Shown here one piece after another: positions 1 through 64,000 of a stretch of 64,000 bases of DNA. The notes beneath the pieces were generated by a model. It searched no databases. It saw only the letters and a program-made list of their open reading frames with translations, and was not told where the DNA came from. Numbering within the stretch: the stretch's first letter is position 1; every line of letters begins with the position of its first letter. The stretch spans positions 2,912,001 to 2,976,000 of the forward strand of contig OY762007.1 of NCBI GenBank assembly GCA_963665115.1, read 5' to 3'. The stretch comes from an uncultured Rivularia sp. (GTDB taxonomy: Bacteria > Cyanobacteriota > Cyanobacteriia > Cyanobacteriales > Nostocaceae). A program made the position numbers and the translations under genes.

Positions 1-510
1 GGTAATTTGGGAGCTTACGATTTAGGCGATCGCGTTGTCAAAATCGAAAACCCAGGTGACACTCCCAGAGGTTTAAATTATTCGATACGCCGCAGTTTTT
101 TGGAGGATATTGGAGGTTTCGACATCAATCTCGGACGAGTAGGTAAAAACTTACTTTCCAACGAAGAACTGCAAATGACCGAATTAGCCCTAGAGAAGGG
201 TTGGGAAGTAGCTTATCTTCCCGACGCTTTAGCAGCCCATAACGTCTCTCCAGAACGTCTCAAGCGTTCCTGGTTTATCAGTAGGGGCTGGTGGCAAGGT
301 ATAAGCGAATGTTACCGAGAGCAACTCGCCGGTAAAGCCGGTACGGGGCAACTACAGCGCGGTGGCGAACGGTTTATACGCGGTTTATATAAAGCATTGC
401 AACATTATTCCGACCCAGCAGAACGTTTTGATAAGCTTGTTTATGCTTACGGTCAAATAGGTTATTTAAACGCAGCTATTCAGGGACTTCTATCAAAGAA
501 AAGTAGATAG
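1..510 (+). CDS. Glycosyltransferase family 2, C-terminal part (5' end outside window)
   Basis: Open frame from the window edge; GT2-like GGFDINLGR..EE and H..SPERL segments; upstream of a second GT2 and a WcaF-like gene. Confidence 0.75.
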   Translation, partial: GNLGAYDLGDRVVKIENPGDTPRGLNYSIRRSFLEDIGGFDINLGRVGKNLLSNEELQMTELALEKGWEVAYLPDALAAHNVSPERLKRSWFISRGWWQGISECYREQLAGKAGTGQLQRGGERFIRGLYKALQHYSDPAERFDKLVYAYGQIGYLNAAIQGLLSKKSR

Positions 511-631
511 TGGATAGTGGATAGTGGATAGTGGATAGTTGCTAATTAATTGAACAACTACCAAATAACAACTATCAACTAACAACTAACAACTAACAAC
601 TAACAACTAACACCTAATAACTAATAACTAA
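504..631. repeat. Short tandemly repeated heptamers (STRR-type): (TGGATAG)4 and (CAACTAA)n
   Basis: Directly visible tandem heptamers in an intergenic gap, typical of filamentous cyanobacteria. Confidence 0.85.
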
Positions 632-642
632 AATATAATTAT

Positions 643-1584
643 ATGTCTTCTAAGATACCAGTTTCTGTTTTAATTCCGGCTAAGAACGAAGAAGCAAATT
701 TACCTGCTTGTCTTGCTAGTGTCGCCAGAGCGGATGAAGTTTTTGTTGTAGATTCTCAAAGTACTGATAAAAGCATTGAAATTTCGGAAAATTTAGGTGC
801 AACTGTCGTACAGTTTGAGTTTAATGGAGGCTGGCCTAAAAAGAAAAATTGGTCTTTAGAAAACTTACCTTTTCGCAATGAATGGGTATTGATAGTTGAT
901 TGTGACGAGCGCATTACCCCTGAATTATGGGATGAAATTGCTCTAGCCATCGAAAATGCAGAATACGGTGGTTACTATCTAAACCGTCGCGTATTTTTCT
1001 TAGGTAAATGGATTCGTCACGGTGGAAAATATCCCGATTGGAACCTGCGTTTATTCAAGCATAAAGAAGGTCGCTACGAAAACCTAAATACCGAAGATAT
1101 TCCCAATACAGGTGACAACGAAGTTCACGAACACGTTGTTTTAAGTAGTAAAGTTGGATATCTGACTCAGGATATGCTTCACGAAGACTTTCGCGATCTT
1201 TACCACTGGTTAGCCAGACACAACCGTTATTCCAATTGGGAAGCTCGCGTTTACTATAACTTGTTGACGGGCAAAGGTGATGACGGCACCATCGGCGCAA
1301 GTCTATTTGGTGATGCAGTACAGCGCAAGCGTTTCTTAAAGAAAATCTGGGTAAGATTACCATTTAAACCACTTTTACGCTTCCTGCTGTTCTATATAAT
1401 TCAGCGCGGTTTCCTAGACGGAAAAGCTGGATATATTTACGGACGACTTTTGAGTCAATACGAATATCAAATCGGCGTAAAACTATTTGAATTGCGTAGC
1501 TGCGGCGGTAGCTTGAATACCGTAAACGCCTCTAAAAATACCCAACCCGTGATGCCTGGGAAAGTTAGTCAGTCTGCAACTTGA
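643..1584 (+). CDS. Glycosyltransferase family 2 (beta-1,4-glucosyltransferase-like), probably part of an hps-like locus
   Basis: VSVLIPAKNEE, VVDSQSTD, DCDE (DxD) and EVHE motifs. Confidence 0.85.
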   Translation: MSSKIPVSVLIPAKNEEANLPACLASVARADEVFVVDSQSTDKSIEISENLGATVVQFEFNGGWPKKKNWSLENLPFRNEWVLIVDCDERITPELWDEIALAIENAEYGGYYLNRRVFFLGKWIRHGGKYPDWNLRLFKHKEGRYENLNTEDIPNTGDNEVHEHVVLSSKVGYLTQDMLHEDFRDLYHWLARHNRYSNWEARVYYNLLTGKGDDGTIGASLFGDAVQRKRFLKKIWVRLPFKPLLRFLLFYIIQRGFLDGKAGYIYGRLLSQYEYQIGVKLFELRSCGGSLNTVNASKNTQPVMPGKVSQSAT

Positions 1585-1691
1585 TGGGGAGAGAGGGGGG
1601 AGATAGGGAGATAGGGGGACAAGGAGAATTTTAACCTTTAACCTTTGACCTTTGACCTCTAACCTTAATTATTCCTAACTCCTCACTATTT

Positions 1692-1739
1692 CCCAATTCG
1701 CCATGCCCAATTCGCCATGCCCAATTCGCCATGCCCAAT
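1692..1739 (+). repeat. 14-bp tandem repeat (CCCAATTCGCCATG)3
   Basis: Three perfect copies at 1692, 1706 and 1720. Confidence 0.9.
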
Positions 1740-2321
1740 GCTCAATCCCTAATTCCCACAACATTAAATACCGAACCTTTTGTAGATTTACGTAAATACG
1801 ACCAATCGGACTTTGACAGAGGACGTGCGGGTTGGTATATATTTTTCTGGTGGTTCGTGCAGGCTATTACCTTTCCACTGACTCTTCATAATATGAGCGG
1901 TATGCGTTGCGCTCTGTTACGTCTATTCGGCGCACGCATTGGAAAAGGTGTATTGATTCGCCCTACCGCTCGTTTTACTTATCCTTGGAAAGTGACTATC
2001 GGTGATTACAGTTGGATTGGTGATGATGTTGTTTTATATAGTATCGACGAAATCAACATCGGTTCCCACTCCGTAGTTTCACAGAAAAGCTATATCTGTA
2101 CTGGTAGCCACGATATCAAAGATCCAGCCTTCGGTTTAAAAACGGGAAAGGTTGCAATTGGTAACGGTGCTTGGATTGCTACAGATTGCTTTGTGGGGCC
2201 AGGAGTAACAATTGGAGCAAATGCTGTGGTTGGCGCTCGCAGTACTGTTTTGACTGATATGCCGGAAGGACAAGTTTGTTGGGGTACTCCTTGTCGTCCC
2301 CGCTATGAAAGGAATCGGTAA
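1731..2321 (+). CDS. hpsU: WcaF-family hexapeptide-repeat acetyltransferase (HpsU-like)
   Basis: VDLRKYDQS.FDRGR N-terminus, LLRLFGA.IG, YPWK..IGD.SWIG, CTGSHD, hexapeptide repeats. Confidence 0.75.
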   Translation: MPNAQSLIPTTLNTEPFVDLRKYDQSDFDRGRAGWYIFFWWFVQAITFPLTLHNMSGMRCALLRLFGARIGKGVLIRPTARFTYPWKVTIGDYSWIGDDVVLYSIDEINIGSHSVVSQKSYICTGSHDIKDPAFGLKTGKVAIGNGAWIATDCFVGPGVTIGANAVVGARSTVLTDMPEGQVCWGTPCRPRYERNR

Positions 2322-2351
2322 TATCAATTATCAATTATCAATTATCAAAGG

Positions 2352-2407
2352 GTTCGTAGTCAGGAATGCGCGTCCTTAAATAAAGCGATAAATCGCTTAC
2401 TACGAAC
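2352..2407. repeat. Palindromic dispersed repeat (GTTCGTAGT...ACTACGAAC family)
   Basis: Inverted termini with two internal hairpins; same termini as the element at 28412-28467. Confidence 0.7.
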
Positions 2408-2525
2408 TTTTTTACATATTTGTAGTGGGAGCGTCTCGCTCCCTCGTTACATCAGTGAGCTTTCTGGCTCGCACTACAAGCTTTCAGGGATAAATTGATT
2501 GCCTTGCTCCCTATCTAAATGTATT

Positions 2526-4772
2526 TCAAGCATAGATTTTTTGCGATTTAGTTGCCTCATTAGCTATAATTCCCACCAAATTCAAACTATGCAAAATTTC
2601 CGTAGCTTGAATCAATTCACTTTGCTTGATTTTACCCATGCGCCCTACCATGATGATACCGTTACATAGGGAAGCCAAAATTCTAGCGTCTACAGTATCT
2701 AAAATAGATGAAGCATCTATTAATACTAGATCGTAGCTGCGCGTAAATATTTCTAAAAGTTCCTTCATCCGCCCTGACGTAAGTAATTTAACCGTATCAT
2801 CTGGTACTGGTCCTGCGGTTAAAACATCTATGGCAGGATGAACAGGCTGCACGTAATCGCTCACTTTACTATTTTTTTCTTCTAATAATAGTAAAGATAA
2901 TCCCCAATCGTTAGAAAGTTCTAGAATTGAGTGCAAGCAAGGTTTTCGCAGGTTGGCATCAATGACTAAAACTCGAGTATGCATTCTAGCTGCACTTACC
3001 GCTAATCCTAATGTTGAAGTTGATTTCCCTTCCCCGCTAGAAGCTGAAGTTATCATCAATGACTGACAGTGCGAGGGATACTTCAATATTTGAATATTTT
3101 GGTAAGCCATATCCAGGTTTTCATGGCAAGGTAAATGAGCGATCGCCTCTGAAAAAGATGAGTATGAATTTTGTGGCGATCGCCCGAAAGAAATTGGTAA
3201 GCCTAAGAATTTTTTCCTTTGACGAGGTGCTGGAAGTTTGGGAATTTTACCAAGCAAACGCAGATTCGTAAATTTGGTTAATTCTTGGGGGGTATAAATG
3301 GTGTCGTTAAATAGCTCTAAAATTAAAGCTAATGCGATACCCAAAACCGGGCCAGTAACTGCACCTATTAATATAAATAACAATCGAGAGCTACCAGTTT
3401 TAGCTCCTGATTCGGGTTCTTCAAGTATTTGCCAATCAAATCCCCCTTGAGCAATTTTAAGCGCTAAATTCTGACGCACTTCCATTAACTGTGCTAGGGT
3501 TTTACGGTTGGTTTCTACTTCTGGCAATAAACGGTTGTATTCGGCGATTAAAGCGGGATATTCATTCAAATTGGAACGCAGTTGTCTTTCAGATTCCATC
3601 AAACTTTTTTGATTGGCACGCAAACCCAAAGCTTCTGTCTGTAATTTAATTAAATCTTCGACTAACTTTAAATCGACTCCTGCAAGCTGCCCTTTTGTCA
3701 ATAATGGCTGTACTGTATTATTGGCATCTGTTTTATCTCCCAAACTTCTTCCGGTTTCCTCTCGCAACAAAGCCAATTGACTTTGACGCTGTTGTACCAG
3801 TTTTTGTACGGTGGGAGAATTATCGGTAAACCGCTGTCTCTCCAGTGCCAAAGCCAGTTCCGTCTTTTGAATCTCATCGAGCAGCGATTGGTAACGAGTT
3901 GACTGACTCAGACGCGAAGATACCAACGCATTTTTTGGAGAAGCAGCAATTTTCTGCTCTACATTACTGTAACGAGCTTCTATATCTCGCAGTTGAGCGG
4001 TGGTAGTATCGAGCTCTTTTTTAACTGCGGCGATAGATTCTAAAAGAATTGTACTTTGTACTTGCGGGTCAACTATATTGTACTTTTTGCGAAACCTCTC
4101 TAACTTTGTCTCTGCTTCGATTACCTGTTTTTTAATTCTGGGAAGTCTTTCATTGACGAAAGCTAACCCTTTCGATAAACGGTCTTTTTGCTGTTGTTTA
4201 TTAAAATCTTGATAAACTATCTGTAACGCTTCGAGTACTTTTTGTGCTTTTACTGGGTTTTTGTCTTCAAAAGATACTTCAAATACTTCTGAAGGTACTT
4301 TCCTAGTTCCCGTTCCTGTTTGTAACTGTGTAACTGTTAATGGTCCTTTTTCACCTTTTTTCCCTTTGATATCTTCTACCGTAATATTTGGGTATATCGG
4401 ACGCAGCATTTCCACTGCTTTAGAGATTAATTTTTTGCTCCGCATCAACTGTAGCTGAGCAGTATAATCTACCACCTCAATATTGGAATCGGTAAAATCA
4501 TTATTTGAACTATCTTGATTATTATAAGTTTTTACACTTTGATAAAGATTGGAACTGACTAACATCTGCATCGAGCTTTCGCGCATCGGTTTGATAGCTA
4601 CAGATAAAAGAGTAGCAACCGACATTACTATGCTTGCGACACCCAAAATTAGCCAGCGTCGGCGATATATTATGGTAGATAGCTGTCTAATATCAACAGC
4701 TTCTTGTGGGGAGGCAATTACCATTTGCCCATTATTTAGACTAGTGTCAACCACCACTGTCATACCTCTCAA
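2526..4772 (-). CDS. wzc: Wzc/GumC-family polysaccharide co-polymerase with BY-kinase domain (ATG start possibly 4763)
   Basis: Two TM segments flanking coiled coils; Walker A SASSGEGKS, IDANLR, VLID. Confidence 0.85.
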   Translation of the reverse strand: MRGMTVVVDTSLNNGQMVIASPQEAVDIRQLSTIIYRRRWLILGVASIVMSVATLLSVAIKPMRESSMQMLVSSNLYQSVKTYNNQDSSNNDFTDSNIEVVDYTAQLQLMRSKKLISKAVEMLRPIYPNITVEDIKGKKGEKGPLTVTQLQTGTGTRKVPSEVFEVSFEDKNPVKAQKVLEALQIVYQDFNKQQQKDRLSKGLAFVNERLPRIKKQVIEAETKLERFRKKYNIVDPQVQSTILLESIAAVKKELDTTTAQLRDIEARYSNVEQKIAASPKNALVSSRLSQSTRYQSLLDEIQKTELALALERQRFTDNSPTVQKLVQQRQSQLALLREETGRSLGDKTDANNTVQPLLTKGQLAGVDLKLVEDLIKLQTEALGLRANQKSLMESERQLRSNLNEYPALIAEYNRLLPEVETNRKTLAQLMEVRQNLALKIAQGGFDWQILEEPESGAKTGSSRLLFILIGAVTGPVLGIALALILELFNDTIYTPQELTKFTNLRLLGKIPKLPAPRQRKKFLGLPISFGRSPQNSYSSFSEAIAHLPCHENLDMAYQNIQILKYPSHCQSLMITSASSGEGKSTSTLGLAVSAARMHTRVLVIDANLRKPCLHSILELSNDWGLSLLLLEEKNSKVSDYVQPVHPAIDVLTAGPVPDDTVKLLTSGRMKELLEIFTRSYDLVLIDASSILDTVDARILASLCNGIIMVGRMGKIKQSELIQATEILHSLNLVGIIANEATKSQKIYA

Positions 4773-5408
4773 ATCGAAACATTAATTTTTTTTAAGTTCA
4801 GCAAAAATCTAAATATTTCTATACACCCTGATTTGCTCTTAAAAAGAACAATTTAAATCCGTTTTATTTAGATGAATAATTTATCATATATAAGCCTTCA
4901 AATTCATAATTACTTCCCCAGACTGTGAAACTATTTACTTACAACTAACCTGCATCATATAGAGGATAACTATTTGATTTTTGAATTATTTTTGAAAAAA
5001 ACGATCCTATTACAGTACGGCGTAAATAAAGCACCCATTTAAAAAGTTTGAAAGCCTTATCATACAGCATATTTAGTTTTGGTGAAGTACATTCTGACGG
5101 GCAGGGATGCCCATCCCACAAGACTTTCGGAATATAGCTTTGTACCTCATTTAGCTGCAAAGGGCTGTATAATACTTTTTACTTCTTACTTTTGACTTTT
5201 TACTTCCGCGCAGCGGTACTATGCTTTCTATTACCTGTTCTCTACCCCCCATAAATATATTTCAAAATAAAACTTGTAATTCAAACCTGATTGCTATAAA
5301 TGATTCAAACTCGGGATTAAATATTGCTGTTAATCCGATATTTAAGTATAATTTTATTAGCTTGGGATTGGGTAACAAAGCTTTATAAGTCAACAAGCTT
5401 GAATATAA

Positions 5409-6473
5409 TTATCTCAGAGAAGAACGAATATTCTTTACGAGTTTGTTTAAGAAATCTAAGTGGCCCTTACTGTTCAAACTTAATTTGTCTATTATAGTAA
5501 AATTAAATTTATTTTTTGCTTGCAGAATATTTTGAGGGTTGGATAAAAACGCAGCAATTTTAAATCGCTTATCTCCAGGATTCCAAACTGCAAAATCCGC
5601 ACCGATACTATTCAAAAAAGCTTTTGCTTTACCAGAACCACCCAAGCTGTAAAATGGTACGCCCAACGCCAGGGCTGTTAATCCCAAATGCAGTTTGTAC
5701 GATACAACTAAGTCAAGTGAAGCAAGAAATTCAAGTGTTGACTGAGGATCTGTATACACATGATATTTGATATTACTAGATAGTTGTTTGGGTCGCAACT
5801 CACTATTTATAGATGATGATGGTAAATATGTTTTTATAAAATGGAAAACAATATCTCTTCTGACAGATGCGATAATACCAAGCTGAAGAGCCAGCCATTT
5901 ACACTGTGAAGTGTTAGGAATATTTATACCAACATTGATGGTATTATTTTTAGTATTATTTTGCTTACTTTGGCTTTTTATTTGCCAAAATTGAGATACT
6001 GACAGCAACACATCGGGATAGTCAAAAACTTCTTTTCCAAAATGGTTAATTAGAGCTTTATCTGATTCCAGTCTAACGGTACAAGATTGACACATATTTC
6101 CTTGAAAAAATTCTCGTCTCCAGTATGAAAGCGAAGCATTTCTGCCCAGCCCTTCTCCACCGATAGAAATAGGATATACGGGACAATTTTTTTCAATGCT
6201 AGCTTGATGTAAGCGGCGAAAATCTTCTTCAAAAGGTGCAGGAAATTTTTCGACAAGAAATCCACCACCACCTATAATGCAAAATTTAGCATCGCTAAGA
6301 AGTTCATTCAAAGAGTCAGTAGTTTGAAGTTGATAGCGTTTTGCTAACTGTTTATCTAATCTATAAACAACAGGCTCAACGTCTAGACTTTGAAGATATT
6401 TGGCGAATTGAATGGCCATAATATCATCGCCATAGTTACCATAATTATACGAACCCCAAATTGCAACTTTCAT
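5409..6473 (-). CDS. Polysaccharide pyruvyl transferase family protein
   Basis: GSYNYGNYGDD, IIGGGG, YPD and KLHLG motifs. Confidence 0.8.
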   Translation of the reverse strand: MKVAIWGSYNYGNYGDDIMAIQFAKYLQSLDVEPVVYRLDKQLAKRYQLQTTDSLNELLSDAKFCIIGGGGFLVEKFPAPFEEDFRRLHQASIEKNCPVYPISIGGEGLGRNASLSYWRREFFQGNMCQSCTVRLESDKALINHFGKEVFDYPDVLLSVSQFWQIKSQSKQNNTKNNTINVGINIPNTSQCKWLALQLGIIASVRRDIVFHFIKTYLPSSSINSELRPKQLSSNIKYHVYTDPQSTLEFLASLDLVVSYKLHLGLTALALGVPFYSLGGSGKAKAFLNSIGADFAVWNPGDKRFKIAAFLSNPQNILQAKNKFNFTIIDKLSLNSKGHLDFLNKLVKNIRSSLR

Positions 6474-6479
6474 AATTTA

Positions 6480-6654
6480 TGGGAATTGAGCATTGGGAAT
6501 TGGGAATGGGTAATTGGGCGTTGGGCATTGGGCATCGGGGATGGGTAATAGGGAATTGGGAATTGGGAAATGGGAGTTAGGAGTAATTAAGGTTAAAGGT
6601 TAAAATTCCCCTTGTCCCCTTGTCCCCTTGTCCCCCATCTCTTCCTACTTCCCA
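6480..6654. repeat. STRR-type heptamer repeat cluster (GGGAATT/GGGCATT, CCCCTTGT)
   Basis: Degenerate tandem repeats in the intergenic region. Confidence 0.8.
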
Positions 6655-8506
6655 TTACCCATTACCATTAAACTGATGCTGTGTTTGATGATATTTCCAG
6701 AGTTTACCTTTACGATTTAATAATTCCTGATAGCCTCCTTGTTCTACAATTCGTCCATGTTCGAGAACTATAACTTTGTCAGCTTTGAAAATAGTAGAAA
6801 GTCGATGAGCAATTGCGATCGCAGTTCTTCCATAAGCCAATTTTTCTAAAGATTGCTGTACTAAACGCTCGCTGACTGAATCGAGGGCGCTGGTTGCTTC
6901 GTCTAAAATTAAAATTTCTGGATTTCGTAATAAAGCTCTCGCAATCGCTATTCTCTGCCTTTGTCCCCCAGATAAACGTACTCCCCTATCTCCAAGTTTT
7001 GTATCGAAACCTTGGGGTAATTCTGCAATAAATTCCGAAGCGTTTGCGCCTTTAGCTGCTTCTAAAATAGCTTTATCATCTATATCTTCTAAACCGTAAG
7101 CGATATTTTCTCGCACTGAGGTGTTAAAGATAAAAGTATCTTGACTTACCATCGCTATATTGTTCCGCAACGAAACCAAGGCTGTATTCGCGCAAGTCAA
7201 CTCCATCGATTAATATTTTCCCAAAAGTAGGGTCATAAAAACGTACCAATAAATCCGCTAAAGTTGTTTTACCGGAACCGCTAGCACCCACCAAAGCTAC
7301 GGTTTGACCGCGTTCGATGGTTAAATTAATATCGTGCAATACTAATTGATTTTTTTCGTAACCAAAATTGAGATTTACAAGTTCGATAGCTTGCTGTAAA
7401 CCGGGGAATTTTTTTGTACCATCAGCTAAATAAGCTTTATTATCAGTTCTTAAAAGTTCTTCAACGGCTCTTAACGCTCCAGAATTCATCGCTATTACAC
7501 CCCAAGAACTATTCATATGAGCGATAATCGGTAGCAAGCGAAATAACGCAAACAAAAAAGCTAGCAAAGAAACTACATTGAGAATTCCACTCGATATCAA
7601 AGTGGAAACAGCAACTAAAATCATTGCGACTAAAATTGTGGTAGCCAACGCTTCAATTAACGGTTGCAAAAGCCCGCTAATAGTACTAGCCTTCAACCAA
7701 GCACTAGCAAACTTTTGCGCTACCTGATGAAAACGCTTGCTTTCAAATTCTTGAGTCCAAAATGCTTGTACCGTGCGAATACCACCAATGAATTCTGTAG
7801 TTTTTGCTGCTAATTCTCCACCAGCAGATGTCATTTCAAAGCTGGCTTGACGCACTCTACGAATCCAATTTGATGCTGCTGCTGCTAACAGACTAAAAAG
7901 AAGTACTGTAACTATAGTTAATTGCCAAGAAATAACGAACATCGCGCAGGTGTAAGCTATGATTACGCAGCTTTTAGTTACAAAATTAATTAGTTCGTTA
8001 AAAGCAAAGCTTAGATGGCTAACCTCACCAGAAAAAGTATTTATTAATTCTCCCGAACGTTTTTGAGTATAGTATGAAAGACTAAAGCTTTGAAACTGTT
8101 TAAATATTCGTTTGCGGAGAGTATCTACCAATCCAATTTCGCATAATTTAGCGCAGTAACGCCCGAAATAGCTGAAAACTGCCCTCACCCAAACAGTAAA
8201 TAATATTAAACCAGATATACGCCAAATACGTTCTTGAGCAACAGCTTCAGTTCCCAAAAATCGCATATCAAACCATTCAATACCAGTTTGCAACGGTGGC
8301 CGTTCTGGATTAGTTAATCCTTGCAGCAAAGAGGCGATCAAACCGATACCTACTGCTTCTAATGCCGCTGCCATGATTGTAAAAAATACGGCTATCATTG
8401 CAGTGCGTAACAACGGTTGAAATGCCTGTACAATCAGATAGTTTTCTTGCCAAAAACTAGTAGTTACAAAAAATTTGCGAATAGAAATTGGTAGCTTAAT
8501 TTGCAT
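6655..8506 (-). CDS. hepA: HepA-like ABC transporter (permease + ATPase), split by a +1 frameshift near 7176-7181
   Basis: ORFs 7124-8506 (TM domain, Walker A GASGSGKT) and 6655-7206 (LSGGQ, DEATS) join as ...DLREYSL-VSLRNNIAMVSQ; HepA-like N-terminus TTSFWQENYLI. Confidence 0.75.
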
Positions 8507-8678
8507 TTATATCTAATTTTTGATGATTAAATAGCCTGCTGTAAAAACTTCATATTATTACAGGCATAAAATTCGGCAGACGGAAATTAGTTAATCGAGA
8601 AGAATAAGTATTATACATGATTATTAAAAAAAATTACGTATTCCTCATACCCCCCAACCCAATTAGTACTGCCAAATT

Positions 8679-9599
8679 TTATGAACGCTGTAACTTATCA
8701 AATTTAGACAATACAAAAAAACGCCAACCATTTTGTAATTGGGAATTCACTTTAAATATCAAAGTAATCAACTGCCAAGATTTTCGATAAGGTTTATACT
8801 TAGCAAAAAATTTCAAAGCAGAAATTATATGTATCAGCGTTAGATAGTTAAATTTTGAACGACTACTTGAGCGTTGATATAAATGCAGTGCAGATACTTC
8901 CGGTTGAAATAAAACTCTGTAACCATTTTGCCAAGCATCTACACATAAACTGACATCTTCAAAATACAAGAAAAACCGTTCGTCAAATAAACCACAACGC
9001 TCGACATACTTACCAGATACCATCATAAAAGCCCCAATAGCCCAATTAATTTCTATCGGTTTTCTGGGAGAAGGCATACTAGCATAATAATAATCAAATG
9101 GGCACAGAATATTCTGCAACTTTTCCCCCAATAAATATTTGCATAGCAAAAAGTTAAAGGTAGGAAATCTGCGAATTGAAGGTTGAACTGATTTGTCAAG
9201 ATAAAGTAATTTAGGACAAACAATTGCGATATCTGGTTGGGAATTTAAAGTCGCCTCCAGACAAGAAACTACTTTTGGTTTAAATGTTACGTCTGGATTT
9301 ACTAAAACATAAGTCTTGCTTGGTAAAGCAGCAACAGCCCTATTATTAGCAACCCCAAAACCTAAATTAATTTCTCCTTTTTTACCTATAAATATGTGTG
9401 GATATTTCCGAGAAAAATCATCCAGAATTTGCGGACTGTTATCCTTAGAGGCATTATCGTAAACAATAACTGTACCCCTTCCTGGATAAAATGCCTCAAC
9501 CACTTCGATGCATGATTTAATTGCACCTCTCAAAGTTCTGGCTGAATTATAAGAAACTATTACAAAAGTTATATCACTTTTCGGCATCATGGTAAACAC
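8679..9599 (-). CDS. GT2 glycosyltransferase (WbbL/rhamnosyltransferase-like)
   Basis: IVSYNS, DNASKD, NLGFG..NN, NPD, FDERFFLYFED. Confidence 0.85.
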   Translation of the reverse strand: MFTMMPKSDITFVIVSYNSARTLRGAIKSCIEVVEAFYPGRGTVIVYDNASKDNSPQILDDFSRKYPHIFIGKKGEINLGFGVANNRAVAALPSKTYVLVNPDVTFKPKVVSCLEATLNSQPDIAIVCPKLLYLDKSVQPSIRRFPTFNFLLCKYLLGEKLQNILCPFDYYYASMPSPRKPIEINWAIGAFMMVSGKYVERCGLFDERFFLYFEDVSLCVDAWQNGYRVLFQPEVSALHLYQRSSSRSKFNYLTLIHIISALKFFAKYKPYRKSWQLITLIFKVNSQLQNGWRFFVLSKFDKLQRS

Positions 9600-10356
9600 A
9601 CCCGTATCCGTATCAAAACGATGCAGCTAGTAAAAATACACTTAATATCTTGTGCTTTTTAGGCTAAACCAATTTAATAACTCCTATGCAAAATTATCTA
9701 AAAATAAATCGTAGCTTGAGTCAAAATTTTAACCCATTTTGGGAGTTTTTCGGCTTTTGCTTTTTTGGTAAGTAAAATTCTTTAGGATTAAATTACAATC
9801 TAAATCGTGTATATATTGCATCCACCAAAAGTTGTAGATTTCACTATCAGGCTTTTGCAATAGTTACTACAGTTACTACCAATTTAGATAATCTATAAGT
9901 AGTCCACTGTACAGAATTAAGGTCAACTTTTAAGTTATGAGAGTGATTTTTTTGCTCCCAGATTATATTGACCCGATTTATTACACATCAAATACTAATG
10001 TTAAGTAATGCAATAAAAAGAATTGTCACAGGTGAGTTGACTTAATTAAGTAAATAAACTTATCATTGGCTAATATTTGATAAATATTGGATAAAGTAGT
10101 AGTATAAATACTTAATTTATTAAAATCAGTTTAAAATTTTGCTGGTATAACTGCGATCTGCTCGCAGCAGCGCTTCACTATCGCAATTAAACGTTTAGAC
10201 AGATTTATTATATGGAAAATGCGATTGTAAGAAATATTGAATGGAAGCAATTTGATTTATAAACAAGATTTATTTGCAGCTAAAAATTCATTGAGAAGTT
10301 TCGCAATACTTTAGTGCTATCTATTATTAATCGTCAGTAATTACTGATTCTTAGCT

Positions 10357-11121
10357 ATGGTTATTAAGCAAAAACCAACGTCAGTAAGTTTTGCATCGTA
10401 TCCTGACTCAGAAAAGCTAATAAAAGAAAAAGCTTTTGTCAACAAAAATTCTTGTAATTATGATTTGGGTTATAAAATCAAGTTAAAGGGTGAAAAACTT
10501 TTAGTTAAGCTAACTTGCAAACGGGAGCATATGCATTTACTTTCTAATAGAAGCGAAGCATTTTTAGCTGACTGGCTGCAATTTTCTCCTGCGACAATAG
10601 TACAGATAGATTCACGGATTGAATTAGAGAAGCTTCAAATGTGGGCTAATCAATGTAAAAGGTGTAAAAAAGCAGTCTTTTTGCGTTTATCTAAAAAAGA
10701 AAAATTTTCTGAAAGCTTTAACAATTTATCTAATAATTTGAATAAGCTCAGTTGGTTTATAAAGCGGTGCTTAGATATTTTCGGAGCATTAATATCAATA
10801 GTTATGCTTGCTCCAGTATTTATTATTTTAGCCTTATTAATCAAGGTTTATTTTCACGAACCGATATTAAAAACACAATGGTGTATTGGTAAGCAAGGTA
10901 AATTATTTAGCATCTACAGATTCGGTGCAAATCTGACAGAATTGAATTTGAATGGTTTGAGCAAGTTGCCCCAATTACTTAATGTTCTCAAAGGTGAAAT
11001 GAGCTTTGTGGGAAGGTTTCCTTGGAGTTTAGCCGAAGTAAAAAAAATGAGCTTATCAGAACAACAATTAGTTAATGTTTCACCTGGCATTGCAGCGATA
11101 ATTATAGGTGGAAAACAATAA
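10357..11121 (+). CDS. hepC: HepC-like sugar transferase (bacterial phosphoglycosyltransferase family), degenerate catalytic domain
   Basis: KRCLDI, TM helix, LPQLLNVLKGEMSFVG; cyanobacterial N-terminal extension. Confidence 0.65.
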   Translation: MVIKQKPTSVSFASYPDSEKLIKEKAFVNKNSCNYDLGYKIKLKGEKLLVKLTCKREHMHLLSNRSEAFLADWLQFSPATIVQIDSRIELEKLQMWANQCKRCKKAVFLRLSKKEKFSESFNNLSNNLNKLSWFIKRCLDIFGALISIVMLAPVFIILALLIKVYFHEPILKTQWCIGKQGKLFSIYRFGANLTELNLNGLSKLPQLLNVLKGEMSFVGRFPWSLAEVKKMSLSEQQLVNVSPGIAAIIIGGKQ

Positions 11122-11215
11122 AGAAGGGAACGGCGCATGGGTAACAGGGAACAGTGGTAAGAAGAAAATCTACACCCTTAACCTTCCGCAAAATCCAAAA
11201 TTAGAAAGGTGAATT

Positions 11216-12010
11216 ATGGAAGTAAGTAGAGCAGCTACACTTGCAATAAAAAACTTAGAATATCATCGAGTTGGGAAATGCAACATATGTGGTAAATCTA
11301 CTATTTTCATCTGCATTGATGCAAAAACAGTTCGGAATAATATGTACTGTCCTTTTTGTAAAAGTTCATCGCGGAAAAGACACGTAGCAAAATTATTTAT
11401 TAATAAAGTTATTCCTGATGTTTATAGTCTTGCAGAAGTTTCATCAAATAAGAATTTAGATAATCTAGATAAATTAAACATCTATAACGCTGATGTAAAC
11501 GATGCTTTTTATCAAGCCTTACATTCAGCCACATCATATTACTGTTCTAGCTATGTACCCAACCTAGAAATAGGAACAGAAATTCACGAACAAGTATTTT
11601 GTCAAGATTTAGAAAAATTGACTTTTGAAAAAGAAAAGTTTGACGTAGTAATTACAGAAGATGTATTTGAACATATCAGAGATTATGAGAAAGCTTTTCG
11701 AGAAGTATATCGCGTATTAAAAACAGGTGGATATCATATTTTTACCATTCCCTGCTTTTTTGATAAACCCACTTTGGTTCGGGTTGACACTTCGGGAGAA
11801 GAAGATATCTATCTATTACCCCCAGAGTATCACGGAGACAAAATTCGCGGTAAAATTCTTGCATACAGAACATTTGGAATCGACATTTTTGAAAAATTAG
11901 AAAAAATTGGTTTTGAAACTACAGTTGATTTCTCTAATTATCTAGATAGAAACTACGGAATATTTGATAGTTATGCTTTCTGCTCTAAAAAAGTAGGGAA
12001 TGGGAAGTAG
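11216..12010 (+). CDS. Class I SAM-dependent methyltransferase with N-terminal CxxC..CxxC
   Basis: CNIC/CPFC; QDLEKLTF..E.FDVVITEDVFEH; RVLKTGG. Confidence 0.8.
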   Translation: MEVSRAATLAIKNLEYHRVGKCNICGKSTIFICIDAKTVRNNMYCPFCKSSSRKRHVAKLFINKVIPDVYSLAEVSSNKNLDNLDKLNIYNADVNDAFYQALHSATSYYCSSYVPNLEIGTEIHEQVFCQDLEKLTFEKEKFDVVITEDVFEHIRDYEKAFREVYRVLKTGGYHIFTIPCFFDKPTLVRVDTSGEEDIYLLPPEYHGDKIRGKILAYRTFGIDIFEKLEKIGFETTVDFSNYLDRNYGIFDSYAFCSKKVGNGK

Positions 12011-12131
12011 GGGGAGATGGGAAGATGGGGAGACAAGGAGACAAGGAAAAATTATTTTCTAACTCGCTACTCACTACTTACTACTTACTACTCCTAACCA
12101 CTATCAACTATCAACTAACTGGTAACTGAAA

Positions 12132-13393
12132 ATGAATTCTTTAATCCTGAGTACCTTTGATATTAGTGGCGGAGCAGCGAAAGCAGCATTTCGGTTGCAT
12201 AATGGACTGAAGGATATAAATATAAATTCGCGAATGCTAGTTGAATATAAAACTAGTAGCGATGATACCGTTATTACAAATACGAATAAATTAGAAAAGT
12301 TTCTCAATCAAATGCGACCTACTTTGGATAATTTACCATTAAAATTTTATCCAAAACACGATTATGGAACTTTCTCTCCACAATGGTTTCCAGATTTAAT
12401 TAATTCTAAAATAAAGCATCTGTCTCCAGATATAATTCCAGATATAATTAATATCCACTGGGCTTGTGGCTATCTTAAAATTGAAAGTATTGCCAAATTT
12501 AAACAACCACTAATTTGGACTTTGCACGATATGTGGGCATTTACCGGAGGTTGTCATTATAGTTTAGAGTGCGATCGCTACACTAAAACTTGCGGAAGTT
12601 GCATTCAACTTGATTCCCAAAAAGAGCATGATTTATCGCACTGGGTATGGAAGCGTAAAGCTAAAGCATGGCAAAATCTCGATTTAACAATTGTCACTCC
12701 CAGTCATTGGCTAGCCAAAGCTGCACGACAAAGTTCTCTATTCAAAGATTATCCCATCAAAGTAATTCCGAATGGCATTGATATTCAAAAATATAAACCA
12801 ATTGACAAAAAAACTGCGAGAGAATGGCTGAATCTTCCTGTAGATAAACAGTTAATTTTATGCGGTGCTGCGAAAAGTAGTTATAGAAGAAAAGGAATTC
12901 GTTTACTTGAAAAATCCCTAAAATTTTTAAGCAAAATGGGTTACAAAAACAAGGTAGAATTAGTTGTTTTTGGTTCCTTACAACCCAGCGAACTCGATAA
13001 CACCGATTTCAAATGTCATTATATGGGTAATCTTCATGATGATATATCTTTGGCACTAATTTATGCCGCAGCAGATGTTTTCGTTGCTGCTTCAATTCAA
13101 GATAATTTGCCCAACACCGTAATGGAAGCTTTAGCTTGCGGTATACTCCATGCGTTGCTTTCAATATTGGCGGAATGCCCGATATGATTGAACATCAAGC
13201 CAACGGTTATTTAGCTCAAGCTTTTGAAGTAGAAAGTTTAGCTAAAGGTATTGCCTGGATATTCTCAAATAATTATCCGCAAAAAATTCGCGCTCGCGCT
13301 CGTGAAAAAATAGAACAAGAATTTACACTAGAATTACAAGCAAGACGTTACTCTCAGCTTTTTAAGGAAATAATTAATCAAAAAGGTTTGTAG
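12132..13393 (+). CDS. GT4 glycosyltransferase (WcaC-like), frameshifted near 13143
   Basis: GGAA, WTLHDMW.FTGGCH, DNLPNTVMEALACG continues as TPCVAFNIGG in another frame. Confidence 0.85.
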
Positions 13394-13449
13394 TATTAAT
13401 TTTTCCCATTACCAATTACCCATTCCCAATTCCCAATTACTTATATATA

Positions 13450-14565
13450 TTGTGGGAGCATCAAGTGAATACTAACGCAAAAATTCAACAGCCACAAACT
13501 AACTACTTTTTTTATACACTAATCTTTTATACAGTACTAATCCTATATCTATTTCCTTACAATGTAGAACTTCCCCACGCTAAAATATTTTTGCCTTTAC
13601 TGGCTATAGTTCTATTAGTACAACTTTTTTTCTATAAAACTCAATTATTAATTATAGATATTTTGCTCGTATGCTCAATTTTGATTGTTACCTTTATTAA
13701 TTTTTCAACATACCATTTATTTAGATATAGTTTACCAATCTGCTTAATGCTTATTGGTTTCAGCGGTTGTCCGCAAATACGCATCAAACGTAGCTACTTA
13801 ATCGGATTATGCTGGCTAGCAACCGTAACTTTAATCTATCAAATGGCAATATATCGAAGAGTAGAGTTTGATGGCAGCGCCAGAGTTTCTTTAAGTAATG
13901 GAGATCCGAACGTATCTGGTTTATTTATGTTATTATTCTTTTTCCTTTCTTGCAAAGCTAAATTTAAACCAGGTATTATTTTAGCTTTAGTCTCTACTGT
14001 ATTTTTCTTGAGCAGAAATTATTTTCTTAGCCTGCTAATTTATTTACTAATTATTTTCTGTGAAAAGAAATTTATCAGAATAGCAAGTCAAATAAATTTT
14101 ACTTTTTTCTTTATATTCTCAAACATTTTTGGATTTTTAATAGGAGAATATTTTTTAAATTTTGTTGAAGTAGGTTACGCATACGATACAAGTGCAAACC
14201 GCTTATTCTCTTTTAACGATACGTCAAATTTAGCTAGATTTGAAGCTAACAATTTTTTAATTACATCCTATCAAAATGATTGGACTTTAGCATTGAAAGG
14301 TTATGCAGGTAAATACGATGAAGTATTTAAAAACGTTGGTTCCTTAATTCATAATTCATTCTTAGAGGTAATTGCCTACATCGGCATTCCTCTAGGAATT
14401 CTTTACTTTTGTGCAATTTTAAAAACAATAGGTGGGTACTATACTCCACAAAATTATAAGTTTATCTTTCCCTATTTATTCTTTTGTTTATTCTTACATA
14501 GCGGACTTCAAGGGCTTGCTCCTTTACTTTTCGTCAGTATTTTAGCAATGTCAGTTGAACAGTGA
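13450..14565 (+). CDS. Multi-pass membrane protein, Wzy polymerase/O-antigen ligase-like
   Basis: About 10 hydrophobic segments; DPN, SR and HNSFLE motifs; located among GT genes. Confidence 0.65.
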   Translation: MWEHQVNTNAKIQQPQTNYFFYTLIFYTVLILYLFPYNVELPHAKIFLPLLAIVLLVQLFFYKTQLLIIDILLVCSILIVTFINFSTYHLFRYSLPICLMLIGFSGCPQIRIKRSYLIGLCWLATVTLIYQMAIYRRVEFDGSARVSLSNGDPNVSGLFMLLFFFLSCKAKFKPGIILALVSTVFFLSRNYFLSLLIYLLIIFCEKKFIRIASQINFTFFFIFSNIFGFLIGEYFLNFVEVGYAYDTSANRLFSFNDTSNLARFEANNFLITSYQNDWTLALKGYAGKYDEVFKNVGSLIHNSFLEVIAYIGIPLGILYFCAILKTIGGYYTPQNYKFIFPYLFFCLFLHSGLQGLAPLLFVSILAMSVEQ

Positions 14566-14657
14566 GCAGTGAACAGTTATCAGTTACCAGTGAACAGTTA
14601 CCAATCAACTCCTAATTCCTAACTCCTAATTCCTAACTCTTAACTATATCAAAAAGG

Positions 14658-15539
14658 ATGCAGCCTAAAATATCAGTTGTCACACCAAGCTTTAATTCCG
14701 AAAAAACTATTGAAAAAACTATTTTGAGCGTTATCAATCAACAGAGAATATATCCTTTAGAGTATATCGTAGTTGATGGAGGTTCTACAGATAATACTCG
14801 TGAAATAATTCAAAAATATGCAAAAAATATAGATAAACTTAAATTGAAAGTCAAACTTAAACTTAAATATATATCCGAACCAGATTCCGGTGCTTACGAT
14901 GCAATGAACAAAGGAATTAATCTTGCTACCGGAGAGATTATCGGTATTATTAATTCCGATGATTGGTACCTTGAAAATACAATCAAAACAGTAGAAGAAG
15001 AATTTGATCGGCATCCAGATATAGATATATTATATTCGCCCATCGAGAACTACTATCAAGGTAAATATATCGCTACCTTTATTCCGGGAGAATTGGAAAA
15101 ACTATCGATTCGCTTTACTTTAAATCACCCATCTTGCTTTATTAAAAAATCGGCTTACATTGCAGGGGGTTTGTATGACTTAAAATATAAAATCGCCGCC
15201 GACTACGATCTGATTTTACGCTTATTTAATAATGGATTTAAATTTCATTCTATCAAAACTCCCTTAGCAGCCTATTCTCTCAATGGAATGAGTTCGTCAC
15301 CCTTACCTTGGGATAGAGCAAAATTGATCGAAGAATGTTGGAAAATAAGTAATAAGGCATCTAATAATTTTCCACAAGTATCGGAGAAAGAACGGACAAA
15401 AGCCTACATAGCATGGATTATAAACGAAGTATTTGCATTACCAGCAAGATATTTTTTCAAACCACCTACCGCACGCAAAATAAAAAGTATTATTCAACTG
15501 TTTACAAAAAAATCTGCATCTGGATATGGAAAATGGTAA
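14658..15539 (+). CDS. GT2 glycosyltransferase
   Basis: ISVVTPSFNS, VDGGSTD, SEPDSGAYDAMNKG, NSDD, ADYD. Confidence 0.9.
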   Translation: MQPKISVVTPSFNSEKTIEKTILSVINQQRIYPLEYIVVDGGSTDNTREIIQKYAKNIDKLKLKVKLKLKYISEPDSGAYDAMNKGINLATGEIIGIINSDDWYLENTIKTVEEEFDRHPDIDILYSPIENYYQGKYIATFIPGELEKLSIRFTLNHPSCFIKKSAYIAGGLYDLKYKIAADYDLILRLFNNGFKFHSIKTPLAAYSLNGMSSSPLPWDRAKLIEECWKISNKASNNFPQVSEKERTKAYIAWIINEVFALPARYFFKPPTARKIKSIIQLFTKKSASGYGKW

Positions 15540-15545
15540 AGTATT

Positions 15546-16652
15546 ATGTCAAAAATATTATTTATTTGTGCCCATGCTCCTACTAATTTATATCCTCAAG
15601 CAGGGCAAAAGATAGCTTTAACTAATTTGAATAAATATCATCTTGATAATACAACTGTTGATATCGTTGTTATAGCGAATAAAGCAGAAATAAATGCTGC
15701 TATAGATTTAGTGGGTAAATATAAAAATAACCTTTTTGCCTATCCTCTTGAAAAGTCAGATAAAATAATTAGCTGTTTAACTAACTTATCTATTCCTTTT
15801 AAATTTTCTACCCGTTATCAAAAACCTGTAGTTCAAAAATTGCAGGAATTATTAGCAAAAAATACTTATAATGCGATTCATTTTGAATATTCTCATGCTG
15901 CGGTTTACTTAGATTTAATCAGTGATTTAATCAAAAATAAAATTAAATCTAAAAATACTTGCACCATTATCAGCATACATGATGTCGTCTCTCAATCTTT
16001 TTTACGAAAATCTCAAAACAATATTATATTGGGTATCGAAGTAGCCAGATTATTTAAATTTGAAAAAAAGCTTTATTCCGAAGTAGATGAATTATGGGTT
16101 TTATCAACAAAAGACCGCAATATTCTTACTTCTTTATTTACCATACCAGAAAATAAAATTCTTATCAAACCTCCCCAATTGAGTCACTTTATATATAAAA
16201 TCGAACGTAATGTAGAGAACATTGAGAAAAAAAGTTTGTTATTTTGGGCTGCAATGAATCGACCTGAAAACGAGAAAGCAGCTATAATTTTTATTCAAAA
16301 ATGCTTTACAAACCTGCTTAAAATAGACCCCGAATACAAATTATATATTGTCGGTTCCAACCCTTCCCCAAAAATCAGAAAATTTGCCAGCGAGAATATT
16401 ATCATAACTGGATTTATAGAAAACCCCACGAAATTTTTTGAAAAAGCTCAAATAGGCATAGTACCTTTACTTCAAGGTGCGGGAATCAAACTAAAGACAT
16501 TAGAAATGCTTCAAGCAGGTTTGCCAGTTATTTCAACCAGTATCGGTGCTGAAGGGATAGAAACATCAACAAATATATTTATTAACGATAACTTTGATGA
16601 CTGGGTAAATATTATTATAAACGAGAGCGTGCGGAAAATTAACCATCGATAA
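15546..16652 (+). CDS. GT4 glycosyltransferase
   Basis: VPLLQGAGIKLKTLEMLQAGLPVIST..GAEG. Confidence 0.85.
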   Translation: MSKILFICAHAPTNLYPQAGQKIALTNLNKYHLDNTTVDIVVIANKAEINAAIDLVGKYKNNLFAYPLEKSDKIISCLTNLSIPFKFSTRYQKPVVQKLQELLAKNTYNAIHFEYSHAAVYLDLISDLIKNKIKSKNTCTIISIHDVVSQSFLRKSQNNIILGIEVARLFKFEKKLYSEVDELWVLSTKDRNILTSLFTIPENKILIKPPQLSHFIYKIERNVENIEKKSLLFWAAMNRPENEKAAIIFIQKCFTNLLKIDPEYKLYIVGSNPSPKIRKFASENIIITGFIENPTKFFEKAQIGIVPLLQGAGIKLKTLEMLQAGLPVISTSIGAEGIETSTNIFINDNFDDWVNIIINESVRKINHR

Positions 16653-16836
16653 ATTATCGCGTTAGTGGGAATTAGCCTCGTATTCATGCACCATCAAAAC
16701 CGCCATAAACCATACAATATGACTCGAAACTAATTGAAATTTAATTGGCGATCGCCCGACATCGGATTTTCTTTGTTGCACTTTTAAGTTAAAATTAATA
16801 ATTCGGTTTGGTTTAGCGCAATATTTCTGCCTAAGT

Positions 16837-17316
16837 ATGGTTCGTTATACTCTCGTTCAAAGTCCAGAAATCATCCTTACTGTTCCCGGCAAAGATTCCG
16901 ATAAAGCTCGTGAAAAAGCAATGGATAAGCTGATGGAAATTATGGAAGCGGGTGATTTACCTTCCGAACTCGAAGAAGGATTTGGTCCTCAACAATTGAT
17001 TGAAGTGAAAGAACCGTCAATGGATAGTGCTAGCGGTGAAGATACGATTATAGAAGCAGTTCAGCTTTTGAGTAATCTTGCAACTCTAAAGCTGAAAGTT
17101 CAAGACACGCGCGCCGAAGCTTTAGAAGTTCGTAAGTTAGTTGACATCCTTTTTTCAGATCAATCCGTCAGCGAGGAAGAAATTTCCAGCCTCAAAGAAG
17201 GTTTTAAAGCTCTGAAAAACTTTGCTCAAGCTAATTTACGCTATAAAGATGCGCGAGAGAAAGCCGAACAAGCTCGTCAAGTACTCGATCAAGCTTTGAA
17301 GTCTCCAGATAATTAG
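16837..17316 (+). CDS. Hypothetical protein (acidic, coiled-coil)
   Basis: 159-aa ORF with normal codon pattern; no family motif recognised. Confidence 0.7.
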   Translation: MVRYTLVQSPEIILTVPGKDSDKAREKAMDKLMEIMEAGDLPSELEEGFGPQQLIEVKEPSMDSASGEDTIIEAVQLLSNLATLKLKVQDTRAEALEVRKLVDILFSDQSVSEEEISSLKEGFKALKNFAQANLRYKDAREKAEQARQVLDQALKSPDN

Positions 17317-17334
17317 CTTGCTTCGATCAAAAAA

Positions 17335-17470
17335 TTAGGAGTCAGGAATTAATATCCCAACTCCTAACTCTTTAAAGGTTAAAGGTTAAAGGTTAAAGTT
17401 CAAAAGTTTAACACTCCTAACTATTAACTTCTAACCCTAACTCCTAACTCCTAATTCCTAATTCCTAACC
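17335..17470. repeat. STRR-type repeats (AAAGGTT)n and (CTCCTAA/TTCCTAA)n between convergent genes
   Basis: Visible tandem heptamers. Confidence 0.8.
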
Positions 17471-19675
17471 TCATACCTTAACTTTATTTGCCGAAGATTT
17501 TCCAGCCTCGGTTGCATCATCTGCATCAATTCTTTCTCTACTCACCTTGTAGTACTGTTGATAATTACTTTGAGAAGTAGGTGTGGACTCTTTAGATTTA
17601 TTCGCTACCAAACCTAAAATAGGAGTACCGCTAACTTGAAGTTCCTCTAACGCCTGTGCGAATGCAGTGCGTTTCAATTTACCTAAACCAGCTACCAACA
17701 TAACGCCATTAGTATTTGCTGCCAATAAGTTAGCATCAGCGAAACCAACTATAGGCGTAGTGTCATAAATTACTAAATCAAAGCTGCTATGTAGTTCGTT
17801 CATTAAGTCCTGCATTTTCACAGACGCTAACAATCTAGTAGAGTCTGGTGGAACCGGGCCAGCAGCCATTACATACAGATTATCTTCAAGGGGGGAGCGT
17901 TCAATCACATTGCTCCACTCCAATTCAGAAGAAATAATATCCGTTAAACCCTGGATATTCATCAATCCTACACGGTTGTGTATAGTAGGACAGCGGAGAT
18001 TTGCATCCACTAATAAGACTCTTTGTCCCATCGCTGCTGCGGCCAAAGCTAACTGTATAGCAACAGTAGTTTTACCGTCTTCTGGTGTTGCCGAACTAAC
18101 TACAAGCGAACGAATCGGTGTATCCGAACCCAGAAGAAGAATATTGGTGTAAAGAGAGCGAAAAACTTCAAAAAAGGCGGCGCGTGCTGTTTGATGAACT
18201 CCACTAGCTGCTCCATCTTGCTTGCTACTAGCTGCAAGTTCTTTGCTGAAAGGAACTACCCCCAATAACGGTAATCTAGTAGTTTCTTTCAAATCTTTAG
18301 AAGTGTAGAAAACATTGCTCAACTTGTCTACAATTAAAGCAGCACCCACACCCAATAACAAGCCTAAAGCTCCACCCAAAGCTAAGTTTTTTCTAGCACT
18401 TTGTGACATAGCTTCAGGATTTTCAACTTTAGTAAGTTGAGGATCTAGTAACTTCCAAGGCTGCTGTTTTTGAGACTTTTCAATTTCCAGGGCTTGCTGC
18501 TTGGTTAAAAACTGGTTTAGCCCTGTGGTAGCAATCTGTAACTCCCGCTGAATATTTTCGTAATCGCGGGTAACTGTTGCCAAATTTCTCAGTTCTGCAT
18601 TGAGCTTATCTACCTTGTCACCTAAAGATAGATCGCGAGCATATAACGTTTGGATGCGACTTTGAAATTCTTGTTGAACTCGCTGTTCTTCTGCATTCAG
18701 CATTGGAATCAAATTCGCTTTCCTTTGCCGTAAAGTCTGCATAGTTGGATTGATATCCGTAAATTTAGCAGACTCCGTTTTGACCTCAATCTCAACTTTC
18801 TGGATTTCGTCTAAGATTTTTTGGTAGCGAGGATTTTCACTCAGTATCGAATTACCTGCCCTCTCCGCTGGCTGCTGCGCTAATTCCTTTTGTAACTCCT
18901 TATACTGAGCCATCATTTGTTCGTACTCTACCCGGTTGCTTAATCGCTGTTGCGTCAAAGTAGCAATTTGACCGGACACTTCAGTTGCTTTCTGTGCGGG
19001 TTCAATCAGGTTGTTCACGCTTCGCAGCATTCGCAATTTATTTTGCAAGTCTTTAACCCGCTGTCTTAAGCCACCTTTAGTGATTCGTCCTTGAACAAAT
19101 TTAATAGCCTGATTAATGTCTTCCTGTCGTTCCTTTAAGCTGTACTCTAAATAAGATTGAGCAACTTCGTTTAAAACATCACTCACTAGTTGCTTGTCTG
19201 CGGCTACATATCCTACCGTTAAAATATTTTTCTGACTGGAGGCAATAATTAAACCCTTAACAAATGATTCGTATTCCAGATTTGGATACTTCGTCTGAAG
19301 CTTTTCTACAACTGAATCAAGTACTCGCGGGCTTTTTAAAACTTTAATTGTTGTTGCAATATCTTTTTCCGACTCCGGAAGTGCGATCGCATCCTTAGAA
19401 CCCAAGGTTTGAGGTACGTTTGATATAGCTTTACTTTCCCCAGTCACGGGTTCAGTTAAAATCTCAAACTGACCCTGATATATCGGAGGATCGGTTTCTG
19501 CTTTCAACACCGCAGCGGTTGCTACTACCCCGGTACAACCAACAATTAATAATGCACGCCGTCGCAGAGCCGCTCCAACTTGCCCTAAATTCAATCCACC
19601 TTCTTCAGCTTCATTCAAGGGGCTACCTGCTTGAGAAAAGAGGTAAGAATTTTTATCTGACTTCAACATAGTCAT
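17471..19675 (-). CDS. wzc: Wzc-family polysaccharide tyrosine autokinase/co-polymerase
   Basis: Walker A SATPEDGKT, VDANLR, IYDTTP, C-terminal Tyr cluster NYQQYY. Confidence 0.9.
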   Translation of the reverse strand: MTMLKSDKNSYLFSQAGSPLNEAEEGGLNLGQVGAALRRRALLIVGCTGVVATAAVLKAETDPPIYQGQFEILTEPVTGESKAISNVPQTLGSKDAIALPESEKDIATTIKVLKSPRVLDSVVEKLQTKYPNLEYESFVKGLIIASSQKNILTVGYVAADKQLVSDVLNEVAQSYLEYSLKERQEDINQAIKFVQGRITKGGLRQRVKDLQNKLRMLRSVNNLIEPAQKATEVSGQIATLTQQRLSNRVEYEQMMAQYKELQKELAQQPAERAGNSILSENPRYQKILDEIQKVEIEVKTESAKFTDINPTMQTLRQRKANLIPMLNAEEQRVQQEFQSRIQTLYARDLSLGDKVDKLNAELRNLATVTRDYENIQRELQIATTGLNQFLTKQQALEIEKSQKQQPWKLLDPQLTKVENPEAMSQSARKNLALGGALGLLLGVGAALIVDKLSNVFYTSKDLKETTRLPLLGVVPFSKELAASSKQDGAASGVHQTARAAFFEVFRSLYTNILLLGSDTPIRSLVVSSATPEDGKTTVAIQLALAAAAMGQRVLLVDANLRCPTIHNRVGLMNIQGLTDIISSELEWSNVIERSPLEDNLYVMAAGPVPPDSTRLLASVKMQDLMNELHSSFDLVIYDTTPIVGFADANLLAANTNGVMLVAGLGKLKRTAFAQALEELQVSGTPILGLVANKSKESTPTSQSNYQQYYKVSRERIDADDATEAGKSSANKVKV

Positions 19676-20587
19676 AGTAAATTAAAATTACTTAATATAG
19701 ATAGACGTAATTTGTAGCTTTCATTACCTAAAGACACCATCGCTAGACGGTTTACTTTAATGTTTTGACAACAGCGATGCACCCTATATTTCTCAAGAAG
19801 TTAACAAAATACGACCGACTGTCTCCAAGCTATCCCTATTGGTTTGTTAACAACCTACCCGACAGATATACCACCCTGTTGAAGTATTGAAGATACCAGT
19901 CTACGGCTCGCGATGCACTATGAGTCCAGTAGCATTACTTAGTCGATGCTTGTCGATTCATTTACAAGTGTAATAAATTATAATTAAAATTTCACTACTA
20001 TTTCTATAAAATACACAAATTCAGTTTCCAATACAGTGCTTGCATCCCAAAGTTTAGACCCCATCCGATAGCCAGTAAGATAATTTATCTTTATAATTAA
20101 CTTAGTGTATTATTACTCTATTAACTTTGTTTTTTCCGGACAAAACTTATTGTTAATAATTTTACCTATTTTTATTTTCTCTCAACATTCAAACATCGAA
20201 TTTTACTCTGTGAAATAATTAGTAATTGATAAATGCAAATTATGTAGGCAAGTATTAAGTGCGATTCAGTATAAGGTAGTAACAATTATTGCCCACACTC
20301 TTTTCTGTCACAACGTGGCGCTTTACATATAATACAAAGATTATTTAAAGAATATATGTTTAACATCCAATTAAATTGAAGCTAGTGCAAACTAACGTAT
20401 AGTTTTTTGATAGAAAATAGCTAAGTTCACAACAATAAAATTTTATATATCAACTTGCAGGCTCAGAAATCAACTTACAGTATTTAAAACCAATTAATCT
20501 GCTATCAAATAATATAAACAAATAAAAAACCTTCCTACTATTAGAAAGGCTATATATCGCAAAAAATATTTTTTCAATCTTAATAAA

Positions 20588-20659
20588 CTGGGGTGCTAGG
20601 ATTCGAACCTAGGAATGGCGAGACCAAAACCCGCTGCCTTACCACTTGGCGACACCCCA
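20588..20659 (-). tRNA. tRNA-Gln (TTG)
   Basis: Reverse complement TGGGGTGTCGCCAAGTGGTAAGGCAGCGGGTTTTGGTCTCGCCATTCCTAGGTTCGAATCCTAGCACCCCAG folds as a cloverleaf with anticodon TTG. Confidence 0.95.
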
Positions 20660-20676
20660 TTAACTTTACTCTAGTA

Positions 20677-20705
20677 ACTATAACAATAGGGTCGGGCAGT
20701 GTCAA
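20677..20705 (-). promoter_or_regulatory. Sigma70-type promoter of tRNA-Gln
   Basis: TTGACA-N17-TATAGT with extended TG, just upstream of the tRNA 5' end. Confidence 0.8.
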
Positions 20706-20986
20706 GTAGTTTCATGTTGATTTTCTAAAAAAAGCATCGTTAACCGCTACTAGGGAGCGAGACACTCCCACTACCATTGTTTGACCTAGCTTTGATTAAT
20801 TTAGTGAAGTACCACTCACGAAATACTACCAAAATAGTAAGTATACGGCGATTGCAGGCTTTATTTCTTGAATACCAATTAATGTTGTTATTATGTTGGG
20901 GTTACTTTTACTAATTTCGATCTCAAAACAAACTCACAACTATCGTTTGTGCAAAGAACAGCAAGTTTATTTTTCTCAATTATCTT

Positions 20987-21307
20987 ATGTCATTTAGCAG
21001 GTCAGGCATCAACCTTAGCGTGTTTTTTTTGTCTCTAAAAGATTTTATTTTAGACAGATTCAAGCTGCAAAAGCATAAAACCCATGATTTTACTGAGTGT
21101 GTACCTGGAACAGACTACGTATTTGAAGTTGCAGAAAATCTTACAACAGCTTACATGACAGCGCGGGGTAAAGGTGTCAAAGCTGACGACTATATAGTTT
21201 TACAAATCGGCTCGGAATCTTATCGATATCAAGTAGAACAAATTGACTATTACTCGAACCCACCTGATATGTGGATGGCTTTAATCAAAAAAGTCACGAA
21301 CGATTAA
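20987..21307 (+). CDS. Hypothetical protein
   Basis: 106-aa ORF; plausible small beta-rich domain (G.GVK..DYIVL..Y.VEQIDYYSNP.DMW). Confidence 0.6.
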   Translation: MSFSRSGINLSVFFLSLKDFILDRFKLQKHKTHDFTECVPGTDYVFEVAENLTTAYMTARGKGVKADDYIVLQIGSESYRYQVEQIDYYSNPPDMWMALIKKVTND

Positions 21308-21902
21308 CAAGTAGTTAACAATAACGCATCTTTATTTTATAACTATATACATATCGCCAAAGAAATATTCGTATATCAAACTAATTAATACTTTTTCTAT
21401 TACTATCTACTAAGAATACTAAGCTTCTATACAATTACACATTTCAATTTTACATTAACTTTATATATATGTTAACTTCATAAATTATCCGGAATTAGTT
21501 ACCCATACTTACGTATATCTTTTAAGATTATACTTAATTGCCTACAGAGCTATACAGGGCTACCTAAAGCAAACATCTACCGCTACATACAGCAAGTTGC
21601 ACTCTTGTAACCGATGCCTTTTTGACTTAAATTCTCGGATCGGGGAAAATAATTTGGGTCAAATCTGTTAACGTGCCATGTTCTTTTTACTTATTCGTGC
21701 TTCAGCTAATACCTGATAGCTTGATAATGAGTACAAGTATCTACCAATAGTTATTTGGGTAACAACAAATATCAGGACATCTAAAACGATAAACTGTCTT
21801 GTAAGCTACTTGATATATCAAGTGATATCACTTATGTTAAAAAAAGTTTGATACAGGTTGCAGAGGAAAAATCAACAGATTAGAAAAAGGAAGTGTCCTA
21901 CA

Positions 21903-22205
21903 ATGATAACTTCAACAACAGATTCCATGATTTCGGAAAAATCTATAATAGTATCTGTGAAAAATCAAATTTCTTCCGATCTTGGTGGTGAAGCGGTGAT
22001 TTTAAACATGAACACCGGAACTTACCACGGTTTGAATGAAGTGGGTGCTTTTGTATGGAACTTGATTGATCAACCGCAAGTCGTAAAAGATATTCAACAA
22101 AAGCTTTTACAAGAGTACGAAATTGAAGCTTTAATTTGTACTAAAGATTTGTTTGCACTGCTTAACGATTTGCACGGTGAAGGGTTAATTGAAGTTAAGA
22201 ATTAA
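21903..22205 (+). CDS. Lasso peptide B1 / PqqD-family RiPP recognition element (copy 1)
   Basis: SDLGGEAVILN...G.YHGLNEVG..VW.LI; close paralog of 28618-28935. Confidence 0.9.
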   Translation: MITSTTDSMISEKSIIVSVKNQISSDLGGEAVILNMNTGTYHGLNEVGAFVWNLIDQPQVVKDIQQKLLQEYEIEALICTKDLFALLNDLHGEGLIEVKN

Positions 22206-22645
22206 ACGCCTGTGTAATTGTTTTAAATTTCTAGGTGTAATAGGTGCTTTCGATTAACTTCCGTATTTTACTTTCAGTTATCAGATTAGATTAGAACTGT
22301 GGTTTCTACCGTTTCGAGTTTTATTAAAAAAAGTTAGTTTACTCAAACTGTATTTAGGTCACGTATATTAAACCAAATTTCTGTCAGTAAAGTTATTTCG
22401 GCTGTAAATATAGCTACTTGCTATACACTTAGGCAATCAAAGTATTTCACACTATCGCGTTTACTACTAAGGTGTTGATGAGTCGTTGTGCTTGTCTTCT
22501 TGAACTTACAGGTATTATTTTCTGAGTAAGTAAAACTTTCTGGCTCATGCTGGGATTAAATACAAGAAAAGGGTTGTAATTAATTCCGTAAGTAAACCTT
22601 TAACGATTTATCTCACTACCATCTCTCGAAGGAATCAGATTATGA
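22201..22645 (+). pseudogene. Degraded lasso B2 leader peptidase
   Basis: Fragments IRLELWFLPFRVLLK, AVNIATCY..QSKYF, TTKVLMS, AHAGIKYK..VVI and RFISLPSLEGIRL* align with the intact B2; start is ATT instead of ATG; several frameshifts. Confidence 0.85.
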
Positions 22646-24672
22646 GCGGTATCGTAGGTATTTGCTACCTGGATAAAAGTCCTGTAGAACAACAAAATAT
22701 AGCGCGAATGATTGATACATTGGCGCATCGGGGACCTGATGGTGCAGACATCTGGGTAGATGGTTCTGTGGGCTTAGGACACCGGATGTTATGGACTACT
22801 CCTGAGTCTTTGATAGAAAAACTGCCTTTAGTCAATCAAAGGGGCGATATAGTTCTTACTTCTGATTGTCGCATAGATAATCGCGAAGAGTTGATTGCTG
22901 CATTACAGTTAAATAATCGTTCCTCCGAGAAAATTACTGATAGTGAATTAGTTCTGGGTGCCTATGAGAAATGGGGTGAAGAATGTCCGGAACATTTGTT
23001 AGGTGATTTTGTCTTTGCCATTTGGGATAAGCGAAAACAGACTTTGTTTTGTGCTAGAGATCATATGGGGGTTAAGCCATTTTATTATTTCCATCAGCCG
23101 GGTAAACTGTTTGCTTTTGGTAGCGAGATAAAAGCGCTGTTATCTTTGCAGGATGTACCGCGAAGGCTGAATGAAATTAAGGTAGGCGACTATCTAGCAT
23201 CAAATTTTCAAGATAAAGTTGAAACCTTTTATCAAGATATCTTTCGTCTTCCACCTGCGAGTTGTTTAACTTTAAATCGGAAAGGATTGCAAATTCGTTC
23301 TTATTGGTCTCTCGATCCAGAGCGCGAATTATGTTTAAGTTCTGATGAGGAGTATGCAGAGGCATTGCAGGAAATCTTTGCAGAATCAGTACGGTGTCGG
23401 TTGCGTAGCGCTTTTCCTGTAGGTTCTCATCTCAGTGGTGGACTGGATTCTTCTTCTGTCACCTGTATGGCACGGAAAATTTTAGAAGAAAAGAATTCTA
23501 AGTTACATACTTTCTCTAATATATTTGATACAGTTACTCAATGTGACGAACGCCCTTTTATCGAAGCTGTACTTGCTCAGGGCGGAATGAATCCTCACTA
23601 CGTCCACGGCGATGAACTCGGACCTCTATCAGACTTAAAACGAATCTTTAAATATCACGACGAAGTATTTTTTGGTCCCACTCATTTTCTAGTTTGGGTA
23701 GCCAACCTTGCAACAGAGAATCAAGGTATCCGAATTGTACTTGATGGCTTTGACGGCGATACCACAATTTCTCACGGTGATGGTTATTTTACCGAACTAG
23801 CACACAAAGGACAATGGGCTGCTTTTGCCAAGCAAGCGAATGATATTGTTCAACGTGCGGGGGGTGGTTCACCTTTAAATATTCTGAGGAGTTCTGGTCT
23901 TACTTATGTAGAAGACTTAGCACGAAAATCAAACTGGCTTGGTTTTGCCAAAGAAACTCGTCAGATATCCAAATACTTTGATATCTCCCAGCAACAGATT
24001 CTTGTGCAACATGGCTTAAAGCCATTGATTCCTGAGTCTGGGCGGCTAGCTTGGCGAAAACTACGCGGACACAATGAGCCGATGCTTAACGCCAATTGGC
24101 TATTTAACCGCAGCTTTGCTCAAAAAATCGGCTTGAAAAAACGTATTAAGGCTTTAGATGAATCTCAGTCTCATCTTCCCGTGACAGAAAGGGAGTATCA
24201 CTGGCGTTATCTAACTTGGGGCTTAGTCGGGTATGCGATGGAGACGTTGGATAAATCATATGCAACCTTTTCAATCGAAGCCCGTCATCCATTCATGGAT
24301 AAACGATTAATTGAATTTTGTCTCTCCTTACCGCCGCAGCAAAAGCTCAACCAAGGATGGACTCGCTTAGTTATGCGCCGTGCCATGCAGAATATTCTTC
24401 CCGAACAAGTGCAGTGGCGACAAACTAAATCTAAAATGACTGCTAGCTTTATACATGGGCTACTCAATCTAAACCGTCAGGTGTTAGATGATTTGATGCA
24501 AAATCACCTTGAGCCAATCGCTACCTACGTAGATATAAATGCTCTGCGTCAAGGCTATGAAAAATTGACATCTAGTAGCAAGATTGGTTCTTATGAAAAT
24601 TCCATATTAATTGAAATATGGAAAGCAGTTACCCTTAGCTTCTGGTTGCGTCACAGCCAGATTGAGTATTAA
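22642..24672 (+). CDS. Lasso peptide cyclase (isopeptide bond-forming, AsnB-like), copy 1
   Basis: MSGI N-terminus (no catalytic Cys1), HRGPD, SGGLDSS, DGFDGD, PFMDKRL; flanked by B1 and precursor. Confidence 0.92.
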   Translation: MSGIVGICYLDKSPVEQQNIARMIDTLAHRGPDGADIWVDGSVGLGHRMLWTTPESLIEKLPLVNQRGDIVLTSDCRIDNREELIAALQLNNRSSEKITDSELVLGAYEKWGEECPEHLLGDFVFAIWDKRKQTLFCARDHMGVKPFYYFHQPGKLFAFGSEIKALLSLQDVPRRLNEIKVGDYLASNFQDKVETFYQDIFRLPPASCLTLNRKGLQIRSYWSLDPERELCLSSDEEYAEALQEIFAESVRCRLRSAFPVGSHLSGGLDSSSVTCMARKILEEKNSKLHTFSNIFDTVTQCDERPFIEAVLAQGGMNPHYVHGDELGPLSDLKRIFKYHDEVFFGPTHFLVWVANLATENQGIRIVLDGFDGDTTISHGDGYFTELAHKGQWAAFAKQANDIVQRAGGGSPLNILRSSGLTYVEDLARKSNWLGFAKETRQISKYFDISQQQILVQHGLKPLIPESGRLAWRKLRGHNEPMLNANWLFNRSFAQKIGLKKRIKALDESQSHLPVTEREYHWRYLTWGLVGYAMETLDKSYATFSIEARHPFMDKRLIEFCLSLPPQQKLNQGWTRLVMRRAMQNILPEQVQWRQTKSKMTASFIHGLLNLNRQVLDDLMQNHLEPIATYVDINALRQGYEKLTSSSKIGSYENSILIEIWKAVTLSFWLRHSQIEY

Positions 24673-24813
24673 AACAGGTGCATCCCCAATATATATCTAA
24701 CTTCTATTTGTATTATTATCTCATTTCTATCTGTACTCTTATTAAAGCGGGGTATTTCCCAAAAGGAGTACCTCTATCGCGAAACACAAACAAAAACCAC
24801 AGGAATTCAAACA

Positions 24814-25005
24814 ATGAAGAAAACTTACGAAGCACCCAAACTCACCAACCACGGTACAGTAGCTCAAATGACCAATTTCTTTGGTAAAGGAGATGGAGAC
24901 ACTTTAATTGGTCCAGGTCCCAATGATGACACAGGTAACCCTGGTGGTTCCATCGATGCTTGTGCAACATTCGACCAGGGCAACTGCTTCGGTAAAGATA
25001 ATTAA
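24814..25005 (+). CDS. Lasso peptide precursor A1 (21-aa leader + 42-aa core)
   Basis: Leader YEAPKLTNHGTVAQMT matches Y-x-x-P-x-L-x3-G-x5-T; AGGA RBS; core Asp at positions 6 and 8. Confidence 0.9.
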   Translation: MKKTYEAPKLTNHGTVAQMTNFFGKGDGDTLIGPGPNDDTGNPGGSIDACATFDQGNCFGKDN

Positions 25006-25030
25006 TTAAGTTTATGAAAGAAGCAAGCTG

Positions 25031-25368
25031 TGCAAATTTGACTGCAACTCGAATGTACATTAAAGGCTTACTTCTGACAAATTCAGCATTACCGAACAAG
25101 TTCTAATCTAATATGAGTACAATACTCATGCTTCAGGGAATTCATCTAATTTGATATCTGTATCTACCATCGAGAGTTCAAAGTCTGAATCAATTCACTT
25201 TGATAAAAGACTTTGAACCTCGACACCTAACAAAGCAATGTCGATTAATTCGTACCAATTTATTTGCTTGAGAAGTCAAAGTAAGCAATTGTAAATTCGA
25301 CTGCAACTCGAATGTACATCTAAAACTTAACTCTGACAATTTCAGCATTACCGAACAAGCTCTAATCT
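25031..25368. repeat. 79-bp direct repeat pair (25031-25109 and 25290-25368)
   Basis: Ungapped alignment, 69/79 identical by manual count, 259-bp period. Confidence 0.9.
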
Positions 25369-25553
25369 GTCCTCAATATAGCATTAATTAATTAAGTTGC
25401 AGGTGTAATTAAATACGTCTGGCTACTGCGTGATGTCTTTTTTTAGAAGTTAATTGAATTTAACATCCTACTTAAGACAGAAAAATCATATTTTTATCTA
25501 AACAATATCCTTACTTTCTACCTCTTAAGCAAGATGTAATTTACCAATTAAAT

Positions 25554-26489
25554 ATGTTCACCTATTCTGCCTACAATCTTCGTATTGACTCTGAAATTTT
25601 CTTCTCCGAACTTGTAACTTCTCAGGAGGACTTAAGCCGAATCGAACAACTACCCCAAATAATCATACAGCAACGTGAAATCAATCGCTCAGAAATTAAA
25701 AATGCGAATGGTGGCGATCGCTTTGTAGGATATTTAGAAATAAATAAATTACAGTCGTGTAGGTTTTTAGTAGAATTTGGTCGCAAGATTGTGATTGAGC
25801 CTGTCTTAGGAATCGCAGACAATATTATTCGTCCCTGTATTCTCGGTCCGATATTTAGCGTACTGCTGAGGCAAAGAGGACTGCTGGTTGTCCATGCTAG
25901 TTGTGTTGGTATTGATGATGAAGCTGTTGCATTCCTTGGAAATTCAGGATGGGGTAAGTCAACCTTGGCTAATGCTTTTTATAACCAAGGATATCCCCTA
26001 CTTACCGATGATGTAATGGCAATTGAGATTAACAAAGGAAATGAAAGCAATGCAATTACTTTTCCTGCTTATCCCTGTGTGAAACTGCTGCCAGATTCGG
26101 CTGCCAGTTTAGGATACGATTTTGAGGAACTAGCTGTAATTAACTCAGGTTTACTCAAGCGTCATAACAGTCTTACTGAAAAATTTGTACAAAAGCCTTT
26201 ACCCGTCAAGCGAATATACGCATTAGAAAATATTGCAGCCCCTCGTCATGAAGTGCAAACGCTTTCTTCTCAAGATGCACTTGTAGAATTGGTTCGTCAT
26301 TCTCGTGTTACGAATTTATTGACTACTCCTGAATTCACTAGTGCTCATTTGCATCAATGTACGCAACTGATAAAAAAAGTACCTGTTTATCGTTTGAGAA
26401 GACAAAAAACGCTAGCCGCACTTCCCGATTTAGTAAAACTTATAGAAGATGACGTTGCCAAAAGTAATCGTGTAATATCATATACCTAA
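25554..26489 (+). CDS. HPr-kinase-like lasso peptide kinase (PadeK-type), copy 1
   Basis: HAS, Walker A GNSGWGKST, LTDD. Confidence 0.85.
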   Translation: MFTYSAYNLRIDSEIFFSELVTSQEDLSRIEQLPQIIIQQREINRSEIKNANGGDRFVGYLEINKLQSCRFLVEFGRKIVIEPVLGIADNIIRPCILGPIFSVLLRQRGLLVVHASCVGIDDEAVAFLGNSGWGKSTLANAFYNQGYPLLTDDVMAIEINKGNESNAITFPAYPCVKLLPDSAASLGYDFEELAVINSGLLKRHNSLTEKFVQKPLPVKRIYALENIAAPRHEVQTLSSQDALVELVRHSRVTNLLTTPEFTSAHLHQCTQLIKKVPVYRLRRQKTLAALPDLVKLIEDDVAKSNRVISYT

Positions 26490-26583
26490 AAAAACTTGTT
26501 GTAAGCTAACTTAGCTACTTGCTAGAGATAACTTATTTGAAGTTTAATAACTAATTTCTGTATCGATAAAAACTATTCCAACA

Positions 26584-28398
26584 ATGCAAGCAGGCAAATT
26601 AAAAGAAAAATTCCAAAGTACGCAACGCCTATTGCCTGCTTTGCGACTGGTTTGGCAAAGTAGCCCTCGCTGGACGATCGCCCGCGTAGTAATTTTGATT
26701 GTTCAAGGTATTCTGCCTGTAGTGGGAATTTATCTGGGCAAACTAATTATAGATACAGTAGCAGCCAGCCTCACTACTGCCGATAAAACCGCAGCTTTTA
26801 ATAATGTAATATTTTTCGTTATCTTAGCAGCAGCAATCGCCCTATTAACTAACCTTGCTAACTCCCTCGGACAATTAGTTACTACCGCTCATTCCCAGCG
26901 AGTAACCGATTATATGCAGGGAATTATTCAAGCGAAATCAATTGCGGCAGATTTAGAATACTACGAAAATCCCGTATACTACGACGTATTACAAAGAGCG
27001 CAACAAGAAGCGCCTTACCGACCTCCGCAAATCCTAAATCGTTTGGCACAGGTTGGTCAAAATGCGATTACTTTAGTTGGGATGATTGCTTTACTGCTGT
27101 CGCTGCACTGGGGAATACCCGGTGTTCTTTTTGTTGCATCCTTTCCGGCTATGGTAGTGCGAGTAAAATATTCTCAGATAATGTATCGCTGGCAGCGCAA
27201 AAAAACACCAATGGAACGTCAGGCAGCTTACTTGGGCTATATGCTGACGGTAGACCAGTTTGCTAAAGAAATTCGTTTATTTAATTTAGGTTCTCACTTC
27301 TCTCAAGCGTATCTTCGCATCCGCAAACAGATATATAAAGAAAGTCTTGCGATTCTAACCGGACGTTCTTTAGCTAGTTTTGCAGTTGAGGCGATCGCCG
27401 CTATTTTAATTTTTGCAATTTATTCTTATATTATTTATCAAACTATCAACGGTGTGCTGCGTTTGGGGGATTTAGTCCTGTACTATCAAGCGTTGCAGCG
27501 GGGACAGGGCAATATCAAAGGTTTATTGAACAGTTTATCTGGACTTTATGAGGATAACTTGTTTCTGGCGAATCTCTACGAATTCCTTGATATTAAACCC
27601 AAGTTAATCGATCCTCCCAACCCCGAACCAATTCCTCATCCAATGAAAACTGGGATTGAATTTAAAAATGTCGGTTTTCAATATTCCACAACTACCCGTC
27701 AGGCACTTAAAAATATTAACCTGACAATTAAACCTGGGGAAGTAGTAGCCTTGGTGGGGGAAAATGGTTCAGGTAAAACTACTTTAATTAAACTTTTATG
27801 TAGATTGTACGACCCTACCGAAGGCAGAATTACCATCGATGGTATCGATCTAAGTCAATTTAAAACTGAAGAATTACGCCGTCAAATCAGCGTGATTTTT
27901 CAAGACTATGCAAAATATCACTTTACTGCTCAGGAAAATATTTGGTTGGGAAACATAGATTTACCACCGCAAAGCGACAGCATCATTAAAGCAGCACGGC
28001 GTTCTGGTGCGGATGATGTAATAAAAAAATTACCCAAAGGTTACGATACCATCTTGGGTAAATTATTTGACAAAGGCGAAGAACTTAGTATTGGACAGTG
28101 GCAAAAAGTTGCTTTAGCGCGGGCATTTTTGCGAGATTCCCAGCTAATTGTTTTGGATGAACCCACCAGCGCAATGGACCCCAAAGCAGAATATGAAGTG
28201 TTTGAAAAGTTCCGCCAATTAATTAAAAATCAATCCGCGATTTTGATTAGCCATCGCTTATCTACCGTGAAAATGGCCGATCGGATATACGTCATGGATA
28301 ATGGAACAATTGTCGAAGGTGGTACCCATCAGGAGTTGATGAAGTTGAAGGGTACCTACGCTCATTTGTTTGAAATACAAGCTAGTCAGTATATGTAA
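26584..28398 (+). CDS. ABC transporter, fused permease/ATPase (peptide exporter type)
   Basis: TM domain, GENGSGKT, LSIGQWQK, LDEPT, ISHRL. Confidence 0.92.
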   Translation: MQAGKLKEKFQSTQRLLPALRLVWQSSPRWTIARVVILIVQGILPVVGIYLGKLIIDTVAASLTTADKTAAFNNVIFFVILAAAIALLTNLANSLGQLVTTAHSQRVTDYMQGIIQAKSIAADLEYYENPVYYDVLQRAQQEAPYRPPQILNRLAQVGQNAITLVGMIALLLSLHWGIPGVLFVASFPAMVVRVKYSQIMYRWQRKKTPMERQAAYLGYMLTVDQFAKEIRLFNLGSHFSQAYLRIRKQIYKESLAILTGRSLASFAVEAIAAILIFAIYSYIIYQTINGVLRLGDLVLYYQALQRGQGNIKGLLNSLSGLYEDNLFLANLYEFLDIKPKLIDPPNPEPIPHPMKTGIEFKNVGFQYSTTTRQALKNINLTIKPGEVVALVGENGSGKTTLIKLLCRLYDPTEGRITIDGIDLSQFKTEELRRQISVIFQDYAKYHFTAQENIWLGNIDLPPQSDSIIKAARRSGADDVIKKLPKGYDTILGKLFDKGEELSIGQWQKVALARAFLRDSQLIVLDEPTSAMDPKAEYEVFEKFRQLIKNQSAILISHRLSTVKMADRIYVMDNGTIVEGGTHQELMKLKGTYAHLFEIQASQYM

Positions 28399-28411
28399 GG
28401 TTCGTATTTAG

Positions 28412-28467
28412 GTTCGTAGTAAGGACTTTAGTCCTCTGGCTTTGGGACTAAAGTCCTTACTACGAAC
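28412..28467. repeat. Perfect 23-bp inverted repeat (REP-like palindrome)
   Basis: GTTCGTAGTAAGGACTTTAGTCC ... GGACTAAAGTCCTTACTACGAAC. Confidence 0.9.
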
Positions 28468-28617
28468 AAAAAAATGATTATATAAAGACGTAACAACGTC
28501 ATTTTAAAGAGTATATAAAGTGTAAAAAAAAACATAGTACTATCACTATATTAAAGACTATATTTAATACAGCAGAGCAAACAAGGCCAACCAACTAGCA
28601 TTCAACAGTTACAGAAA

Positions 28618-28935
28618 ATGACTTATCCACAACCTGACGTGCGCGAAATTGCAGAATCATCAATAGTAGTAGCTGCTGAAGAGCAAATCTCTTCCGACCT
28701 TGGCGGCGAATCAGTTATCCTGAACATGAAAACAGGAGTCTACCACGGTTTAAATGAAGTGGGTGCGCGGGTGTGGGATTTGATTGAGAAGCCAAAAGCT
28801 GTGAAAGAGATCAAACAGGTACTCCTCAAAGAGTACGAAGTTGAGCCAGATGTTTGCACCAACGACCTGTTCTCACTATTAAATAATTTAAAAACCGCAG
28901 GGCTAATTAAAGTAACAAATGAAACTGCTGCGTAA
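28618..28935 (+). CDS. Lasso peptide B1 / PqqD-family RRE (copy 2)
   Basis: SDLGGESVILN...G.YHGLNEVGARVWDLI. Confidence 0.92.
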   Translation: MTYPQPDVREIAESSIVVAAEEQISSDLGGESVILNMKTGVYHGLNEVGARVWDLIEKPKAVKEIKQVLLKEYEVEPDVCTNDLFSLLNNLKTAGLIKVTNETAA

Positions 28936-29356
28936 GCTTTGGAATCTGAGAAAAGTTAATTTTTACTTCTTATTTGTTACTTACTTTTTACTAGGAGCAA
29001 TTCGGTTAGGGTTGCTGTTGCTGGAATTTCGCATCTTATTAAAGATAATAAATAAACTTATTACGATAAATTTGCCACTCCCTAATGCTCGTTTAAGTCA
29101 AATTCTTTGGGGTGTCAATGTTGCAACCCGCTATATGCCAGGTGGTGCAAAGTGTTTAGCAAGAGCTTTAACTACTCAAGTATTGATGAGTCATAGTGGT
29201 TTTCCCCCGGAATTGTGCATAGGGGTTGCTAAAGGAGAGAAAGGAGAATTAGAAGCGCACGCTTGGATTAAATATCAGGGATACGTTGTTATCGGTTATC
29301 TACCAGATCTACCACGCTACATTCAACTACCATCCCTTGAAGGAATTAAATTATGA
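28919..29356 (+). CDS. Lasso peptide B2 leader peptidase (transglutaminase-like)
   Basis: Catalytic motifs AKCLARAL and AHAW; overlaps B1 and is coupled to the cyclase by ATGA. Confidence 0.92.
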   Translation: MKLLRKLWNLRKVNFYFLFVTYFLLGAIRLGLLLLEFRILLKIINKLITINLPLPNARLSQILWGVNVATRYMPGGAKCLARALTTQVLMSHSGFPPELCIGVAKGEKGELEAHAWIKYQGYVVIGYLPDLPRYIQLPSLEGIKL

Positions 29357-31281
29357 GCGGCATCGTAGGTATTCACTACTTTGACGAACGTCCTGTAGAC
29401 CGCGAAAACTTAACAAAAATGGTTGATATATTGGCGCATCGCGGCCCAGATGGTGCAGATATCTGGGTTGATGGGTGCGTTGGTTTGGGACACAGGATGT
29501 TATGGACTACTCCCGAATCACTTATAGAAAAGCTACCTTTGGTAAATCAGAGGGGCGATTTAGTAATTACAGCAGATGCTCGGATTGACAATCGCGATGA
29601 ATTGATAGCTGCTTTACAGATAAATAATCGTCCTGCTGATAAGATTACAGATAGCGAGCTGATACTGGCAGCATACGGGAAATGGGGCGAAGATTGCCCA
29701 AAGCATTTATTAGGTGACTTTGCATTTGCGATTTGGGATCGGCGTAAGCAGATGTTATTTTGCGCTAGAGACCATTTTGGGGTGAAGCCTTTCTACTATT
29801 ACTCTGCTAACAATACTTTTGTTTTTGGTAGCGAGATAAAAGCAATCTTTTGTTTACCAGAGGTTCCTCGTGAGATTAATGAGGTAAAAGTTGCTGAGTA
29901 CTTATCTATAGAAACAGACGATAAAAGTATCACTTTTTATAATGACATTTTGCGGCTTCCTCCTGCCTGTAAAATGATTGTAAAGAGTAAAACTGTGGAA
30001 TTACAGTCTTATTGGTCTCTTGATTTTACTCGCGAGTTGCGATTGAGTTCGGACGAAGAATATGCAGATACTTTCCGTAAAATCTTTACTGAAGCAGTAC
30101 GCTGTAGATTGCGTAGCGCTTTTCCTATAGGCTCAATGTTAAGCGGTGGCTTGGATTCTTCGTCTATCACCTGTGTAGCACGGAAGTTCATCGCAGAGAA
30201 AGAAGAAAAAAATAAATTACACACTTTCTCAGCAGTTTTTGATAAAGTAACCGAATGCGATGAGCGTGTTTTTCAAGATGCAGTTCTTGCCCAAGGAAAT
30301 ATTGAACCGCATCACTTTCATGCTGATGGATTCAGTCCTTTAACCGATTTTGAACAAGTTCTTTGGCATCAAGATGAAGCTTATTCTGCTGGTAACTTAT
30401 ATTTAAATTGGAATCTTTATAAACCTGCTAGAAAAAATGGTGTTCGCGTTATTTTAGATGGATTTGATGGAGACAGTACCGTATCTCATGGTTTAGGATA
30501 TTTAACTGAATTAGCCAGTAAGGAGCAATGGTTTCAATTAGCTATACATATAAGAAATTACTGTACAAGAATAGGTAAACCTTGGCAAGAAGACTTATGG
30601 AGTTGGATATGGGTTTATAAAATTAATCCTATTATTTGCAAATCTCGCATTCTTACTAAAGCATGGCGCAAATCACAAAAATTGTTTCAAAAAAATCAAC
30701 TTCAAAAACCAGCTTGGAGAAGATTAATTAATTCAGAATTTGTTAAGCAAATTAACTTAATTGAGCGTCTAAGAAATCAACCAAATCCCCCAACAACCGA
30801 ACGGGAAACACAATACCGTTGTTTGATGGAAGCAGGTATGGTTCGTACTCTGGAAAATTTAGATAGAACAGCAAAAGCATATGGAATTGAACTTCGGTTT
30901 CCTTTCTGGGATAAGCGGCTTATAGAATTCTGTCTATCTTTACCTCCGGAGCAAAAGATATCAAAGGGTTGGACTCGGATGGTAATGCGTCGAGCGATGA
31001 AAGATATCCTACCGCAAAAAGTGCAATGGCGAGTCGGTAAATCAAATATGCATCCAGGATTTGAAAGAGGATTGCTCGAATTTGAGCGATTGCGCTTAGA
31101 GCAAATCATTTTACATAACCCGAAAGTAATTGAAAAGTATGTAAATATCGCTGCCCTACAGCAAGCATATCACCGCTACCTGTCTAAACAAGCAACAGTG
31201 GAAGAAGTTAACTCTATTTGGAAAGCTTTTTCTCTAGCTCTGTGGTTAGAACACAAGAATTTGCCAAAACAGAGCTTGTAA
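29353..31281 (+). CDS. Lasso peptide cyclase, copy 2
   Basis: MSGI, SGGLDSS, DGFDGD, PFWDKRL; paralog of 22642-24672. Confidence 0.92.
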   Translation: MSGIVGIHYFDERPVDRENLTKMVDILAHRGPDGADIWVDGCVGLGHRMLWTTPESLIEKLPLVNQRGDLVITADARIDNRDELIAALQINNRPADKITDSELILAAYGKWGEDCPKHLLGDFAFAIWDRRKQMLFCARDHFGVKPFYYYSANNTFVFGSEIKAIFCLPEVPREINEVKVAEYLSIETDDKSITFYNDILRLPPACKMIVKSKTVELQSYWSLDFTRELRLSSDEEYADTFRKIFTEAVRCRLRSAFPIGSMLSGGLDSSSITCVARKFIAEKEEKNKLHTFSAVFDKVTECDERVFQDAVLAQGNIEPHHFHADGFSPLTDFEQVLWHQDEAYSAGNLYLNWNLYKPARKNGVRVILDGFDGDSTVSHGLGYLTELASKEQWFQLAIHIRNYCTRIGKPWQEDLWSWIWVYKINPIICKSRILTKAWRKSQKLFQKNQLQKPAWRRLINSEFVKQINLIERLRNQPNPPTTERETQYRCLMEAGMVRTLENLDRTAKAYGIELRFPFWDKRLIEFCLSLPPEQKISKGWTRMVMRRAMKDILPQKVQWRVGKSNMHPGFERGLLEFERLRLEQIILHNPKVIEKYVNIAALQQAYHRYLSKQATVEEVNSIWKAFSLALWLEHKNLPKQSL

Positions 31282-31500
31282 AAATATGTATGAAATTTAT
31301 CCTATCAAGAACCCGGTTTTTTTACTAATTACACAACAAAAAAATTATGGTTTGACTAAAAAACCGGGTTTCTTAAGATTTATTAATCCAAGATATCAAT
31401 TTAAATCAAGTTATAGAACGTTTTACTTTACGTCCAATCTTTATATGAAGCGAAATATAATTCGCACCAAAAATCTCGTAAACAATAAGGACTTCAAACT

Positions 31501-31669
31501 ATGAATTCTCAAATTAAAAAGTCTTACATCGCACCTGAATTGACTACTCACGGTAACGTTGAGGAAATCACTTTACAAGGGGTCTTTACAGAATGCAGAT
31601 GTACCTAACGGACCTAATGGCACTGCTAACTGTTTTGCAGGTAGTACAGATCCATCTTGTATCTCATAG
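31501..31669 (+). CDS. Lasso peptide precursor A2 (not in ORF track; +1 frameshift in G-run 31579-31582)
   Basis: MNSQIKKSYIAPELTTHGNVEEITL leader with AAGGA RBS; removing one G gives core QGSLQNADVPNGPNGTANCFAGSTDPSCIS*. Confidence 0.85.
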
Positions 31670-31830
31670 TCTAAGCAATTGCTACTGATAAAAAAGTAGC
31701 TTCTGATTAGGTAAATGACAGGAAGTAGATGTCTATAATATTGGCATCTACTCCCATTCATTTACTCTTACAAACTATAGAGCACAAGTTTTAGCTTATT
31801 AAATAATTGATTCTATTAAAAGAAAAACAA

Positions 31831-32751
31831 ATGTATTTTTATAAAGCATACGGTCTTTTATTTCGCTGTAGCTTTGATTTACCAGAATTTATCACTACTG
31901 AAGAAGCAGAACCTGATGTTGTAATCACTCGGGGTAAGATAGAACATTCTTTTCCCGAGCATATACCCGCCCAAGGCTACTTTTATGCTACAGAAAATGA
32001 GGCATATTTTGCTTGGCAGACAATTGGAAAATTTTTAGTCAGAGATGGTAAAGAGATTATTATCGAATCTTTACAAACTGCTGAAGAAAGAATGATTCGT
32101 TTACCGCTTGTGGGAACTATTTCAGCGGTACTGCTTCATCAACGCGGGTTATTAGTTTTACACTCTAGCGCTGTGGCTATCGACGGAAAAGTAGTTTCTT
32201 TTGTTGGTGAAAAAGGGTGGGGTAAGTCAACAATGGCTGCAACCCTTTACGGAAGGGGACATATTCTTATGTCTGATGATGTAGTTGCTTTAGACATGAG
32301 TAACCCAACAAAACCTATGGTTATTCCTGGTTTCCCACAGTTCAAGCTATACCCTGAAGCCGCAGCTTTTTCTCTTGGAGATAACCCTGAAACGTTACCC
32401 ATAGTTGCTTCTGGCTATGACAAGCGGATTCGCCGCATTACTGAGAATTTCTCAGTACAATCTTTTCCTCTAACTCATATCTTTGTTTTAGGACAAGGTT
32501 CGGTACCAGAAATCAAGCCACTGTCAAATCAAGAGTCTTTAATACAATTAATTACTCATTCTTACGCAAGTAGATTTGGTCAGAAACTGTTAACTGGAAA
32601 CAGAGCGGCACAACATCTTCATAATTGTACGTCATTAATTAAAAATATATCTATTTATAGTTTAGAACGTCCCAAATCTTTGCCATTATTATCAGAAATA
32701 GCACAGTTAGTAGAGACGCAAACTCAAAAAATAGCTCAAATATTAGTGTAG
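31831..32751 (+). CDS. HPr-kinase-like lasso peptide kinase, copy 2
   Basis: LHSS, Walker A GEKGWGKST, MSDD. Confidence 0.85.
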   Translation: MYFYKAYGLLFRCSFDLPEFITTEEAEPDVVITRGKIEHSFPEHIPAQGYFYATENEAYFAWQTIGKFLVRDGKEIIIESLQTAEERMIRLPLVGTISAVLLHQRGLLVLHSSAVAIDGKVVSFVGEKGWGKSTMAATLYGRGHILMSDDVVALDMSNPTKPMVIPGFPQFKLYPEAAAFSLGDNPETLPIVASGYDKRIRRITENFSVQSFPLTHIFVLGQGSVPEIKPLSNQESLIQLITHSYASRFGQKLLTGNRAAQHLHNCTSLIKNISIYSLERPKSLPLLSEIAQLVETQTQKIAQILV

Positions 32752-32898
32752 TTATTAACTTGCCGATACAAAAATATAATCTGGCAAGTTAATTAGTTTT
32801 ATTACAAGTATAATCATAGAGTGCGGCTCAAAAGTTAAATTAATTACATGGAATTCCAAATAACATAATATAAATTTCAAAAACCAACAATTACACCC

Positions 32899-34029
32899 AT
32901 GAAAACTTTATCTAAACCCGATACTAAAAACCAGATAATCAATACTTGTCCCGAAATAGAACTACTTCTATCTTCCCTTAACCCCGATATTAATGATGCT
33001 GTAACAGAACGCATCAAAGCATTAGTTAAACAAAACATTGATTGGCAATACTTAACCCAAACAGCAGATAGACATGGGGTATTATCTCTACTATATTCTC
33101 GCATCAATAATATTTGCCCAGAAGCGGTACCAGAACTACTCTTAAATCAATGGCGCAACAGTTTTCAATACGTTGCACAACGCAACTTGTTTTTAACAGG
33201 TGAACTTGTCAATCTTCTGAAATTATTAAAAGAACAAAATATTGTAGCTTTACCTTATAAAGGACCTATTTTAGCGACTTTAGTTTACAAAAATGTGGCT
33301 CTGCGACGTTTCGGAGATTTAGATATTATCGTACAACAAAAAGATATCTTTGCAGTACGAGAACTATTAATAGCCCAGGGATATCGACTTTACAAAGAAA
33401 TGACTGATGCGGAGTTGGTAAAATACCTAAACTCTAAAACCGAGCATACTTATGATTTTATTCATGAAGATAAAAATGTCTTTTTAGAAATTCACTGGCG
33501 AATTGCACCGAAGTATATCACTCCTATCGAAGCGAAAGATTTGTGGCAAGATTTAGAATCTTTTTCTTTAGCTGGTACAACTATAAACAACTTACCTTTA
33601 GAAGATTGGCTACCAATTCTCTGCGTGCATGGTTCCAGACACGTATGGGAACGTTTATCATGGCTGTGCGACATCGCAACGTTGATTCATAAAAATCCAA
33701 ATATAAATTGGGAAAAAGTTGTCCAAAAGGCTAATCTGTGGGGTTGTCAGCGGATGCTATTTTTGGGACTTTATATGGCACATGATTTATTTGGTGTTAG
33801 CTTACCCACAGAAATTTGGCAGCAAATGAAAAAGGTTGAGCCTATATTAAGTGGTATTGCTCCCCAAGTATATAAGCAGCTTTTTGGCGAAGTTAGAACT
33901 TCTGATAAATTTATGGGAAGAACTCTTTATCACATTCAGGTAAGAGAACGTTTAAACCATAAAATTTTGTATATTCAATCTTTTATTTACTGGTTGGTTA
34001 AAGGTAAAAAGGAGATAGTTGATAAATAA
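32899..34029 (+). CDS. Nucleotidyltransferase family protein (PadeN/PsmN-like)
   Basis: PYKGP, RRFGDLDI, EIHW, HG..H.W.RL.WLCD; follows the lasso kinase. Confidence 0.85.
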   Translation: MKTLSKPDTKNQIINTCPEIELLLSSLNPDINDAVTERIKALVKQNIDWQYLTQTADRHGVLSLLYSRINNICPEAVPELLLNQWRNSFQYVAQRNLFLTGELVNLLKLLKEQNIVALPYKGPILATLVYKNVALRRFGDLDIIVQQKDIFAVRELLIAQGYRLYKEMTDAELVKYLNSKTEHTYDFIHEDKNVFLEIHWRIAPKYITPIEAKDLWQDLESFSLAGTTINNLPLEDWLPILCVHGSRHVWERLSWLCDIATLIHKNPNINWEKVVQKANLWGCQRMLFLGLYMAHDLFGVSLPTEIWQQMKKVEPILSGIAPQVYKQLFGEVRTSDKFMGRTLYHIQVRERLNHKILYIQSFIYWLVKGKKEIVDK

Positions 34030-34081
34030 TTATGAATATATTTTTAAATTAAATTCGTATTAATACTAAATATATATGAAC

Positions 34082-34126
34082 CCGTTAGTTAGATTGAAAT
34101 AAAAGCTCAACTAACGGTTTTTTTTT
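34082..34126 (+). terminator. Probable intrinsic terminator of the lasso operon
   Basis: CCGTTAGTT/AACTAACGG stem followed by T9. Confidence 0.65.
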
Positions 34127-34184
34127 GGGTTCTTGAAGAGTTCGCCTATCTCAAGAAAATGCTATAACTGTAAAGTCTTTTTTG

Positions 34185-35579
34185 TTAAACATCTGCATCT
34201 GTAGCTAAATATGCGGCAAGCAAATGCTCGCGCTTCGCAATTCGTCGCTCGTGCCATTGTAGACCTATAACAATCGCTATTACTATTGTTTGAGCGGGTT
34301 CTTCCATCTGAGTAATAATCCAACCATAGACAAACAGCGTCATCAGATTAAATCTAGAAAAGTCATCCTTAGCAATACGACTCCACACGATATAGCAAAG
34401 GTACAAATAAATCCCCAAGCCTAAAAGCCCTAAATCTCCCCAAATACCAGCCCAGCTAAACATAGGAATAAACAAAGAAGATTCCTGAACAAGCCAATCA
34501 TTTTGAAGTGCATTCCAAGTTTCGATGCTGGCTGGATGAATTGTAGCCCCTAAAGGAACCAGCATATTTTGATAATCTCGGAGTACCCATCCCCCGACTC
34601 GTCCTATAGTATGTCCCGGTCCAAGACCTAATAACCAATTTAAGGGAGACTTGTAATGCGAAAGAACAATGCGAATACCTGCAAATTTACTATTCACAGC
34701 CTGACCATCAGGACCGTAAAGATGAGTTCTTTCCGACCAATATTTAATAGCATCTAAACCTTCTATATTTAAGTTTTGCACTGCCCAAACAAAGATTCCT
34801 ACAACAAGAATAAAGCTGATAGCATAAGTTAGTGTTTTGCCTAAGTTATTGAATTTAGTAAATAATAAAAGTAACCAGGCTATAAAAAATGTTAAAATAA
34901 TTTGCTTTGAATCAGAAATCAAAACTTGATAAAATGCTGCTATTAACCAAAATATTCGTATCCATATAGGAGCAATTTTAGCATTAAGAAAATAGTACAA
35001 AGCAACAGCTAATGAAATAGAGCAAGATACATAATTACCTGCTCCTGATAAATAAAATACACCTTGAACAGCATCTTGAGGGGTATACGGTAATCGAGGA
35101 ATCATACCAGAATCTATCAAAGGCTTCTGAATAAAAGCAGTCAATAAGTTGATTACGCAGGCAACTAGCAACCAAGTCCTGATTTTTTGATAATTTTCTT
35201 TGGAGAGAGGTATACAAATTATTGCCAGTAGTACTATAAAGGGTTCGGCAAGTATCATGTAATCCAAAAATATATTAATCTCGCCAGCCTTATTTAATAA
35301 TGCGCTGGCTATCATAACTCCAAGTAAGAGGAGACAACCAGTCATAAGTTCCCATGAAATTGCTATTTGTGTTTTGTTGTTAGTACGGCTTTTTGAAATG
35401 GCAACAGCAAGAGTAAAGGGAGCTATTAAAAAGTGTAAAAAATTGATGGCAGATGGCGCACCTGCCGCTGCAATAATTCTTGGGAAAAAAGCAGCTATAA
35501 ATGTTATCAATATTAACGTTACGCTTGTAAGATATATTGGTTTTTTTTCTTTTATAACCTGTTGTTTTATCGAGTACAT
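34185..35579 (-). CDS. Multi-pass membrane protein, Wzy/ligase-like
   Basis: About 11-12 hydrophobic segments with a large loop containing GLGPG; last gene of the GT operon. Confidence 0.6.
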   Translation of the reverse strand: MYSIKQQVIKEKKPIYLTSVTLILITFIAAFFPRIIAAAGAPSAINFLHFLIAPFTLAVAISKSRTNNKTQIAISWELMTGCLLLLGVMIASALLNKAGEINIFLDYMILAEPFIVLLAIICIPLSKENYQKIRTWLLVACVINLLTAFIQKPLIDSGMIPRLPYTPQDAVQGVFYLSGAGNYVSCSISLAVALYYFLNAKIAPIWIRIFWLIAAFYQVLISDSKQIILTFFIAWLLLLFTKFNNLGKTLTYAISFILVVGIFVWAVQNLNIEGLDAIKYWSERTHLYGPDGQAVNSKFAGIRIVLSHYKSPLNWLLGLGPGHTIGRVGGWVLRDYQNMLVPLGATIHPASIETWNALQNDWLVQESSLFIPMFSWAGIWGDLGLLGLGIYLYLCYIVWSRIAKDDFSRFNLMTLFVYGWIITQMEEPAQTIVIAIVIGLQWHERRIAKREHLLAAYLATDADV

Positions 35580-35767
35580 TTAATTTATCGTTTTAGTTAC
35601 AGGGTGGTTTCAACAATTTAGATGTATGACTTACGTAAAGCCTCACTTTATAAGGGGGATTCGCGGGATCAGAATTTGTGGAACACTAGTTTTATCGTTC
35701 AGATTGCGAAAATCCTAAGATGGTTAGTTACAAATCATTTTAAACTTCAATTAGACGGTAAAGCCTT

Positions 35768-36886
35768 TTATTTTAAAGCAGAATACAAATTTAGATATTG
35801 AAACGCTACTTTTTCTTTAGAAAAGCGATAATCTGGAGAAGTTTTCTCTAAATCAGTCTGGATAATATTGTGAATAGCTTCTGTTAAATTTTTGACAGGT
35901 TCGCTTTCTAAATTAAAATAAGTGCAGTTTAAATTACCAATTTCTTTAAAGATTGGAATATCAGAACAGACCACTTTACAGCCAAGATAAAGTGCTTCAG
36001 CCAGTGGCAAGCAAAAACCTTCAGTGGAAGAAGGGATTACCAGAAGTTTACAGTTTTTATATAGCCAGCATAATTCTTCGTCATCTATCGATGAAAGCAT
36101 ATGTACGCTGTCTTTTAAAGAAAGGGTGTCGATCAAATTACAAAGATTTTCTGTCTCCGGTCCGGGACTTCCAACTAAAACAAGTTTTATTGATTGTAAG
36201 TAATTATTTTTTAATAATAGAGAATATGATTGTATTAAAATATTTAAATTTTTATTTTTACGATGCTGGGCTACAGCAAGTAAGAAAGGAGTATTAATAG
36301 AATAACTTATATTTTGAGGAACTCTGGGTTCTACATTACTAAAATCCACATAATTGTAAACTACAGCAGTTTTTTTATGTTTATCAACATAAGGAAAAAA
36401 CTTTGTAAGTGATTCTGAAGTCTGATGAGAAACACATGAAAGCCCATCACTATTTTGAATACACTGCTTTAAAAATAATTGATTGAACAAAACATTTGGA
36501 TAACCAAAGTTTTCTGGAAATTCATAAGGATACAAGTCATGAATAGTGGTAACAACAGGACAAGAACAAAGTGAGCGAATAAATGGTAATGGAAAAGAAT
36601 GATGAATAATATCCGATTTTAGTTGTTTGGCAAGTTTTGCTAAACCATACATAAACCAAGCATTTCGAGAAAACGAGCTATTTTTGATGTCTATATAAAC
36701 TATTTTTATTTTTTTAGAAGACAGATTGAATGATGTTTGAAAATAATCTTTTTGCCATACTCCTATTACCAAAGTAACTCGATTAACTTGTTCAGTATCA
36801 GCAAGACATTCCGCCAGATTAGCAGCATGTCTACAAACTCCAGTAGGTTTAGTCGGTCTGTGTAAAGCAGCAATCAATATATGCAT
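35768..36886 (-). CDS. GT4 glycosyltransferase
   Basis: TIHDL, RKN, PSSTEGFCLPLAEA, SDIP.F.E. Confidence 0.9.
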   Translation of the reverse strand: MHILIAALHRPTKPTGVCRHAANLAECLADTEQVNRVTLVIGVWQKDYFQTSFNLSSKKIKIVYIDIKNSSFSRNAWFMYGLAKLAKQLKSDIIHHSFPLPFIRSLCSCPVVTTIHDLYPYEFPENFGYPNVLFNQLFLKQCIQNSDGLSCVSHQTSESLTKFFPYVDKHKKTAVVYNYVDFSNVEPRVPQNISYSINTPFLLAVAQHRKNKNLNILIQSYSLLLKNNYLQSIKLVLVGSPGPETENLCNLIDTLSLKDSVHMLSSIDDEELCWLYKNCKLLVIPSSTEGFCLPLAEALYLGCKVVCSDIPIFKEIGNLNCTYFNLESEPVKNLTEAIHNIIQTDLEKTSPDYRFSKEKVAFQYLNLYSALK

Positions 36887-36941
36887 AAGAGCTTATGAAC
36901 TATAAAATTAGAATATAAATTGGGATCTACAAAAGCGATCG

Positions 36942-38198
36942 CTATCTTAAAGCAGTTACTATATTTTTCTCTTTCCGGAGGACAATATCGGAATATAACA
37001 CAGCCAAACGTTCACCTCTATGTTCCCAAGTAAAAGCCTCTGTGGTTAACTTCTGTCCTACTTTCCCCATCCGCAACCGCAATTCAGAATTATTAGCAAG
37101 AGTCACTATTACCTTAGATAAGTCATTAACTGCTTGCTCTGGATCGATTGCAGGCACCTTAAAACCAGTTTCTTCAGTTACTAGTAAAGCAGGTCCTCCT
37201 AAATCTAGGCAAATGACCGGACGACCTGCTGCCATTGCTTCCATACATACCAATCCGCCAGAGTCATGTAAGCTAGGATGAACCAGTGTATGACATTCCC
37301 CTAACTTTGCTAAAGTCTCTTCACGAGGTAGCTCACCCCAGAATTTTACTTGTTGAGCAATTCCCAATTCTTGAGCTAGCATTTGTAGGCGATCGCGTTC
37401 GGGACCGTCTCCTAAAATCCAGTATTCGGCATTCGGTAAGTTTGCTAAAGCAAAGGCTTTGATCCCCAGATGAAAGCCTTTCCAATGCAGTAATCTGCCG
37501 ATACTGATAAATCTCAGTGATGAGGGATCGGGCATCTCGTACTTAGCAAGATCGGCTATTTCCGCGTGTGTTAGTCCGATTGCAGGCATAATTTGCACAT
37601 CACCTACTCCCATTCGGTAAATTCGCTTAGCTGTATCTTCAGTAGTGGCACCAATTACAGCGCTTTTTTTTGCAGTCAAATGTACGAAGGGGTCAAGTTC
37701 TCCTAATGAGCGAGTCAAGCTCCTGGCAATTTCATAAACTTTGGCACGTAAACTAAAATCTTTCCAAAAAGCTTTTGGGGCTGTTTCGCCTCCCCCAACT
37801 GGTCCCCAAATAAACGGAACATTCAGCAGTGATAAAAAGCTAGGATTTGAATATTTTACAAATGTGACATGATGCATGGCATCAAAGCCAATTTCGCGGT
37901 GTAGGCGACGAGCAACAAAGTATGCTTGAATCTGCCACAAATAGTAGTGAATTTGCATCGCACCGCTCGACCCCCAACGCCAAAGGTCACTTAATATAGG
38001 TATATTAAAATATATAAAATGCATATTAGGGACTGGATTTTGAGCTAACTCAGCTTCAATCACTTCTCCACTTTCTTCAAAGCGAGTCAAAATCCAGACT
38101 TCGTGATGATTGGCAACTTCGCGAGCGACATTCCAACCGACACCACGTTCGGAACCTTTACCTGGTTCGCACGAGTAGGCAGATATTAGAATTTTCAT
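36942..38198 (-). CDS. GT4 glycosyltransferase
   Basis: SAYSCEPG.GSE, GRL..WKG, PSLHDSGGLVCMEAMAAGRP. Confidence 0.9.
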   Translation of the reverse strand: MKILISAYSCEPGKGSERGVGWNVAREVANHHEVWILTRFEESGEVIEAELAQNPVPNMHFIYFNIPILSDLWRWGSSGAMQIHYYLWQIQAYFVARRLHREIGFDAMHHVTFVKYSNPSFLSLLNVPFIWGPVGGGETAPKAFWKDFSLRAKVYEIARSLTRSLGELDPFVHLTAKKSAVIGATTEDTAKRIYRMGVGDVQIMPAIGLTHAEIADLAKYEMPDPSSLRFISIGRLLHWKGFHLGIKAFALANLPNAEYWILGDGPERDRLQMLAQELGIAQQVKFWGELPREETLAKLGECHTLVHPSLHDSGGLVCMEAMAAGRPVICLDLGGPALLVTEETGFKVPAIDPEQAVNDLSKVIVTLANNSELRLRMGKVGQKLTTEAFTWEHRGERLAVLYSDIVLRKEKNIVTALR

Positions 38199-38265
38199 GT
38201 TTATAGCACCTCCTTATAATTTAGATCGCTTTTGGATAAATAAGAACAAATAAGAATTGATATAA

Positions 38266-39396
38266 CTATTTTGATACAGCTAATTCTTTTTTAAATACTA
38301 ATTTTTCATAAATTTGGGCGATTTGTTCTGCTGTTTCTTCCCAAGTAAACAATTTAGCTCTTGCTATTCCTTTTTTCACTGATTCCTGATAGTAATCTGG
38401 ATTATTGTGAAGATGGCTTACTGCATCTGCTATTGCTTGAACGTCCGTTGGTTCAACTAAAATTCCGGCATCTGCTACCACTTCGGGCATTGCTGATACT
38501 TTTGAACTGATAACTGGAGTACCGCAAGCCATTGCTTCTAAAAGAGTAATCCCAAATCCTTCATGTAAAGAAGGTGCTATCAGTATATCGGCAGCATTGT
38601 AAATTTCTCGCAAATCTTCTTTATTTGGTTTGCCTAAATAACTGATATAACTTTCTAATTCTTCAGCCTGAATATAAGCTTTTTGTTCTTCTGTAAAATC
38701 TGTACCAGCTTTCAAAAAATGAAAATATAATTTATTTTGCTTGAGAATATTTATTGCTTTTAATATATTAGTAATATTTTTTCGAGGATGATTGGAACCT
38801 ACATTTAGTAAGCACAAAGTTTCCGATCCTATACCTTGTTGTTCTCGAAATGATTCGGCTTGTGCTTTTGGTAATGGGTTAAAAATCTTATCAACAGCGT
38901 TGGGAATTACAGAAATATTTGATGGTTGAATATCTAATATTTCAGTTGTATCCTTAGCTGTCATCGAAGAAACAGCAACAATACTATCTGCTCTCTTCAT
39001 ACCTTTAATAGCATATAACCACATAAAACGACTGATAAAAGGTAATTCTACGGAATTCTTTAGATTATCTTTGTAATAATAATTAACCAGATCGTGACAG
39101 GTAACGACAACAGATTTATTTTTATTTTTTAACCAATAAGTAATATGTGCTTCGCTTGGATCTATGATATGAAAAATATCCGCTGTTTGCTGCGTTACCT
39201 GTTGCGGAAAACGCCAAAAACGTTCGTAGTATTTTTTTGCTCTTAGATATAAAGAACTACTTCTTCTATCAATAGCTTGTGGCTTAATATCTACTATTTC
39301 CCAGTTTGGACGCACCGCTCGAAATCCTGAAATGATGCCATTGGTATAAACATCCATACTAAATTCAGGCATCATTCGCACAATTGCTATACGCAT
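38266..39396 (-). CDS. GT4 glycosyltransferase
   Basis: TCHDL, PRKN, PSLHEGFGITLLEAMACGTP. Confidence 0.9.
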   Translation of the reverse strand: MRIAIVRMMPEFSMDVYTNGIISGFRAVRPNWEIVDIKPQAIDRRSSSLYLRAKKYYERFWRFPQQVTQQTADIFHIIDPSEAHITYWLKNKNKSVVVTCHDLVNYYYKDNLKNSVELPFISRFMWLYAIKGMKRADSIVAVSSMTAKDTTEILDIQPSNISVIPNAVDKIFNPLPKAQAESFREQQGIGSETLCLLNVGSNHPRKNITNILKAINILKQNKLYFHFLKAGTDFTEEQKAYIQAEELESYISYLGKPNKEDLREIYNAADILIAPSLHEGFGITLLEAMACGTPVISSKVSAMPEVVADAGILVEPTDVQAIADAVSHLHNNPDYYQESVKKGIARAKLFTWEETAEQIAQIYEKLVFKKELAVSK

Positions 39397-39580
39397 TACT
39401 AACCTCTAACCCTCAAAACAAAATATTATTTGCATTTATTTAAAAGCACTATTCTAAGTCCTACGCAAAATTAATTGTGTATTGTCATTGCCAGGAACGA
39501 AGCATATGTCCTATCGGACACGCTCCGCTAACGCAGGGACTTGAAGTTTTCAGAATGTTAAATTAATTTTGCACGAGTAC

Positions 39581-40759
39581 TTATATAAGCTTTTCCTGTG
39601 TCATTGTATAAGCTTCACCCTGTGGTTCAATTAATTTTTGCCACAAATTAATCAACCGCTCGGCAATCTTTTCGTGAGTGTAATGCCGATAAACTCTATC
39701 CATGCCGTAACTTCCTGCTTCTTCTCGCCACTGTGGCTCGCGAATCATTTTTTCTAAAATTGCCGCTAGTTCCGCAGCATTATCTTCAGTAAATACCAAG
39801 TCAGATCGTCCAATTACATTGGGAATTTCACCAGAACTTGAACCAACCACCGGCACACCCATTGCCATTGCTTCAATTAGCACATGACCAAATTGTTCTT
39901 TCCAACTTGCAGTAGTTCGTGAAGGTAAGACCAACACATCAAATTTACTGATTTCTTCAGCGGCTCGATCGTGAGGAACTGCACCCCGCCAAGTTACAAG
40001 TTCGGCAATCTGTTGCTTTTGGGCTTCCTCTCTTAGATCTGCTTCATCATTACCAGAACCGCAAAGTATAATCCGGAACTTTAATCCTCGTTTTTTTAAT
40101 TGACGTGCAGCAGCAAATATCAGGTCAATACCCTTTTGATGTGCCAATCTTCCCAAAAAGCCGATTTGTAGTTCATCGCTTTCGTGTTGCGATCGCATAT
40201 CCGCACTAAACAACTGCGTATCAACTCCTAACTGAGGCATAACTTCTATTAATCCGCTATAACCCCACCCGCGCAATAAATCCGCGCCGTCTTGATTGCC
40301 CGCAACAATCAACTTTGCGGTATCTAAAACGAATTTGCGAACCCAGTGACGCGGTAAAGGTAAACCACGCTCCTGGTTTTCCCATCCAAAAAGAACTAAA
40401 GGTTTACCAGTTACATGGCTGTAAATTGCAAACTCCAAAGCACAAAGCGAAAAAACTTCCAGTTCCACGTGTAATACATCTGGCTGAAAGTCTTTGATTA
40501 CCTGTTGGATTTTCCCAGGTGCAAAAATATAAGCGCCTCCTTTCCCAGGAAATGATACGGGGGCGCTATAGTATTTGATATTCTCGTAGGGTGTTTCTAG
40601 TGGCATCTGACGATTCCACTCCGCTGCTTTCCAATTGCTCGGAGCTAACAAACCAACTTCGGCTGAGCCAGTTTTGGCGATCGCGTCAAGTTTTCCTTGA
40701 TTAACTCCGACTACATAGGCATGACTAACAAAAAGTACACGTAAGGGTAATGTTGTCAT
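39581..40759 (-). CDS. GT4 glycosyltransferase
   Basis: GRL..QKG, PSRTT..WKEQFGHVLIEAMA.G.PV. Confidence 0.9.
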   Translation of the reverse strand: MTTLPLRVLFVSHAYVVGVNQGKLDAIAKTGSAEVGLLAPSNWKAAEWNRQMPLETPYENIKYYSAPVSFPGKGGAYIFAPGKIQQVIKDFQPDVLHVELEVFSLCALEFAIYSHVTGKPLVLFGWENQERGLPLPRHWVRKFVLDTAKLIVAGNQDGADLLRGWGYSGLIEVMPQLGVDTQLFSADMRSQHESDELQIGFLGRLAHQKGIDLIFAAARQLKKRGLKFRIILCGSGNDEADLREEAQKQQIAELVTWRGAVPHDRAAEEISKFDVLVLPSRTTASWKEQFGHVLIEAMAMGVPVVGSSSGEIPNVIGRSDLVFTEDNAAELAAILEKMIREPQWREEAGSYGMDRVYRHYTHEKIAERLINLWQKLIEPQGEAYTMTQEKLI

Positions 40760-40798
40760 ATAAATACTTAAATTGAGCATACTAAGAAATAACAAAAA

Positions 40799-41884
40799 TC
40801 ACTGTGACTGAAGTGACCATTTGACAAAGCGCTTTAGTTTACTCGAACCATAGACAAGATCGAAGCAGACTTTAAAAAGTTGGTCTGGGAGATATTTACC
40901 CCATCGGAATAATAACTTCTGAGACAAGCCCCATTTACTAAATTCTGGGTGAGTCAAAAGCTGCCGATCTATCTGTTTACGTTCCACCTGGGATAAACCT
41001 TTAAAGCGAGCAAGCAAATAGCGATCGTGACAAACTGCGGCACTATGATGTAAATCTGTTAGGCTTTGTGCAATTTTAGATCCATAAACTCTACTAAGAA
41101 AAAGTTTTTGTTCTTGATATACTCTTTCTAAGGTAAGTTGCTCTTTTTCTAAAAATTCTGGTGTCAAAGTTGCTTGACTGGTAGTATTAGATCCATGCAA
41201 GCGAAACTTACTTAGGGCTTCGAGTGAAGATCCAATTACCGTGATAAATGGAGCAAAGCGGAAAATAAGGCTATCTGCATTCCGTACAAATGCTTCATTT
41301 AAAGGATAAATATATTCAGCAACTTCCCGTCTAATACTTAGCGCAGAAGCTGGGGGTATATTGTAGACAAATCCACCATTTTGTAAGGCGAATTCTCCCA
41401 TCCAATCGGAAGCTAAACGCTTGAACATGGAAGTCGATTTGAGTAAATTCCCTTCACCATCAATTTGAATTACATTGTGAATTACAAAGCCATTTTTAGG
41501 ATCGGATTTAAACAACTTCACAACTTTTTCTAGCTTTGTATTTAACCAAATATCATCTGCATCAAGCAAACAAATTATTTCACCCTTGCTTTCACGATAG
41601 GTAGTATTTAATGCGGTAGCTACACCACCATTTTCTTTGCTAATTAGCTTAATTCTAGAATCTTTTTGGACATAGGTTTCAATGATTTCACAAGAGTTAT
41701 CCTTAGAGCCATCATCGCAAACAATAACTTCAAAATTTTGATACGTTTGACTCAGAACACTATCTAAAGTTTCACTGATATATCGGGCATAATTGTAATT
41801 AGCTACCAATACCGAAACTAAAGGATTTTCGGGAAGTGGGGGAAGTGCGATCGGTTGTAATTTATCGGTTTGAACTTGCTGCAT
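40799..41884 (-). CDS. GT2 glycosyltransferase
   Basis: VSVLVANYNY, DDGSKD, LDADD. Confidence 0.9.
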   Translation of the reverse strand: MQQVQTDKLQPIALPPLPENPLVSVLVANYNYARYISETLDSVLSQTYQNFEVIVCDDGSKDNSCEIIETYVQKDSRIKLISKENGGVATALNTTYRESKGEIICLLDADDIWLNTKLEKVVKLFKSDPKNGFVIHNVIQIDGEGNLLKSTSMFKRLASDWMGEFALQNGGFVYNIPPASALSIRREVAEYIYPLNEAFVRNADSLIFRFAPFITVIGSSLEALSKFRLHGSNTTSQATLTPEFLEKEQLTLERVYQEQKLFLSRVYGSKIAQSLTDLHHSAAVCHDRYLLARFKGLSQVERKQIDRQLLTHPEFSKWGLSQKLLFRWGKYLPDQLFKVCFDLVYGSSKLKRFVKWSLQSQ

Positions 41885-41932
41885 AAATCTATCTCTATAT
41901 TTGAATTGCTTGTTGATATATTGTGCAAAATA

Positions 41933-43765
41933 TTAGCTTTGCTCAGATAATTGAAGGTATTTTCTCCAAAACTCAATAGATTTCAAACGATTGAAGGCAT
42001 TTTTCCATTCTGAGTTTACATATGACCATTTATTAGTATTTTTCATAATGATTTGCAACCATCTAGCTAAAAGCTTAATCGCAACACTTCTATTCATGTC
42101 ATGCTGAGAAATAGAATCATTTCCTTCTCTCAGGAAAATAATCTGCTTTTTACCAAATGAACTGTACCAAAAGTCAGAAGAATCAGATCCTTTCCGACTG
42201 TATGCAGGCTTATTACTCAATAATAATTTTGGCAGTAAATGACCATTTAAACTTAGAAGTGAAATTATTTTTTTTAGACTTGTAATATTTGAGTTGTCAT
42301 TAAATTGATTGCCTGGAGAAGAATCAAATTTTTTAGTCTGAATATCGTAACTTTTGCTAAGTGCTACGACGCTTCCATGTAGCTTCTCTGGATCGGTGCT
42401 TTCAATGAATTCAGGACCTTTCATGTAATCTTCAAAGCCATTAATCATCATTAATGCAGTATTATAATCAAATGAGAATATGCTATATAATATTGACTTA
42501 GTAACAAACTTAACCATATTTAGATAGCTTGATGAGGAATGAATAGAATTTGCTACCAAATGATTTCGATATGTATAATAATTATCCCAAATTGGGTTTT
42601 TTGCATAGAAAGGTTCGTGCCAAACTGCTATTCCGGGGAAAGCTACTATTGATTTAGCAAGGCTTTTTTTAATCCTTAGTCCAAACTCCATATCGTCTAT
42701 CTTTATAAACAAGGGAAGTGGTAATCCTATTTCTTTAACAGTTTCTCTAGAAAAAGAGAAAAACCAAAATCCGCCATAGTCTGGACTCTCTTCTGAGAGT
42801 AAAAGATTAGTAACATTGGAATCTTCAAGATTAAGTTTTGGTTTTAAGCAAATTACTCCAAATGGATTATATTTGGCTTTTCCGTTACTATCTAAAGATT
42901 GCCCGTACAGCGCTCCTGCTTCATACAATATATGTTTGTTGTACAAATCCAACATACTGCCAGCAATAGCAAAGTCCTGTTTGGCATATTCGTACAAAGG
43001 GAAAAGTCGATAAAGAGATTCACTTTCTAGTTCTATATCATCATCCATGAAAAGAAAGTGTGTATGAGTATCAACTTGTAATGCTTGAATTAAGCCTCGC
43101 GTAAATCCTCCAGAACCTCCTACATTTCTGTTAGGAATTAATTTGACTTTTGAATTACTAAATTCATCTTGCTTTAGGGTTTTTCCATTATCGACGATGA
43201 AAACTTCCAACTGCTTGTCTTGCAATAATTCGTCCTTGAAAATTGCGTTAACTGTATTTTTTATATAAATTTCTTTCTTAAACGTACAGCTAATAATGCC
43301 TAAAGATACTTCCCTAGTTTTAGGTTGCTCGGTTGCAATGTTTCCACCGGAAAATAAGCCAGATTCACTTAAGCAAGTGATTTCAAGATAGATTCTGCCA
43401 GCATCTTCACTCCGCCAATTGTCTGGGAAAGCGATTTTTACAGGCTGCGAAAGTTGACAATTTTCAAAATTTTTTACAAGTGTAATTTCTCTATTTTCTA
43501 CACCATACTTTTCTCTATACAAAGATATTTGAAAATCACCTTCGAGCCTTAATAGGTAATATAGAGACTCAAGATCAGTATATTTGGCATAAAATGTTTC
43601 ATAAAATGAATTGAAGTAAGTGTTTAAAGAGATAACACTGTTTTCAGTTAGAGTAACTTCTGCATTTTCTTCCTGGATATCTAAATATGCACCTTTAGTG
43701 CAATTAATATACAGGCTAGAAGTTTCAAGTGTACGAGGAAATTGGATTCTGCTAATTATGTTCAT
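41933..43765 (-). CDS. Galactofuranosyltransferase (GlfT2-like GT2)
   Basis: N-terminal TYFNSF domain, N.GGSGGF.RG, MDDD, PLPLFIK.DDMEFGLR, VWH; next to glf. Confidence 0.8.
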   Translation of the reverse strand: MNIISRIQFPRTLETSSLYINCTKGAYLDIQEENAEVTLTENSVISLNTYFNSFYETFYAKYTDLESLYYLLRLEGDFQISLYREKYGVENREITLVKNFENCQLSQPVKIAFPDNWRSEDAGRIYLEITCLSESGLFSGGNIATEQPKTREVSLGIISCTFKKEIYIKNTVNAIFKDELLQDKQLEVFIVDNGKTLKQDEFSNSKVKLIPNRNVGGSGGFTRGLIQALQVDTHTHFLFMDDDIELESESLYRLFPLYEYAKQDFAIAGSMLDLYNKHILYEAGALYGQSLDSNGKAKYNPFGVICLKPKLNLEDSNVTNLLLSEESPDYGGFWFFSFSRETVKEIGLPLPLFIKIDDMEFGLRIKKSLAKSIVAFPGIAVWHEPFYAKNPIWDNYYTYRNHLVANSIHSSSSYLNMVKFVTKSILYSIFSFDYNTALMMINGFEDYMKGPEFIESTDPEKLHGSVVALSKSYDIQTKKFDSSPGNQFNDNSNITSLKKIISLLSLNGHLLPKLLLSNKPAYSRKGSDSSDFWYSSFGKKQIIFLREGNDSISQHDMNRSVAIKLLARWLQIIMKNTNKWSYVNSEWKNAFNRLKSIEFWRKYLQLSEQS

Positions 43766-43824
43766 CTGAATCTTACTTACTTTTGAAATAGTTTATGTTT
43801 AGATAGTAGATGCCACACTCAGAT

Positions 43825-44949
43825 TCAACGATTAGCTATCTCTTTCTCAAACAGGCCAAGCGCTCGTAGCACTGTGTGATCCATATCGTAATACTTGTAA
43901 TCAGCAAGTCGTCCGGCAAAAAGTACTGTCCCGTTGAGTTTCTCTATTTCTTTTTGATAAAGATCGAGACGTTGACGGTTTTCTTCATTAAGAATGGGGT
44001 AATAAGGGTCATTTTTACCCGGTACATAAGCTTGAGGATATTCCATCACCAATGTAGTTTTGGATGAGTTTTGTCCTGACAAATACTTCTGTTCGGTAAT
44101 GCGGGTGATGTCATAGTCGTTGGGGTAGTTGACTGTACCAACTTCTTGATAGTGTTCTTGCTCCAAAGTTTCAAAGTGAAAACGCAAACTACGATATGGT
44201 AATTCGCCATGCATATAATCGAAGAAGGTATCAATCGGTCCGGTGCAAAGTATCCGGTTAAACGTAACGTCGTTGATAATTTCGCGATAATCCGTATTCA
44301 ACATCACCTTAATGTTGGGGTGATCCAACATTTTGTTAAACATTTCAGTGTAGCCAAGCTTGGGCATTGCTTGGTAGGGGTCTTGAAAATAACGGTTATC
44401 TCTGCTAATGTATACTGGAACACGTCCTGTTACTGCGCGATCTAGTTCCTCTGGTTTTACTCCCCACTGTTTCATAGTGTAGCGGAGGAAGACGTTATCA
44501 TAGATATAGTCGGCTAAAAAAGTTAAGTCACCGCTAGCACTTTCACGCAGTTTTAAAATGGGTACTTTGACCCCAAAACCGAAGTTTTCTAAGAGTAAAT
44601 TCTCCAGCTTTTCTGCGTATTTTGGCGGAAAAAGGGCGTAAAGAGAATTTAAATTAAAGGGGATAGGAACCTTTTTACCTTCCACTACTCCCAGCACATG
44701 GTGATAGTAATGTCTCCACTCAGTAAATTGGGAGAGATAATCCCAAACTTTTTTAGATTTGGTGTGGAAAATATGAGGTCCGTATTTGTGAACTAAAATG
44801 CCATGTTCATTGTAGTAGTCGTAGGCATTACCGCCAATATGATTCCGTTTTTCTACAATCAGTACTCGGTGGCCTAGTTCATTTGCGACTCGTTCGGCGA
44901 TGACGCAAGCAGAATATCCAGCGCCGATAATTAACCAATCAAATTTCAT
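43825..44949 (-). CDS. glf: UDP-galactopyranose mutase
   Basis: GAGYS, HIGGNAYD, HKYGPHIFHT, PYYP, GRLA.Y.YYDMD. Confidence 0.95.
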   Translation of the reverse strand: MKFDWLIIGAGYSACVIAERVANELGHRVLIVEKRNHIGGNAYDYYNEHGILVHKYGPHIFHTKSKKVWDYLSQFTEWRHYYHHVLGVVEGKKVPIPFNLNSLYALFPPKYAEKLENLLLENFGFGVKVPILKLRESASGDLTFLADYIYDNVFLRYTMKQWGVKPEELDRAVTGRVPVYISRDNRYFQDPYQAMPKLGYTEMFNKMLDHPNIKVMLNTDYREIINDVTFNRILCTGPIDTFFDYMHGELPYRSLRFHFETLEQEHYQEVGTVNYPNDYDITRITEQKYLSGQNSSKTTLVMEYPQAYVPGKNDPYYPILNEENRQRLDLYQKEIEKLNGTVLFAGRLADYKYYDMDHTVLRALGLFEKEIANR

Positions 44950-45147
44950 TTTTTACGTTTCCTTAATTAGACATCTTTATCCACAGAATTTTGATTCATG
45001 TATATCAAAAATCACTCGACTTATACTAGATTAATTCATTGTTTGTCTAGCTAAAATATCCTGAATTAATATGAATATTTCAGCAAAAACTAACTGCACT
45101 CTTGCCTTAGTAGCAAACGAGAGCTAATAGTGATTATTTATCAATTA

Positions 45148-46584
45148 TCAAGCAGGGTTACTCAATGTTTTTACCAGAATACTACGTTTGATTTTGCCTA
45201 CCATAACTCTTAAGTTATGAGTAGCACTGAGTATATTCGGATTGAGGATAATTCTGAAAATGATGTTACTTCTAGCAACTGAAGCAGGTGTCCATGCACC
45301 ATTAAATGACTGCTTACCAAAAATGAGTAGTTTCAAACAATTAATCACACTATAAGCAGGTGCTAATTCATAAAGTACTTTCTCAGCCTGATCATCAGCA
45401 ATTAAGAAAGAACCAAAAACTTTAGATTCTTCAAAGGAAGGATGATAGATTAAAGAATCTACCAAAATATCGGCAGATATCAAAAATAGTTCGACGGAAC
45501 AATCGGACTCACTCAAATTAATAGTCAACTGTTGCGTAAACTCAACTACAGCATTTTGAAGGATATATAACCCCCAATCAATTGCAGTTTGGTTTTTTTG
45601 ATAGCGTAGAACTGGAATATACCCATCGCCTTGCATTTCATATTTCATGGTACCACCATGATCGGCGGATACAAACATCTCAATTATATGTCTGTACTGA
45701 GAAATATGCTTACCTGGTTTCTCTATAGTATAAAATGCCAGCAATTGGTCAGTAGAAAGAGCTTTTAGTTGTTTTTCTAAGCCAAAGTAAAATCCATAAA
45801 CTCCTGATTCCGGATATAATCCAGCACTTTTTAACAAGTTACTGAAAGAACGGTGTGCCCGCCCCAGCCAACCGATATCAACAATCGCAAAAGGTAAACC
45901 ATCACCAATTTTTTCTTGACGGAAATAACCAATTGCCCTTTCACGATAGGTAGCAGCAGTCGCTAGAATTAATTCCACCACCTGTGCTTCTCGAAAAACC
46001 TGCTTGAGTTGGTCGCGCTCGTTACGATTAAGATTGCGATTCCACTCAGATTTAGCAAAGTCAAACCTTTCTAGCACATCTTTAATTTGCTCTGGGGTGA
46101 TATTTACCCGTTCGCACACTGAATGCACTGATAAAAACGTCGTGCCCTCTATTATCCATGCTAATTCGGCTTCCCCAACCTGCATTAATGCAGGAGCGTG
46201 CCATGCTTGACGAGAACCGTAGAAATAGCGACACTCAATATTATATTCCCAGTTTTTACAGATAATTTGGGCAATTTTGTGTAATATCTGTCCATCTCTA
46301 GCAACAAAATAGAGTCTTTTAATTCCTCTTTTTTTAGCTTCTACTAAGCACCAATGAACGAAGCCAAACAATATCGGCGCGATCGCACTAGCGGTTGTAT
46401 CCCAGATAACTTGTTTATCAAAACTTGTTTCTTTTGATTGCAAGCGGGTATCTTTACTGACTTTAGCAAGTAGGTTGCGGAAGTCGGATGGTAGCTGGGA
46501 GTCTTGTAAAATCAGTTTTTCGTATCGATTTAGGTGAGTTATCATAAAATTCTCGTCATGAAGATTTGCATTCAACGCAATCAA
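45148..46584 (-). CDS. Glycan phosphoribosyltransferase-like protein lacking the HAD domain
   Basis: YFVARDG, YGSRQ and IVDIGWLG (PRPP-binding loop-like); paralog of the C-terminal part of 46640-48659. Confidence 0.65.
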   Translation of the reverse strand: MIALNANLHDENFMITHLNRYEKLILQDSQLPSDFRNLLAKVSKDTRLQSKETSFDKQVIWDTTASAIAPILFGFVHWCLVEAKKRGIKRLYFVARDGQILHKIAQIICKNWEYNIECRYFYGSRQAWHAPALMQVGEAELAWIIEGTTFLSVHSVCERVNITPEQIKDVLERFDFAKSEWNRNLNRNERDQLKQVFREAQVVELILATAATYRERAIGYFRQEKIGDGLPFAIVDIGWLGRAHRSFSNLLKSAGLYPESGVYGFYFGLEKQLKALSTDQLLAFYTIEKPGKHISQYRHIIEMFVSADHGGTMKYEMQGDGYIPVLRYQKNQTAIDWGLYILQNAVVEFTQQLTINLSESDCSVELFLISADILVDSLIYHPSFEESKVFGSFLIADDQAEKVLYELAPAYSVINCLKLLIFGKQSFNGAWTPASVARSNIIFRIILNPNILSATHNLRVMVGKIKRSILVKTLSNPA

Positions 46585-46639
46585 CTACGATAGACCTTTC
46601 ATCTATTCGAGTTACAAGTGGGTATATCAGCATAAATAA

Positions 46640-48659
46640 TTAAGTAGCTTTACTTAGTGCCTTCCTGAAGATGCTACGTCTCAAGTAACCTCCAATCACT
46701 CTCAGAGGATGAACTATATTGACTATTCTTTCATTCATCAATATTTTGAAAATAGGGTTGCTTCTTTTAAACGCTCCTGGTACCCAAACATTCTGATGTG
46801 GATGTTTACCGCGACTTATAAGTCGAAAACAGTCAATCAAATTGTAAGCAGGTGATAGTTCATAAAGTCTATTTTCACCTTGATCTTCAGCCATTAAGAA
46901 AGAGCCAAAGACTTTTGCTTCATCCAAAGAAGGATTTTGCACAAACTCTTCCATCAAAAGATTAGTTGCTTGAATAAATAATTCGGTGGGACATTCCTGC
47001 TGACTCAAATTTGTTGTTAATTGTTTAGAAAACTCAACAGTGGCATTCTGAAGAACGTATAGTCCCCAATCAATTGCGACTTGATTCTTTTGATAGCGCA
47101 AAACAGGATTATATTGATTGCCGCATTGCTCGTATTTAACTGTACCACCATGATCTGCGGCGAAAAATAACTCAAATAGACATCTGTATTGGCAAATTAG
47201 ATCGCGATCGCCTACAGGGTTGTCACCGTCATAGAAATAAGTAAGTAGTTTGTCGTTTGGAAATGCTTTAACTCGTTTTTCCAAAGCAAAGTAAAATCCA
47301 TGCATACCGGATTCTGGATATAACCCGGCACTTTTAAGTACTTTGCTCAAAGAAGCAAGCGACCCTTCCAGTCCATCCAATATCGACAATCCCAAATAAG
47401 CCATCACCCATTTTTTCTTGGCGGAAATATCCAATTGCTGCTTCTCGGTAACTAGTAGCAGTTGCGACAATTAACTCTACTACTTGTGGTTCTTGAAAAG
47501 CTTGTTTTAGGTGCTTGCGTTCGTCAGAACTCAGATTATGATTCCATTCGGATTTAACAAAGCCAAATTTTTCCAAAACATCTTCAATCTGCTCTGGTGC
47601 TATATTAACCCGTTCGCAAACTGAATGTACTGATAAAAATGTTGTATCATTAAAAATCCAGAAGTATTCTGCTTCTCCAACCTGCATCAATGAAGGTGCG
47701 TGCCAAGCTTGCCGGGAACCATATAAATAGCGACAATCAATTTCGTATTTCCAATTTTTACAAATCTCTTGAGCTATTTTATGAAGAACTTGCCCATCTC
47801 TGGCAACAAAATAAAGCCTTTTAATTCCTCTTTTTTTAGCTTCTTCCAGACACCAATAAACATACCCGAATAGCACGGGAGCGATCGCACTAGCAGTTGT
47901 GTCCCAGATTACTTTTTTATCAATACTTGTTTCCTTTGACTGCAATCTGGTCAGTCGGCTCATTCCAGCAAGCAGGGAGCGAAAACGTAATGGTAATTTG
48001 GAGTCTTCTACAATCAGTTTTTCGTATCGATTTAAGTGGGTTTGAGTAATGGGTTCAACCTTAACTCCTTGTTTTTTAGCCATTTTCACGTCAGAGTGTA
48101 AGTTGTCTCCAATATGAGTTAACTCAGACGCTTTGACTGACTCATTTTTCAAGCAATGTTGATATAATTTACCATTTGCTTTGCTTTTTTCTATTTCGGA
48201 TGAGACATACAAAGTACTATCCGGTGTCCAGACATTGTTTTCTTTGAGAAAAGTCCGAATTGTTTCCTCAGATAAATACATATCTGACATATAGATCAGC
48301 CGATTATTTACTTGTTGTAATTTTTGTATTCTTTGCTGTATTGCTGGTACCGGACGCAAAGAAGCCAACTCTAGCTCAATTTCTTTGTGCATAGCTTGTT
48401 GAGCTTGAGTTGTTGACCAACCCAACAAAGGAGCTAATTGTTGATAGATTTGTTGTACGCTGACTTCTCCAGTTTTCGATGCATCTCTGGCTGCGCTTTC
48501 TGCTTTTATCCGTATCTGCTGCCAAGAATCTGCTGATACCTCGATTAATTTTTGTTGCCTGAACTGTTCTCCCAATTCCCAAAATAAGTCTGTGGGTTTT
48601 GCCCAGACTCGAACTAAACACGTTTCAAATACATCGAAGGAGTAGACTTTTGTAACCAT
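46640..48659 (-). CDS. HAD phosphatase + phosphoribosyltransferase fusion (ribofuranosyltransferase-like), +1 frameshift at 47363-47365
   Basis: HAD motifs SFDVFET, SDMYL, K, HIGDN..SD; then FVARDG and VDIGWTG; the two frames join as GWTGR-SLASLSKVLKSAG, matching the paralog. Confidence 0.7.
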
Positions 48660-48718
48660 AATTACTCAATGTTAATTTCCAAATTACTTGATTTTGTGAT
48701 TTATAATGGTCGTTTACT

Positions 48719-49711
48719 TTAAGTAAACAAGCTACTCATGGAAGCTTCTTTATGAATCCGAAAAATAGCTTCACCAATATAGTTGGCGATAGATATTACT
48801 TTTAATTGTGAAAAATGCTTTTCTTTCGGAATCGGAATCGTATTTGTGACTATTACTTCTTCAAGACAACCACTTGATAGTCGTTCAACCGCAGGAGAAG
48901 ACAACACTGCATGGGTTGCACAAGCATAAACTTGTCTTGCTCCTTCTTGACGAAGAATCTTTGCTGCTTCTGTAATAGTTCCAGCAGTATCAATCATGTC
49001 ATCTACAAGAATGGCAGTCTTACCACGCACATCACCAATAACATTCATTACTTCAGCACAGTTATGAGCTTGACGGCGTTTATCAACAATAGCGAGTGGA
49101 GCATCATTAAGCTTTTTGGCAAATCCTCTTGCCCTAGCTACACCTCCGATATCGGGAGAAACTACTACAACATTGGAGAGATTTTTATTGCGAATGTAGT
49201 TTAAGAGAACAGGGGAACCGTAGATATGATCTACAGGAATATCAAAAAATCCTTGAACTTGGGCAGAATGTAAATCTACTGCGACTACTCGATCTGCCCC
49301 TGCTTGAGTAATCAAGTTTGCGACTAGTTTAGCTGTGATTGCTTCACGTCCGGTAACTTTACGATCTGCTCTGGCGTAACCGTAGTAAGGTAAGACTGCC
49401 GTAATCTGCCGTGCTGAAGCCCGACGGCAGGCATCAATCAAAATCATCAATTCCATGAGGCAATCGTTGACAGAATGGCAAGTTGGCTGAATTAGAAAAA
49501 CATCGCCACCCCGAATTGACTCTTGAATTTGCACATAAATTTCGCCATCTGCAAACTGTTTGCGAACTGTAGGAATTAAATCAACGCCTAGATAACGAGC
49601 GGTATCTTCAGCTAGTCCAACATTAGCCGAACCTGAGACAAGACAAAAGCGATCGCTGTCGGAAATTTTTGATCTAGTTGATGGACGAGGTGCGGTTGCA
49701 GAGCTAATCAT
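48719..49711 (-). CDS. prs: Ribose-phosphate pyrophosphokinase (PRPP synthetase)
   Basis: FADGE, PYYGYARADRK, DLH..Q.QGFF, VSPD.GG, VDDMIDTAGT. Confidence 0.95.
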   Translation of the reverse strand: MISSATAPRPSTRSKISDSDRFCLVSGSANVGLAEDTARYLGVDLIPTVRKQFADGEIYVQIQESIRGGDVFLIQPTCHSVNDCLMELMILIDACRRASARQITAVLPYYGYARADRKVTGREAITAKLVANLITQAGADRVVAVDLHSAQVQGFFDIPVDHIYGSPVLLNYIRNKNLSNVVVVSPDIGGVARARGFAKKLNDAPLAIVDKRRQAHNCAEVMNVIGDVRGKTAILVDDMIDTAGTITEAAKILRQEGARQVYACATHAVLSSPAVERLSSGCLEEVIVTNTIPIPKEKHFSQLKVISIANYIGEAIFRIHKEASMSSLFT

Positions 49712-49778
49712 AGGATAATTTCCTCAAGAATTTATCAGCTTTTAATGAAGTTCGCGGTCAAATTTTTGGTAGATCGTG

Positions 49779-51041
49779 TTACACCTTGAATAGTTGTTTT
49801 GATTGCTTTATATCGTCCGAAAGCGGAAGATTTTGGTAGATTTTCAAATGCCTTTCGAGAAACGCAGTCTTAGAAAAGTTATTTTCAACATCCTTTCTTG
49901 CCTGCTGACCCATTTCTCTCAAGTTAGGAGATAATAATGCTTGACGCAATGCTTGGTTTAATGCTTGTTGGTTGGCTGGTTCAACTAAAATACCGTTGCT
50001 TCCAGATTGGATCATTTCTGGAACTCCTCCGGTGGCAAAACTAACTACTGGAGTAGACGCAGCCATTGCTTCAAGAACTGTAAGTGGCAGATTATCGGCA
50101 AGAGTACAGAAAAGCATAATATCTGCTGCTGAATAAACCTGAGCCAAAAGTTGAGGGTCTTTTATATAACCCATTTCTTTAACCTCAAGCCCTTCTAATG
50201 CCTGCTTCAATTCCGTGTTACAAATTCCTACCGAGATAACAATTGGAGACAAATCGCGCACGCTTTGAAGAGCGGCGATCGCAAACTTCACTCCCTTACG
50301 AGGATCGTCGAGAACGTGTGCTGAAATGGCAACTACTGGACGATTTTCTGGAATGCCTAAACTAATTTTTACATCCTCTTTTTTTTCCGTAGGGAAAGGT
50401 TTTAAATCAATACCATAAGGAATGACTAAAGGTGACGTATTAAATTTAAGTGACTTATGAGCTTCTGAAAGCATCCAATTGCTCGGAAATATGTAGCGAA
50501 TAGGAAAGCGATCTGCAACCCATCGTTTAATTGACTGAACTTGTCTTGTGCGATCGGGAATTGGTTTTTGATTTTTCCCTATTGGTAATTGAGGACACTG
50601 ATGACAATGGGTAGTAAACTTATCACAGTCCATTGGGTAAAGACAATAACCCGTGAAAGCTGAACAGTCATGTACCGTAAAAAAAGTGGGTTTCCGTCGA
50701 GCCGTTAAAGCTAAGGTAAGCGGAGATATAGCAGTATATAAATCGTGAAAATGAACAATATCGTAATTATCAATAACCCAATTCAGATTTATCCAATATT
50801 CAGCAGGAAAAAGTTCGTAGAAACCTAATTCATTTGTCTTTTGATGAATTTTTTTACAAAGTTTAATTCTACGACCACCTCCATAAAGATTTTGCTGAAA
50901 TGAAAGGGGTTCGTTACAGTGAAAAGCAACAAAATGGTCTGCCAAATGTCCAGCATCATTTAACCAAGCAGCCAAGTCCTCAGCGACTCTACTTGCTCCA
51001 CCTCCACTTCTATCAGATTTACTAACAACGGCTACTTTCAT
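49779..51041 (-). CDS. GT4 glycosyltransferase (WcaC-like)
   Basis: GGGA, TVHD.SAFTG.C, DNLPLTVLEAMA. Confidence 0.88.
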   Translation of the reverse strand: MKVAVVSKSDRSGGGASRVAEDLAAWLNDAGHLADHFVAFHCNEPLSFQQNLYGGGRRIKLCKKIHQKTNELGFYELFPAEYWINLNWVIDNYDIVHFHDLYTAISPLTLALTARRKPTFFTVHDCSAFTGYCLYPMDCDKFTTHCHQCPQLPIGKNQKPIPDRTRQVQSIKRWVADRFPIRYIFPSNWMLSEAHKSLKFNTSPLVIPYGIDLKPFPTEKKEDVKISLGIPENRPVVAISAHVLDDPRKGVKFAIAALQSVRDLSPIVISVGICNTELKQALEGLEVKEMGYIKDPQLLAQVYSAADIMLFCTLADNLPLTVLEAMAASTPVVSFATGGVPEMIQSGSNGILVEPANQQALNQALRQALLSPNLREMGQQARKDVENNFSKTAFLERHLKIYQNLPLSDDIKQSKQLFKV

Positions 51042-51064
51042 TTTTGATAAATATTAAGTATTTT

Positions 51065-52174
51065 CTATGTGTTTGCTTTGATTATTGCTTTAAATTTTAA
51101 TTTGCCTACTATACGTAATAGCAAATTTTTTATACCTTTAATATAATATTTAACTAATCCTAATGGGTACCACATTAATGTGTATAGAGAGATATAAATT
51201 TTTGCTATAAATTCATCTTTATTACTTAAAGTTTTCATCCAGGCAATAAATTGGTTGCCTGTTAAGGTCTGTAATTCTTTAGATAGCTCGCTTTTAGAAA
51301 TGCTATTTGACGTTTTTCGATTAACAAATGCCCTAGTTATTTCCTTCATCAGATTATGTGTTACTATAAGCTTTTTATTAACTGGAATAGTTTTCGTTCT
51401 ACCATACTCCATCCAGAATTCTTTTAAAAATAACGCTTCTTCAAAACTGATTTCTTTGCCGATTAACTGATGAATGTTCTGTTTAACTTGATTTATGACA
51501 TAAGCTTCTTGCTCAGAACTTTTTACCAAACTTATACTTTGATTATGACGACGCTGTTGTAATAAAACTTCCGGTAATATAAAAATTTTTCTAATTTTAA
51601 CTATACGACACCAAAGCTCGTAGTCTTGGCTATAACGGTAGCTCTCACAATAGCCACCTAGATCTAGTACTAGTTTTTTTCTAAAAACTACTTGGCTGTG
51701 ACCTGATAAGCGGTTAAAGAACAATAAATACCAAGCTACTAAATCAGGAGCACAAGCACTTAAATCTTTTCCTATAAAACCACCTTCAGGGTTAATATAT
51801 TCTATTTCACAAGACGCTAAAGCAACTTCTAAATGTTTATCAAGTAATAATACTTGTTTCTCAAAACGTTGAGAAAAAGAAATATCATCTGCATCCTGAC
51901 GCGCAATATATTCTCCTTTTGCTATATTTAGCCCTTTATTAAGTGACTTTGTTAAGCCAATATTTTCTTCATTATTAACTAAAACAATACGCGAATCTTT
52001 TTCTGCATATTCGTTGATAATTTCCCAACTATTATCAGTAGAACAATCATTAATTATAATAAATTCAAAATCAGTAAAAGTTTGATTTAGAATACTTTCT
52101 ATAGATTCTCGCAAATAAACAGAGCCATTATAAACCGACATTAACACGCTGATTTTAGGCGTTGATGTATTCAT
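51065..52174 (-). CDS. GT2 glycosyltransferase
   Basis: ISVLMSVYN, NDCSTD, ARQDADD, QDYELW. Confidence 0.9.
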   Translation of the reverse strand: MNTSTPKISVLMSVYNGSVYLRESIESILNQTFTDFEFIIINDCSTDNSWEIINEYAEKDSRIVLVNNEENIGLTKSLNKGLNIAKGEYIARQDADDISFSQRFEKQVLLLDKHLEVALASCEIEYINPEGGFIGKDLSACAPDLVAWYLLFFNRLSGHSQVVFRKKLVLDLGGYCESYRYSQDYELWCRIVKIRKIFILPEVLLQQRRHNQSISLVKSSEQEAYVINQVKQNIHQLIGKEISFEEALFLKEFWMEYGRTKTIPVNKKLIVTHNLMKEITRAFVNRKTSNSISKSELSKELQTLTGNQFIAWMKTLSNKDEFIAKIYISLYTLMWYPLGLVKYYIKGIKNLLLRIVGKLKFKAIIKANT

Positions 52175-52178
52175 ATTT

Positions 52179-53168
52179 TTATACTTGGTAATAAGAACGA
52201 TACCACTCGACAAAATATTTCAGACCTACATCCAGTGATGTCTCGGGCTTAAAGCCTGTATCTTTAATTAAATCCTCGATATCAGCGTATGTTTCTGGAA
52301 CATCACCTGGTTGCATTGGAAGCAGTTCTTTTTGAGCTTTTACCCCAAGGTGTTTTTCTAAAGTCTCGATAAAGTCAATAAGATTAACGGGCTGATTGTT
52401 ACCAATGTTATAAATTTTGTAAGGTGCTGATTTTGTTTCTGCTGTTAAATTCGATTGAGGAATTTTGTTTGTAACTTTAACTATTCCTTCTACAATGTCA
52501 TCAATATAGGTAAAATCCCGGCGCATTTTACCGTAGTTAAATACTTTAATTGGTTTTCCACTTAAAATTGATTTAGTGAATGAAAAATAAGCCATATCAG
52601 GTCTACCCCAAGGACCGTAAACCGTGAAAAATCGCAGACCTGTTGTTGGTATTTGATATAAATGGCTGTAGGTATATGCCATTAACTCGTTAGCTTTTTT
52701 CGTTGCTGCATACAGGCTAACTGGATGATCAACTTGATCGCCTACAGCAAAGGGAATCTTGGTGTTTGCGCCGTAAACTGAGCTTGAAGAGGCATAAACG
52801 AAATGTTGTACTTCTACGCGACGGCACCCTTCTAAGATATTAGTAAAGCCTACTAAGTTACTGTCAATGTAAGCATGGGGATGCGTTATCGAGTAACGAA
52901 CACCTGCTTGGGCTGCTAGGTGAATTACTACATCTGGTTTGCTGTTAGCAAATAATTCATCTACTTTAGACCGATTTGCCAAGTCTAATTGAAAGAATTG
53001 GAAATTTTTGCGATTGAATAATTGTTCTAAGCGTGCCTGTTTTAAGCTGACATCATAGTAGTCATTTAAGTTATCAATACCGATGATAGTTTGACCGTTG
53101 GCTAATAATTGTTGGCTTAGATGAAAGCCAACGAAACCTGCTGCTCCTGTAACTAAAATTTTGCTCAT
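52179..53168 (-). CDS. NAD-dependent epimerase, UDP-glucuronate 4-epimerase type
   Basis: TGAAGFVG, HLAAQAGVRYS, YAATKK, RFFTVYGPWGRPDMA. Confidence 0.92.
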   Translation of the reverse strand: MSKILVTGAAGFVGFHLSQQLLANGQTIIGIDNLNDYYDVSLKQARLEQLFNRKNFQFFQLDLANRSKVDELFANSKPDVVIHLAAQAGVRYSITHPHAYIDSNLVGFTNILEGCRRVEVQHFVYASSSSVYGANTKIPFAVGDQVDHPVSLYAATKKANELMAYTYSHLYQIPTTGLRFFTVYGPWGRPDMAYFSFTKSILSGKPIKVFNYGKMRRDFTYIDDIVEGIVKVTNKIPQSNLTAETKSAPYKIYNIGNNQPVNLIDFIETLEKHLGVKAQKELLPMQPGDVPETYADIEDLIKDTGFKPETSLDVGLKYFVEWYRSYYQV

Positions 53169-53284
53169 ATCACATCAATAATTTATGTATTGAACTTCAC
53201 TGAACCAAAAGCTTCTTGTAGTAACAGACGCTTTTGTAAAATACAGAATTCAAAAACTTTGTCACACGAATATTGTTATACTGC

Positions 53285-54421
53285 TCATCTTGCAATAGCC
53301 TCTTTGAGTAGAGACATTTCAAGATTTACGATTTGGTCTATGGCATAATGTTTAAGTACATACTGACGGGCATGGTGTCCTAACTGAGTTAGAAGTTCTG
53401 GGTGAGCCAATAGTTTCTCTATGGCAATGCGGATGTTATCAGCATCTGTATTACATAGCCAACCATTCTCTCCATCAGAAATTATTTCTTTAATTCCTGG
53501 GGAGTTGGCACCAATAACAGGTAGACCGCAGGACATCGCTTCAATTAGTGCTTTGGGATGACCTTCGTAGTGAGAAGGTAAAATAAACAAACGCGCCCGA
53601 TTCAGATATGTGGGTAGGTCGGCATTAGGTACGTTACCTTGCCATTGAACGCGATCGCCTAGATGAGAAAACTGTTTTTGCAGGGACTCCCCTAATTCTC
53701 CGTTGCCAATTAAAAGTAAGCGAGCATTCAAAGGTACAATTGCCTCTAGCAACGCTGCAACATTTTTTTGTGGTACTAAGCGTCCGACAAAAACAAGATC
53801 AAAATCCGGTTCGGTATTTGAGGGACGAAAGCGTTCTGTTTCTACATAGTTGGGAATTATAACTGTACGAGCAGCTGCGTCTGGAAGGCGTTGACCAATA
53901 GCTGCTGCCATCATCGGCGTAGTAACAACTACCCTTTGGGCAGCGTTGAACACTTCTGACTCTAAGATTTGAGCTTGATCGTGAGCAGGAGATTCTGTGC
54001 CATGCTTTTTAGCAACAAACTCTGACCACATATACCCACAGCGAGCAACTAAAGGTTTATGCCAAAATTTTGCCGAACGAAGGGCAATATCAGCACCGAG
54101 AGTTTGATTAGTTTTGAAGACATCACTGCCCCACAGCCAAGGGGCATGGAGCAAGTGCAACCAACGCTCGTAGCGACCGGGAGAGATATTCCAGTGGTTG
54201 CAGAGAATTTTGATCCCTGCAATGCGGGAAGCATAATGGTAATCGTTGCGATTGCCGTAGGTGACAAAACCTACTTGGACACCCTGTTGTTGCAGACGCT
54301 GATAAATAGCAACTTCTCGATCAAACATTCCTTGTTCGACCCAACTTTGTAAGGAAACTCCACGAGTGAAGAAAAGAGTAAGACGCATGGTTTTTCTATC
54401 GTTATGTTTTCTACTAATCAA
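53285..54421 (-). CDS. GT4 glycosyltransferase (start possibly 54388)
   Basis: VGRL..QKN, PSHYEGHPKALIEAMSCGLP. Confidence 0.9.
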   Translation of the reverse strand: MISRKHNDRKTMRLTLFFTRGVSLQSWVEQGMFDREVAIYQRLQQQGVQVGFVTYGNRNDYHYASRIAGIKILCNHWNISPGRYERWLHLLHAPWLWGSDVFKTNQTLGADIALRSAKFWHKPLVARCGYMWSEFVAKKHGTESPAHDQAQILESEVFNAAQRVVVTTPMMAAAIGQRLPDAAARTVIIPNYVETERFRPSNTEPDFDLVFVGRLVPQKNVAALLEAIVPLNARLLLIGNGELGESLQKQFSHLGDRVQWQGNVPNADLPTYLNRARLFILPSHYEGHPKALIEAMSCGLPVIGANSPGIKEIISDGENGWLCNTDADNIRIAIEKLLAHPELLTQLGHHARQYVLKHYAIDQIVNLEMSLLKEAIAR

Positions 54422-54459
54422 TTTTGCCTTGAAGAGTTTTGTCTAATCTTAAAAACTTC

Positions 54460-55626
54460 TTATTTTGCTTTGCAAAGTCTATCCGTGGCAAACTTAAGAA
54501 TACGTTCAGATCGACGCTCCCAAGTATGGTGTTGCACATCTTGGAATGCTTGATTAGCAAGTGCTTGATTAAGCTGAAAATCGTCAAGCAATCTTTTTAT
54601 TGCCTCCTCAAATGATGTAGCATTATCTGGTTCAGCTAAAAGTGCATTACTTCTATCTTGTAAAACCGCACTTATATTTGACAATGCCGAAGCTACAATA
54701 GGTCTGCGTGCAGCCATATACTCAAACAGCTTTAGAGGAGAAGTTGTCTCTGAATTATGGTGTTTTCTGCTATTTGGAAGCACCACAATATCACTTGCAT
54801 AAAGGTATGTAGGAACTTCAGACTGAGGTAAGTGCCCAATGACTTGCACGTTTGAAAGACCATTACTCTTACAGAATCGTCGCGCTTGTTCAACGTCACG
54901 CTCCCAACCTCCTACTAATATGAATTGGCAGTGAGGCATCATCTGAGCAACTTTGTAAAGAGTCGGTATACCTTTATAGTCGTATAAATGCCCAGTGTAT
55001 ACAATTATAGGACTATCTATAGGCAGTACTAATTTACGACGAGCTTCTTCCTTTGATTGATATGGAAGGAAACGTTGTAAATCAACACCATCTTGTTCAA
55101 CCATAACTTTTTCTGCTGATAAGCCACCTTCTATATATTCTTTAGCTAATTGCTGGGAGATAGTTACAATGCCTAAAAATTGATTGCTGCTATAAGCGGA
55201 TTGAGAAAAAAAACCTTTATTAACAGGTTCATGATATTCCCATAGAACTTTTAAGCCTAACTTTAATGCTATTTTTACTACTTTATCTGAGCGTGTATAA
55301 ACTATATCAGGGAACTTAAGTGCAGAATAGAAAGTAGCCCAGCGAGCAAACCGCTGATTGCGATAGTTTTGTGGAAAAGGATATACCGATTTTAAAAGTA
55401 AGGGCAATCGGGTAATTTTAAATTTATGATTTAGTCCATACCATTGCTGCAAATCAAAATTATTACCTCTTACAAAAGACCATAAATCACTAAGAGTAAC
55501 TAGTTCAAACTCATCAATCTTTTGAGCAAAAGCCTGGGACATCTTAGCAACTTGTATAGAGTTTGCTGCTTTAGAAGGTAAGTTACCTTCAGAAATGTAG
55601 ACTATTTTCAATGCCTCCTCCCTCAT
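54460..55626 (-). CDS. GT4 glycosyltransferase
   Basis: YTGHLY..KG, SPLKLFEYMAA.RPIV. Confidence 0.9.
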   Translation of the reverse strand: MREEALKIVYISEGNLPSKAANSIQVAKMSQAFAQKIDEFELVTLSDLWSFVRGNNFDLQQWYGLNHKFKITRLPLLLKSVYPFPQNYRNQRFARWATFYSALKFPDIVYTRSDKVVKIALKLGLKVLWEYHEPVNKGFFSQSAYSSNQFLGIVTISQQLAKEYIEGGLSAEKVMVEQDGVDLQRFLPYQSKEEARRKLVLPIDSPIIVYTGHLYDYKGIPTLYKVAQMMPHCQFILVGGWERDVEQARRFCKSNGLSNVQVIGHLPQSEVPTYLYASDIVVLPNSRKHHNSETTSPLKLFEYMAARRPIVASALSNISAVLQDRSNALLAEPDNATSFEEAIKRLLDDFQLNQALANQAFQDVQHHTWERRSERILKFATDRLCKAK

Positions 55627-55658
55627 AAATATTTCAAATCATTTGTTAATTGGAAAAA

Positions 55659-56321
55659 TTAAAATTTCCAGCGACTCCATATTTTTTTACTATTATGTTG
55701 TTGTAATGGTGAGCCAATCCATTTGCCAGCAACCTTTATAGGTTCGTATGACGGCATTTTGTTTTGCCATTTTACAGAGTCGCGTGCTGCAACAAAGAAT
55801 AAATAAACTGCTGCGTTGAAATCTTGGTTTGCTGCTTCATAAACTACTTCAAAACCTTGTTCTTGAAAAAGGTAACGAATACAAGTTGGTGTGAATCGCC
55901 AAAAATCTTCATAACCTTCGTTTTCGTGCTGAATTTGGCAAAAGGGTACTACAATAGTGACAATATCTTTAGATAATATACATAGATTTGCAAATGCAGT
56001 CTTAACATTATAAATATGTTCTAAAGTCGTATGATTAAATACGACATCAAATTTTTGCTGTAATTCTTGTGGAACTTCTCCTGTTAAGTCAATAAGATAT
56101 TCGTTTGGTCTACCTTGATAACCCCGAAAACTGCCTGGAGAGTAATTAGTCAAATAATAATTTGTTTTGTTTATAAAGTAAGACTCATAACAATTACCTT
56201 CTTTATCAACATCTTCTCCTGCTGAAACATTCACTATTTCTCCGCTAAGCAACGGTGCTATTTTGCGTAATTCTTTGTTCGACCACAAGCGTGCCAAACG
56301 AAATTTCCGGTCTAATTCCAT
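55659..56321 (-). CDS. Putative SAM-dependent methyltransferase
   Basis: FDVVFNHTTLEH, VPF...H, DFWRFTP. Confidence 0.65.
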   Translation of the reverse strand: MELDRKFRLARLWSNKELRKIAPLLSGEIVNVSAGEDVDKEGNCYESYFINKTNYYLTNYSPGSFRGYQGRPNEYLIDLTGEVPQELQQKFDVVFNHTTLEHIYNVKTAFANLCILSKDIVTIVVPFCQIQHENEGYEDFWRFTPTCIRYLFQEQGFEVVYEAANQDFNAAVYLFFVAARDSVKWQNKMPSYEPIKVAGKWIGSPLQQHNSKKIWSRWKF

Positions 56322-56350
56322 TTTTACTACCTATATTTTTTAATAGAAAA

Positions 56351-57680
56351 CTATTTACAGCGTTGCTCATGAGTTTGAATTAAATTCTCTTCGCTAATAA
56401 GCTGCCATACTCTTTGTTGATAAAATTTACATTCACTCATCTTGCTATCTGCATTCACTGTAAATCTAAATGATTCAAGAAAATCCAGAGTGCGTATAGC
56501 TCCTTCTTTTAATTTAATGTTCATTGTATATGAACCCGGTGCCAATCCAAGGAAAGGCATTTTAAGTCTTATTTCATGTTTACCTGGAGGCATTTCAAAT
56601 AGCTGGTTATCATTCGTACTACTCAAGAATAAAGTTGTGCCACCTTCACCCGTAGACTCTGTAATTTTTAGATGGATACAGATTTGATTGAATTTTTTGT
56701 GAGCTTTACAAGCTAAACATAAGTATACATTTTCTCCACTAATTAGAGATTTAAGGATTTTATTATTAAAATCTCGAAACGAAACTGAAGCTATATCCAC
56801 TCCTTCACTTTCGTTTATTTTTTTTTCAGGTAAATCAATTGACAGTAATGTAAAGTTATTATTTGCTTTTATTTCAAATAATTCTTGTTCATATAATGTC
56901 ATGACCTTGGTAGTTTCACCAGAGATTATTAATTTTCCTTTTGATAGATAAACTGAACTCTCACACATTTGTATTATTGATTGTGTGTTATGAGAAACTA
57001 GTATAAACGATACTCCTTTTTCTCTAAGTTCAGCTAATTTCCGATAACACCTAGCTCGAAACTTTATATCCCCTACCGCCAGCACTTCATCAATCAAAAG
57101 AATATCTGGCTCGGTATGAATCGCACTGGCAAATCCTAACCTTGCAGCCATCCCAGAACTATAACTTTGCACCGGCGAATCAATCGCATCGCCAATTTCT
57201 GCAAATTCTACAACTTCATCAAATCGTTCATCAATTTCCTTCTTTGATAAACCCAAAATTGACATATTTGCATAAATATTTTCCCGTCCTGTCAAAATTG
57301 GATTAAATCCTGCTCCTAATGCAATTAACGGAGCTACTCTACCGTTAACTTCGACAAAGCCAGTATCCGGTTTAATCAATCCAGCAATAACTCGTAGCAG
57401 AGTTGACTTCCCACTACCATTTTTACCAACTAACCCCAACGCTTCCCCTCGACGCAATTCAAAGCTGACATTATCTAACGCCCAAAATTCCTTGGGGTCG
57501 TAATTTATCACCTTTTTCCCGCAATCCTAACACTTCAGCGGCAATATCTTGAACGCCGTAAAATAAAGACTTCTTTAAATCCCGACAAAATCTTTTAGAA
57601 ACCCCATTTACTGAGAGAACAACTTCACTATCGTTATTCTGTGGCTGTTGTGAAATTTCTTCTTTATTGATGCTCACCAT
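56351..57680 (-). CDS. wzt: Wzt polysaccharide ABC transporter ATPase with C-terminal domain, +1 frameshift at 57494-57497
   Basis: Frames join as KLRP-KEFWALDNVSF; GKNGSGKST, YSSGM, IDEVLAVGD; C-terminal extension ending L.PG.Y. Confidence 0.88.
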
Positions 57681-57682
57681 AA

Positions 57683-58573
57683 TTATGAACTAATCCTCTC
57701 AACTACATAGGGCATTGACAAACGGTAGACAACCCAAGCTATTAATAATCCTGCAATTGCAATTAAACTTGCAATCCAAAATCCTTGAGGTTCAGAGATG
57801 ACACCAGTGGTTGCTAATTCCCGCGTTGTTACTAGTAAAGGTGTTACGGGATTAAGCTTAACTATGCTGCCAAATACTCCATCAGTTGGAACTGGGTAAA
57901 CAACTGGTGTGAGAAACAGCCAGAAGCTAGTTGCTAAGGTAATTCCTTTAGAAAAATCTTGATAAAGTCCGCTCATTGGAGCTAAAAACACTCCAATAGA
58001 AGTTCCTAGTATTATCAAGTGAATTAAAGCGACAGGGGCTAAAAACACGCTCCAAGTTACTGGTATTTGAAACCAGATAAACAAGGCGATAATCAAAACC
58101 AGCTTGATACTAAAGTTAAAAAAGACTTCTCCTAATTTGGCAAGAATCAAGGCTTCACGAGGAAAGCTAATCTTTGCTACCATTGCTTTGGCTGCTGCTA
58201 CCGCTTGAATCGGACCTTGGAGTGATTCAACAAAGGTTTGCCATAATGTCATGCTGAACATAACGTAGGCAGGATAAGGAATATCAGTATCACCGATATT
58301 TACAACACCACCGTTTTTAGCAAAAGTAAAGGTGGCTGCCAGAACTACCGCAGGGATAACTGCCCAGAAAAAGCCTAAAAATGACTGACGGTATTGAGCG
58401 CTAATATCTCTCACCATTAACCGCCAAGCGAGTTCTCTTGATGCCAGTAAGTCCCGCCACATATCTTTGACTAATTGTAGCGGTTTTCGCATTCGACTTT
58501 CAGGTCGATGCACTACCCTGGGAAAGGAACGCGCTATTTTATTTTGTTTAGAATTAGACGAGCGTTTATACAT
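57683..58573 (-). CDS. wzm: Wzm polysaccharide ABC transporter permease
   Basis: RD..AQYRQS.LG..W, FLTPVVYP, NP. Confidence 0.9.
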   Translation of the reverse strand: MYKRSSNSKQNKIARSFPRVVHRPESRMRKPLQLVKDMWRDLLASRELAWRLMVRDISAQYRQSFLGFFWAVIPAVVLAATFTFAKNGGVVNIGDTDIPYPAYVMFSMTLWQTFVESLQGPIQAVAAAKAMVAKISFPREALILAKLGEVFFNFSIKLVLIIALFIWFQIPVTWSVFLAPVALIHLIILGTSIGVFLAPMSGLYQDFSKGITLATSFWLFLTPVVYPVPTDGVFGSIVKLNPVTPLLVTTRELATTGVISEPQGFWIASLIAIAGLLIAWVVYRLSMPYVVERISS

Positions 58574-58968
58574 AAAAATAGAATTAATTACCTGATGTAT
58601 TTTCTCAACAAAATAAGCGGTTTAAATCGATCTATTCAACAAAATATATTAATTGTTATCTCCAGGTCAAATAGAATAAAAATCCATTAATGTATTGATA
58701 TGATTGATTTAACAATTAACAAATGGAATTACTTTACATTAATTTCCAATCAAATATTAGCTATCCGGATATTTACTTACATTTTGTGATTAACAAACAA
58801 CTAATTAAAATATGTAGATATTTACTAGAAGGATTAAATCTATCATTAGGAAATCAATAAAAATTCAATAAACTAGAAATAACTCATTAATTAAATTGCC
58901 AAGGTTCATTGCTATTCAACTCAATTAAGTTTAAACAAACAAGTACTTGGCAATACAAATAAAATACT

Positions 58969-59763
58969 TTATTCCAAATTACTCACAGAATTAGACACCG
59001 AATAATTAGTACTAATCAACTGCTTCATCGCCAACCACATAAATGGTGGAATAGTCTTTGTATATCTACCCCAAAGACGACGAGGTTCTTGCAACCATCG
59101 ATATAGCCATTCAAATCCAGACTCTCTGACTATGCGAGGTGCCCTTTTCTGAAGTCCTGCATAAACAGGGAAAGCCCCACCCAAGCCAATCATTACGGCA
59201 TGAATTTTATCTTTATGTTCGGACATCCACTTTTCTTGTTTTGGACAACCTAAAGACACAAACACTATACCTGCACCACTTTCATTAATTTTTTTAATCA
59301 ATGCTTCGTCTTCACTCTCAGTAAGCGGACGAAATGGGAGCGGTTCCATCGCTGCAATATTCAATTCAGGATATTCTTCCTTTAATTTGCTTCTCATTCC
59401 GGAAAGAATTTGTTTCTGAGAACCTAGAAAAAAGAGACTAACATTCTGCTTTGGCGCAGATTCACATACAGAAGCTAAAATATCCAGCCCTGCTACTCTA
59501 TCTTGAGAAGTAGCTCCTAACTTTTTCATCATCCAAACTAAGGGCATACCGTCTGGAGTCACAATATCGGCATCTTTTAATACAGCGGCAAACTCAGGGT
59601 TCCAGTGAGCTTCCATCAACATATGTACATTTGCTACACATACTGTCTTACTTTTACCTTCACTTGCCCACTGAAGAATAGTTTGTATTTGCTCGTTTAA
59701 ACGCAAAGCAGTAATCGGAAAATCTAGCACTTTCCGAGTCGGCATAGCAACTGCCTTCACCAT
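58969..59763 (-). CDS. WecB/TagA/CpsF-family glycosyltransferase (GT26)
   Basis: PDGMP, LGCPKQE, RAP, EW.YR..QEP.RL. Confidence 0.92.
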   Translation of the reverse strand: MVKAVAMPTRKVLDFPITALRLNEQIQTILQWASEGKSKTVCVANVHMLMEAHWNPEFAAVLKDADIVTPDGMPLVWMMKKLGATSQDRVAGLDILASVCESAPKQNVSLFFLGSQKQILSGMRSKLKEEYPELNIAAMEPLPFRPLTESEDEALIKKINESGAGIVFVSLGCPKQEKWMSEHKDKIHAVMIGLGGAFPVYAGLQKRAPRIVRESGFEWLYRWLQEPRRLWGRYTKTIPPFMWLAMKQLISTNYSVSNSVSNLE

Positions 59764-60169
59764 AGGGTCACTCCTTGTGTAACAACTAAAATAGCTAAGA
59801 ATATTCGACCAAACTAATATAGAAAAAGTGATGTTTTAACCCAGTCTTACTTGCTTAAAACTTAGTGAATGGTCGGCACTTGACACAGGTGGATGCAGTG
59901 GCTCTTAGTGTTAACTTTAGCTTCCCTGGTAATCATTGAATCATTTAACCTTACAGTATATTAATTTACTCGTAAAAAACAGCACTTTCAGTTATTTTGA
60001 GTAAACTTTATGTTAACTTTACAAACCTGATAAGTTAGATTCATAGAAGCATTATAATTGCAACAAATTATACTTATAAATACTAGTCAAAAATTTCACA
60101 AAAAGCACTAAGGATCTGAAAAACTAGATTAGATAATCGTATTATTGCTTGTTAGAGTTAATATTTTTT

Positions 60170-60481
60170 TTAAACATTAAAAGCAACTAATCTAATTATG
60201 CACGTGTATTGATTAACTACGTAAAATACTGAGCTTTTAAATAGCTGTATTAAATATACTTTATTTCTCATGAGATAAAAATTTGCAAAAAAAATGGGGA
60301 GAAGATTGATTGTTCTTCCCCCCTGTCTATTATTGTTACCGTTGTCTTGTTTATTGTCTCCTTTCAACCTTTTTCGTAACATTTGCTGCTGTTTCTTGAG
60401 TTGTCGTTTTCTCGCAGCACCGCCTTTACCTTTATCGTTTCTCCCTTGTCGGCGTGGAGACTCCCATCTTTTAAGTCGCAT
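60170..60481 (-). CDS. Small Lys/Arg-rich protein; candidate ArfA/BrfA-like ribosome rescue factor
   Basis: AAGGGA RBS and extended -10 upstream; basic N-terminal ~55 aa with KGKGG; internal terminator before the stop codon. Confidence 0.6.
   Translation of the reverse strand: MRLKRWESPRRQGRNDKGKGGAARKRQLKKQQQMLRKRLKGDNKQDNGNNNRQGGRTINLLPIFFANFYLMRNKVYLIQLFKSSVFYVVNQYTCIIRLVAFNV
60287..60323 (-). terminator. Intrinsic terminator inside the 60170-60481 ORF
   Basis: GGGGGGAAGA-N8-TCTTCTCCCC stem (10 bp, one G-U) followed by A and T8 on the minus strand. Confidence 0.85.
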
Positions 60482-60536
60482 GATTTAATTGTCCCTTGTA
60501 TTTGATTGATAGTATGTTTGCATCTTTATTATACAA

Positions 60537-60545
60537 AGTATAGCA
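60537..60545 (-). promoter_or_regulatory. Putative extended -10 element (TGcTATACT) for the small basic ORF
   Basis: 55 nt upstream of the ATG at 60481. Confidence 0.45.
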
Positions 60546-61321
60546 TAACAGAAAAATTCAGGTTAGAACTGATTCTTTAGTTAGATTGTTTTATAATTCT
60601 ATACAAGTTACAGCCTTCCTTATTGATAAGTAAAAATAATCTATACTAGCTATACTTAGTCATCAAGATTGCTAATTTTTAAGTTACCTTTTTACCTGAT
60701 ATCAATTAATTTTGATTATAATATCGATCGCTTCAGCCGCAAACGGATCGGATAGTAGTAGAACATCATAGTTGGGCTGAATAGCTTTAATCGGGCAATT
60801 GATATTTATTATAAGATGCCAATATCTACATGATTTTAGGAATGATTATAATAAATATCAAAAAGTGCAGTTACTTCATTCTGAGTTATCAAGAATAAAG
60901 TTAGTACAAGTATAGATACATTATTCTTTTCCAGTTTTCCGGAAATAAATGTATAACTTTTCAAGCAATATTATAAATTTATCTAATTTTATACATAAGC
61001 AAACGCAAGGATAAGTAATACCATTTCTTTATAAGGATGCGCTTAATTTAGCCCACGCAGGTGGGCTTTGTTCGAGTAGCCCTACTCTTCCAGAGTGAGG
61101 GCGATTTAGCGCAGCCTCATACAGAATTGGTATAAGGCATTCCAAGCAGCTACAATTTCTCCAAACTTATGCTGAACCTTGAACAAAAGCATGGTTCAGT
61201 CAGAAAGGAACATACATAGTGCGTGCGGTTTAGGTCTAAACTACGAGGAGATTACTGTAGGATTAATCGCAAATCCTCCTTATTTGTCGCAAATAATTTG
61301 TAGTAAACAAGATTAATCGGA

Positions 61322-61352
61322 AAAGCTTTCCTAAAAAAATCAGGAAAGCTTT
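61322..61352. terminator. Hairpin downstream of tRNA-Leu (probable terminator)
   Basis: AAAGCTTTCCT...AGGAAAGCTTT inverted repeat. Confidence 0.55.
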
Positions 61353-61391
61353 GAGTCTAATATTCTATTTCCAATTATCCTATGTTTCAGA

Positions 61392-61473
61392 TGGGCCGGG
61401 AGAGACTCGAACTCTCACACCTTGCGGCGGCAGATTTTGAGTCTGCTGCGTCTACCAATTCCGCCACCGGCCC
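61392..61473 (-). tRNA. tRNA-Leu (CAA)
   Basis: GGGCCGGTGGCGGAATTGGTAGACGCAGCAGACTCAAAATCTGCC...GTTCGAGTCTCTCCCGGCCCA cloverleaf with long variable arm. Confidence 0.95.
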
Positions 61474-62331
61474 TTGGGGTCAACTTCACCATTATACTCT
61501 ATTTCTTGGTTTTGCAACAATTTTTCATAATCTCTGGTACTTGCCCAACGGTCAATTTCTCTGGCACGCAATACTGGTACGGGATGCGTTAATTGTGCGG
61601 TTCTTGCAGTTTTAACCATTTCTCCCAGCTCGTTTTTACTTATATCGTCGTAAGCGCGGGCTTGTTCGATAAAGGCATCAAGGTTAAGTTGTGGAGCAAT
61701 AGTAGGTGAACCACCCGCTAATTTCATCAACACTGACATGACTACTTTAGGATCTTGGGTTGCTAACAAGGCAGCGCGATCGCAAGTAAATTCCGCGCAA
61801 CGAACCCATTCTAAAAGCTGTGCTTGAATTGCTTGTGCCAAAACTGCGCCAACGTTAGGTAAGGCTGTGGCAGCTAATATCAATATATTTACTGGAGTTA
61901 AATAAACGCTATGGTCGCATTTGAGGTGTCCTAACTCATGAGCAATGACTGCTTGAGTTTCTTCGGGTGTGAGCATATCAATTAAGGAAGTATGCAGCAC
62001 CACGAAAGGTTGCTTACCTCGCATAGCAAAGGTGTAAGCATTAGGAGCCGGATGTTGTTTTATGTAGAGTTGCGGAGGCTCAATATCAAGTATTTTGCAA
62101 GCTTCTAGCAATAGTTCGTGTAGATTCGGTAGTTGTTTATCACTTACCAAAACGCTAGAAGCGATATTTTCTACATAAAAAACTTGTTCTGCCAAGGGAC
62201 CCTAACAGATTCCGTACCATCATATCTAAACCTGGAATCTGCTTAAGCGCGGTTGTTGCCTCTTTATCGAGGGGATGGCGGAAATTATCCGCTTTAAGAC
62301 CGATTAGTGGGGATTTTGCAATTAAAGACAT
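61452..62331 (-). CDS. M48-family zinc metallopeptidase, +1 frameshift near 62196-62202
   Basis: FRHPLD, PNAY, AHELGH (HExxH), R.AE.TCDR, THP..VLR; frames join as NLLG-PLAEQVF. Confidence 0.88.
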
Positions 62332-62446
62332 GGGTTGTTGCAAGCTCTACAGAAAGGTAACTACGTTTCGGGGCTAATCAACAACCCCTCAAAAATAGTA
62401 TAACGACAACAAAGGCAGACGAGCCGTCCCGTCTACCCTACTTGTA

Positions 62447-62493
62447 GTTATGAGTTATGAGTTATGAGTTGTGAGTTGTGAGTTATGAGTTAT
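62447..62493. repeat. STRR-type (GAGTTAT/GAGTTGT)n
   Basis: About six tandem heptamers. Confidence 0.85.
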
Positions 62494-62543
62494 AAATTCA
62501 AAGCTCTTAACCTCCGCGTCATTATCAACGCGAACTTAACTAA

Positions 62544-63947
62544 TTAACCAGAAACAGAAGCAGTACCGTTAGTAGTTTCAGTTTTTGGTTCGATTGCCGG
62601 TGCTTGTGCTTCAGTTCCTTCTATACGCTCGATTTTTGCTCCTAGTTTCTGCAATTTCAAATCGAGTCTATCGTAACCACGATCGAGGTAATTCAATCCC
62701 TTAATTGTGGTTTCACCGCTTGCTGCTAAAGCCGCTACCACCATAGCAGCAGCAGCTCGTAAGTCAGTACCTTCAACGGGTGCGCCAGATAGCGTCGATA
62801 CTCCTCGAACAAAAGCAGAGTTGCCTTTAACGCGAATATCTGCTCCCAAGCGATTCAACTCGGAAGCGTGACGCAGACGATTTTCAAATACGGTTTCATT
62901 GATGATGCTATCGCCTTCTGCTACTGCTAGCAAAGACATAAACGGCGCTTGCATATCGGTGGGAAAACCTGGATGAGGCAAAGTTTCAATGTCTGTTGCC
63001 TTTAAAATTTGCGCTGGTTTGATACGCAAAGAATTAGTAGTTTCTTCAATTACAGGAACTCCGATTTCCTTCAATTTGGCAATCACCGGCATTAAATGCT
63101 CTGGCATCACGGGTGATAATAGTAATTCCGAACGAGTGATGGCTCCAGCAAGTAAGAATGTACCAGCTTCGATGCGATCGGGAATTACGTTGTAATCGGT
63201 GGAATGTAATTGAGGAACGCCTTTAATCACAATTTTACTTGTTCCGGCTCCTTCAATTTTTGCACCCATCGAAATACAGAAGTTAGCCAAATCAACTACT
63301 TCTGGTTCTCGTGCGGCATTTTCAATAATTGTTTCGCCGTCTGCTAAAGTCGCAGCCATCATTAATGTTTCGGTAGCTCCGACACTAGGAAGATCCAAGT
63401 AAATTTTGGCACCTTTGAGTCGGCGACTGCCATCGGTAACGCGAGCGTTACAAATACCATGTTCTATTTGAACTTCGGCTCCCATTGCTTGCAAACCACG
63501 GACGTGAAGATCCACTGGTCTTGCTCCAATTGCACAACCGCCGGGTAAAGGCATTTGTGCTTCTCCTAATCTTGCTAGAAGGGGTCCAATAGCAAAGAAA
63601 CTTGCTCTCAACTGAGTAACTAGCTCGTAAGGAGCCTTAGAGGTAGTAATTTCAGTAGCGTTGATGTCTATAATGTTGCCATTACGTGACAAGCGCATAC
63701 CTAAAGCTGACAAAACTTCACCCATCCGCGATACGTCTGCCAATAAGGGAACGTTGCGGATGCGACAATCTCCCGAACATAACAAAGCTCCAGCCATTAA
63801 CACTAAAGCAGAATTTTTCGCTCCGCTGATAGTTACGTGGCCATCGATTGTGCGCCCACCCCAAACTTTTAAGACTGAGGAGTCTGCTATCTGAGATAAA
63901 TTCGTGTCTGGTGAACCGTTAGAAGTATTAATAATTCTATCCTCCAT
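62544..63947 (-). CDS. murA: UDP-N-acetylglucosamine 1-carboxyvinyltransferase
   Basis: [46 protein letters not shown]. Confidence 0.97.
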
Positions 63948-64000
63948 ATAGTAATTAATGGATTTTATAAAGGAAGGAAGTTGGTTTTGATTCTACAGTA

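Follow-up and report, generated by a model that had tools for sequence, protein, structure and literature searches.

The closest described relatives of the locus reported here are lasso peptide clusters that encode both a kinase and a nucleotidyltransferase (N). The pseudomycoidin (psm) cluster of Bacillus pseudomycoides comprises a precursor (A), a cyclase (C), an HprK-like kinase (K), a split B1/B2 pair, N and an ABC exporter; its precursor ends in Ser, and a hexose is added to the phosphorylated Ser in a PsmN-dependent manner (PMC6993621). In Bacilli, paeninodin-family clusters and adjacent LPP clusters place a kinase, an NTP transferase and an ABC exporter beside polysaccharide genes in capsular loci, with RiPP systems in tandem; the accessible text of that report raises both peptide decoration by glycosyltransferases (GTs) and a role in biofilms, and describes these ideas as untested (PMC13381572). 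Paeninodin RREs, which occur in Bacillota only, favor a leader with Trp, and LPPs are made with a SipW-like peptidase and no cyclase (PMC13381572). The Bsf cluster of Bradymonas sediminis, again with K, N, B1/B2, C and ABC genes, has a precursor with Ile(-2) and without a terminal Ser, and it is a non-terminal Ser, Ser3 of the ring, that BsfK phosphorylates, as does LppK (PMC10368454; PMC13381572). Pandonodin, a 33-residue lasso peptide of class IV, has a long tail and two Cys outside the ring, the accessible part of its description mentioning no kinase (PMC13352647), and in the davasin system the GT2-family enzyme IgtG glycosylates a lasso Ser (PMC11912497). For cyanobacteria, NCBIfam offers the models NF033528 (lasso_cyano), NF033535 and NF033537, which give no product, kinase site or genomic context. 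PMC9332814 describes one such Nostocales cluster found in a genome, and our literature searches yielded no characterized cyanobacterial product for lasso cyclases of this type.

We analyzed a window of 64,000 nucleotides from an uncultured Rivularia sp. As the original prediction described, twelve genes lie on the plus strand between 21903 and 34029, in the order B1-pseudoB2-C1-A1-K1-ABC-B1-B2-C2-A2-K2-N, with wzc, HepA-like and HepC genes on the left and a convergent minus-strand glycan block of 25.6 kb on the right (Table 1). Matches to NF033535, NF033537 and NF033536/PF05402 supply the cyclase, B2 and B1 of a lasso pathway, with genes scoring at or near the cut-offs of the cyanobacterial models; B1a, at 77.1 bits, falls slightly under the NF033536 cut-off of 80 and passes Pfam PqqD. 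The kinase and nucleotidyltransferase architecture that had been proposed is present, and by gene content this is a putative cluster of that type, of the pseudomycoidin/Bsf kind. Unlike psm, it carries two cassettes on one B2, one ABC and one N, its A1 precursor has no terminal Ser, and its cores each contain two Cys. It shares with the Bacilli loci the tandem arrangement and the polysaccharide neighbors, but both leaders have Tyr, the Trp-type leader of the paeninodin family being found in neither A1 nor A2; each module has a cyclase, and no SipW-like peptidase occurs among the cluster ORFs. The lack of a terminal Ser likens A1 to the Bsf precursor, but A1 carries Gly3 and Thr(-2), and its Ser is residue 25 of the core; A2 likewise has Thr(-2) rather than Ile/Val(-2), and its Ser3 is not found in its closest orthologue.

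Table 1. Features of the lasso peptide locus and its flanks (window coordinates).
Feature	Position	Strand	Evidence and remarks
Wzc-type polysaccharide co-polymerase/autokinase	17471..19675	-	TIGR01007 above cut-off, Wzz domain; left border of site, context
tRNA-Gln	20588..20659	-	ARAGORN; context
106-aa protein, no known family	20987..21307	+	No Pfam/NCBIfam match; site marker
B1a, RRE/PqqD leader-binding protein, module 1	21903..22205	+	PF05402 E 1.7e-18
Decayed B2 leader-peptidase pseudogene	22210..22643	+	Limits approximate; fragments in several frames
C1 lasso cyclase, internal-Ser clade	22642..24672	+	NF033535 1030 bits; cut-off 525
A1 precursor	24814..25005	+	NF033528 42 bits; cut-off 33
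K1, HprK-like kinase	25554..26489	+	H114, K135, D152, D153; clade-typical R106
ABC exporter	26584..28398	+	PF00664 + PF00005; cluster's only one
B1b, RRE/PqqD	28618..28935	+	NF033536 81.6 bits; cut-off 80
B2 leader peptidase	28919..29356	+	NF033537 passed; only intact copy found in genome
C2 lasso cyclase, terminal-Ser group	29353..31281	+	NF033535 937 bits; cut-off 525
A2 precursor	31501..31669	+	Frameshifted near 31579 in assembly; leader NF033528 E 1e-7
K2, HprK-like kinase	31831..32751	+	H111, K132, D149, D150
N, nucleotidyltransferase-fold protein, PsmN-like by family	32899..34029	+	PF14907 E 1.5e-65
Convergent glycan block	34185..59763	-	Membrane protein, GT4/GT2, UDP-Galp mutase, HAD, PRPP synthase, epimerase, Wzt, Wzm, WecG

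Between the two modules, identity is 65% for B1a and B1b, 52% for C2 and C1, and 34% for K2 and K1. N is single copy in the genome and carries a G-D-x-D motif; no solved structural relative of it was found. K1 and K2 match HprK-like models only under cut-off and retain the His-Lys-Asp-Asp set of the kinase motif (PMC9266682). The predicted structure of K1 (pLDDT 93) has a PEPCK/HPrK fold, and a sequence search for solved relatives of K1 gave weak matches only. Promoter and terminator scans were at chance level (53 versus 54.1 and 14 versus 11.1, respectively), and we discarded a hairpin 3' of ABC as a specific terminator because the genome contains 151 matches to this dispersed repeat. The upstream gene for the 106-aa protein occurs in 94 of 151 family genomes; we rejected it as a pathway member because 25 of those 94 carry it without a cyclase. 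A search of plasmids with C1 at E 1e-100 returned no match.

Two genes of the cluster are broken in the assembly. The first B2 remnant aligns with the intact B2 at 61% DNA identity over 388 columns (E 7e-21) and is identical across sequencing runs X1-X3, so its decay is real: the gene is a true pseudogene, and a remnant is likewise present in module 1 of all eight other tandem loci of the genus. In A2, the frame that encodes the leader runs into a stop at 31608, and the tail that ends in Ser lies in a different frame, owing to an extra base near 31579 seen in run X1 and in none of X2, X3 or X4. Indels at 7173 and 13142 are also confined to X1 and the window, and we therefore take the intact allele to be the usual one and the frameshift to be probably an assembly error. 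With the frame open in three of four runs, we do not regard A2 as a likely true pseudogene; a recent mutation in one isolate is a less likely alternative.

We also compared the locus across the genus. In eight tandem congeners, B2 (74-97% identity), ABC (91-96%) and N (81-90%) are close to the window copies, and identities range from 55 to 91% for C1, 40 to 83% for K1, 52 to 82% for C2 and 34 to 86% for K2. (ABC lies at 91-96% in 10 of the 12 congeners compared and at 65% in the remaining two.) In all five congeners tested, DNA identity drops in or just before a cyclase and returns just before ABC or N. Thus, B2, ABC and N are conserved across the genus, and cassettes consisting of the cyclase 3' part, precursor and kinase are swapped. 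The gene content of the glycan block also differs among congeners. More broadly, of 151 genomes sampled from the source's cyanobacterial family, 77 encode lasso cyclases of the C1/C2 type.

Both precursors have a Y-x-x-P-x-L leader, Thr(-2) and Asp at core position 8, and Y5, P8, G14, T20 and D29 are invariant among 30 aligned precursors. A1 has a 21-aa leader and a predicted 42-aa core with ring Asp8, Cys29/Cys37 and a C-terminal Asn. For the intact A2 allele, the predicted core is 30 aa long and has Asp8 as ring residue, Cys19/Cys28 and a terminal Ser30, the downstream frame that ends in Ser being intact in X2-X4. The Cys pairs, both outside the ring as in the long tail of pandonodin, fit the disulfides that the original prediction had assigned to two large peptides; large describes A1, and A2, at 30 residues, is within the known range. 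The proposed phosphorylation of a C-terminal Ser does not apply to A1, whose only core Ser is Ser25, within a G-S-x-D motif.

This internal Ser is a feature of an enzyme clade. C1 falls in a clade of 51 of 94 cyclases (support 0.987), and a quick kinase tree sets the same 48 modules apart on a single side of one branch (SH-aLRT 95). Among readable cores of the clade, 43 of 48 contain G-[ST]-x-[DN] and two end in Ser, versus 3 and 26, respectively, of 39 cores outside it, the genomes compared being related rather than independent samples. Shuffled cores gave a mean of 4.9 with the motif and a maximum of 12 in 2000 shuffles. Clusters without N (G090, G500, G461 and G479) also keep the motif. From this pattern and the precedents for non-terminal Ser, K1 likely phosphorylates the internal Ser of A1. 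The motif could nevertheless be recognized by the cyclase, or by a protease or receptor, rather than by the kinase, because C, A and K move as a unit and we found no clade member with full context that lacks a kinase. The notion that the Asp at +2 mimics a C-terminal carboxylate is weakened by Asn at this position in 6 of 48 clade cores. For K2 the predicted site is ambiguous, since the window's A2 core also has G-S-T-D and Ser3; its closest orthologue has the terminal Ser only.

Collectively, the gene content, intact catalytic motifs, lost first B2, mosaic exchange among congeners and agreement of precursor type with enzyme clade lead us to favor, by a modest margin of confidence, a model in which one B2, one ABC and one N would serve two exchangeable cyclase-precursor-kinase cassettes, yielding a Ser30-phosphorylated 30-mer and a Ser25-phosphorylated 42-mer. 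B1 would bind the Y-x-x-P-x-L leader, and K1 and K2 would each phosphorylate their own precursor prior to cleavage by B2 two residues past the conserved Thr. C1 and C2 would then close the ring between residue 1 and Asp8, a tail disulfide would form from each Cys pair, N would place a hexose on the phosphate as in pseudomycoidin, and ABC would export the peptides. LppN showed no activity in a heterologous host (PMC13381572), and N may therefore need a partner. Threading or full-length survival of the 42-residue core is uncertain, as the largest lasso peptide named in the accessible text of PMC13352647 has 33 residues. Cores of the clade are predicted to reach 58. The products most likely function outside the cell, in sheath or biofilm, as signals or competition factors that vary among strains, a role suggested to us only by the exchange pattern.

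An improbable variant for A1 is that a host protease trims the tail after the conserved Ser, leaving a 25-residue lasso with a terminal phospho-Ser and discarding the Cys-bearing extension as a follower peptide. The motif Ser does sit at a median core position of 27 (range 20-38), and cores outside the clade, most of which end in Ser, have a median length of 27 as well; moreover, both Cys are C-terminal to the motif in all 21 two-Cys cores. However, no protease gene accompanies the cassettes examined, residue +2 is conserved in spite of extensions that range in length from 4 to 28 residues, and clade kinases have residues of their own (R106 in 45 of 48), suggesting a different substrate context.

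Many heterocystous genera share the placement of the cluster next to wzc and the GT operon, and wzc borders the cluster in most relatives that occupy the same site. The GTs might extend sugars on the phospho-Ser, or N might join the peptide to sheath polysaccharide, giving an envelope-bound structural glycopeptide, in line with the original prediction. Glycan genes flank 25 of 30 N-bearing family loci outside the genus versus 3 of 20 N-less ones, and all 12 N-bearing loci within it, over a background of 10.5% in the source genome; N occurs in four further glycan contexts (G457, G498a/G524a, G498b and G536), and N and the GT block are both absent from two genomes that keep the wzc site (G452 and G469). 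The same pairing, with synchronous expression, is reported for Bacilli (PMC13381572), and glycosylation of a mature lasso peptide by a GT2 enzyme has precedent (PMC11912497). We nevertheless consider such a partnership doubtful. Of the 25 loci, 20 represent one inherited site, and glycan genes flank one of six N-bearing loci in other families; PsmN was enough for hexosylation in E. coli (PMC6993621); no ligase or anchoring enzyme was identified; and the GT genes, unlike IgtG, lie in a separate operon on the opposite strand, which persists without lasso genes in three of six empty sites examined (G005, G015 and G455). Homologous clusters in random contexts, an outcome that the original prediction named as refuting it, were in part observed: 22 of 50 readable family loci outside the genus lack a glycan gene within three ORFs, in a count that omits 12 non-marker loci and 24 marker-site genomes. 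Because the operon persists without lasso genes and many clusters have no glycan neighbors, decoration or envelope anchoring by the GTs is unproven. Alternatively, the neighborhood could be incidental, an inherited ancestral insertion beside tRNA-Gln and wzc, with one or both modules unphosphorylated or decaying. The adjoining tRNA gene, the dead first B2, the A2 break in the assembly and the many homologues among unrelated genes are in keeping with this, but we find it highly improbable: C1, K1 and A1 remain whole, their orthologues in G021 being 80-91% identical, most runs lack the A2 break, and all eight tandem congeners share the B2 loss and still have open C1 genes. Under the two-cassette model, the neighboring operon most likely serves to make a separate polysaccharide that Wzm/Wzt export, and its link to the peptides would probably be shared regulation and nucleotide-sugar supply rather than dedicated tailoring. 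Rather doubtful, too, is a reading in which rapidly exchanged, exceptionally long lasso peptides (32-58 residues) from a conserved sheath-polysaccharide locus, their internal G-S-x-D phospho-Ser glycosylated by N or coupled to the strain polysaccharide, would act as strain-specific sheath identity tags of heterocystous cyanobacteria.

The main novelty over known kinase-type clusters would be a widespread long-peptide subfamily with predicted internal-Ser phosphorylation. The accessible text of PMC13381572 describes no internal tail motif, and its supplements or the RODEO datasets may already contain the cyanobacterial motif or context. The internal-Ser clade offers a test case for a third class of kinase site and for lasso cores longer than 33 residues, and the exchanged cassettes provide, against an unchanging B2/ABC/N background, cyclases, kinases and precursors that are matched by nature, which would help in engineering and in work on specificity. 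Lasso and polysaccharide loci are now seen paired in a second phylum; with natural N-plus and N-minus clusters as contrasts, this makes the role of phosphorylated lasso peptides testable in genetically tractable cyanobacteria. For A1, computed monoisotopic masses in Da are 4172.78 for the lasso, 4170.76 with the disulfide, 4250.73 with added phosphate and 4412.78 with added hexose; trimming after Ser25 would give 2373.05, or 2453.02 if phosphorylated.

As originally predicted, the lasso cluster consists of twelve plus-strand elements in the order B1a, B2 remnant, C1, A1, K1, ABC, B1b, B2, C2, A2, K2 and N (B1, RRE/PqqD leader-binding protein; B2, leader peptidase; C, cyclase; A, precursor; K, HprK-like kinase; ABC, exporter; N, PF14907 nucleotidyltransferase-fold protein). 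C1 (1030 bits) and C2 (937) both exceed the lasso-cyclase cut-off of 525 bits, and, judged from its sequence, the cluster is lasso by every criterion that could be applied. Identity between the paired genes is 52% for the cyclases, 34% for the kinases and 65% for B1a and B1b, while the B2 fragments between B1a and C1 lie in several frames and share 61% DNA identity with intact B2. Genome-wide, intact B2 and N each occur once, and K and precursor-like ORFs twice; every one of them lies in this cluster. The closest named relatives of K1 (78-83%) are from Rivularia sp., Plectonema cf. radiosum and one unclassified cyanobacterium, with remoter ones in Calothrix, Tolypothrix, Rhizonema, Westiellopsis and Iphinoe. 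Glycan genes flank the cluster: HepA-like, HepC and wzc on its left and, on its right, a minus-strand block of 25.6 kb that includes GT2/GT4, UDP-galactopyranose mutase, Wzt, Wzm and WecG.

As A2 is frameshifted in the window, we compared 31000-33000 with four sequencing runs; X1 matched the window, and X2, X3 and X4 had one base fewer. Over 6000-25600, two further indels occurred in the window and X1 only, being absent from X2 and X3, and the sole substitutions were at two tRNA sites. Several indels without substitutions, all in one data set, indicate sequencing error, and these two indels are probably assembly errors. Since X1 may be the source of the window itself, the A2 frameshift may still be a recent mutation in the isolate. 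The B2 remnant was identical across X1, X2 and X3 and is thus a real pseudogene.

Positions of features in the window and in loci (L) extracted from compared genomes (G)
Sequence	Position	Feature
Window	1731-2321	HpsU hormogonium-polysaccharide acetyltransferase, over cut-off, placing another glycan system next to the region
Window	7173; 13142	Indels (HepA-like gene split, GT4 gene shortened)
Window	20987-21307	Marker gene (106 aa; no match in Pfam or NCBIfam), in 94/151 family genomes, in many cases next to wzc and the lasso site
Window	25031-25109; 25290-25368	79-nt direct repeat (87%) between A1 and K1; one weak partial match elsewhere in genome, similar stretch in G003
Window	28402-28477	Hairpin after ABC, 33-bp arms; dispersed repeat, 151 genome matches
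Window	31579	Site of the A2 length difference
Window	45148-48659	HAD-like genes
Window	46640-48659	HAD-like pair that looks split; single 672-734 aa gene in G009, G032 and G035, split likewise in G003
L034; L155; L160	10689-11900; 9376-10593; 7236-8444	RRE-fused proteins, ~405 aa
L155; L166; L167; L037	15083-16339; 8346-9554; 8875-10131; 14474-15259	JmjC oxygenases and SAM methyltransferases in cassettes
L080 (G050)	10356-11538	Five-precursor array
L090 (G180)	11983-15280	Aldo-keto reductase, HopA1-family and APH-kinase genes

The original prediction was modelled on clusters whose kinase phosphorylates a C-terminal Ser. This fails for A1, whose predicted 42-residue core carries Asp8, a sole Ser at 25, Cys29 and Cys37 and ends in Asn; the predicted core of intact A2 (30 residues; Asp8, Cys19, Cys28) ends in Ser. 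Among 94 cyclases with neighbouring precursors and kinases, C1 falls within one clade of 51 members (support 0.987). The motif G-[ST]-x-[DN] occurs past position 15 in 43 of the 48 readable clade cores (32-58 residues), against a mean of 4.9 and a maximum of 12 in shuffled cores, and a terminal Ser in only two. The other five still carry S/T followed by Asp at the next residue or the one after, and Thr replaces the motif Ser in two Rhizonema precursors. Two Cys are present in 21 of the 48, both always after the motif. Among 39 readable cores outside the clade, three have the motif and 26 a terminal Ser; window A2, one further non-clade core, bears both. Across 30 aligned clade precursors, picked from members already having the motif, only the ring Asp and Gly-Ser are invariant in the core. 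The five near-identical precursors arrayed in G050, from a different family, have cores much like window A2, a resemblance that suggests transfer between families.

In a tree of 85 kinases, built independently by a quick search, a single branch (SH-aLRT 95) sets these 48 modules apart from the rest. His-Lys-Asp-Asp is kept in K1 and K2, Arg106 is found in 45/48 clade kinases (mostly Tyr or His in others), and K1 is modelled with a PEPCK/HPrK fold (pLDDT 93). Taken most simply, these data suggest Ser25 of A1 as the target of K1. Non-terminal targets are known for BsfK (Ser3; PMC10368454) and LppK (Ser3; PMC13381572).

Overall, we lean towards a two-cassette pathway with shared machinery. Common B1/B2 would process both Tyr-type leaders, each cyclase would join residue 1 to Asp8, K2 would target Ser30 and K1 Ser25, N would glycosylate the phosphates, the Cys pairs would oxidise and export would proceed through ABC. 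In relatives, the kinase phosphorylates the precursor ahead of cleavage (PMC9266682), B1 accelerates this step (PMC10368454) and a hexose on the phosphate requires PsmN in E. coli (PMC6993621). The cluster would work like pseudomycoidin and Bsf. Strict membership of the paeninodin, Bsf or LPP groups was rejected.

The cyclase family exceeded its cut-off in 77/151 family genomes (37/65 genera) and in 14/401 phylum-wide; in 35 of the 77 a cyclase lies ≤15 kb downstream of the marker. We read 48 of the 60 other cyclase loci, many of them the same wzc/GT site minus the marker, and 11 of the 35 marker-site genomes. Scoring a glycan gene within three ORFs, with nine loci cut by contig ends dropped and G374 counted as negative despite an adjoining GT41 and epimerase, we found glycan flanks at 12/12 genus loci, all with N, and elsewhere in the family at 25/30 N-bearing and 3/20 N-less loci, over a background of 10.5% in the window genome. 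Twenty of these 25 represent one inherited site, and the remaining five lie in four different contexts. In other families, glycan flanks were scored at 1/6 loci with N and 2/4 without. In G452 (L143) and G469 (L151) the cluster sits beside wzc without N or a GT block, so that the two offer a naturally occurring contrast. Among six empty sites, those of G005, G015 and G455 have the marker then GT genes and no lasso gene; the other three were uninformative or lacked recognisable GTs. Together, these loci suggest that N tracks glycan loci within Nostocaceae above background, through few independent events, and neither lasso cluster nor glycan genes strictly needs the other.

A cyclase match was found in 17/26 congeners, eight with the same adjacent tandem and all eight with the module 1 B2 remnant. 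Compared with the window, these eight keep 74-97% identity in B2, ABC and N; identity in C and K spans 34-91% and varies independently per module. Module 2 is common to G007 and the window, module 1 to G021 and the window, and neither is in G009. In five congeners tested, 80-93% DNA identity stops in or just before a cyclase and returns just before ABC or N. The breakpoints and identity pattern thus identify the swapped unit, on sequence evidence, as cyclase-3', precursor and kinase on a constant scaffold. Literature searches covering few subscription papers and no supplements turned up no cyanobacterial lasso peptide whose product had been characterised, nor did they show cassette exchange, the conserved site or the internal motif of the tail being mentioned anywhere.

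The original prediction also raised the neighbouring glycan genes as functional partners of the peptides. The distribution of N speaks for this, and in Bacilli, according to PMC13381572, such clusters are embedded in polysaccharide loci and co-expressed with an EPS gene, while possible tailoring by adjacent enzymes and a part in biofilms are put forward as untested ideas. Against it stand the empty sites, and we consider partnership unlikely. The exchange pattern would suit signals or competition factors specific to the strain more than an unvarying structural role. Trimming of the A1 tail after Ser25 would leave a terminal Ser, as in A2, and remove the Cys that follow the motif; we regard it as more doubtful still. 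Least probable is that the glycan neighbourhood is incidental or the modules are decaying: the single inherited site and the B2 remnant are compatible with this, but the A2 break is absent from three of four runs and the B2 loss is common to all eight tandem congeners. The shared-machinery pathway remains our preferred reading.

Some cassettes carry an extra methyltransferase, JmjC oxygenase or RRE-fused protein. The RRE-fused proteins, in which a PqqD/RRE domain at the C-terminus follows an N-terminal region without a Pfam family, adjoin ABC or K in internal-Ser cassettes and are candidates for a new tailoring enzyme. The G180 genes lie immediately upstream of a cyclase, in the opposite orientation, at a locus where no B1/B2 was seen, and are possibly another peptide-modifying set. 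At L081 (G050) and L082 (G060), where a motif search found no precursor, the cyclase has an N gene on both sides.

Follow-up and report, generated by a model that had tools for sequence, protein, structure and literature searches.

A predicted cyanobacterial lasso precursor with a long two-cysteine core and a candidate mid-tail phosphorylation site

Two lasso-type modules at the locus

We analysed a 64,000-nucleotide stretch of the genome of an uncultured Rivularia sp. (contig OY762007.1, positions 2,912,001 to 2,976,000), referred to here as the window. It encodes a cluster in the order B1a, C1, A1, K1, ABC exporter, B1b, B2, C2, A2, K2 and nucleotidyltransferase, which forms two lasso-type modules, with A1 as the predicted precursor of the first. 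Every gene of the cluster scores over, or close to, the cut-off of a curated lasso model.

21858..22205, + strand: B1a, RRE/PqqD leader-binding protein (PF05402; NF033536 at 77 bits, cut-off 80)
22642..24672, + strand: C1, lasso cyclase cognate to A1 (NF033535 at 1029.8 bits)
24814..25005, + strand: precursor A1 (P0001), 63 aa (NF033528 at 42 bits, cut-off 33)
25554..26489, + strand: K1, HprK-like kinase (by catalytic residues and model fold match)
26584..28398, + strand: ABC exporter, D (PF00005 and PF00664; MsbA-like matches under cut-off)
28618..28935, + strand: B1b, second RRE (NF033536 at 81.6 bits, cut-off 80)
28919..29356, + strand: B2 leader peptidase (NF033537 at 93 bits; PF13471)
29353..31281, + strand: C2, second cyclase, cognate to A2 (NF033535 at 937.3 bits)
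31501..31669, + strand: precursor A2, short-core type, Ser-terminal, frameshifted in the window
31807..32751, + strand: K2, the cluster's other HprK-like kinase (Tyr in place of Arg251)
32899..34029, + strand: N, NTP_transf_5 nucleotidyltransferase (PF14907 at 221.6 bits)

The cluster is flanked on one side by a divergent Wzc-like gene with a tRNA-Gln and on the other by a convergent run of glycosyltransferase genes. The window also encodes a 464-aa membrane protein without a Pfam match, which by resemblance may be Wzy-like. The two cyclases are 52% identical and are the only proteins of the genome over the NF033535 cut-off. In C1, Ser2 replaces the glutaminase Cys and the SGGLDSS loop is intact; its matches in the PDB are limited to amidotransferases and asparagine synthetases. 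We assigned C1 to A1 because it groups with cyclases adjoining similar GS[IL]DAC cores (support 98), while C2 groups with those adjoining short terminal-Ser cores. B2 is the single leader peptidase of the cluster, presumably common to both modules, and no second protease gene was recognised there. By gene context, N is PsmN/BsfN/LppN-like.

Three public runs (X1, X2 and X3), which belong to one study and are possibly the source of the assembly itself, gave contigs that could be compared with the window. The A2 frame of the window breaks within a four-G run (31579-31582). X1 and X3 contigs have one base fewer at 31579, leaving the frame open, and X2 agrees with the window, which makes the break a homopolymer variant; A2 varies either from sample to sample or through slippage. 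Its second piece terminates in Ser, and K2 clusters with kinases adjoining terminal-Ser cores.

The A1 precursor

The A1 ORF, preceded by an AGGA 9 nt 5' of its ATG, translates as MKKTYEAPKLTNHGTVAQMTN followed by a 42-aa core that opens with FFG and closes with Lys-Asp-Asn, the final residue being Asn.

24814..24876, + strand: A1 leader, 21 aa, with the YxxPxL motif, Gly(-8) and Thr(-2)
24877..25002, + strand: A1 core, 42 aa, predicted ring amine Phe1 (register from relatives)

The core contains Asp6, Asp8, Cys29 and Cys37, seven Asp in all, and its sole Ser is Ser25, at position 25 of 42. Translation confirms the ORF, Thr(-2) and the Phe-initiated, two-Cys core of 42 residues described in the initial annotation, and its proposal that A1 is a lasso precursor is likewise supported. 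A1 scores over the cut-off on both NF033528, the lasso_cyano model (42 bits against 33), and NF033521 (20.2 bits against 19). Its leader carries YxxPxL and Thr(-2), an acidic residue lies within core positions 7-9 in the form of Asp8, and intact cyclase, RRE and B2 peptidase genes adjoin it. In addition, the family profile matches the leader peptides of the solved TbiA and TfuA. An AlphaFold2 model of A1 had low scores (pLDDT 63.5, pTM 0.27), and a scan for promoters and terminators around the gene gave signal no better than chance.

Contigs from all three runs span the A1 ORF with 0 substitutions and 0 indels, which excludes an assembly error as the source of its length, and the cyclase, RRE and B2 genes are also without indels in these runs. 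Measured against the closest locus, a Rivularia record (L039) with a 91% identical cyclase, dN/dS was 0.33 for A1, 0.14 for C1 and 0.23 for K1, the last indicating purifying selection. Between A1 and K1 lies a 79-nt repeat in two copies that are 87% identical (window 25031-25109 and 25290-25368), with no further full copy in the genome.

A1 is typical of its own family

We compared A1 with two sets of related cores. The leader-only set comprises 99 unique cores from loci L009-L113, picked by leader pattern only, at loci that we chose from top and lower matches and that include near-copies. These cores are 22-58 residues long (median 41), with 49/99 at least 42 aa. They begin with Ala (27), Ile (15), Leu (12), Gly (11), Phe (10), Val (9), Gln (8) or another residue (7), and have no Cys (60), one (0) or two (39). 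The profile set comprises 219 unique cores from 221 profile matches; since the profile was built on motif-bearing precursors, conservation figures from this set are partly circular. Here the median length is again 41, Phe1 occurs in 22/219 and cores with zero, one and two Cys number 104, 2 and 113. An NF033528 precursor match was found in 99/201 genomes of the host family, 80 of them over the cut-off, and the family profile matches 20/301 genomes of the phylum and 691 representatives at 50% clustering.

The length, Phe1 and two Cys that had been called exceptional are therefore family-typical, as the leader-only counts indicate (median 41; Phe1 in 10 and two Cys in 39 of 99). A1 does exceed the characterised lassos, which reach 33 aa at most, as the initial annotation had held; judged by these sequences, it is exceptional relative to those alone and ordinary inside its own family, and the single A1 gene does not stand out there. 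Other features singled out earlier fared no better. Its net five acidic charges are equalled or surpassed in 43/216 related cores, and cation binding by the tail is not supported, as the acidic positions show no conserved pattern beyond the ring acceptor and the Asp within the tail motif G-S-x-D. Recurrence of FGK(G)D at both ends of the core had also been noted; a repeated tripeptide arose in 10,389 of 20,000 core shuffles (52%), and FG[KR] occurs in the last 8 residues of 0/216 related cores. On these counts, the 'FGKD' repeat of A1 is chance.

Two further observations concern precursor organisation. Leader-like stretches recur within the profile matches P0124 (5 of them) and P0171 (2), which are possible multi-core precursors. 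At L046:12522, a second precursor copy departs after the tail motif, resembling a frameshift of the first copy.

Cleavage site and macrolactam ring

24898..24900, + strand: Asp8, predicted isopeptide acceptor of an 8-residue ring (column invariant)

The cleavage and ring register is fixed by two columns of the profile set: Gly3, present in 189/219 cores (an x-F-G or x-L-G register after Thr-x), and the acceptor, which is Asp in 219/219. This conserved register supports the cut proposed earlier after the Thr(-2) residue pair, that is, after Asn(-1), and the LassoPred table divides relatives at the same site. The initial annotation had left the acceptor as Asp8 or Asp6. Alignment with homologous precursors, which it had suggested, bears out the former choice and not the latter: Asp8 is kept in 4/4 closest homologues, whose residue at position 6 is N, A, G or S/P, which speaks against a Phe1-Asp6 ring. 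Across the family the acceptor Asp falls at positions 8-10. Most relatives have Asp9 (201/216; Asp8 without Asp9 in 6/216), so the small sub-clade of A1 appears to have lost one ring residue. The rarer feature of A1 would thus be its 8-residue ring and not its length, Phe1 or Cys. A conserved hydrophobic run follows the acceptor, with Phe at +3 in 129/217 cores.

A conserved tail serine and a paired cysteine

24946..24957, + strand: G-S-I-D tail motif, core 24-27 (Ser in 213, Gly in 191, Asp in 192 of 219 cores)
24949-24951, + strand: Ser25, proposed phosphorylation site (no Thr in the column)
24961..24987, + strand: Cys29 ... Cys37, predicted tail disulfide (paired Cys in family)

The initial annotation overlooked the tail Ser of G-S-x-D, along with kinase K1 and the PsmN-like nucleotidyltransferase. 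In the profile set, where the motif itself contributed to selection, the Ser25 column holds Ser in 213, Ala in 2 and Thr in 0 of 219 cores, and its flanks vary more (Gly 191, Asp 192). After the ring Asp, this is the best-conserved residue of the core, and no other Ser or Thr is conserved in these cores. The leader-only set gives a similar picture, with strict G-S-x-D in 70/87 long cores and, read by eye, a variant Ser motif in most of the other 17. The distance from ring to Ser ranges from 12 to 36 residues across the family (median Ser position 26), which suits a free motif.

The core of A1 has two Cys and no more, neither of them within the predicted ring. Among two-Cys motif-bearing cores, the pair follows the Ser in 95/99. 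The near-absence of single-Cys cores (104/2/113 for zero, one and two) supports, as a prediction, the class IV-like tail disulfide suggested earlier. Since the paired Cys are conserved downstream of the Ser, trimming of the tail is disfavoured, though possible. Compensation by the disulfide for absent aromatic plugs found no support: aromatics after the ring average 1.58 in cores without Cys and 1.66 in those with two (p 0.41).

Kinase K1 and the co-inheritance of modules

The catalytic residues of K1 (His114, Lys135, Asp152 and Asp153) are intact, and its model (pLDDT 91.6) matches the PEPCK and HprK/P folds; a search of K1 against PDB sequences gave no significant match (best E 0.14). A complex prediction of K1, ATP and Mg with A1 (score 0.11, mark 0.32) weighs neither way. 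Among 48 loci with such long cores, which apart from the window's own span at most 22 kb and are in some cases truncated, we found a cyclase in 48, a kinase in 48, B2 in 45, an exporter in 45 and a nucleotidyltransferase in 34, N being absent from 14/48 loci as fetched. In 28/48, the window's Wzc or its 464-aa membrane protein has a homologue. A C-terminal Ser occurs in only 3/87 long cores, yet all 48 loci have an HprK-like kinase. Just upstream of B1, a 106-aa protein with no clear Pfam family (window 20987-21307) is syntenic in 22/48 long-core loci.

In a tree of 56 kinases, the labels long-core (44) and terminal-Ser (9) require 2 changes, and in a tree of 54 cyclases the same labels require 1; these are quick trees with long branches flagged, with 3 kinase and 2 cyclase rows labelled 'other' uncounted and the duplicate loci L074-L076 dropped. 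As cyclases sort alike, the kinase is not singled out by co-variation: the whole module is co-inherited, and kin among the kinases and cyclases are not independent. One residue does follow the type of core, with Arg251, the residue of K1, in 44/45 kinases adjoining long cores and Tyr in 8/9 of those adjoining terminal-Ser cores. Of 18 kinases fetched later, all 5 with Arg251 flank cores of 29-49 aa with a tail Ser; those lacking Arg251 had the tail motif in 0/9 cases with a recognised precursor, and 4 more had no precursor found. Type tracks the module and not its position, since in L047 and L048 it is the second slot that has the precursor with a long core, next to a kinase resembling K1.

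Several loci depart from this arrangement. Short-type precursors at L101, L150 and L152 extend 3-6 residues past an otherwise terminal Ser, the one at L150 adjoining a copy that ends at the Ser; the extensions are either tolerated by the kinase or trimmed off, and they blur the contrast between long-core and terminal-Ser types. In L046, L047 and L048, B1, B2, D and N are near-identical to those of the window (74-96%) and the C-A-K trio is swapped, with C 54-59% and K about 40-47% identical to the first module of the window, suggesting cassette exchange. Finally, L092, L154, L157 and L160 have cassettes of RRE, kinase, GT2, B2, exporter and nucleotidyltransferase without a cyclase in the fetched DNA. 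Their precursors have lasso-type leaders and Gly/Thr-rich cores without Asp/Glu at 7-9, and possibly yield linear phospho- or glyco-peptides akin to LPPs.

A proposed maturation route and its alternatives

What we observed directly are the ORFs and their motifs, their conservation, the order of the genes and the spread of the family; from these and from related systems we infer all chemistry of A1 maturation. By family chemistry, an RRE (B1a or B1b) would bind the YxxPxL leader. K1 may well then phosphorylate Ser25 of G-S-I-D on the linear, RRE-bound precursor, a timing before cleavage that is modelled on PadeK, BsfK and LppK. The single B2 would, in all likelihood, cut after Asn(-1), and C1 would very probably adenylate Asp8 and close the Phe1-Asp8 ring around the tail, threading being our assumption. 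Cys29 and Cys37 would be oxidised and may act as a stopper, given that A1 lacks a large residue between Ile11 and Ile26. More speculatively, and doubtful as it stands, N, possibly with the neighbouring glycosyltransferases, would add a sugar to the phosphate as in pseudomycoidin, so that phospho-Ser25 would perhaps serve as a sugar anchor, and D would export the product, perhaps to the sheath. The frequent position of such clusters in polysaccharide loci hints at such a sheath role.

That ring, disulfide and phospho-Ser25 all occur together in the A1 product is a reading to which we give an even chance. A non-terminal phosphosite has precedent, since BsfK and LppK act on Ser3; those sites are near the leader and modification there is RRE-assisted, however, and the greater distance of Ser25 would count against it. 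Nor is conservation of Ser alone a universal kinase trait, as BsfK accepts Thr (PMC10368454).

Several of the same observations could be accommodated otherwise. It is distinctly unlikely, in our estimate, that G-S-x-D is instead structural, either the stretch threaded by the ring (in a class IV lasso whose loop is long and whose stopper is the disulfide loop just beneath) or a site of cyclase recognition, with the kinase acting elsewhere or on nothing. The order small, small, bulky (Gly, Ser, then R/I/Q/L/V), followed by hydrophobics or the Cys loop, does look like a threading point, A1 is free of bulky residues from Ile11 to Ile26, cyclases sort by precursor type as tightly as kinases, and loops of 20 aa are known, as in achromonodin-1 (PMC13352647). 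A steric site, however, should allow Ala, Gly and Thr, which the 213 Ser, 2 Ala and 0 Thr of 219 cores do not reflect, and neither the variable ring-to-Ser spacing of 12-36 residues nor an intact kinase in 48/48 loci without another conserved core Ser/Thr fits this view. The median Ser position of 26, a normal lasso length, raises another scenario, in which the tail is cut after Ser25 as a follower peptide to leave a 25-residue lasso with a C-terminal phospho-Ser, like paeninodin. PadeK, ThcoK, SyanK and PsmK are described as using a C-terminal Ser (PMC9266682, PMC8498205), two cores stop one residue past the Ser (L050, L153), and the short-type cores of L101, L150 and L152 have 3-6 residues beyond it. 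We nonetheless consider this improbable, for the strict pairing of Cys downstream of the Ser in about half of the family implies selection on the distal tail, B2 has no companion protease recognised in the cluster, and long-core kinases differ from those of terminal-Ser cores.

The peptide might also form its ring without threading (branched-cyclic), or stay linear like LPP peptides, and serve mainly as a phospho-glycan carrier. There is no obvious plug near the A1 ring, the solved lassos reported are all at most 33 aa (PMC12214591, PMC13352647), and the cyclase-less cassettes (L092, L154, L157, L160) share the leader, kinase and nucleotidyltransferase. Weighed against a cyclase in 48/48 loci, an acceptor Asp invariant at position 8-10 and a conserved hydrophobic run after it, with Phe at +3 (129/217) in the usual place of a plug, these points leave such a product hardly probable. 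As for the remaining earlier proposals, we regard ring closure on Asp6, a function for the FGK(G)D repeat or cation binding by the acidic tail as extremely improbable: the core does have 7 Asp and FGK twice, but Asp6 is not conserved, tripeptide repeats arise in 52% of shuffles with the C-terminal copy in 0/216 relatives, and the acidity falls inside the family range.

Novelty and implications

In the literature that we searched, with subscription journals largely outside it, we found neither an isolated cyanobacterial lasso nor a discussion of G-S-x-D; the genome papers, as far as we consulted them, give only genome-mining mentions (PMC9332814, PMC9967302, PMC11392904). No cyanobacterial product turned up in this literature, so that for cores of this length ring closure and threading stand as predictions. 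Were A1 matured over its full length, the product would exceed the 33-aa record, and its cyclase would be one that accepts a bulky first residue and a long tail, useful for display scaffolds. A mid-tail phosphosite, if true, would be the third position for an HprK-like RiPP kinase after C-terminal Ser and Ser3. Because A1/K1 and A2/K2 stand side by side with one B2, a single set of plasmids would suffice to probe cross-reactivity, and the cluster offers a handle on why kinase-type lasso clusters occupy polysaccharide loci. Extended to the whole family, the preferred reading of a phosphorylated, disulfide-bearing lasso would describe a subfamily that is widespread in cyanobacteria and comprises the longest lassos in nature (about 30-58 residues), in which a dedicated Arg251-type HprK-like kinase phosphorylates the mid-tail G-S-x-D Ser and a nucleotidyltransferase and neighbouring glycosyltransferases build a phospho-glycan that ties the disulfide-locked peptide to sheath polysaccharide. 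We offer this larger model tentatively and think it on balance unlikely in full.

Comparison with known systems

Closest to A1 are the predicted precursors of the NCBIfam model NF033528 'lasso_cyano', accompanied by NF033535, NF033536 and NF033537 enzymes; they have the same leader, cleavage site and long core. The LassoPred table (PMC12214591, supplementary file 3) likewise lists cyanobacterial cores with Phe1, two Cys and G-S-x-D, of 40-49 aa and as predictions only; rows resembling A1 include WP_009456424, WP_102174446, WP_169263806 and WP_171976621. These relatives mostly have a 9-residue ring, whereas that of A1 has 8. Phe1 is rare among characterised lassos but no longer without precedent: in palassoptide A1 (Phe1-Glu8), solved in 2026 and described then as unprecedented in this respect, NMR shows Phe1 closing an 8-residue macrolactam, as predicted for A1 (PMC13632552). 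Unlike A1, palassoptide A1 is a short, actinobacterial class II peptide with Glu8 as acceptor (PMC13632552), and the word 'kinase' is absent from that paper.

With both Cys in the tail, A1 resembles the class IV lassos pandonodin, LP2006 and felipeptins. PDB lasso structures are given as 14-33 aa (PMC12214591), and pandonodin, at 33 aa in total, has the longest known tail, 18 aa (PMC13352647); A1 surpasses this total by 9 residues. In the class IV clusters described (PMC9266682), kinase and nucleotidyltransferase genes are lacking.

Those genes are shared with the paeninodin and pseudomycoidin systems (PadeK, ThcoK, SyanK, PsmK, PsmN), which combine C, A, an HprK-like kinase, split B1/B2, an ABC exporter and NTP_transf_5 as here, and whose kinases have the His-Lys-Asp-Asp residues of K1. 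Paeninodin and LPP clusters are also reported often in polysaccharide loci, like the A1 cluster (PMC13381572). In those systems, the target of PadeK, ThcoK, SyanK and PsmK is a C-terminal Ser (PMC9266682, PMC8498205, PMC6993621), whereas A1 ends in Asn and has two Cys. WxxP is described as near-invariant in paeninodins (PMC13381572); A1 has YxxP, with Tyr in 211/219 relatives. The A2/K2 module fits the paeninodin type better than A1/K1 does.

The Bsf and LPP systems share with the A1 cluster an HprK-like kinase, a non-terminal Ser, a YxxPxL leader and a nucleotidyltransferase. BsfK phosphorylates the non-terminal Ser3 and accepts Thr (PMC10368454), and LppK phosphorylates Ser3 of a 45-aa core, rejects Thr and Tyr and is strictly Ser-specific (PMC13381572). 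Their Ser3 adjoins the leader, unlike Ser25, and position 3 of the A1 family is Gly in 189/219 cores; Bsf further differs in having Ile(-2). LPPs lack a cyclase and rely on a SipW-like signal peptidase, in contrast to the two cyclases and B2 peptidase of the A1 cluster. Taken together, these comparisons place A1, as far as its sequence and neighbours indicate, in a curated predicted family, as a class IV-like lasso with a paeninodin-like tailoring set.

Follow-up and report, generated by a model that had tools for sequence, protein, structure and literature searches.

Between a lasso cyclase gene and the kinase gene downstream of it, the window (the whole 64,000-nucleotide stretch of uncultured Rivularia sp. 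DNA analysed here) carries an open reading frame that starts like a lasso peptide precursor and ends too soon. Is this a broken gene, a switchable one, or an intact one masked by a single false base, and what would it encode? The features of the gene are:

31487..31491, + strand: RBS-like AAGGA, seen in the sequence 9 bases 5' of the ATG; AGGA also present in the relative G007
31501..31575, + strand: leader peptide of 25 aa with a YxxPxL motif (Tyr9, Pro12, Leu14) and Thr24 at -2; NF033528 match, 23/25 residues identical in G007
31576..31669, + strand: core peptide of 30 aa when three Gs are read, then TAG; Gln1, Ser3, Asp8, Cys19, Phe20, Cys28, Ser30
31579..31582, + strand: G run within a GGGTC motif; four Gs in the window and in sequencing run X1, but only three in X2 and in X3
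31671..31765, + strand: two stem-loops directly 3' of the read-through stop; -36.9 kcal/mol, z -6.8, 0/200 shuffles as good

As the window reads, the ATG at 31501 opens a 35-aa frame that stops at 31606-31608 and leaves a core of just 10 aa, too short for a lasso peptide, as the preliminary description had observed. The rest of the core lies in the +1 frame, through the TAG at 31667-31669. With three Gs (P0002, the reading of X2 and X3) the gene encodes a 55-aa precursor with Ser30 before the TAG and with an acceptor at core positions 7-9, namely Asp8, which is invariant in alignments A1 and A3. The prediction that deletion of one G would yield a 30-aa core with Asp8, Cys19/Cys28 and a C-terminal Ser was thus borne out by two runs. 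The ATG, an RBS and a canonical leader were also present as described, but the frame is not unannotated: its truncated 35-aa product had already been entered as a called protein (P0008). The exact sequence of the read-through precursor was absent from the protein collection searched.

NF033528 (NCBIfam, cyanobacterial lasso peptide) matched the leader at E 1e-7, with 31.7 bits for the precursor as read and 31.1 bits read through, below the cut-off of 33; the relative P0123 scored 34.5 bits, above it. When lasso precursor P0122, from an unrelated cyanobacterium, was searched against 401 genomes sampled from the phylum, its sole match (E 1.3e-9) was the +1 frame alone, in the window's own assembly (G000), and the match is therefore not attributable to chance. 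The leader motif, Asp8 and neighbouring genes that exceed the NF033536, NF033537 and NF033535 cut-offs uphold the identification as a lasso precursor. A PDB sequence search returned no meaningful match for the precursor, and a promoter scan did not rise above shuffled sequence (5 against 2.8 +/- 1.5). The stem-loops at 31671..31765 are likely the 3' end or an attenuator of the precursor mRNA; they fit a gene end at the read-through TAG, and the earlier stop is compatible with them too.

Three sequencing runs, X1-X3, from different samples of one study, matched 98-99% of the words sampled from the locus. They were compared by per-contig counts, because low-depth contigs from other strains made up most of the table of other letters. 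In X2 (depth 65.8) a single contig across 5.6 kb had 1 gap, at 31579, and 0 other letters; X3 (depth 244) likewise had 1 gap at 31579 and 0 other letters. X1 (depth 205) had four Gs at 31579-31582, with no alternative contig listed, so that the four Gs of the window were reproduced by one run and contradicted by two. Because the window is matched letter for letter by X1, this run is most simply, and probably, the source of the assembly.

The same pattern recurred elsewhere. Between 44001 and 64000, X2 and X3 each lacked one base at 47363, 57494, 59765 and 62200, X1 lacked none, and 0 substitutions were found in any of the three runs over these 20 kb. All five missing-base sites are GGGTC or its complement GACCC, a motif that occurs 13 times in the 25.6 kb compared. 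Four ORFs in the window are split; at the junctions of three (47363, 57494 and 62200) the extra base is missing from both X2 and X3, and 59765 is a further extra-base site beyond the split-ORF junctions. The fourth, an ABC transporter (6655-8506, - strand), is split at ~7175 by one extra base relative to G007, in an AAACC and not a GGGTC context. If these are the four other genes for which comparable +1 insertions had been claimed, the claim stands for three of the insertions; the fourth lies in another motif and was seen against G007 only.

Across the whole assembly, removal of one base joined two long frames at 130 of 2459 GGGTC sites (5.3%), 91 of 1251 GGGCC sites (7.3%) and 106 of 5072 GGGAC sites (2.1%), as compared with 0.3-1.1% of sites for the other 45 run motifs; these denominators are halved, since the raw count took each site twice. 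GGGTC and GGGCC are well above background. Among the genes split at GGGTC/GACCC are dnaX, uvrB and the single copies of ftsZ (at G000 5060443) and metK (at 8048873); in lysS the split falls at GTCCC. A cell without intact ftsZ, metK and such essential genes is not expected to live, and the insertions are therefore very likely errors.

These results bear on two other explanations of the fourth G. It could have arisen by mutation in the culture behind X1, as a recent pseudogene or the mark of a mutator sub-line, with X2 and X3 representing intact sister cultures. The runs do come from different samples, X1 shows no listed alternative at depth 205 and equals the window at all five sites, and its four Gs are the one result against a sequencing error. 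A true frameshift should, however, appear in independent accurate reads and be specific to the gene, and here the extra base was absent from two of three runs while the motif errs elsewhere. Mutation would moreover have to confine itself to a single 5-base motif, the one that also splits the only ftsZ and the only metK, and to strike it with five +1 insertions over 25.6 kb without substituting any base. The G007 assembly is biased alike: its coding DNA has 6 isolated one-base insertions, as against 1 in the window. We regard this explanation as very improbable. Programmed slippage, or a phase-variation on/off switch in the G run, is harder still to credit. Both run lengths occur in runs of one organism, but no single run lists both alleles (contigs can lose rare ones), G007 has only two Gs there, unrelated genes are affected at the same motif, and 3-4 Gs would make a short tract for phase variation.

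We conclude that the fourth G is very likely a systematic, motif-specific sequencing error common to the window and X1, and that a sequencing artefact, not a biological switch, very likely hid the gene. With three Gs in X2 and X3 and the same motif erring in other genes, the precursor gene is almost certainly intact, as had been proposed. Base methylation is our guess at what causes the GGGTC errors; nothing specific to GGGTC was found in the parts of the literature on long-read error motifs that were consulted. Errors at GGGTC, GGGCC and GGGAC have likely put a few hundred false frameshifts into the assembly, and other 'split gene' findings made from it first need comparison with X2/X3.

What the intact gene would make depends on the cluster around it, whose genes are:

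21858..26489, + strand: first lasso module, with RRE (21858-22205), cyclase C1 (22642-24672), long-core precursor 1 (24814-25005) and kinase K1 (25554-26489)
26584..28398, + strand: ABC exporter; PF00005, PF00664
28618..28935, + strand: B1 / RRE leader-binding protein; NF033536 81.6 bits (cut-off 80), PF05402
28919..29356, + strand: B2 leader peptidase; NF033537 93 bits, Cys79 and His114, single match in G000
29353..31281, + strand: lasso cyclase C2; NF033535 937 bits (cut-off 525), SGGLDSS motif
31831..32751, + strand: HPr-kinase-like lasso peptide kinase K2; PF07475 E 2.7e-6, H-G-G-G-K-S-DD motif from His111
32899..34029, + strand: PsmN-like nucleotidyltransferase; PF14907 221.6 bits, D-x-D at 140-142

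As the only B2 in the genome, the peptidase presumably serves both modules, and the ABC exporter is presumably common to them as well. K2 has the His-Lys-Asp-Asp catalytic motif of an HPr-like kinase; a PDB sequence search with it gave weak HPr-kinase matches only (E 0.005-0.1). By the look of their translations, the ORFs on either side of the lasso cluster (1-19700 and 34185-59900) are polysaccharide-synthesis-like, a setting similar to that described for Bacillota lasso clusters (PMC13381572).

The window contains one long-core and one short-core module, and the two types differ throughout the loci fetched. Long cores (n = 51) lie beside C1/K1-like enzymes, and 2 end in Ser and 0 start with Gln; short cores (n = 14) lie beside C2/K2-like enzymes, with 12 ending in Ser and 9 starting with Gln. 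The order cyclase-precursor-kinase was found in all of 14 loci chosen for their similarity to the window's precursor, and a nucleotidyltransferase gene in 10 of them, three of the four others being short contigs or loci. NF033528 matches occurred in 136 of the 389 genomes of the window's taxonomic family.

An intact 55-aa orthologue occupies the same place in G007, with Gln1, Asp8, Cys19/Cys25 and a final Ser; at the DNA level, G007 was the only one of 60 relatives searched to match the intergenic region. A contig search with P0123 gave, among the matches listed, three weak, unrelated loci, and a metagenome search gave at least three loci, two of them informative. More distant relatives were collected with a profile of 17 short-core precursors, which retrieved 252 proteins; the best 120 of the 252 were parsed, as 119 without the window's own product. 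A second set consisted of the best 150 of 844 clusters (50% identity), 149 without the window's own. Asp8, Cys19 and Cys28 recur in seven relatives (P0090, P0115 and P0122-P0126). P0123 and P0125 have 30-aa cores that end in Ser30 and are identical to the window core at 21 of 30 residues, while five of the seven end at least one residue past the Ser. The core type, whose absence from relatives would have counted against the gene, is thus shared, Cys19/Cys28 included. It is also already predicted: the P0115 cluster includes Merismopedia glauca proteins named 'lasso peptide' in RefSeq, and the LassoPred supplement (213 cyanobacterial entries, of which 26 were examined together with five motif-matched rows) lists four such cores as predicted lasso peptides with a ring of 8 and the same leader cut, so that the scaffold itself stands in RefSeq and in the RODEO/LassoPred table. 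In an ungapped comparison the window core is closer to P0123, from a distant cyanobacterium (21/30), than to P0001 of G007 (13/30); at the level of protein comparison, core exchange or convergence may possibly lie behind this mismatch between leader and core.

Gln1 had been thought an uncommon residue to start a ring. On the contrary, Gln was the commonest first residue of cyanobacterial short cores, in 45/119 of the first set (best 120 of 252) and 50/149 of the second (best 150 of 844), both sets having been retrieved with a profile rich in Gln1. An Asp acceptor at position 8 or 9 was nearly invariant (112/119, best 120 of 252), and a C-terminal Ser was present in 75/119 of the same set and in 88/149 of the second. 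Cysteine was usually absent and otherwise mostly paired: 15 of the 119 cores in the first set (best 120 of 252) had two and 2 had one. Over 142 cores, 18 had two and 7 had one, as compared with Poisson expectations of 4.8 and 31.8, although kin are not independent. The pairs are of both ring-to-tail (P0007, P0016, P0070) and tail-only types. P0007, P0016, P0037, P0070 and others, with one ring Cys and one near the C-terminus, are predicted class III-type lasso peptides within families of the kinase type, and cores with adjacent Cys-Cys also occur among the short-core relatives.

The window core has exactly one Cys pair, Cys19 and Cys28, with none in the ring and with the spacing of the seven relatives. 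A tail-only disulfide, and with it class IV, had been assigned to the peptide. Both cysteines do lie outside the ring residues, but the threading point is not fixed by this. Among cysteine-free N6-x-D8 cores, 40 of 43 have an aromatic residue at positions 16-20, whereas the seven Cys19/Cys28 relatives have no aromatic anywhere in the core. Since the disulfide ring starts where the cysteine-free relatives carry their conserved aromatic, it most likely acts as the lower plug, with threading just before Cys19 in a class IV-like arrangement, as far as can be judged from the residue pattern; that both cysteines lie below the ring has slightly better than even odds.

The disulfide could instead not be tail-only, with the ring between Cys19 and Cys28 or below both, which would place the peptide outside class IV. 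For four near-identical relatives, all of those catalogued, LassoPred lists first a loop of 19 and an upper plug at 27, which would set the ring between Cys19 and Cys28; lasso loops can be as long as 20 residues (PMC13352647), and the bulky end groups proposed as the lock of pseudomycoidin (PMC6993621) suggest threading near the C-terminus. LassoPred, however, disregards disulfides according to its description (PMC12214591) and gives 16, 18 or 26 as alternatives, plugs at 16 and 18 among them, and the aromatic residues at 16-20 argue for threading just before Cys19. We consider a disulfide that is not tail-only unlikely. Its more specific form, a ring between the two cysteines, is less likely again; the disulfide would then connect loop and tail across the Gln1-Asp8 ring, locking the knot covalently in a topology outside classes I-IV, and class II, class III-like, class IV-like and straddled staples would all have evolved on one Ser-ending scaffold.

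The whole reading is of a module-2 precursor masked by a G error; its product would be a lasso closed between Gln1 and Asp8, with Cys19 and Cys28 joined by a disulfide and with Ser30 phosphorylated and probably hexosylated. We put the probability of this reading at about 0.7. By analogy with paeninodin and pseudomycoidin, B1 would bind the YxxPxL leader and K2 would phosphorylate Ser30 while it is still on the precursor. B2 would then cleave after Thr-Leu, and C2 with ATP would activate Asp8 and join it to the Gln1 amine, closing a ring of 8 residues about the tail. An N-terminal Gln can cyclise to pyroglutamate, which ring closure by C2 would have to outpace; in the literature consulted, no lasso peptide paper on the point was found. 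The nucleotidyltransferase may add, or enable the addition of, one or two hexoses on the phosphate, the ABC transporter would export the peptide, and the disulfide would form without a dedicated enzyme. We expect with good confidence that a lasso is made, and with equal confidence that the disulfide forms.

The C-terminal Ser had been described as the substrate of a PadeK-type kinase, which agrees with what is reported for PadeK and PsmK (PMC9266682, PMC6993621); the precursor has such a Ser, as does that of G007. BsfK, on the other hand, phosphorylates the ring residue Ser3 (PMC10368454), and the window core also has a Ser3. Ser3 is rare in the group (4/51 N6-x-D8 cores), which favours Ser30. 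Against this, the cores of five of the seven Cys19/Cys28 relatives extend beyond the Ser, so that the lineage does not always require a free C-terminal Ser. Ser30 nevertheless remains the likely kinase site. A phosphorylated 30-mer had been anticipated as the product. The nucleotidyltransferase (32899-34029), left out of that prediction, points to hexosylated products, and these a mass spectrometric search for the phosphorylated 30-mer alone may miss. The calculated monoisotopic neutral masses are 2901.229 for the peptide with ring and disulfide, 2981.196 with phosphate added, 3143.249 with one hexose and 3305.301 with two; a pyroglutamyl linear form with the disulfide would have 2902.213. We give hexose on the product an even chance.

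An intact gene might also yield mainly something else, namely an unthreaded branched-cyclic peptide, a pyroglutamyl-linear one, or one phosphorylated on Ser3 or another Ser/Thr. The reactivity of Gln1, the preference of BsfK, the extended ends of most of the closest relatives and the lack of any bulky residue between core positions 10 and 18 point this way, and unmodified pseudomycoidin is reportedly unthreaded (PMC6993621). The near-invariant acceptor Asp, the intact cyclase, the rarity of Ser3 and the C-terminal Ser of the majority argue against it, and we think such an outcome quite unlikely.

The predicted lasso with a modified Ser30 resembles characterized systems in several respects. Like the clusters of pseudomycoidin (psm, Bacillus pseudomycoides; PMC6993621) and paeninodin (PadeK; PMC9266682), that of the window has split B1/B2, an ABC exporter, a C-terminal Ser, and the gene order cyclase, precursor, HPr-like kinase. 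With pseudomycoidin it shares a PsmN-like nucleotidyltransferase with D-x-D, the likeness being one of PF14907 and motif. It differs from both in being cyanobacterial, in its two core cysteines, in a predicted ring of 8 residues (Gln1-Asp8) where theirs runs from Ala1 to residue 9, and in having two cyclase-precursor-kinase modules with one common peptidase; its leader is YxxP, whereas paeninodin-like leaders are WxxP (PMC13381572). By analogy it would work like pseudomycoidin with an added disulfide. The bsf cluster of Bradymonas sediminis (BsfK, BsfN; PMC10368454) has the same gene set and the same spacing of the kinase motif as K2, but its precursor ends in Asp and its leader has Ile at -2.

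The class IV peptides LP2006, pandonodin and the felipeptins (PMC7689547, PMC9266682, PMC13352647) also have one Cys pair outside the ring. The felipeptins share the 8-residue ring, and pandonodin (33 aa) the long C-terminal part. Unlike the window cluster, these are actinobacterial or proteobacterial, and the passages describing them give core genes (with FilE in the felipeptins) and mention no kinase. Closest are the Merismopedia glauca predictions (WP_146131586.1, WP_146131587.1; LP_WP_106289261*), which share the leader-core cut, the ring of 8, Asp8 and Cys19/Cys28, and in P0123/P0125 also the core length, the Ser end and the 21 of 30 identical residues. Their cores start with Asn or Ser and have no Phe20. 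They too are predictions, which LassoPred lists without a name or a PDB entry, and are known here as precursor sequences.

One account counts 47 solved lasso structures from three phyla, none of them listed as cyanobacterial (PMC12214591). No isolated cyanobacterial lasso peptide and no report of this core was found in the literature covered, at least in part (PMC12214591, PMC13352647, PMC7549694, PMC7689547, PMC10885120, PMC13381572, bioRxiv 10.1101/2020.11.25.399105), which was mostly open-access. From its sequence and the runs, the gene is almost certainly a real, intact precursor within a variant of the pseudomycoidin-type clusters, with a predicted product. Being compact, the cluster is suited to studying three questions: how a ring closes on a Gln amine, which groups PsmN-like enzymes attach, and how the holding of the knot is divided between a disulfide in the tail and a bulky phospho-sugar at its end.

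Some further observations were made on the first module and on the cluster as a whole. Precursor 1 does not end in Ser, yet K1 keeps its catalytic motif; an internal G-S-x-D motif, present in 48 of 51 long cores and 0 of 14 short cores, is a candidate internal phosphorylation site. Precursor 1 is followed by a 79-nt repeat (25031-25109 and 25290-25368, 87% identical, 259 apart), and G007 has two tandem precursor copies in the interval of these repeats, which we would guess to be remnants of a lost precursor copy. The cyclase-precursor-kinase block at 29353-32751 behaves like a swappable cassette. In four loci of the same genus (L089, L090, L097 and L100) the flanking ABC, B2 and nucleotidyltransferase genes are 86-97% identical to those of the window, C2 is 60-63% and K2 46-51% identical, and in run X5 the flanks match while ~30131-32881 does not.

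Follow-up and report, generated by a model that had tools for sequence, protein, structure and literature searches.

A strongly conserved non-stop gene layout in cyanobacteria, a candidate for a new family of ribosome-rescue factors

The gene described here lies on the reverse strand of a 64,000-nucleotide stretch of DNA from an uncultured Rivularia sp., referred to below as the window. The features of the locus are the following:

60170 to 60481, reverse strand: full reading frame of 103 aa with a nominal TAA stop, start MRLKRWESPRRQGRNDKGKGGAARKRQLKKQQQMLRKRLK
60359 to 60481, reverse strand: conserved core, codons 1-41, delimited by alignments, codon-position conservation and an AlphaFold2 model
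60324 to 60358, reverse strand: variable linker, rich in N, K, Q and D, with no in-frame stop
60296 to 60323, reverse strand: terminator-type hairpin inside the reading frame, codons 53-62, 10 bp with an 8-nt loop
60287 to 60294, reverse strand: T8 tract, codons 63-65, predicted 3' end of a stop-less mRNA
60170 to 60286, reverse strand: AT-rich, non-conserved read-through tail, predicted to be normally untranscribed
60492 to 60497, reverse strand: Shine-Dalgarno-like AAGGGA, 10 nt 5' of the ATG
60528 to 60545, reverse strand: promoter-like region, with an extended -10 TGCTATACT (60545-60537) and TATAAT (60533-60528), by consensus match only
61392 to 61473, reverse strand: tRNA-Leu(CAA), upstream of the gene on the same strand, 910 nt away

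The preliminary description of this DNA had pointed to a very basic reading frame preceded by a ribosome-binding site and an extended -10, and followed by a hydrophobic, AT-rich tail. Residues 1-41 of the window protein indeed contain 17 lysine and arginine residues versus 2 aspartate and glutamate residues, the AAGGGA and extended -10 sequences are both present, and the tail has a GC content of 24% compared to 46% for the core and is, in the window copy, hydrophobic. Shine-Dalgarno-like words were found in 74 of 149 homologous loci (28 expected) and the extended -10 pattern in 54 of the 149 (16 expected). The intrinsic-type terminator said to interrupt the frame was also recovered: the hairpin (60323-60296) has ten pairs, six of them G-C and one G-U, and is separated by one A from the T8 tract, which ends 39 codons ahead of the nominal stop. 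Its folding energy is -17.6 kcal/mol (z -3.7), with 1 of 200 shuffled sequences equally stable. A one-base slip in the G run leads to frames of 70 or 73 aa, both running past the T tract, so that the claim that no stop precedes this tract holds even if the run is off by one base.

A hairpin of this kind is not by itself above chance, one being found in 2.5 kb where 1.1 are expected, and the evidence lies in its recurrence inside the reading frame across homologues. In the genome of the window, a closely similar hairpin rule fired in 16 of 1000 intragenic windows versus 88 of 1000 windows after stops, and at a cut-off of -12 kcal/mol or below in 2 versus 42 per 1000. Metatranscriptome contigs of relatives extend from 60320 or 60342 to 60481-60582; they reach no further than the hairpin and show no loose ends (three runs of one sample in one study; the contigs are assembled and possibly include DNA), and they are left out of the evidence here.

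Homologues of the protein were numerous: 1207 at E<=0.01, where the named ones among 120 listed are cyanobacterial hypothetical proteins; a wider profile brought the number to 1971 at E<=1. A search of representative proteins gave 457 matches at E<=0.001; in the 150 listed, none of them named, the N-terminal core is the part that matches. Named homologues at 98-100% identity come mostly from Rivularia and Calothrix relatives, which points to a heterocystous cyanobacterium as the source of the window. A scan of 301 genomes of the phylum recovered the gene in 86, each with a single match, and a draw of 121 genomes from across the class did so in 65. None of 13 genomes of family f23, whose genomes are small, gave a match, and among 61 there was one weak match, carrying two stops. 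In the test suggested by the preliminary description, which named the first 45 residues or so, conservation proved to be limited to residues 1-41, with a mean pairwise identity of 0.83 for the core versus 0.10 for the tail. Conservation at the three codon positions of 141 distinct cores is 0.85, 0.93 and 0.63; this pattern denotes conservation at the protein level, and a reading of the element as a structural RNA was rejected for this reason.

The core is composed of an extended N-terminus bearing K4, E7-S8-P9-R10, G13-R14-N15 and K17, followed by a predicted basic helix (residues 19-40). Ten residues are invariant across 33 host and phage cores: K4, E7, S8, P9, R10, R14, N15, A23, Q27 and K30. 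The stretch KG[KR]GG is common in cellular copies, but several copies from phages and hosts have other sequences in its place, such as KSPKRS or KSKAAS; this undercuts the earlier argument that KGKGG resembles the KGKGS motif of ArfA, as the stretch is not invariant across the family. The AlphaFold2 model of the core (mean pLDDT 75) has helices at residues 13-17 and 19-40, the second predicted with confidence, and an extended, low-confidence N-terminus. The window protein had no match in Pfam or NCBIfam; 31 family members gave only chance coiled-coil matches in Pfam, with no ArfA at E<=10, and 20 members gave two single weak matches in PHROGs. In the ESM Atlas the only matches were cyanobacterial clusters without names, and a plasmid collection contained no match to the family. 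Foldseek with the short model found no match, a 41-residue helix being uninformative for a fold search.

We scored the position of the first hairpin (-8 kcal/mol or below) with a T-rich tract relative to the first in-frame stop in two sets of homologous loci. The first set comprised 150 loci, namely the 30 best and 40 further of 86 phylum-scan matches (16 left out) and the 80 best of 534 matches of a further search, mostly Nostocales; some overlap between these two parts is possible. The hairpin and U tract came ahead of the first in-frame stop in 147 of the 149 evaluable loci, including two borderline loci where the stop falls inside the U tract; the stop came first in two (G250 and G182) and one locus was cut by a contig end. 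The second set consisted of the 53 matched genomes of the class-wide draw that were absent from the first set, and showed the terminator before the stop in 49. When the linkers were shuffled, about 47 of 147 and 24 of 49 were expected to be stop-free, that is about a third to a half across the two sets, and the other two frames of the linker hold a stop in 41 and 125 of the 147 loci. These counts ignore kinship, related genomes not being independent samples, and are given with no p-value. The check set out in the preliminary description, whether a terminator always precedes the stop, thus came out positive for all but two evaluable loci of the first set and four of the second, short of "always".

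Past the U tract the avoidance of in-frame stops ends, and 94 of 146 loci have such a stop no more than about 60 nt on. The distance from the stem end to the stop varies from 1 to 83 codons and that from codon 40 to the stem from 3 to 95 nt, stem ends occur in all three frames (59, 39 and 49 loci), and the hairpins of homologues do not align in register. Hairpin sequences and frames differ between families and the read-through tail is not conserved, whereas the layout is, and it recurs in many families with hairpins of unrelated sequence. The predicted non-stop product of first-set loci is 50-82 aa long, with a median of 63. The layout of the two sets and the restriction of conservation to the core strongly support the non-stop design, and judging from these sequences the gene very probably gives rise to a non-stop mRNA under the control of tmRNA.

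The four exceptions of the second set were G453 (stop at 46), G387 (stop at 45), G407, where the stop lies inside the core and the terminator is kept, and G408. The last contains inside the reading frame an 18-bp duplex of -38.5 kcal/mol with no U tract (L235:465-545, reverse strand), which recalls the RNase III-type stem described for E. coli arfA (PMC8012679) and could perhaps yield a non-stop mRNA by way of RNase III; no SmpB turned up in the 95%-complete assembly of this genome. In the related genomes G182 and G314, unlike their sister genome G202, the stop follows right after the core, no terminator is present, and the copies (L070:289-830 and L196:1620-1900) lie 15-17 nt upstream of the ribosome maturation gene rimM. 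The stop-bearing copy of G387 sits on a second contig of 172 kb that may be a plasmid or prophage. G250 is the sole genome of 17 in its family to carry the gene, with an ordinary stop, and its 309-nt tmRNA (L163:1501-1809) lacks about 80 nt in the 3' pseudoknot region, possibly from an assembly error. We considered whether stop-bearing copies track the loss of tmRNA, and this was unsupported, the odd tmRNA occurring only in G250 and the stop-bearing copies of G182, G314, G453 and G387 coexisting with tmRNA and SmpB. In G387 and G374 the tmRNA is of the two-piece cyanobacterial type (RF01851; L277, L278). Two copies, L050 (G168, broken start) and L259 (G407), are broken within the core and retain the terminator, which indicates that the gene is dispensable in some strains.

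Two scans of viral contigs yielded 22 loci on 21 contigs, some of them near-identical. Seventeen of the 22 stop at codons 41-48, and five of these have a hairpin and U tract 31-47 nt 3' of the stop; the non-stop layout is kept in the other five, which are closely related to each other. We also assigned to the family ORF039 of Acaryochloris phage A-HIS1 (CBA17751.1), a 52-aa protein with a stop, annotated as hypothetical and similar to A. marina AM1_2888, on the basis of the shared K-S-H-E-S-P-R...GRN pattern, the tblastn E-value being only 0.6. As most viral copies stop straight after the core, the core by itself probably does the work, to which the non-stop layout would add regulation. A tree of 33 host and phage cores was for the most part poorly resolved and gave neither a donor nor a direction of transfer for the phage copies.

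We then compared the family with the known rescue factors, and found no sequence or fold match to any of them across Pfam, NCBIfam, PDB, Foldseek and BLASTP with ArfA. The closest parallel is in design, with BrfA (YqkK) of B. subtilis, an RF2-dependent factor that is likewise small and basic, has no GGQ and carries a terminator inside its coding region (PMC6881298). Production of a stop-less brfA mRNA by termination and removal of the product by tmRNA were demonstrated in that work, where the non-stop product is about 62 aa, against a predicted median of 63 here, and the tail after the terminator is dispensable, as that of the present family is non-conserved (PMC6881298). The two differ in that no PDB sequence matched two family profiles (A2 and A6; 0 at E<=10), in that BrfA and ArfA share a Lys-His motif and the window core has no KH, and in that BrfA has N-terminal helices and an extended C-terminus whereas the family is predicted to have its extended part at the N-terminus and its helix at the C-terminus; moreover, phage copies exist in the present family. 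ArfA of E. coli (YhdL, PF03889), also RF2-dependent, similarly has a stem-loop in its reading frame that renders its mRNA non-stop (PMC8012679), and its likenesses to the window copy extend to a hydrophobic read-through tail and to KGKGS, which KGKGG resembles. However, BLASTP against E. coli ArfA gave an E-value of 0.53, PF03889 misses the family, and KGKGG is located mid-protein and is not invariant.

ArfT of Francisella, which recruits RF1 or RF2, is about 40 aa, basic and with a K/G-rich stretch, thus the size of the core and of the stop-bearing phage copies, and shows that 40 aa suffice; as described, its gene differs by having no terminator before the stop (10.1101/465609, PMC6514570). 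ArfT was compared by description only, Pfam giving no match relevant to it or to its helix-repeat family. ArfB (YaeJ, NF006718), a self-sufficient GGQ hydrolase, has a basic helical segment suited to the mRNA channel, but the family has no GGQ domain and ArfB is a separate gene in the window's genome. The family therefore combines features of the ArfA/BrfA kind, namely a conserved terminator or cleavage stem inside the reading frame before the stop, a small and strongly basic product with no GGQ, conservation of the N-terminal part only, and a host with tmRNA and SmpB. By sequence it belongs to neither family, while its regulation appears to be like that of brfA and arfA. Of the ArfA-like rescue factor put forward in the preliminary description, the non-stop, core-only design stood, similarity to ArfA did not, and rescue itself is proposed by analogy. 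We regard the design as real and strongly conserved, and the gene as a good candidate for a new rescue-factor family.

The window's genome carries tmRNA (tag ANNIVAFKRQAVAA), SmpB, RF1, RF2 and ArfB, and had no match to PF03889. Table 1 of a survey of 162 cyanobacterial genomes reports smpB in 161, arfB in 90, arfA in none and rqcH in 161, and lists no factor of the ArfA/BrfA type (PMC11633108). Among 100 genomes of the order, the gene was present in 79 and ArfB in 40, and ArfB is missing as well from 15 of the 20 listed genomes in which the gene is absent, so the two are not complementary in distribution within the order; in family f23, ArfB is present in 13 of 13 genomes and the gene in none. 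Two full-length RF2 paralogues, outside the window and in tandem directly upstream of prfB (G000:C1:777187-778242 and 778437-779492, reverse strand; L154 and L155), are 352-aa open frames that keep SPF and have no GGQ, and from this they look catalytically dead.

In the mechanism that we propose, the internal hairpin and U tract would end transcription near 60287, giving a non-stop mRNA of about 64 codons. Sites made of a hairpin and a U tract terminate transcription in S. elongatus (PMC13289151). A ribosome stalled on this mRNA would be relieved by tmRNA, which would tag the product with ANNIVAFKRQAVAA and lead to its degradation; if tmRNA were saturated or inhibited, untagged product would escape. 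Should the escaped product act as BrfA and ArfA do, its basic helix may then bind rRNA at the empty mRNA channel or the decoding site, and the invariant N-terminal motif may activate a class I release factor, most likely RF2, for peptidyl-tRNA hydrolysis. Phages would carry stop-bearing, tmRNA-independent copies and so keep host ribosomes recycling. A tmRNA-gated gene whose core acts as a back-up, release-factor-dependent ribosome-rescue factor is thus the function that we consider rather probable. In size and charge, in having no GGQ and in the terminator within the gene, it corresponds to brfA as described (PMC6881298). Counting against a rescue role are the lack of homology or a shared motif, the ArfB and RqcH already present in cyanobacteria, the non-complementarity with ArfB, and the stop-bearing copies found beside tmRNA and SmpB. 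The complete scenario appears about evenly balanced between true and false: an independently evolved, cyanobacteria-wide, release-factor-dependent rescue factor with a new motif and architecture, tmRNA-gated through a self-terminating, occasionally duplex-cleaved, non-stop mRNA, and captured by cyanophages mostly in stop-bearing form, which would escape host tmRNA control and recycle ribosomes during infection.

All the evidence for the non-stop layout would fit equally well a protein that is switched by tmRNA but does something else than recruit a release factor, for instance bind ribosomes and park or protect them, assist the RqcH/MutS2 pathway, or hold back growth once trans-translation has failed. 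No homology or motif links the core to such recruitment, there is no complementarity with ArfB, and two stop-bearing copies lie 15-17 nt before rimM. We hold this explanation to be rather unlikely, since ArfA and BrfA, the tmRNA-gated small basic proteins in the cited work, are release-factor recruiters (PMC8012679, PMC6881298), and since stop-bearing, unregulated phage copies suit a translation helper better than a brake. An ordinary small basic protein, ribosome-associated or nucleic-acid-binding, whose level does not depend on tmRNA and whose hairpin only stabilises the transcript, partly ends it or is read through, is improbable. Canonical intrinsic terminators end only 22% of the transcription units of S. 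elongatus (PMC13289151), and several cellular copies have ordinary stops, as this explanation would have it; but it leaves unexplained why in-frame stops are avoided up to the U tract and then, in 94 of 146 loci, appear some 60 nt or less beyond it, why tails are random in length and sequence, and why the terminator sits after the stop in phage copies having one.

A review predicts further rescue factors beyond the reach of homology (PMC8012679). A search of the literature turned up no account of the family; supplements, which may include the gene in lists of small proteins or of RNA 3' ends, lay outside this search. The family offers a concrete and easily tested candidate of 41 residues, occurring in most larger-genome cyanobacteria, with the stop-bearing phage versions as natural, ready-made controls. 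If the proposal is true, it would be another convergent solution to the rescue of non-stop ribosomes, this time among photosynthetic bacteria, and a way for phages to get past a quality-control switch of the host. Expression of an ArfA-domain protein encoded by a pelagiphage has been reported (PMC12753301). If the protein is no rescue factor, it would still be a conserved tmRNA-gated protein of a new kind.

The genomic context is varied. Clustering of 286 nearest-neighbour proteins gave 110 clusters, and a sample of 22 shows unrelated functions. In the window and in many Nostocales-type loci, the next gene downstream on the same strand encodes a WecG/TagA glycosyltransferase (63 downstream neighbours, one cluster), which could suggest that the frame encodes a leader peptide and that read-through into that gene is governed by translation across the hairpin; such attenuation is very improbable, as downstream neighbours are of many unrelated families and on the opposite strand in 38 of 144 loci, the glycosyltransferase starts about 520 nt past the window's U tract, and the peptide is highly conserved as a protein and found without the hairpin in phages. 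This glycosyltransferase belongs to a polysaccharide cluster (window 53285-59763, reverse strand) that also comprises an ABC permease and ATPase pair and two glycosyltransferases, all but WecG/TagA being named from a reading of the sequence.

The commonest neighbour is tRNA-Leu(CAA), located upstream on the same strand within 1.5 kb in 83 of 150 loci and often 25-39 nt away, which suggests that the gene is co-transcribed with it in some lineages. In the window, a short repeated element between the gene and this tRNA (61014-61135) had a very high contig depth in a DNA run. A 119-kb viral contig carries two divergent copies of the gene (L200 and L202) about 7 kb apart, each near tRNA genes, and one of them starts 22 nt after a tRNA-Cys, echoing the tRNA-Leu linkage of the host.
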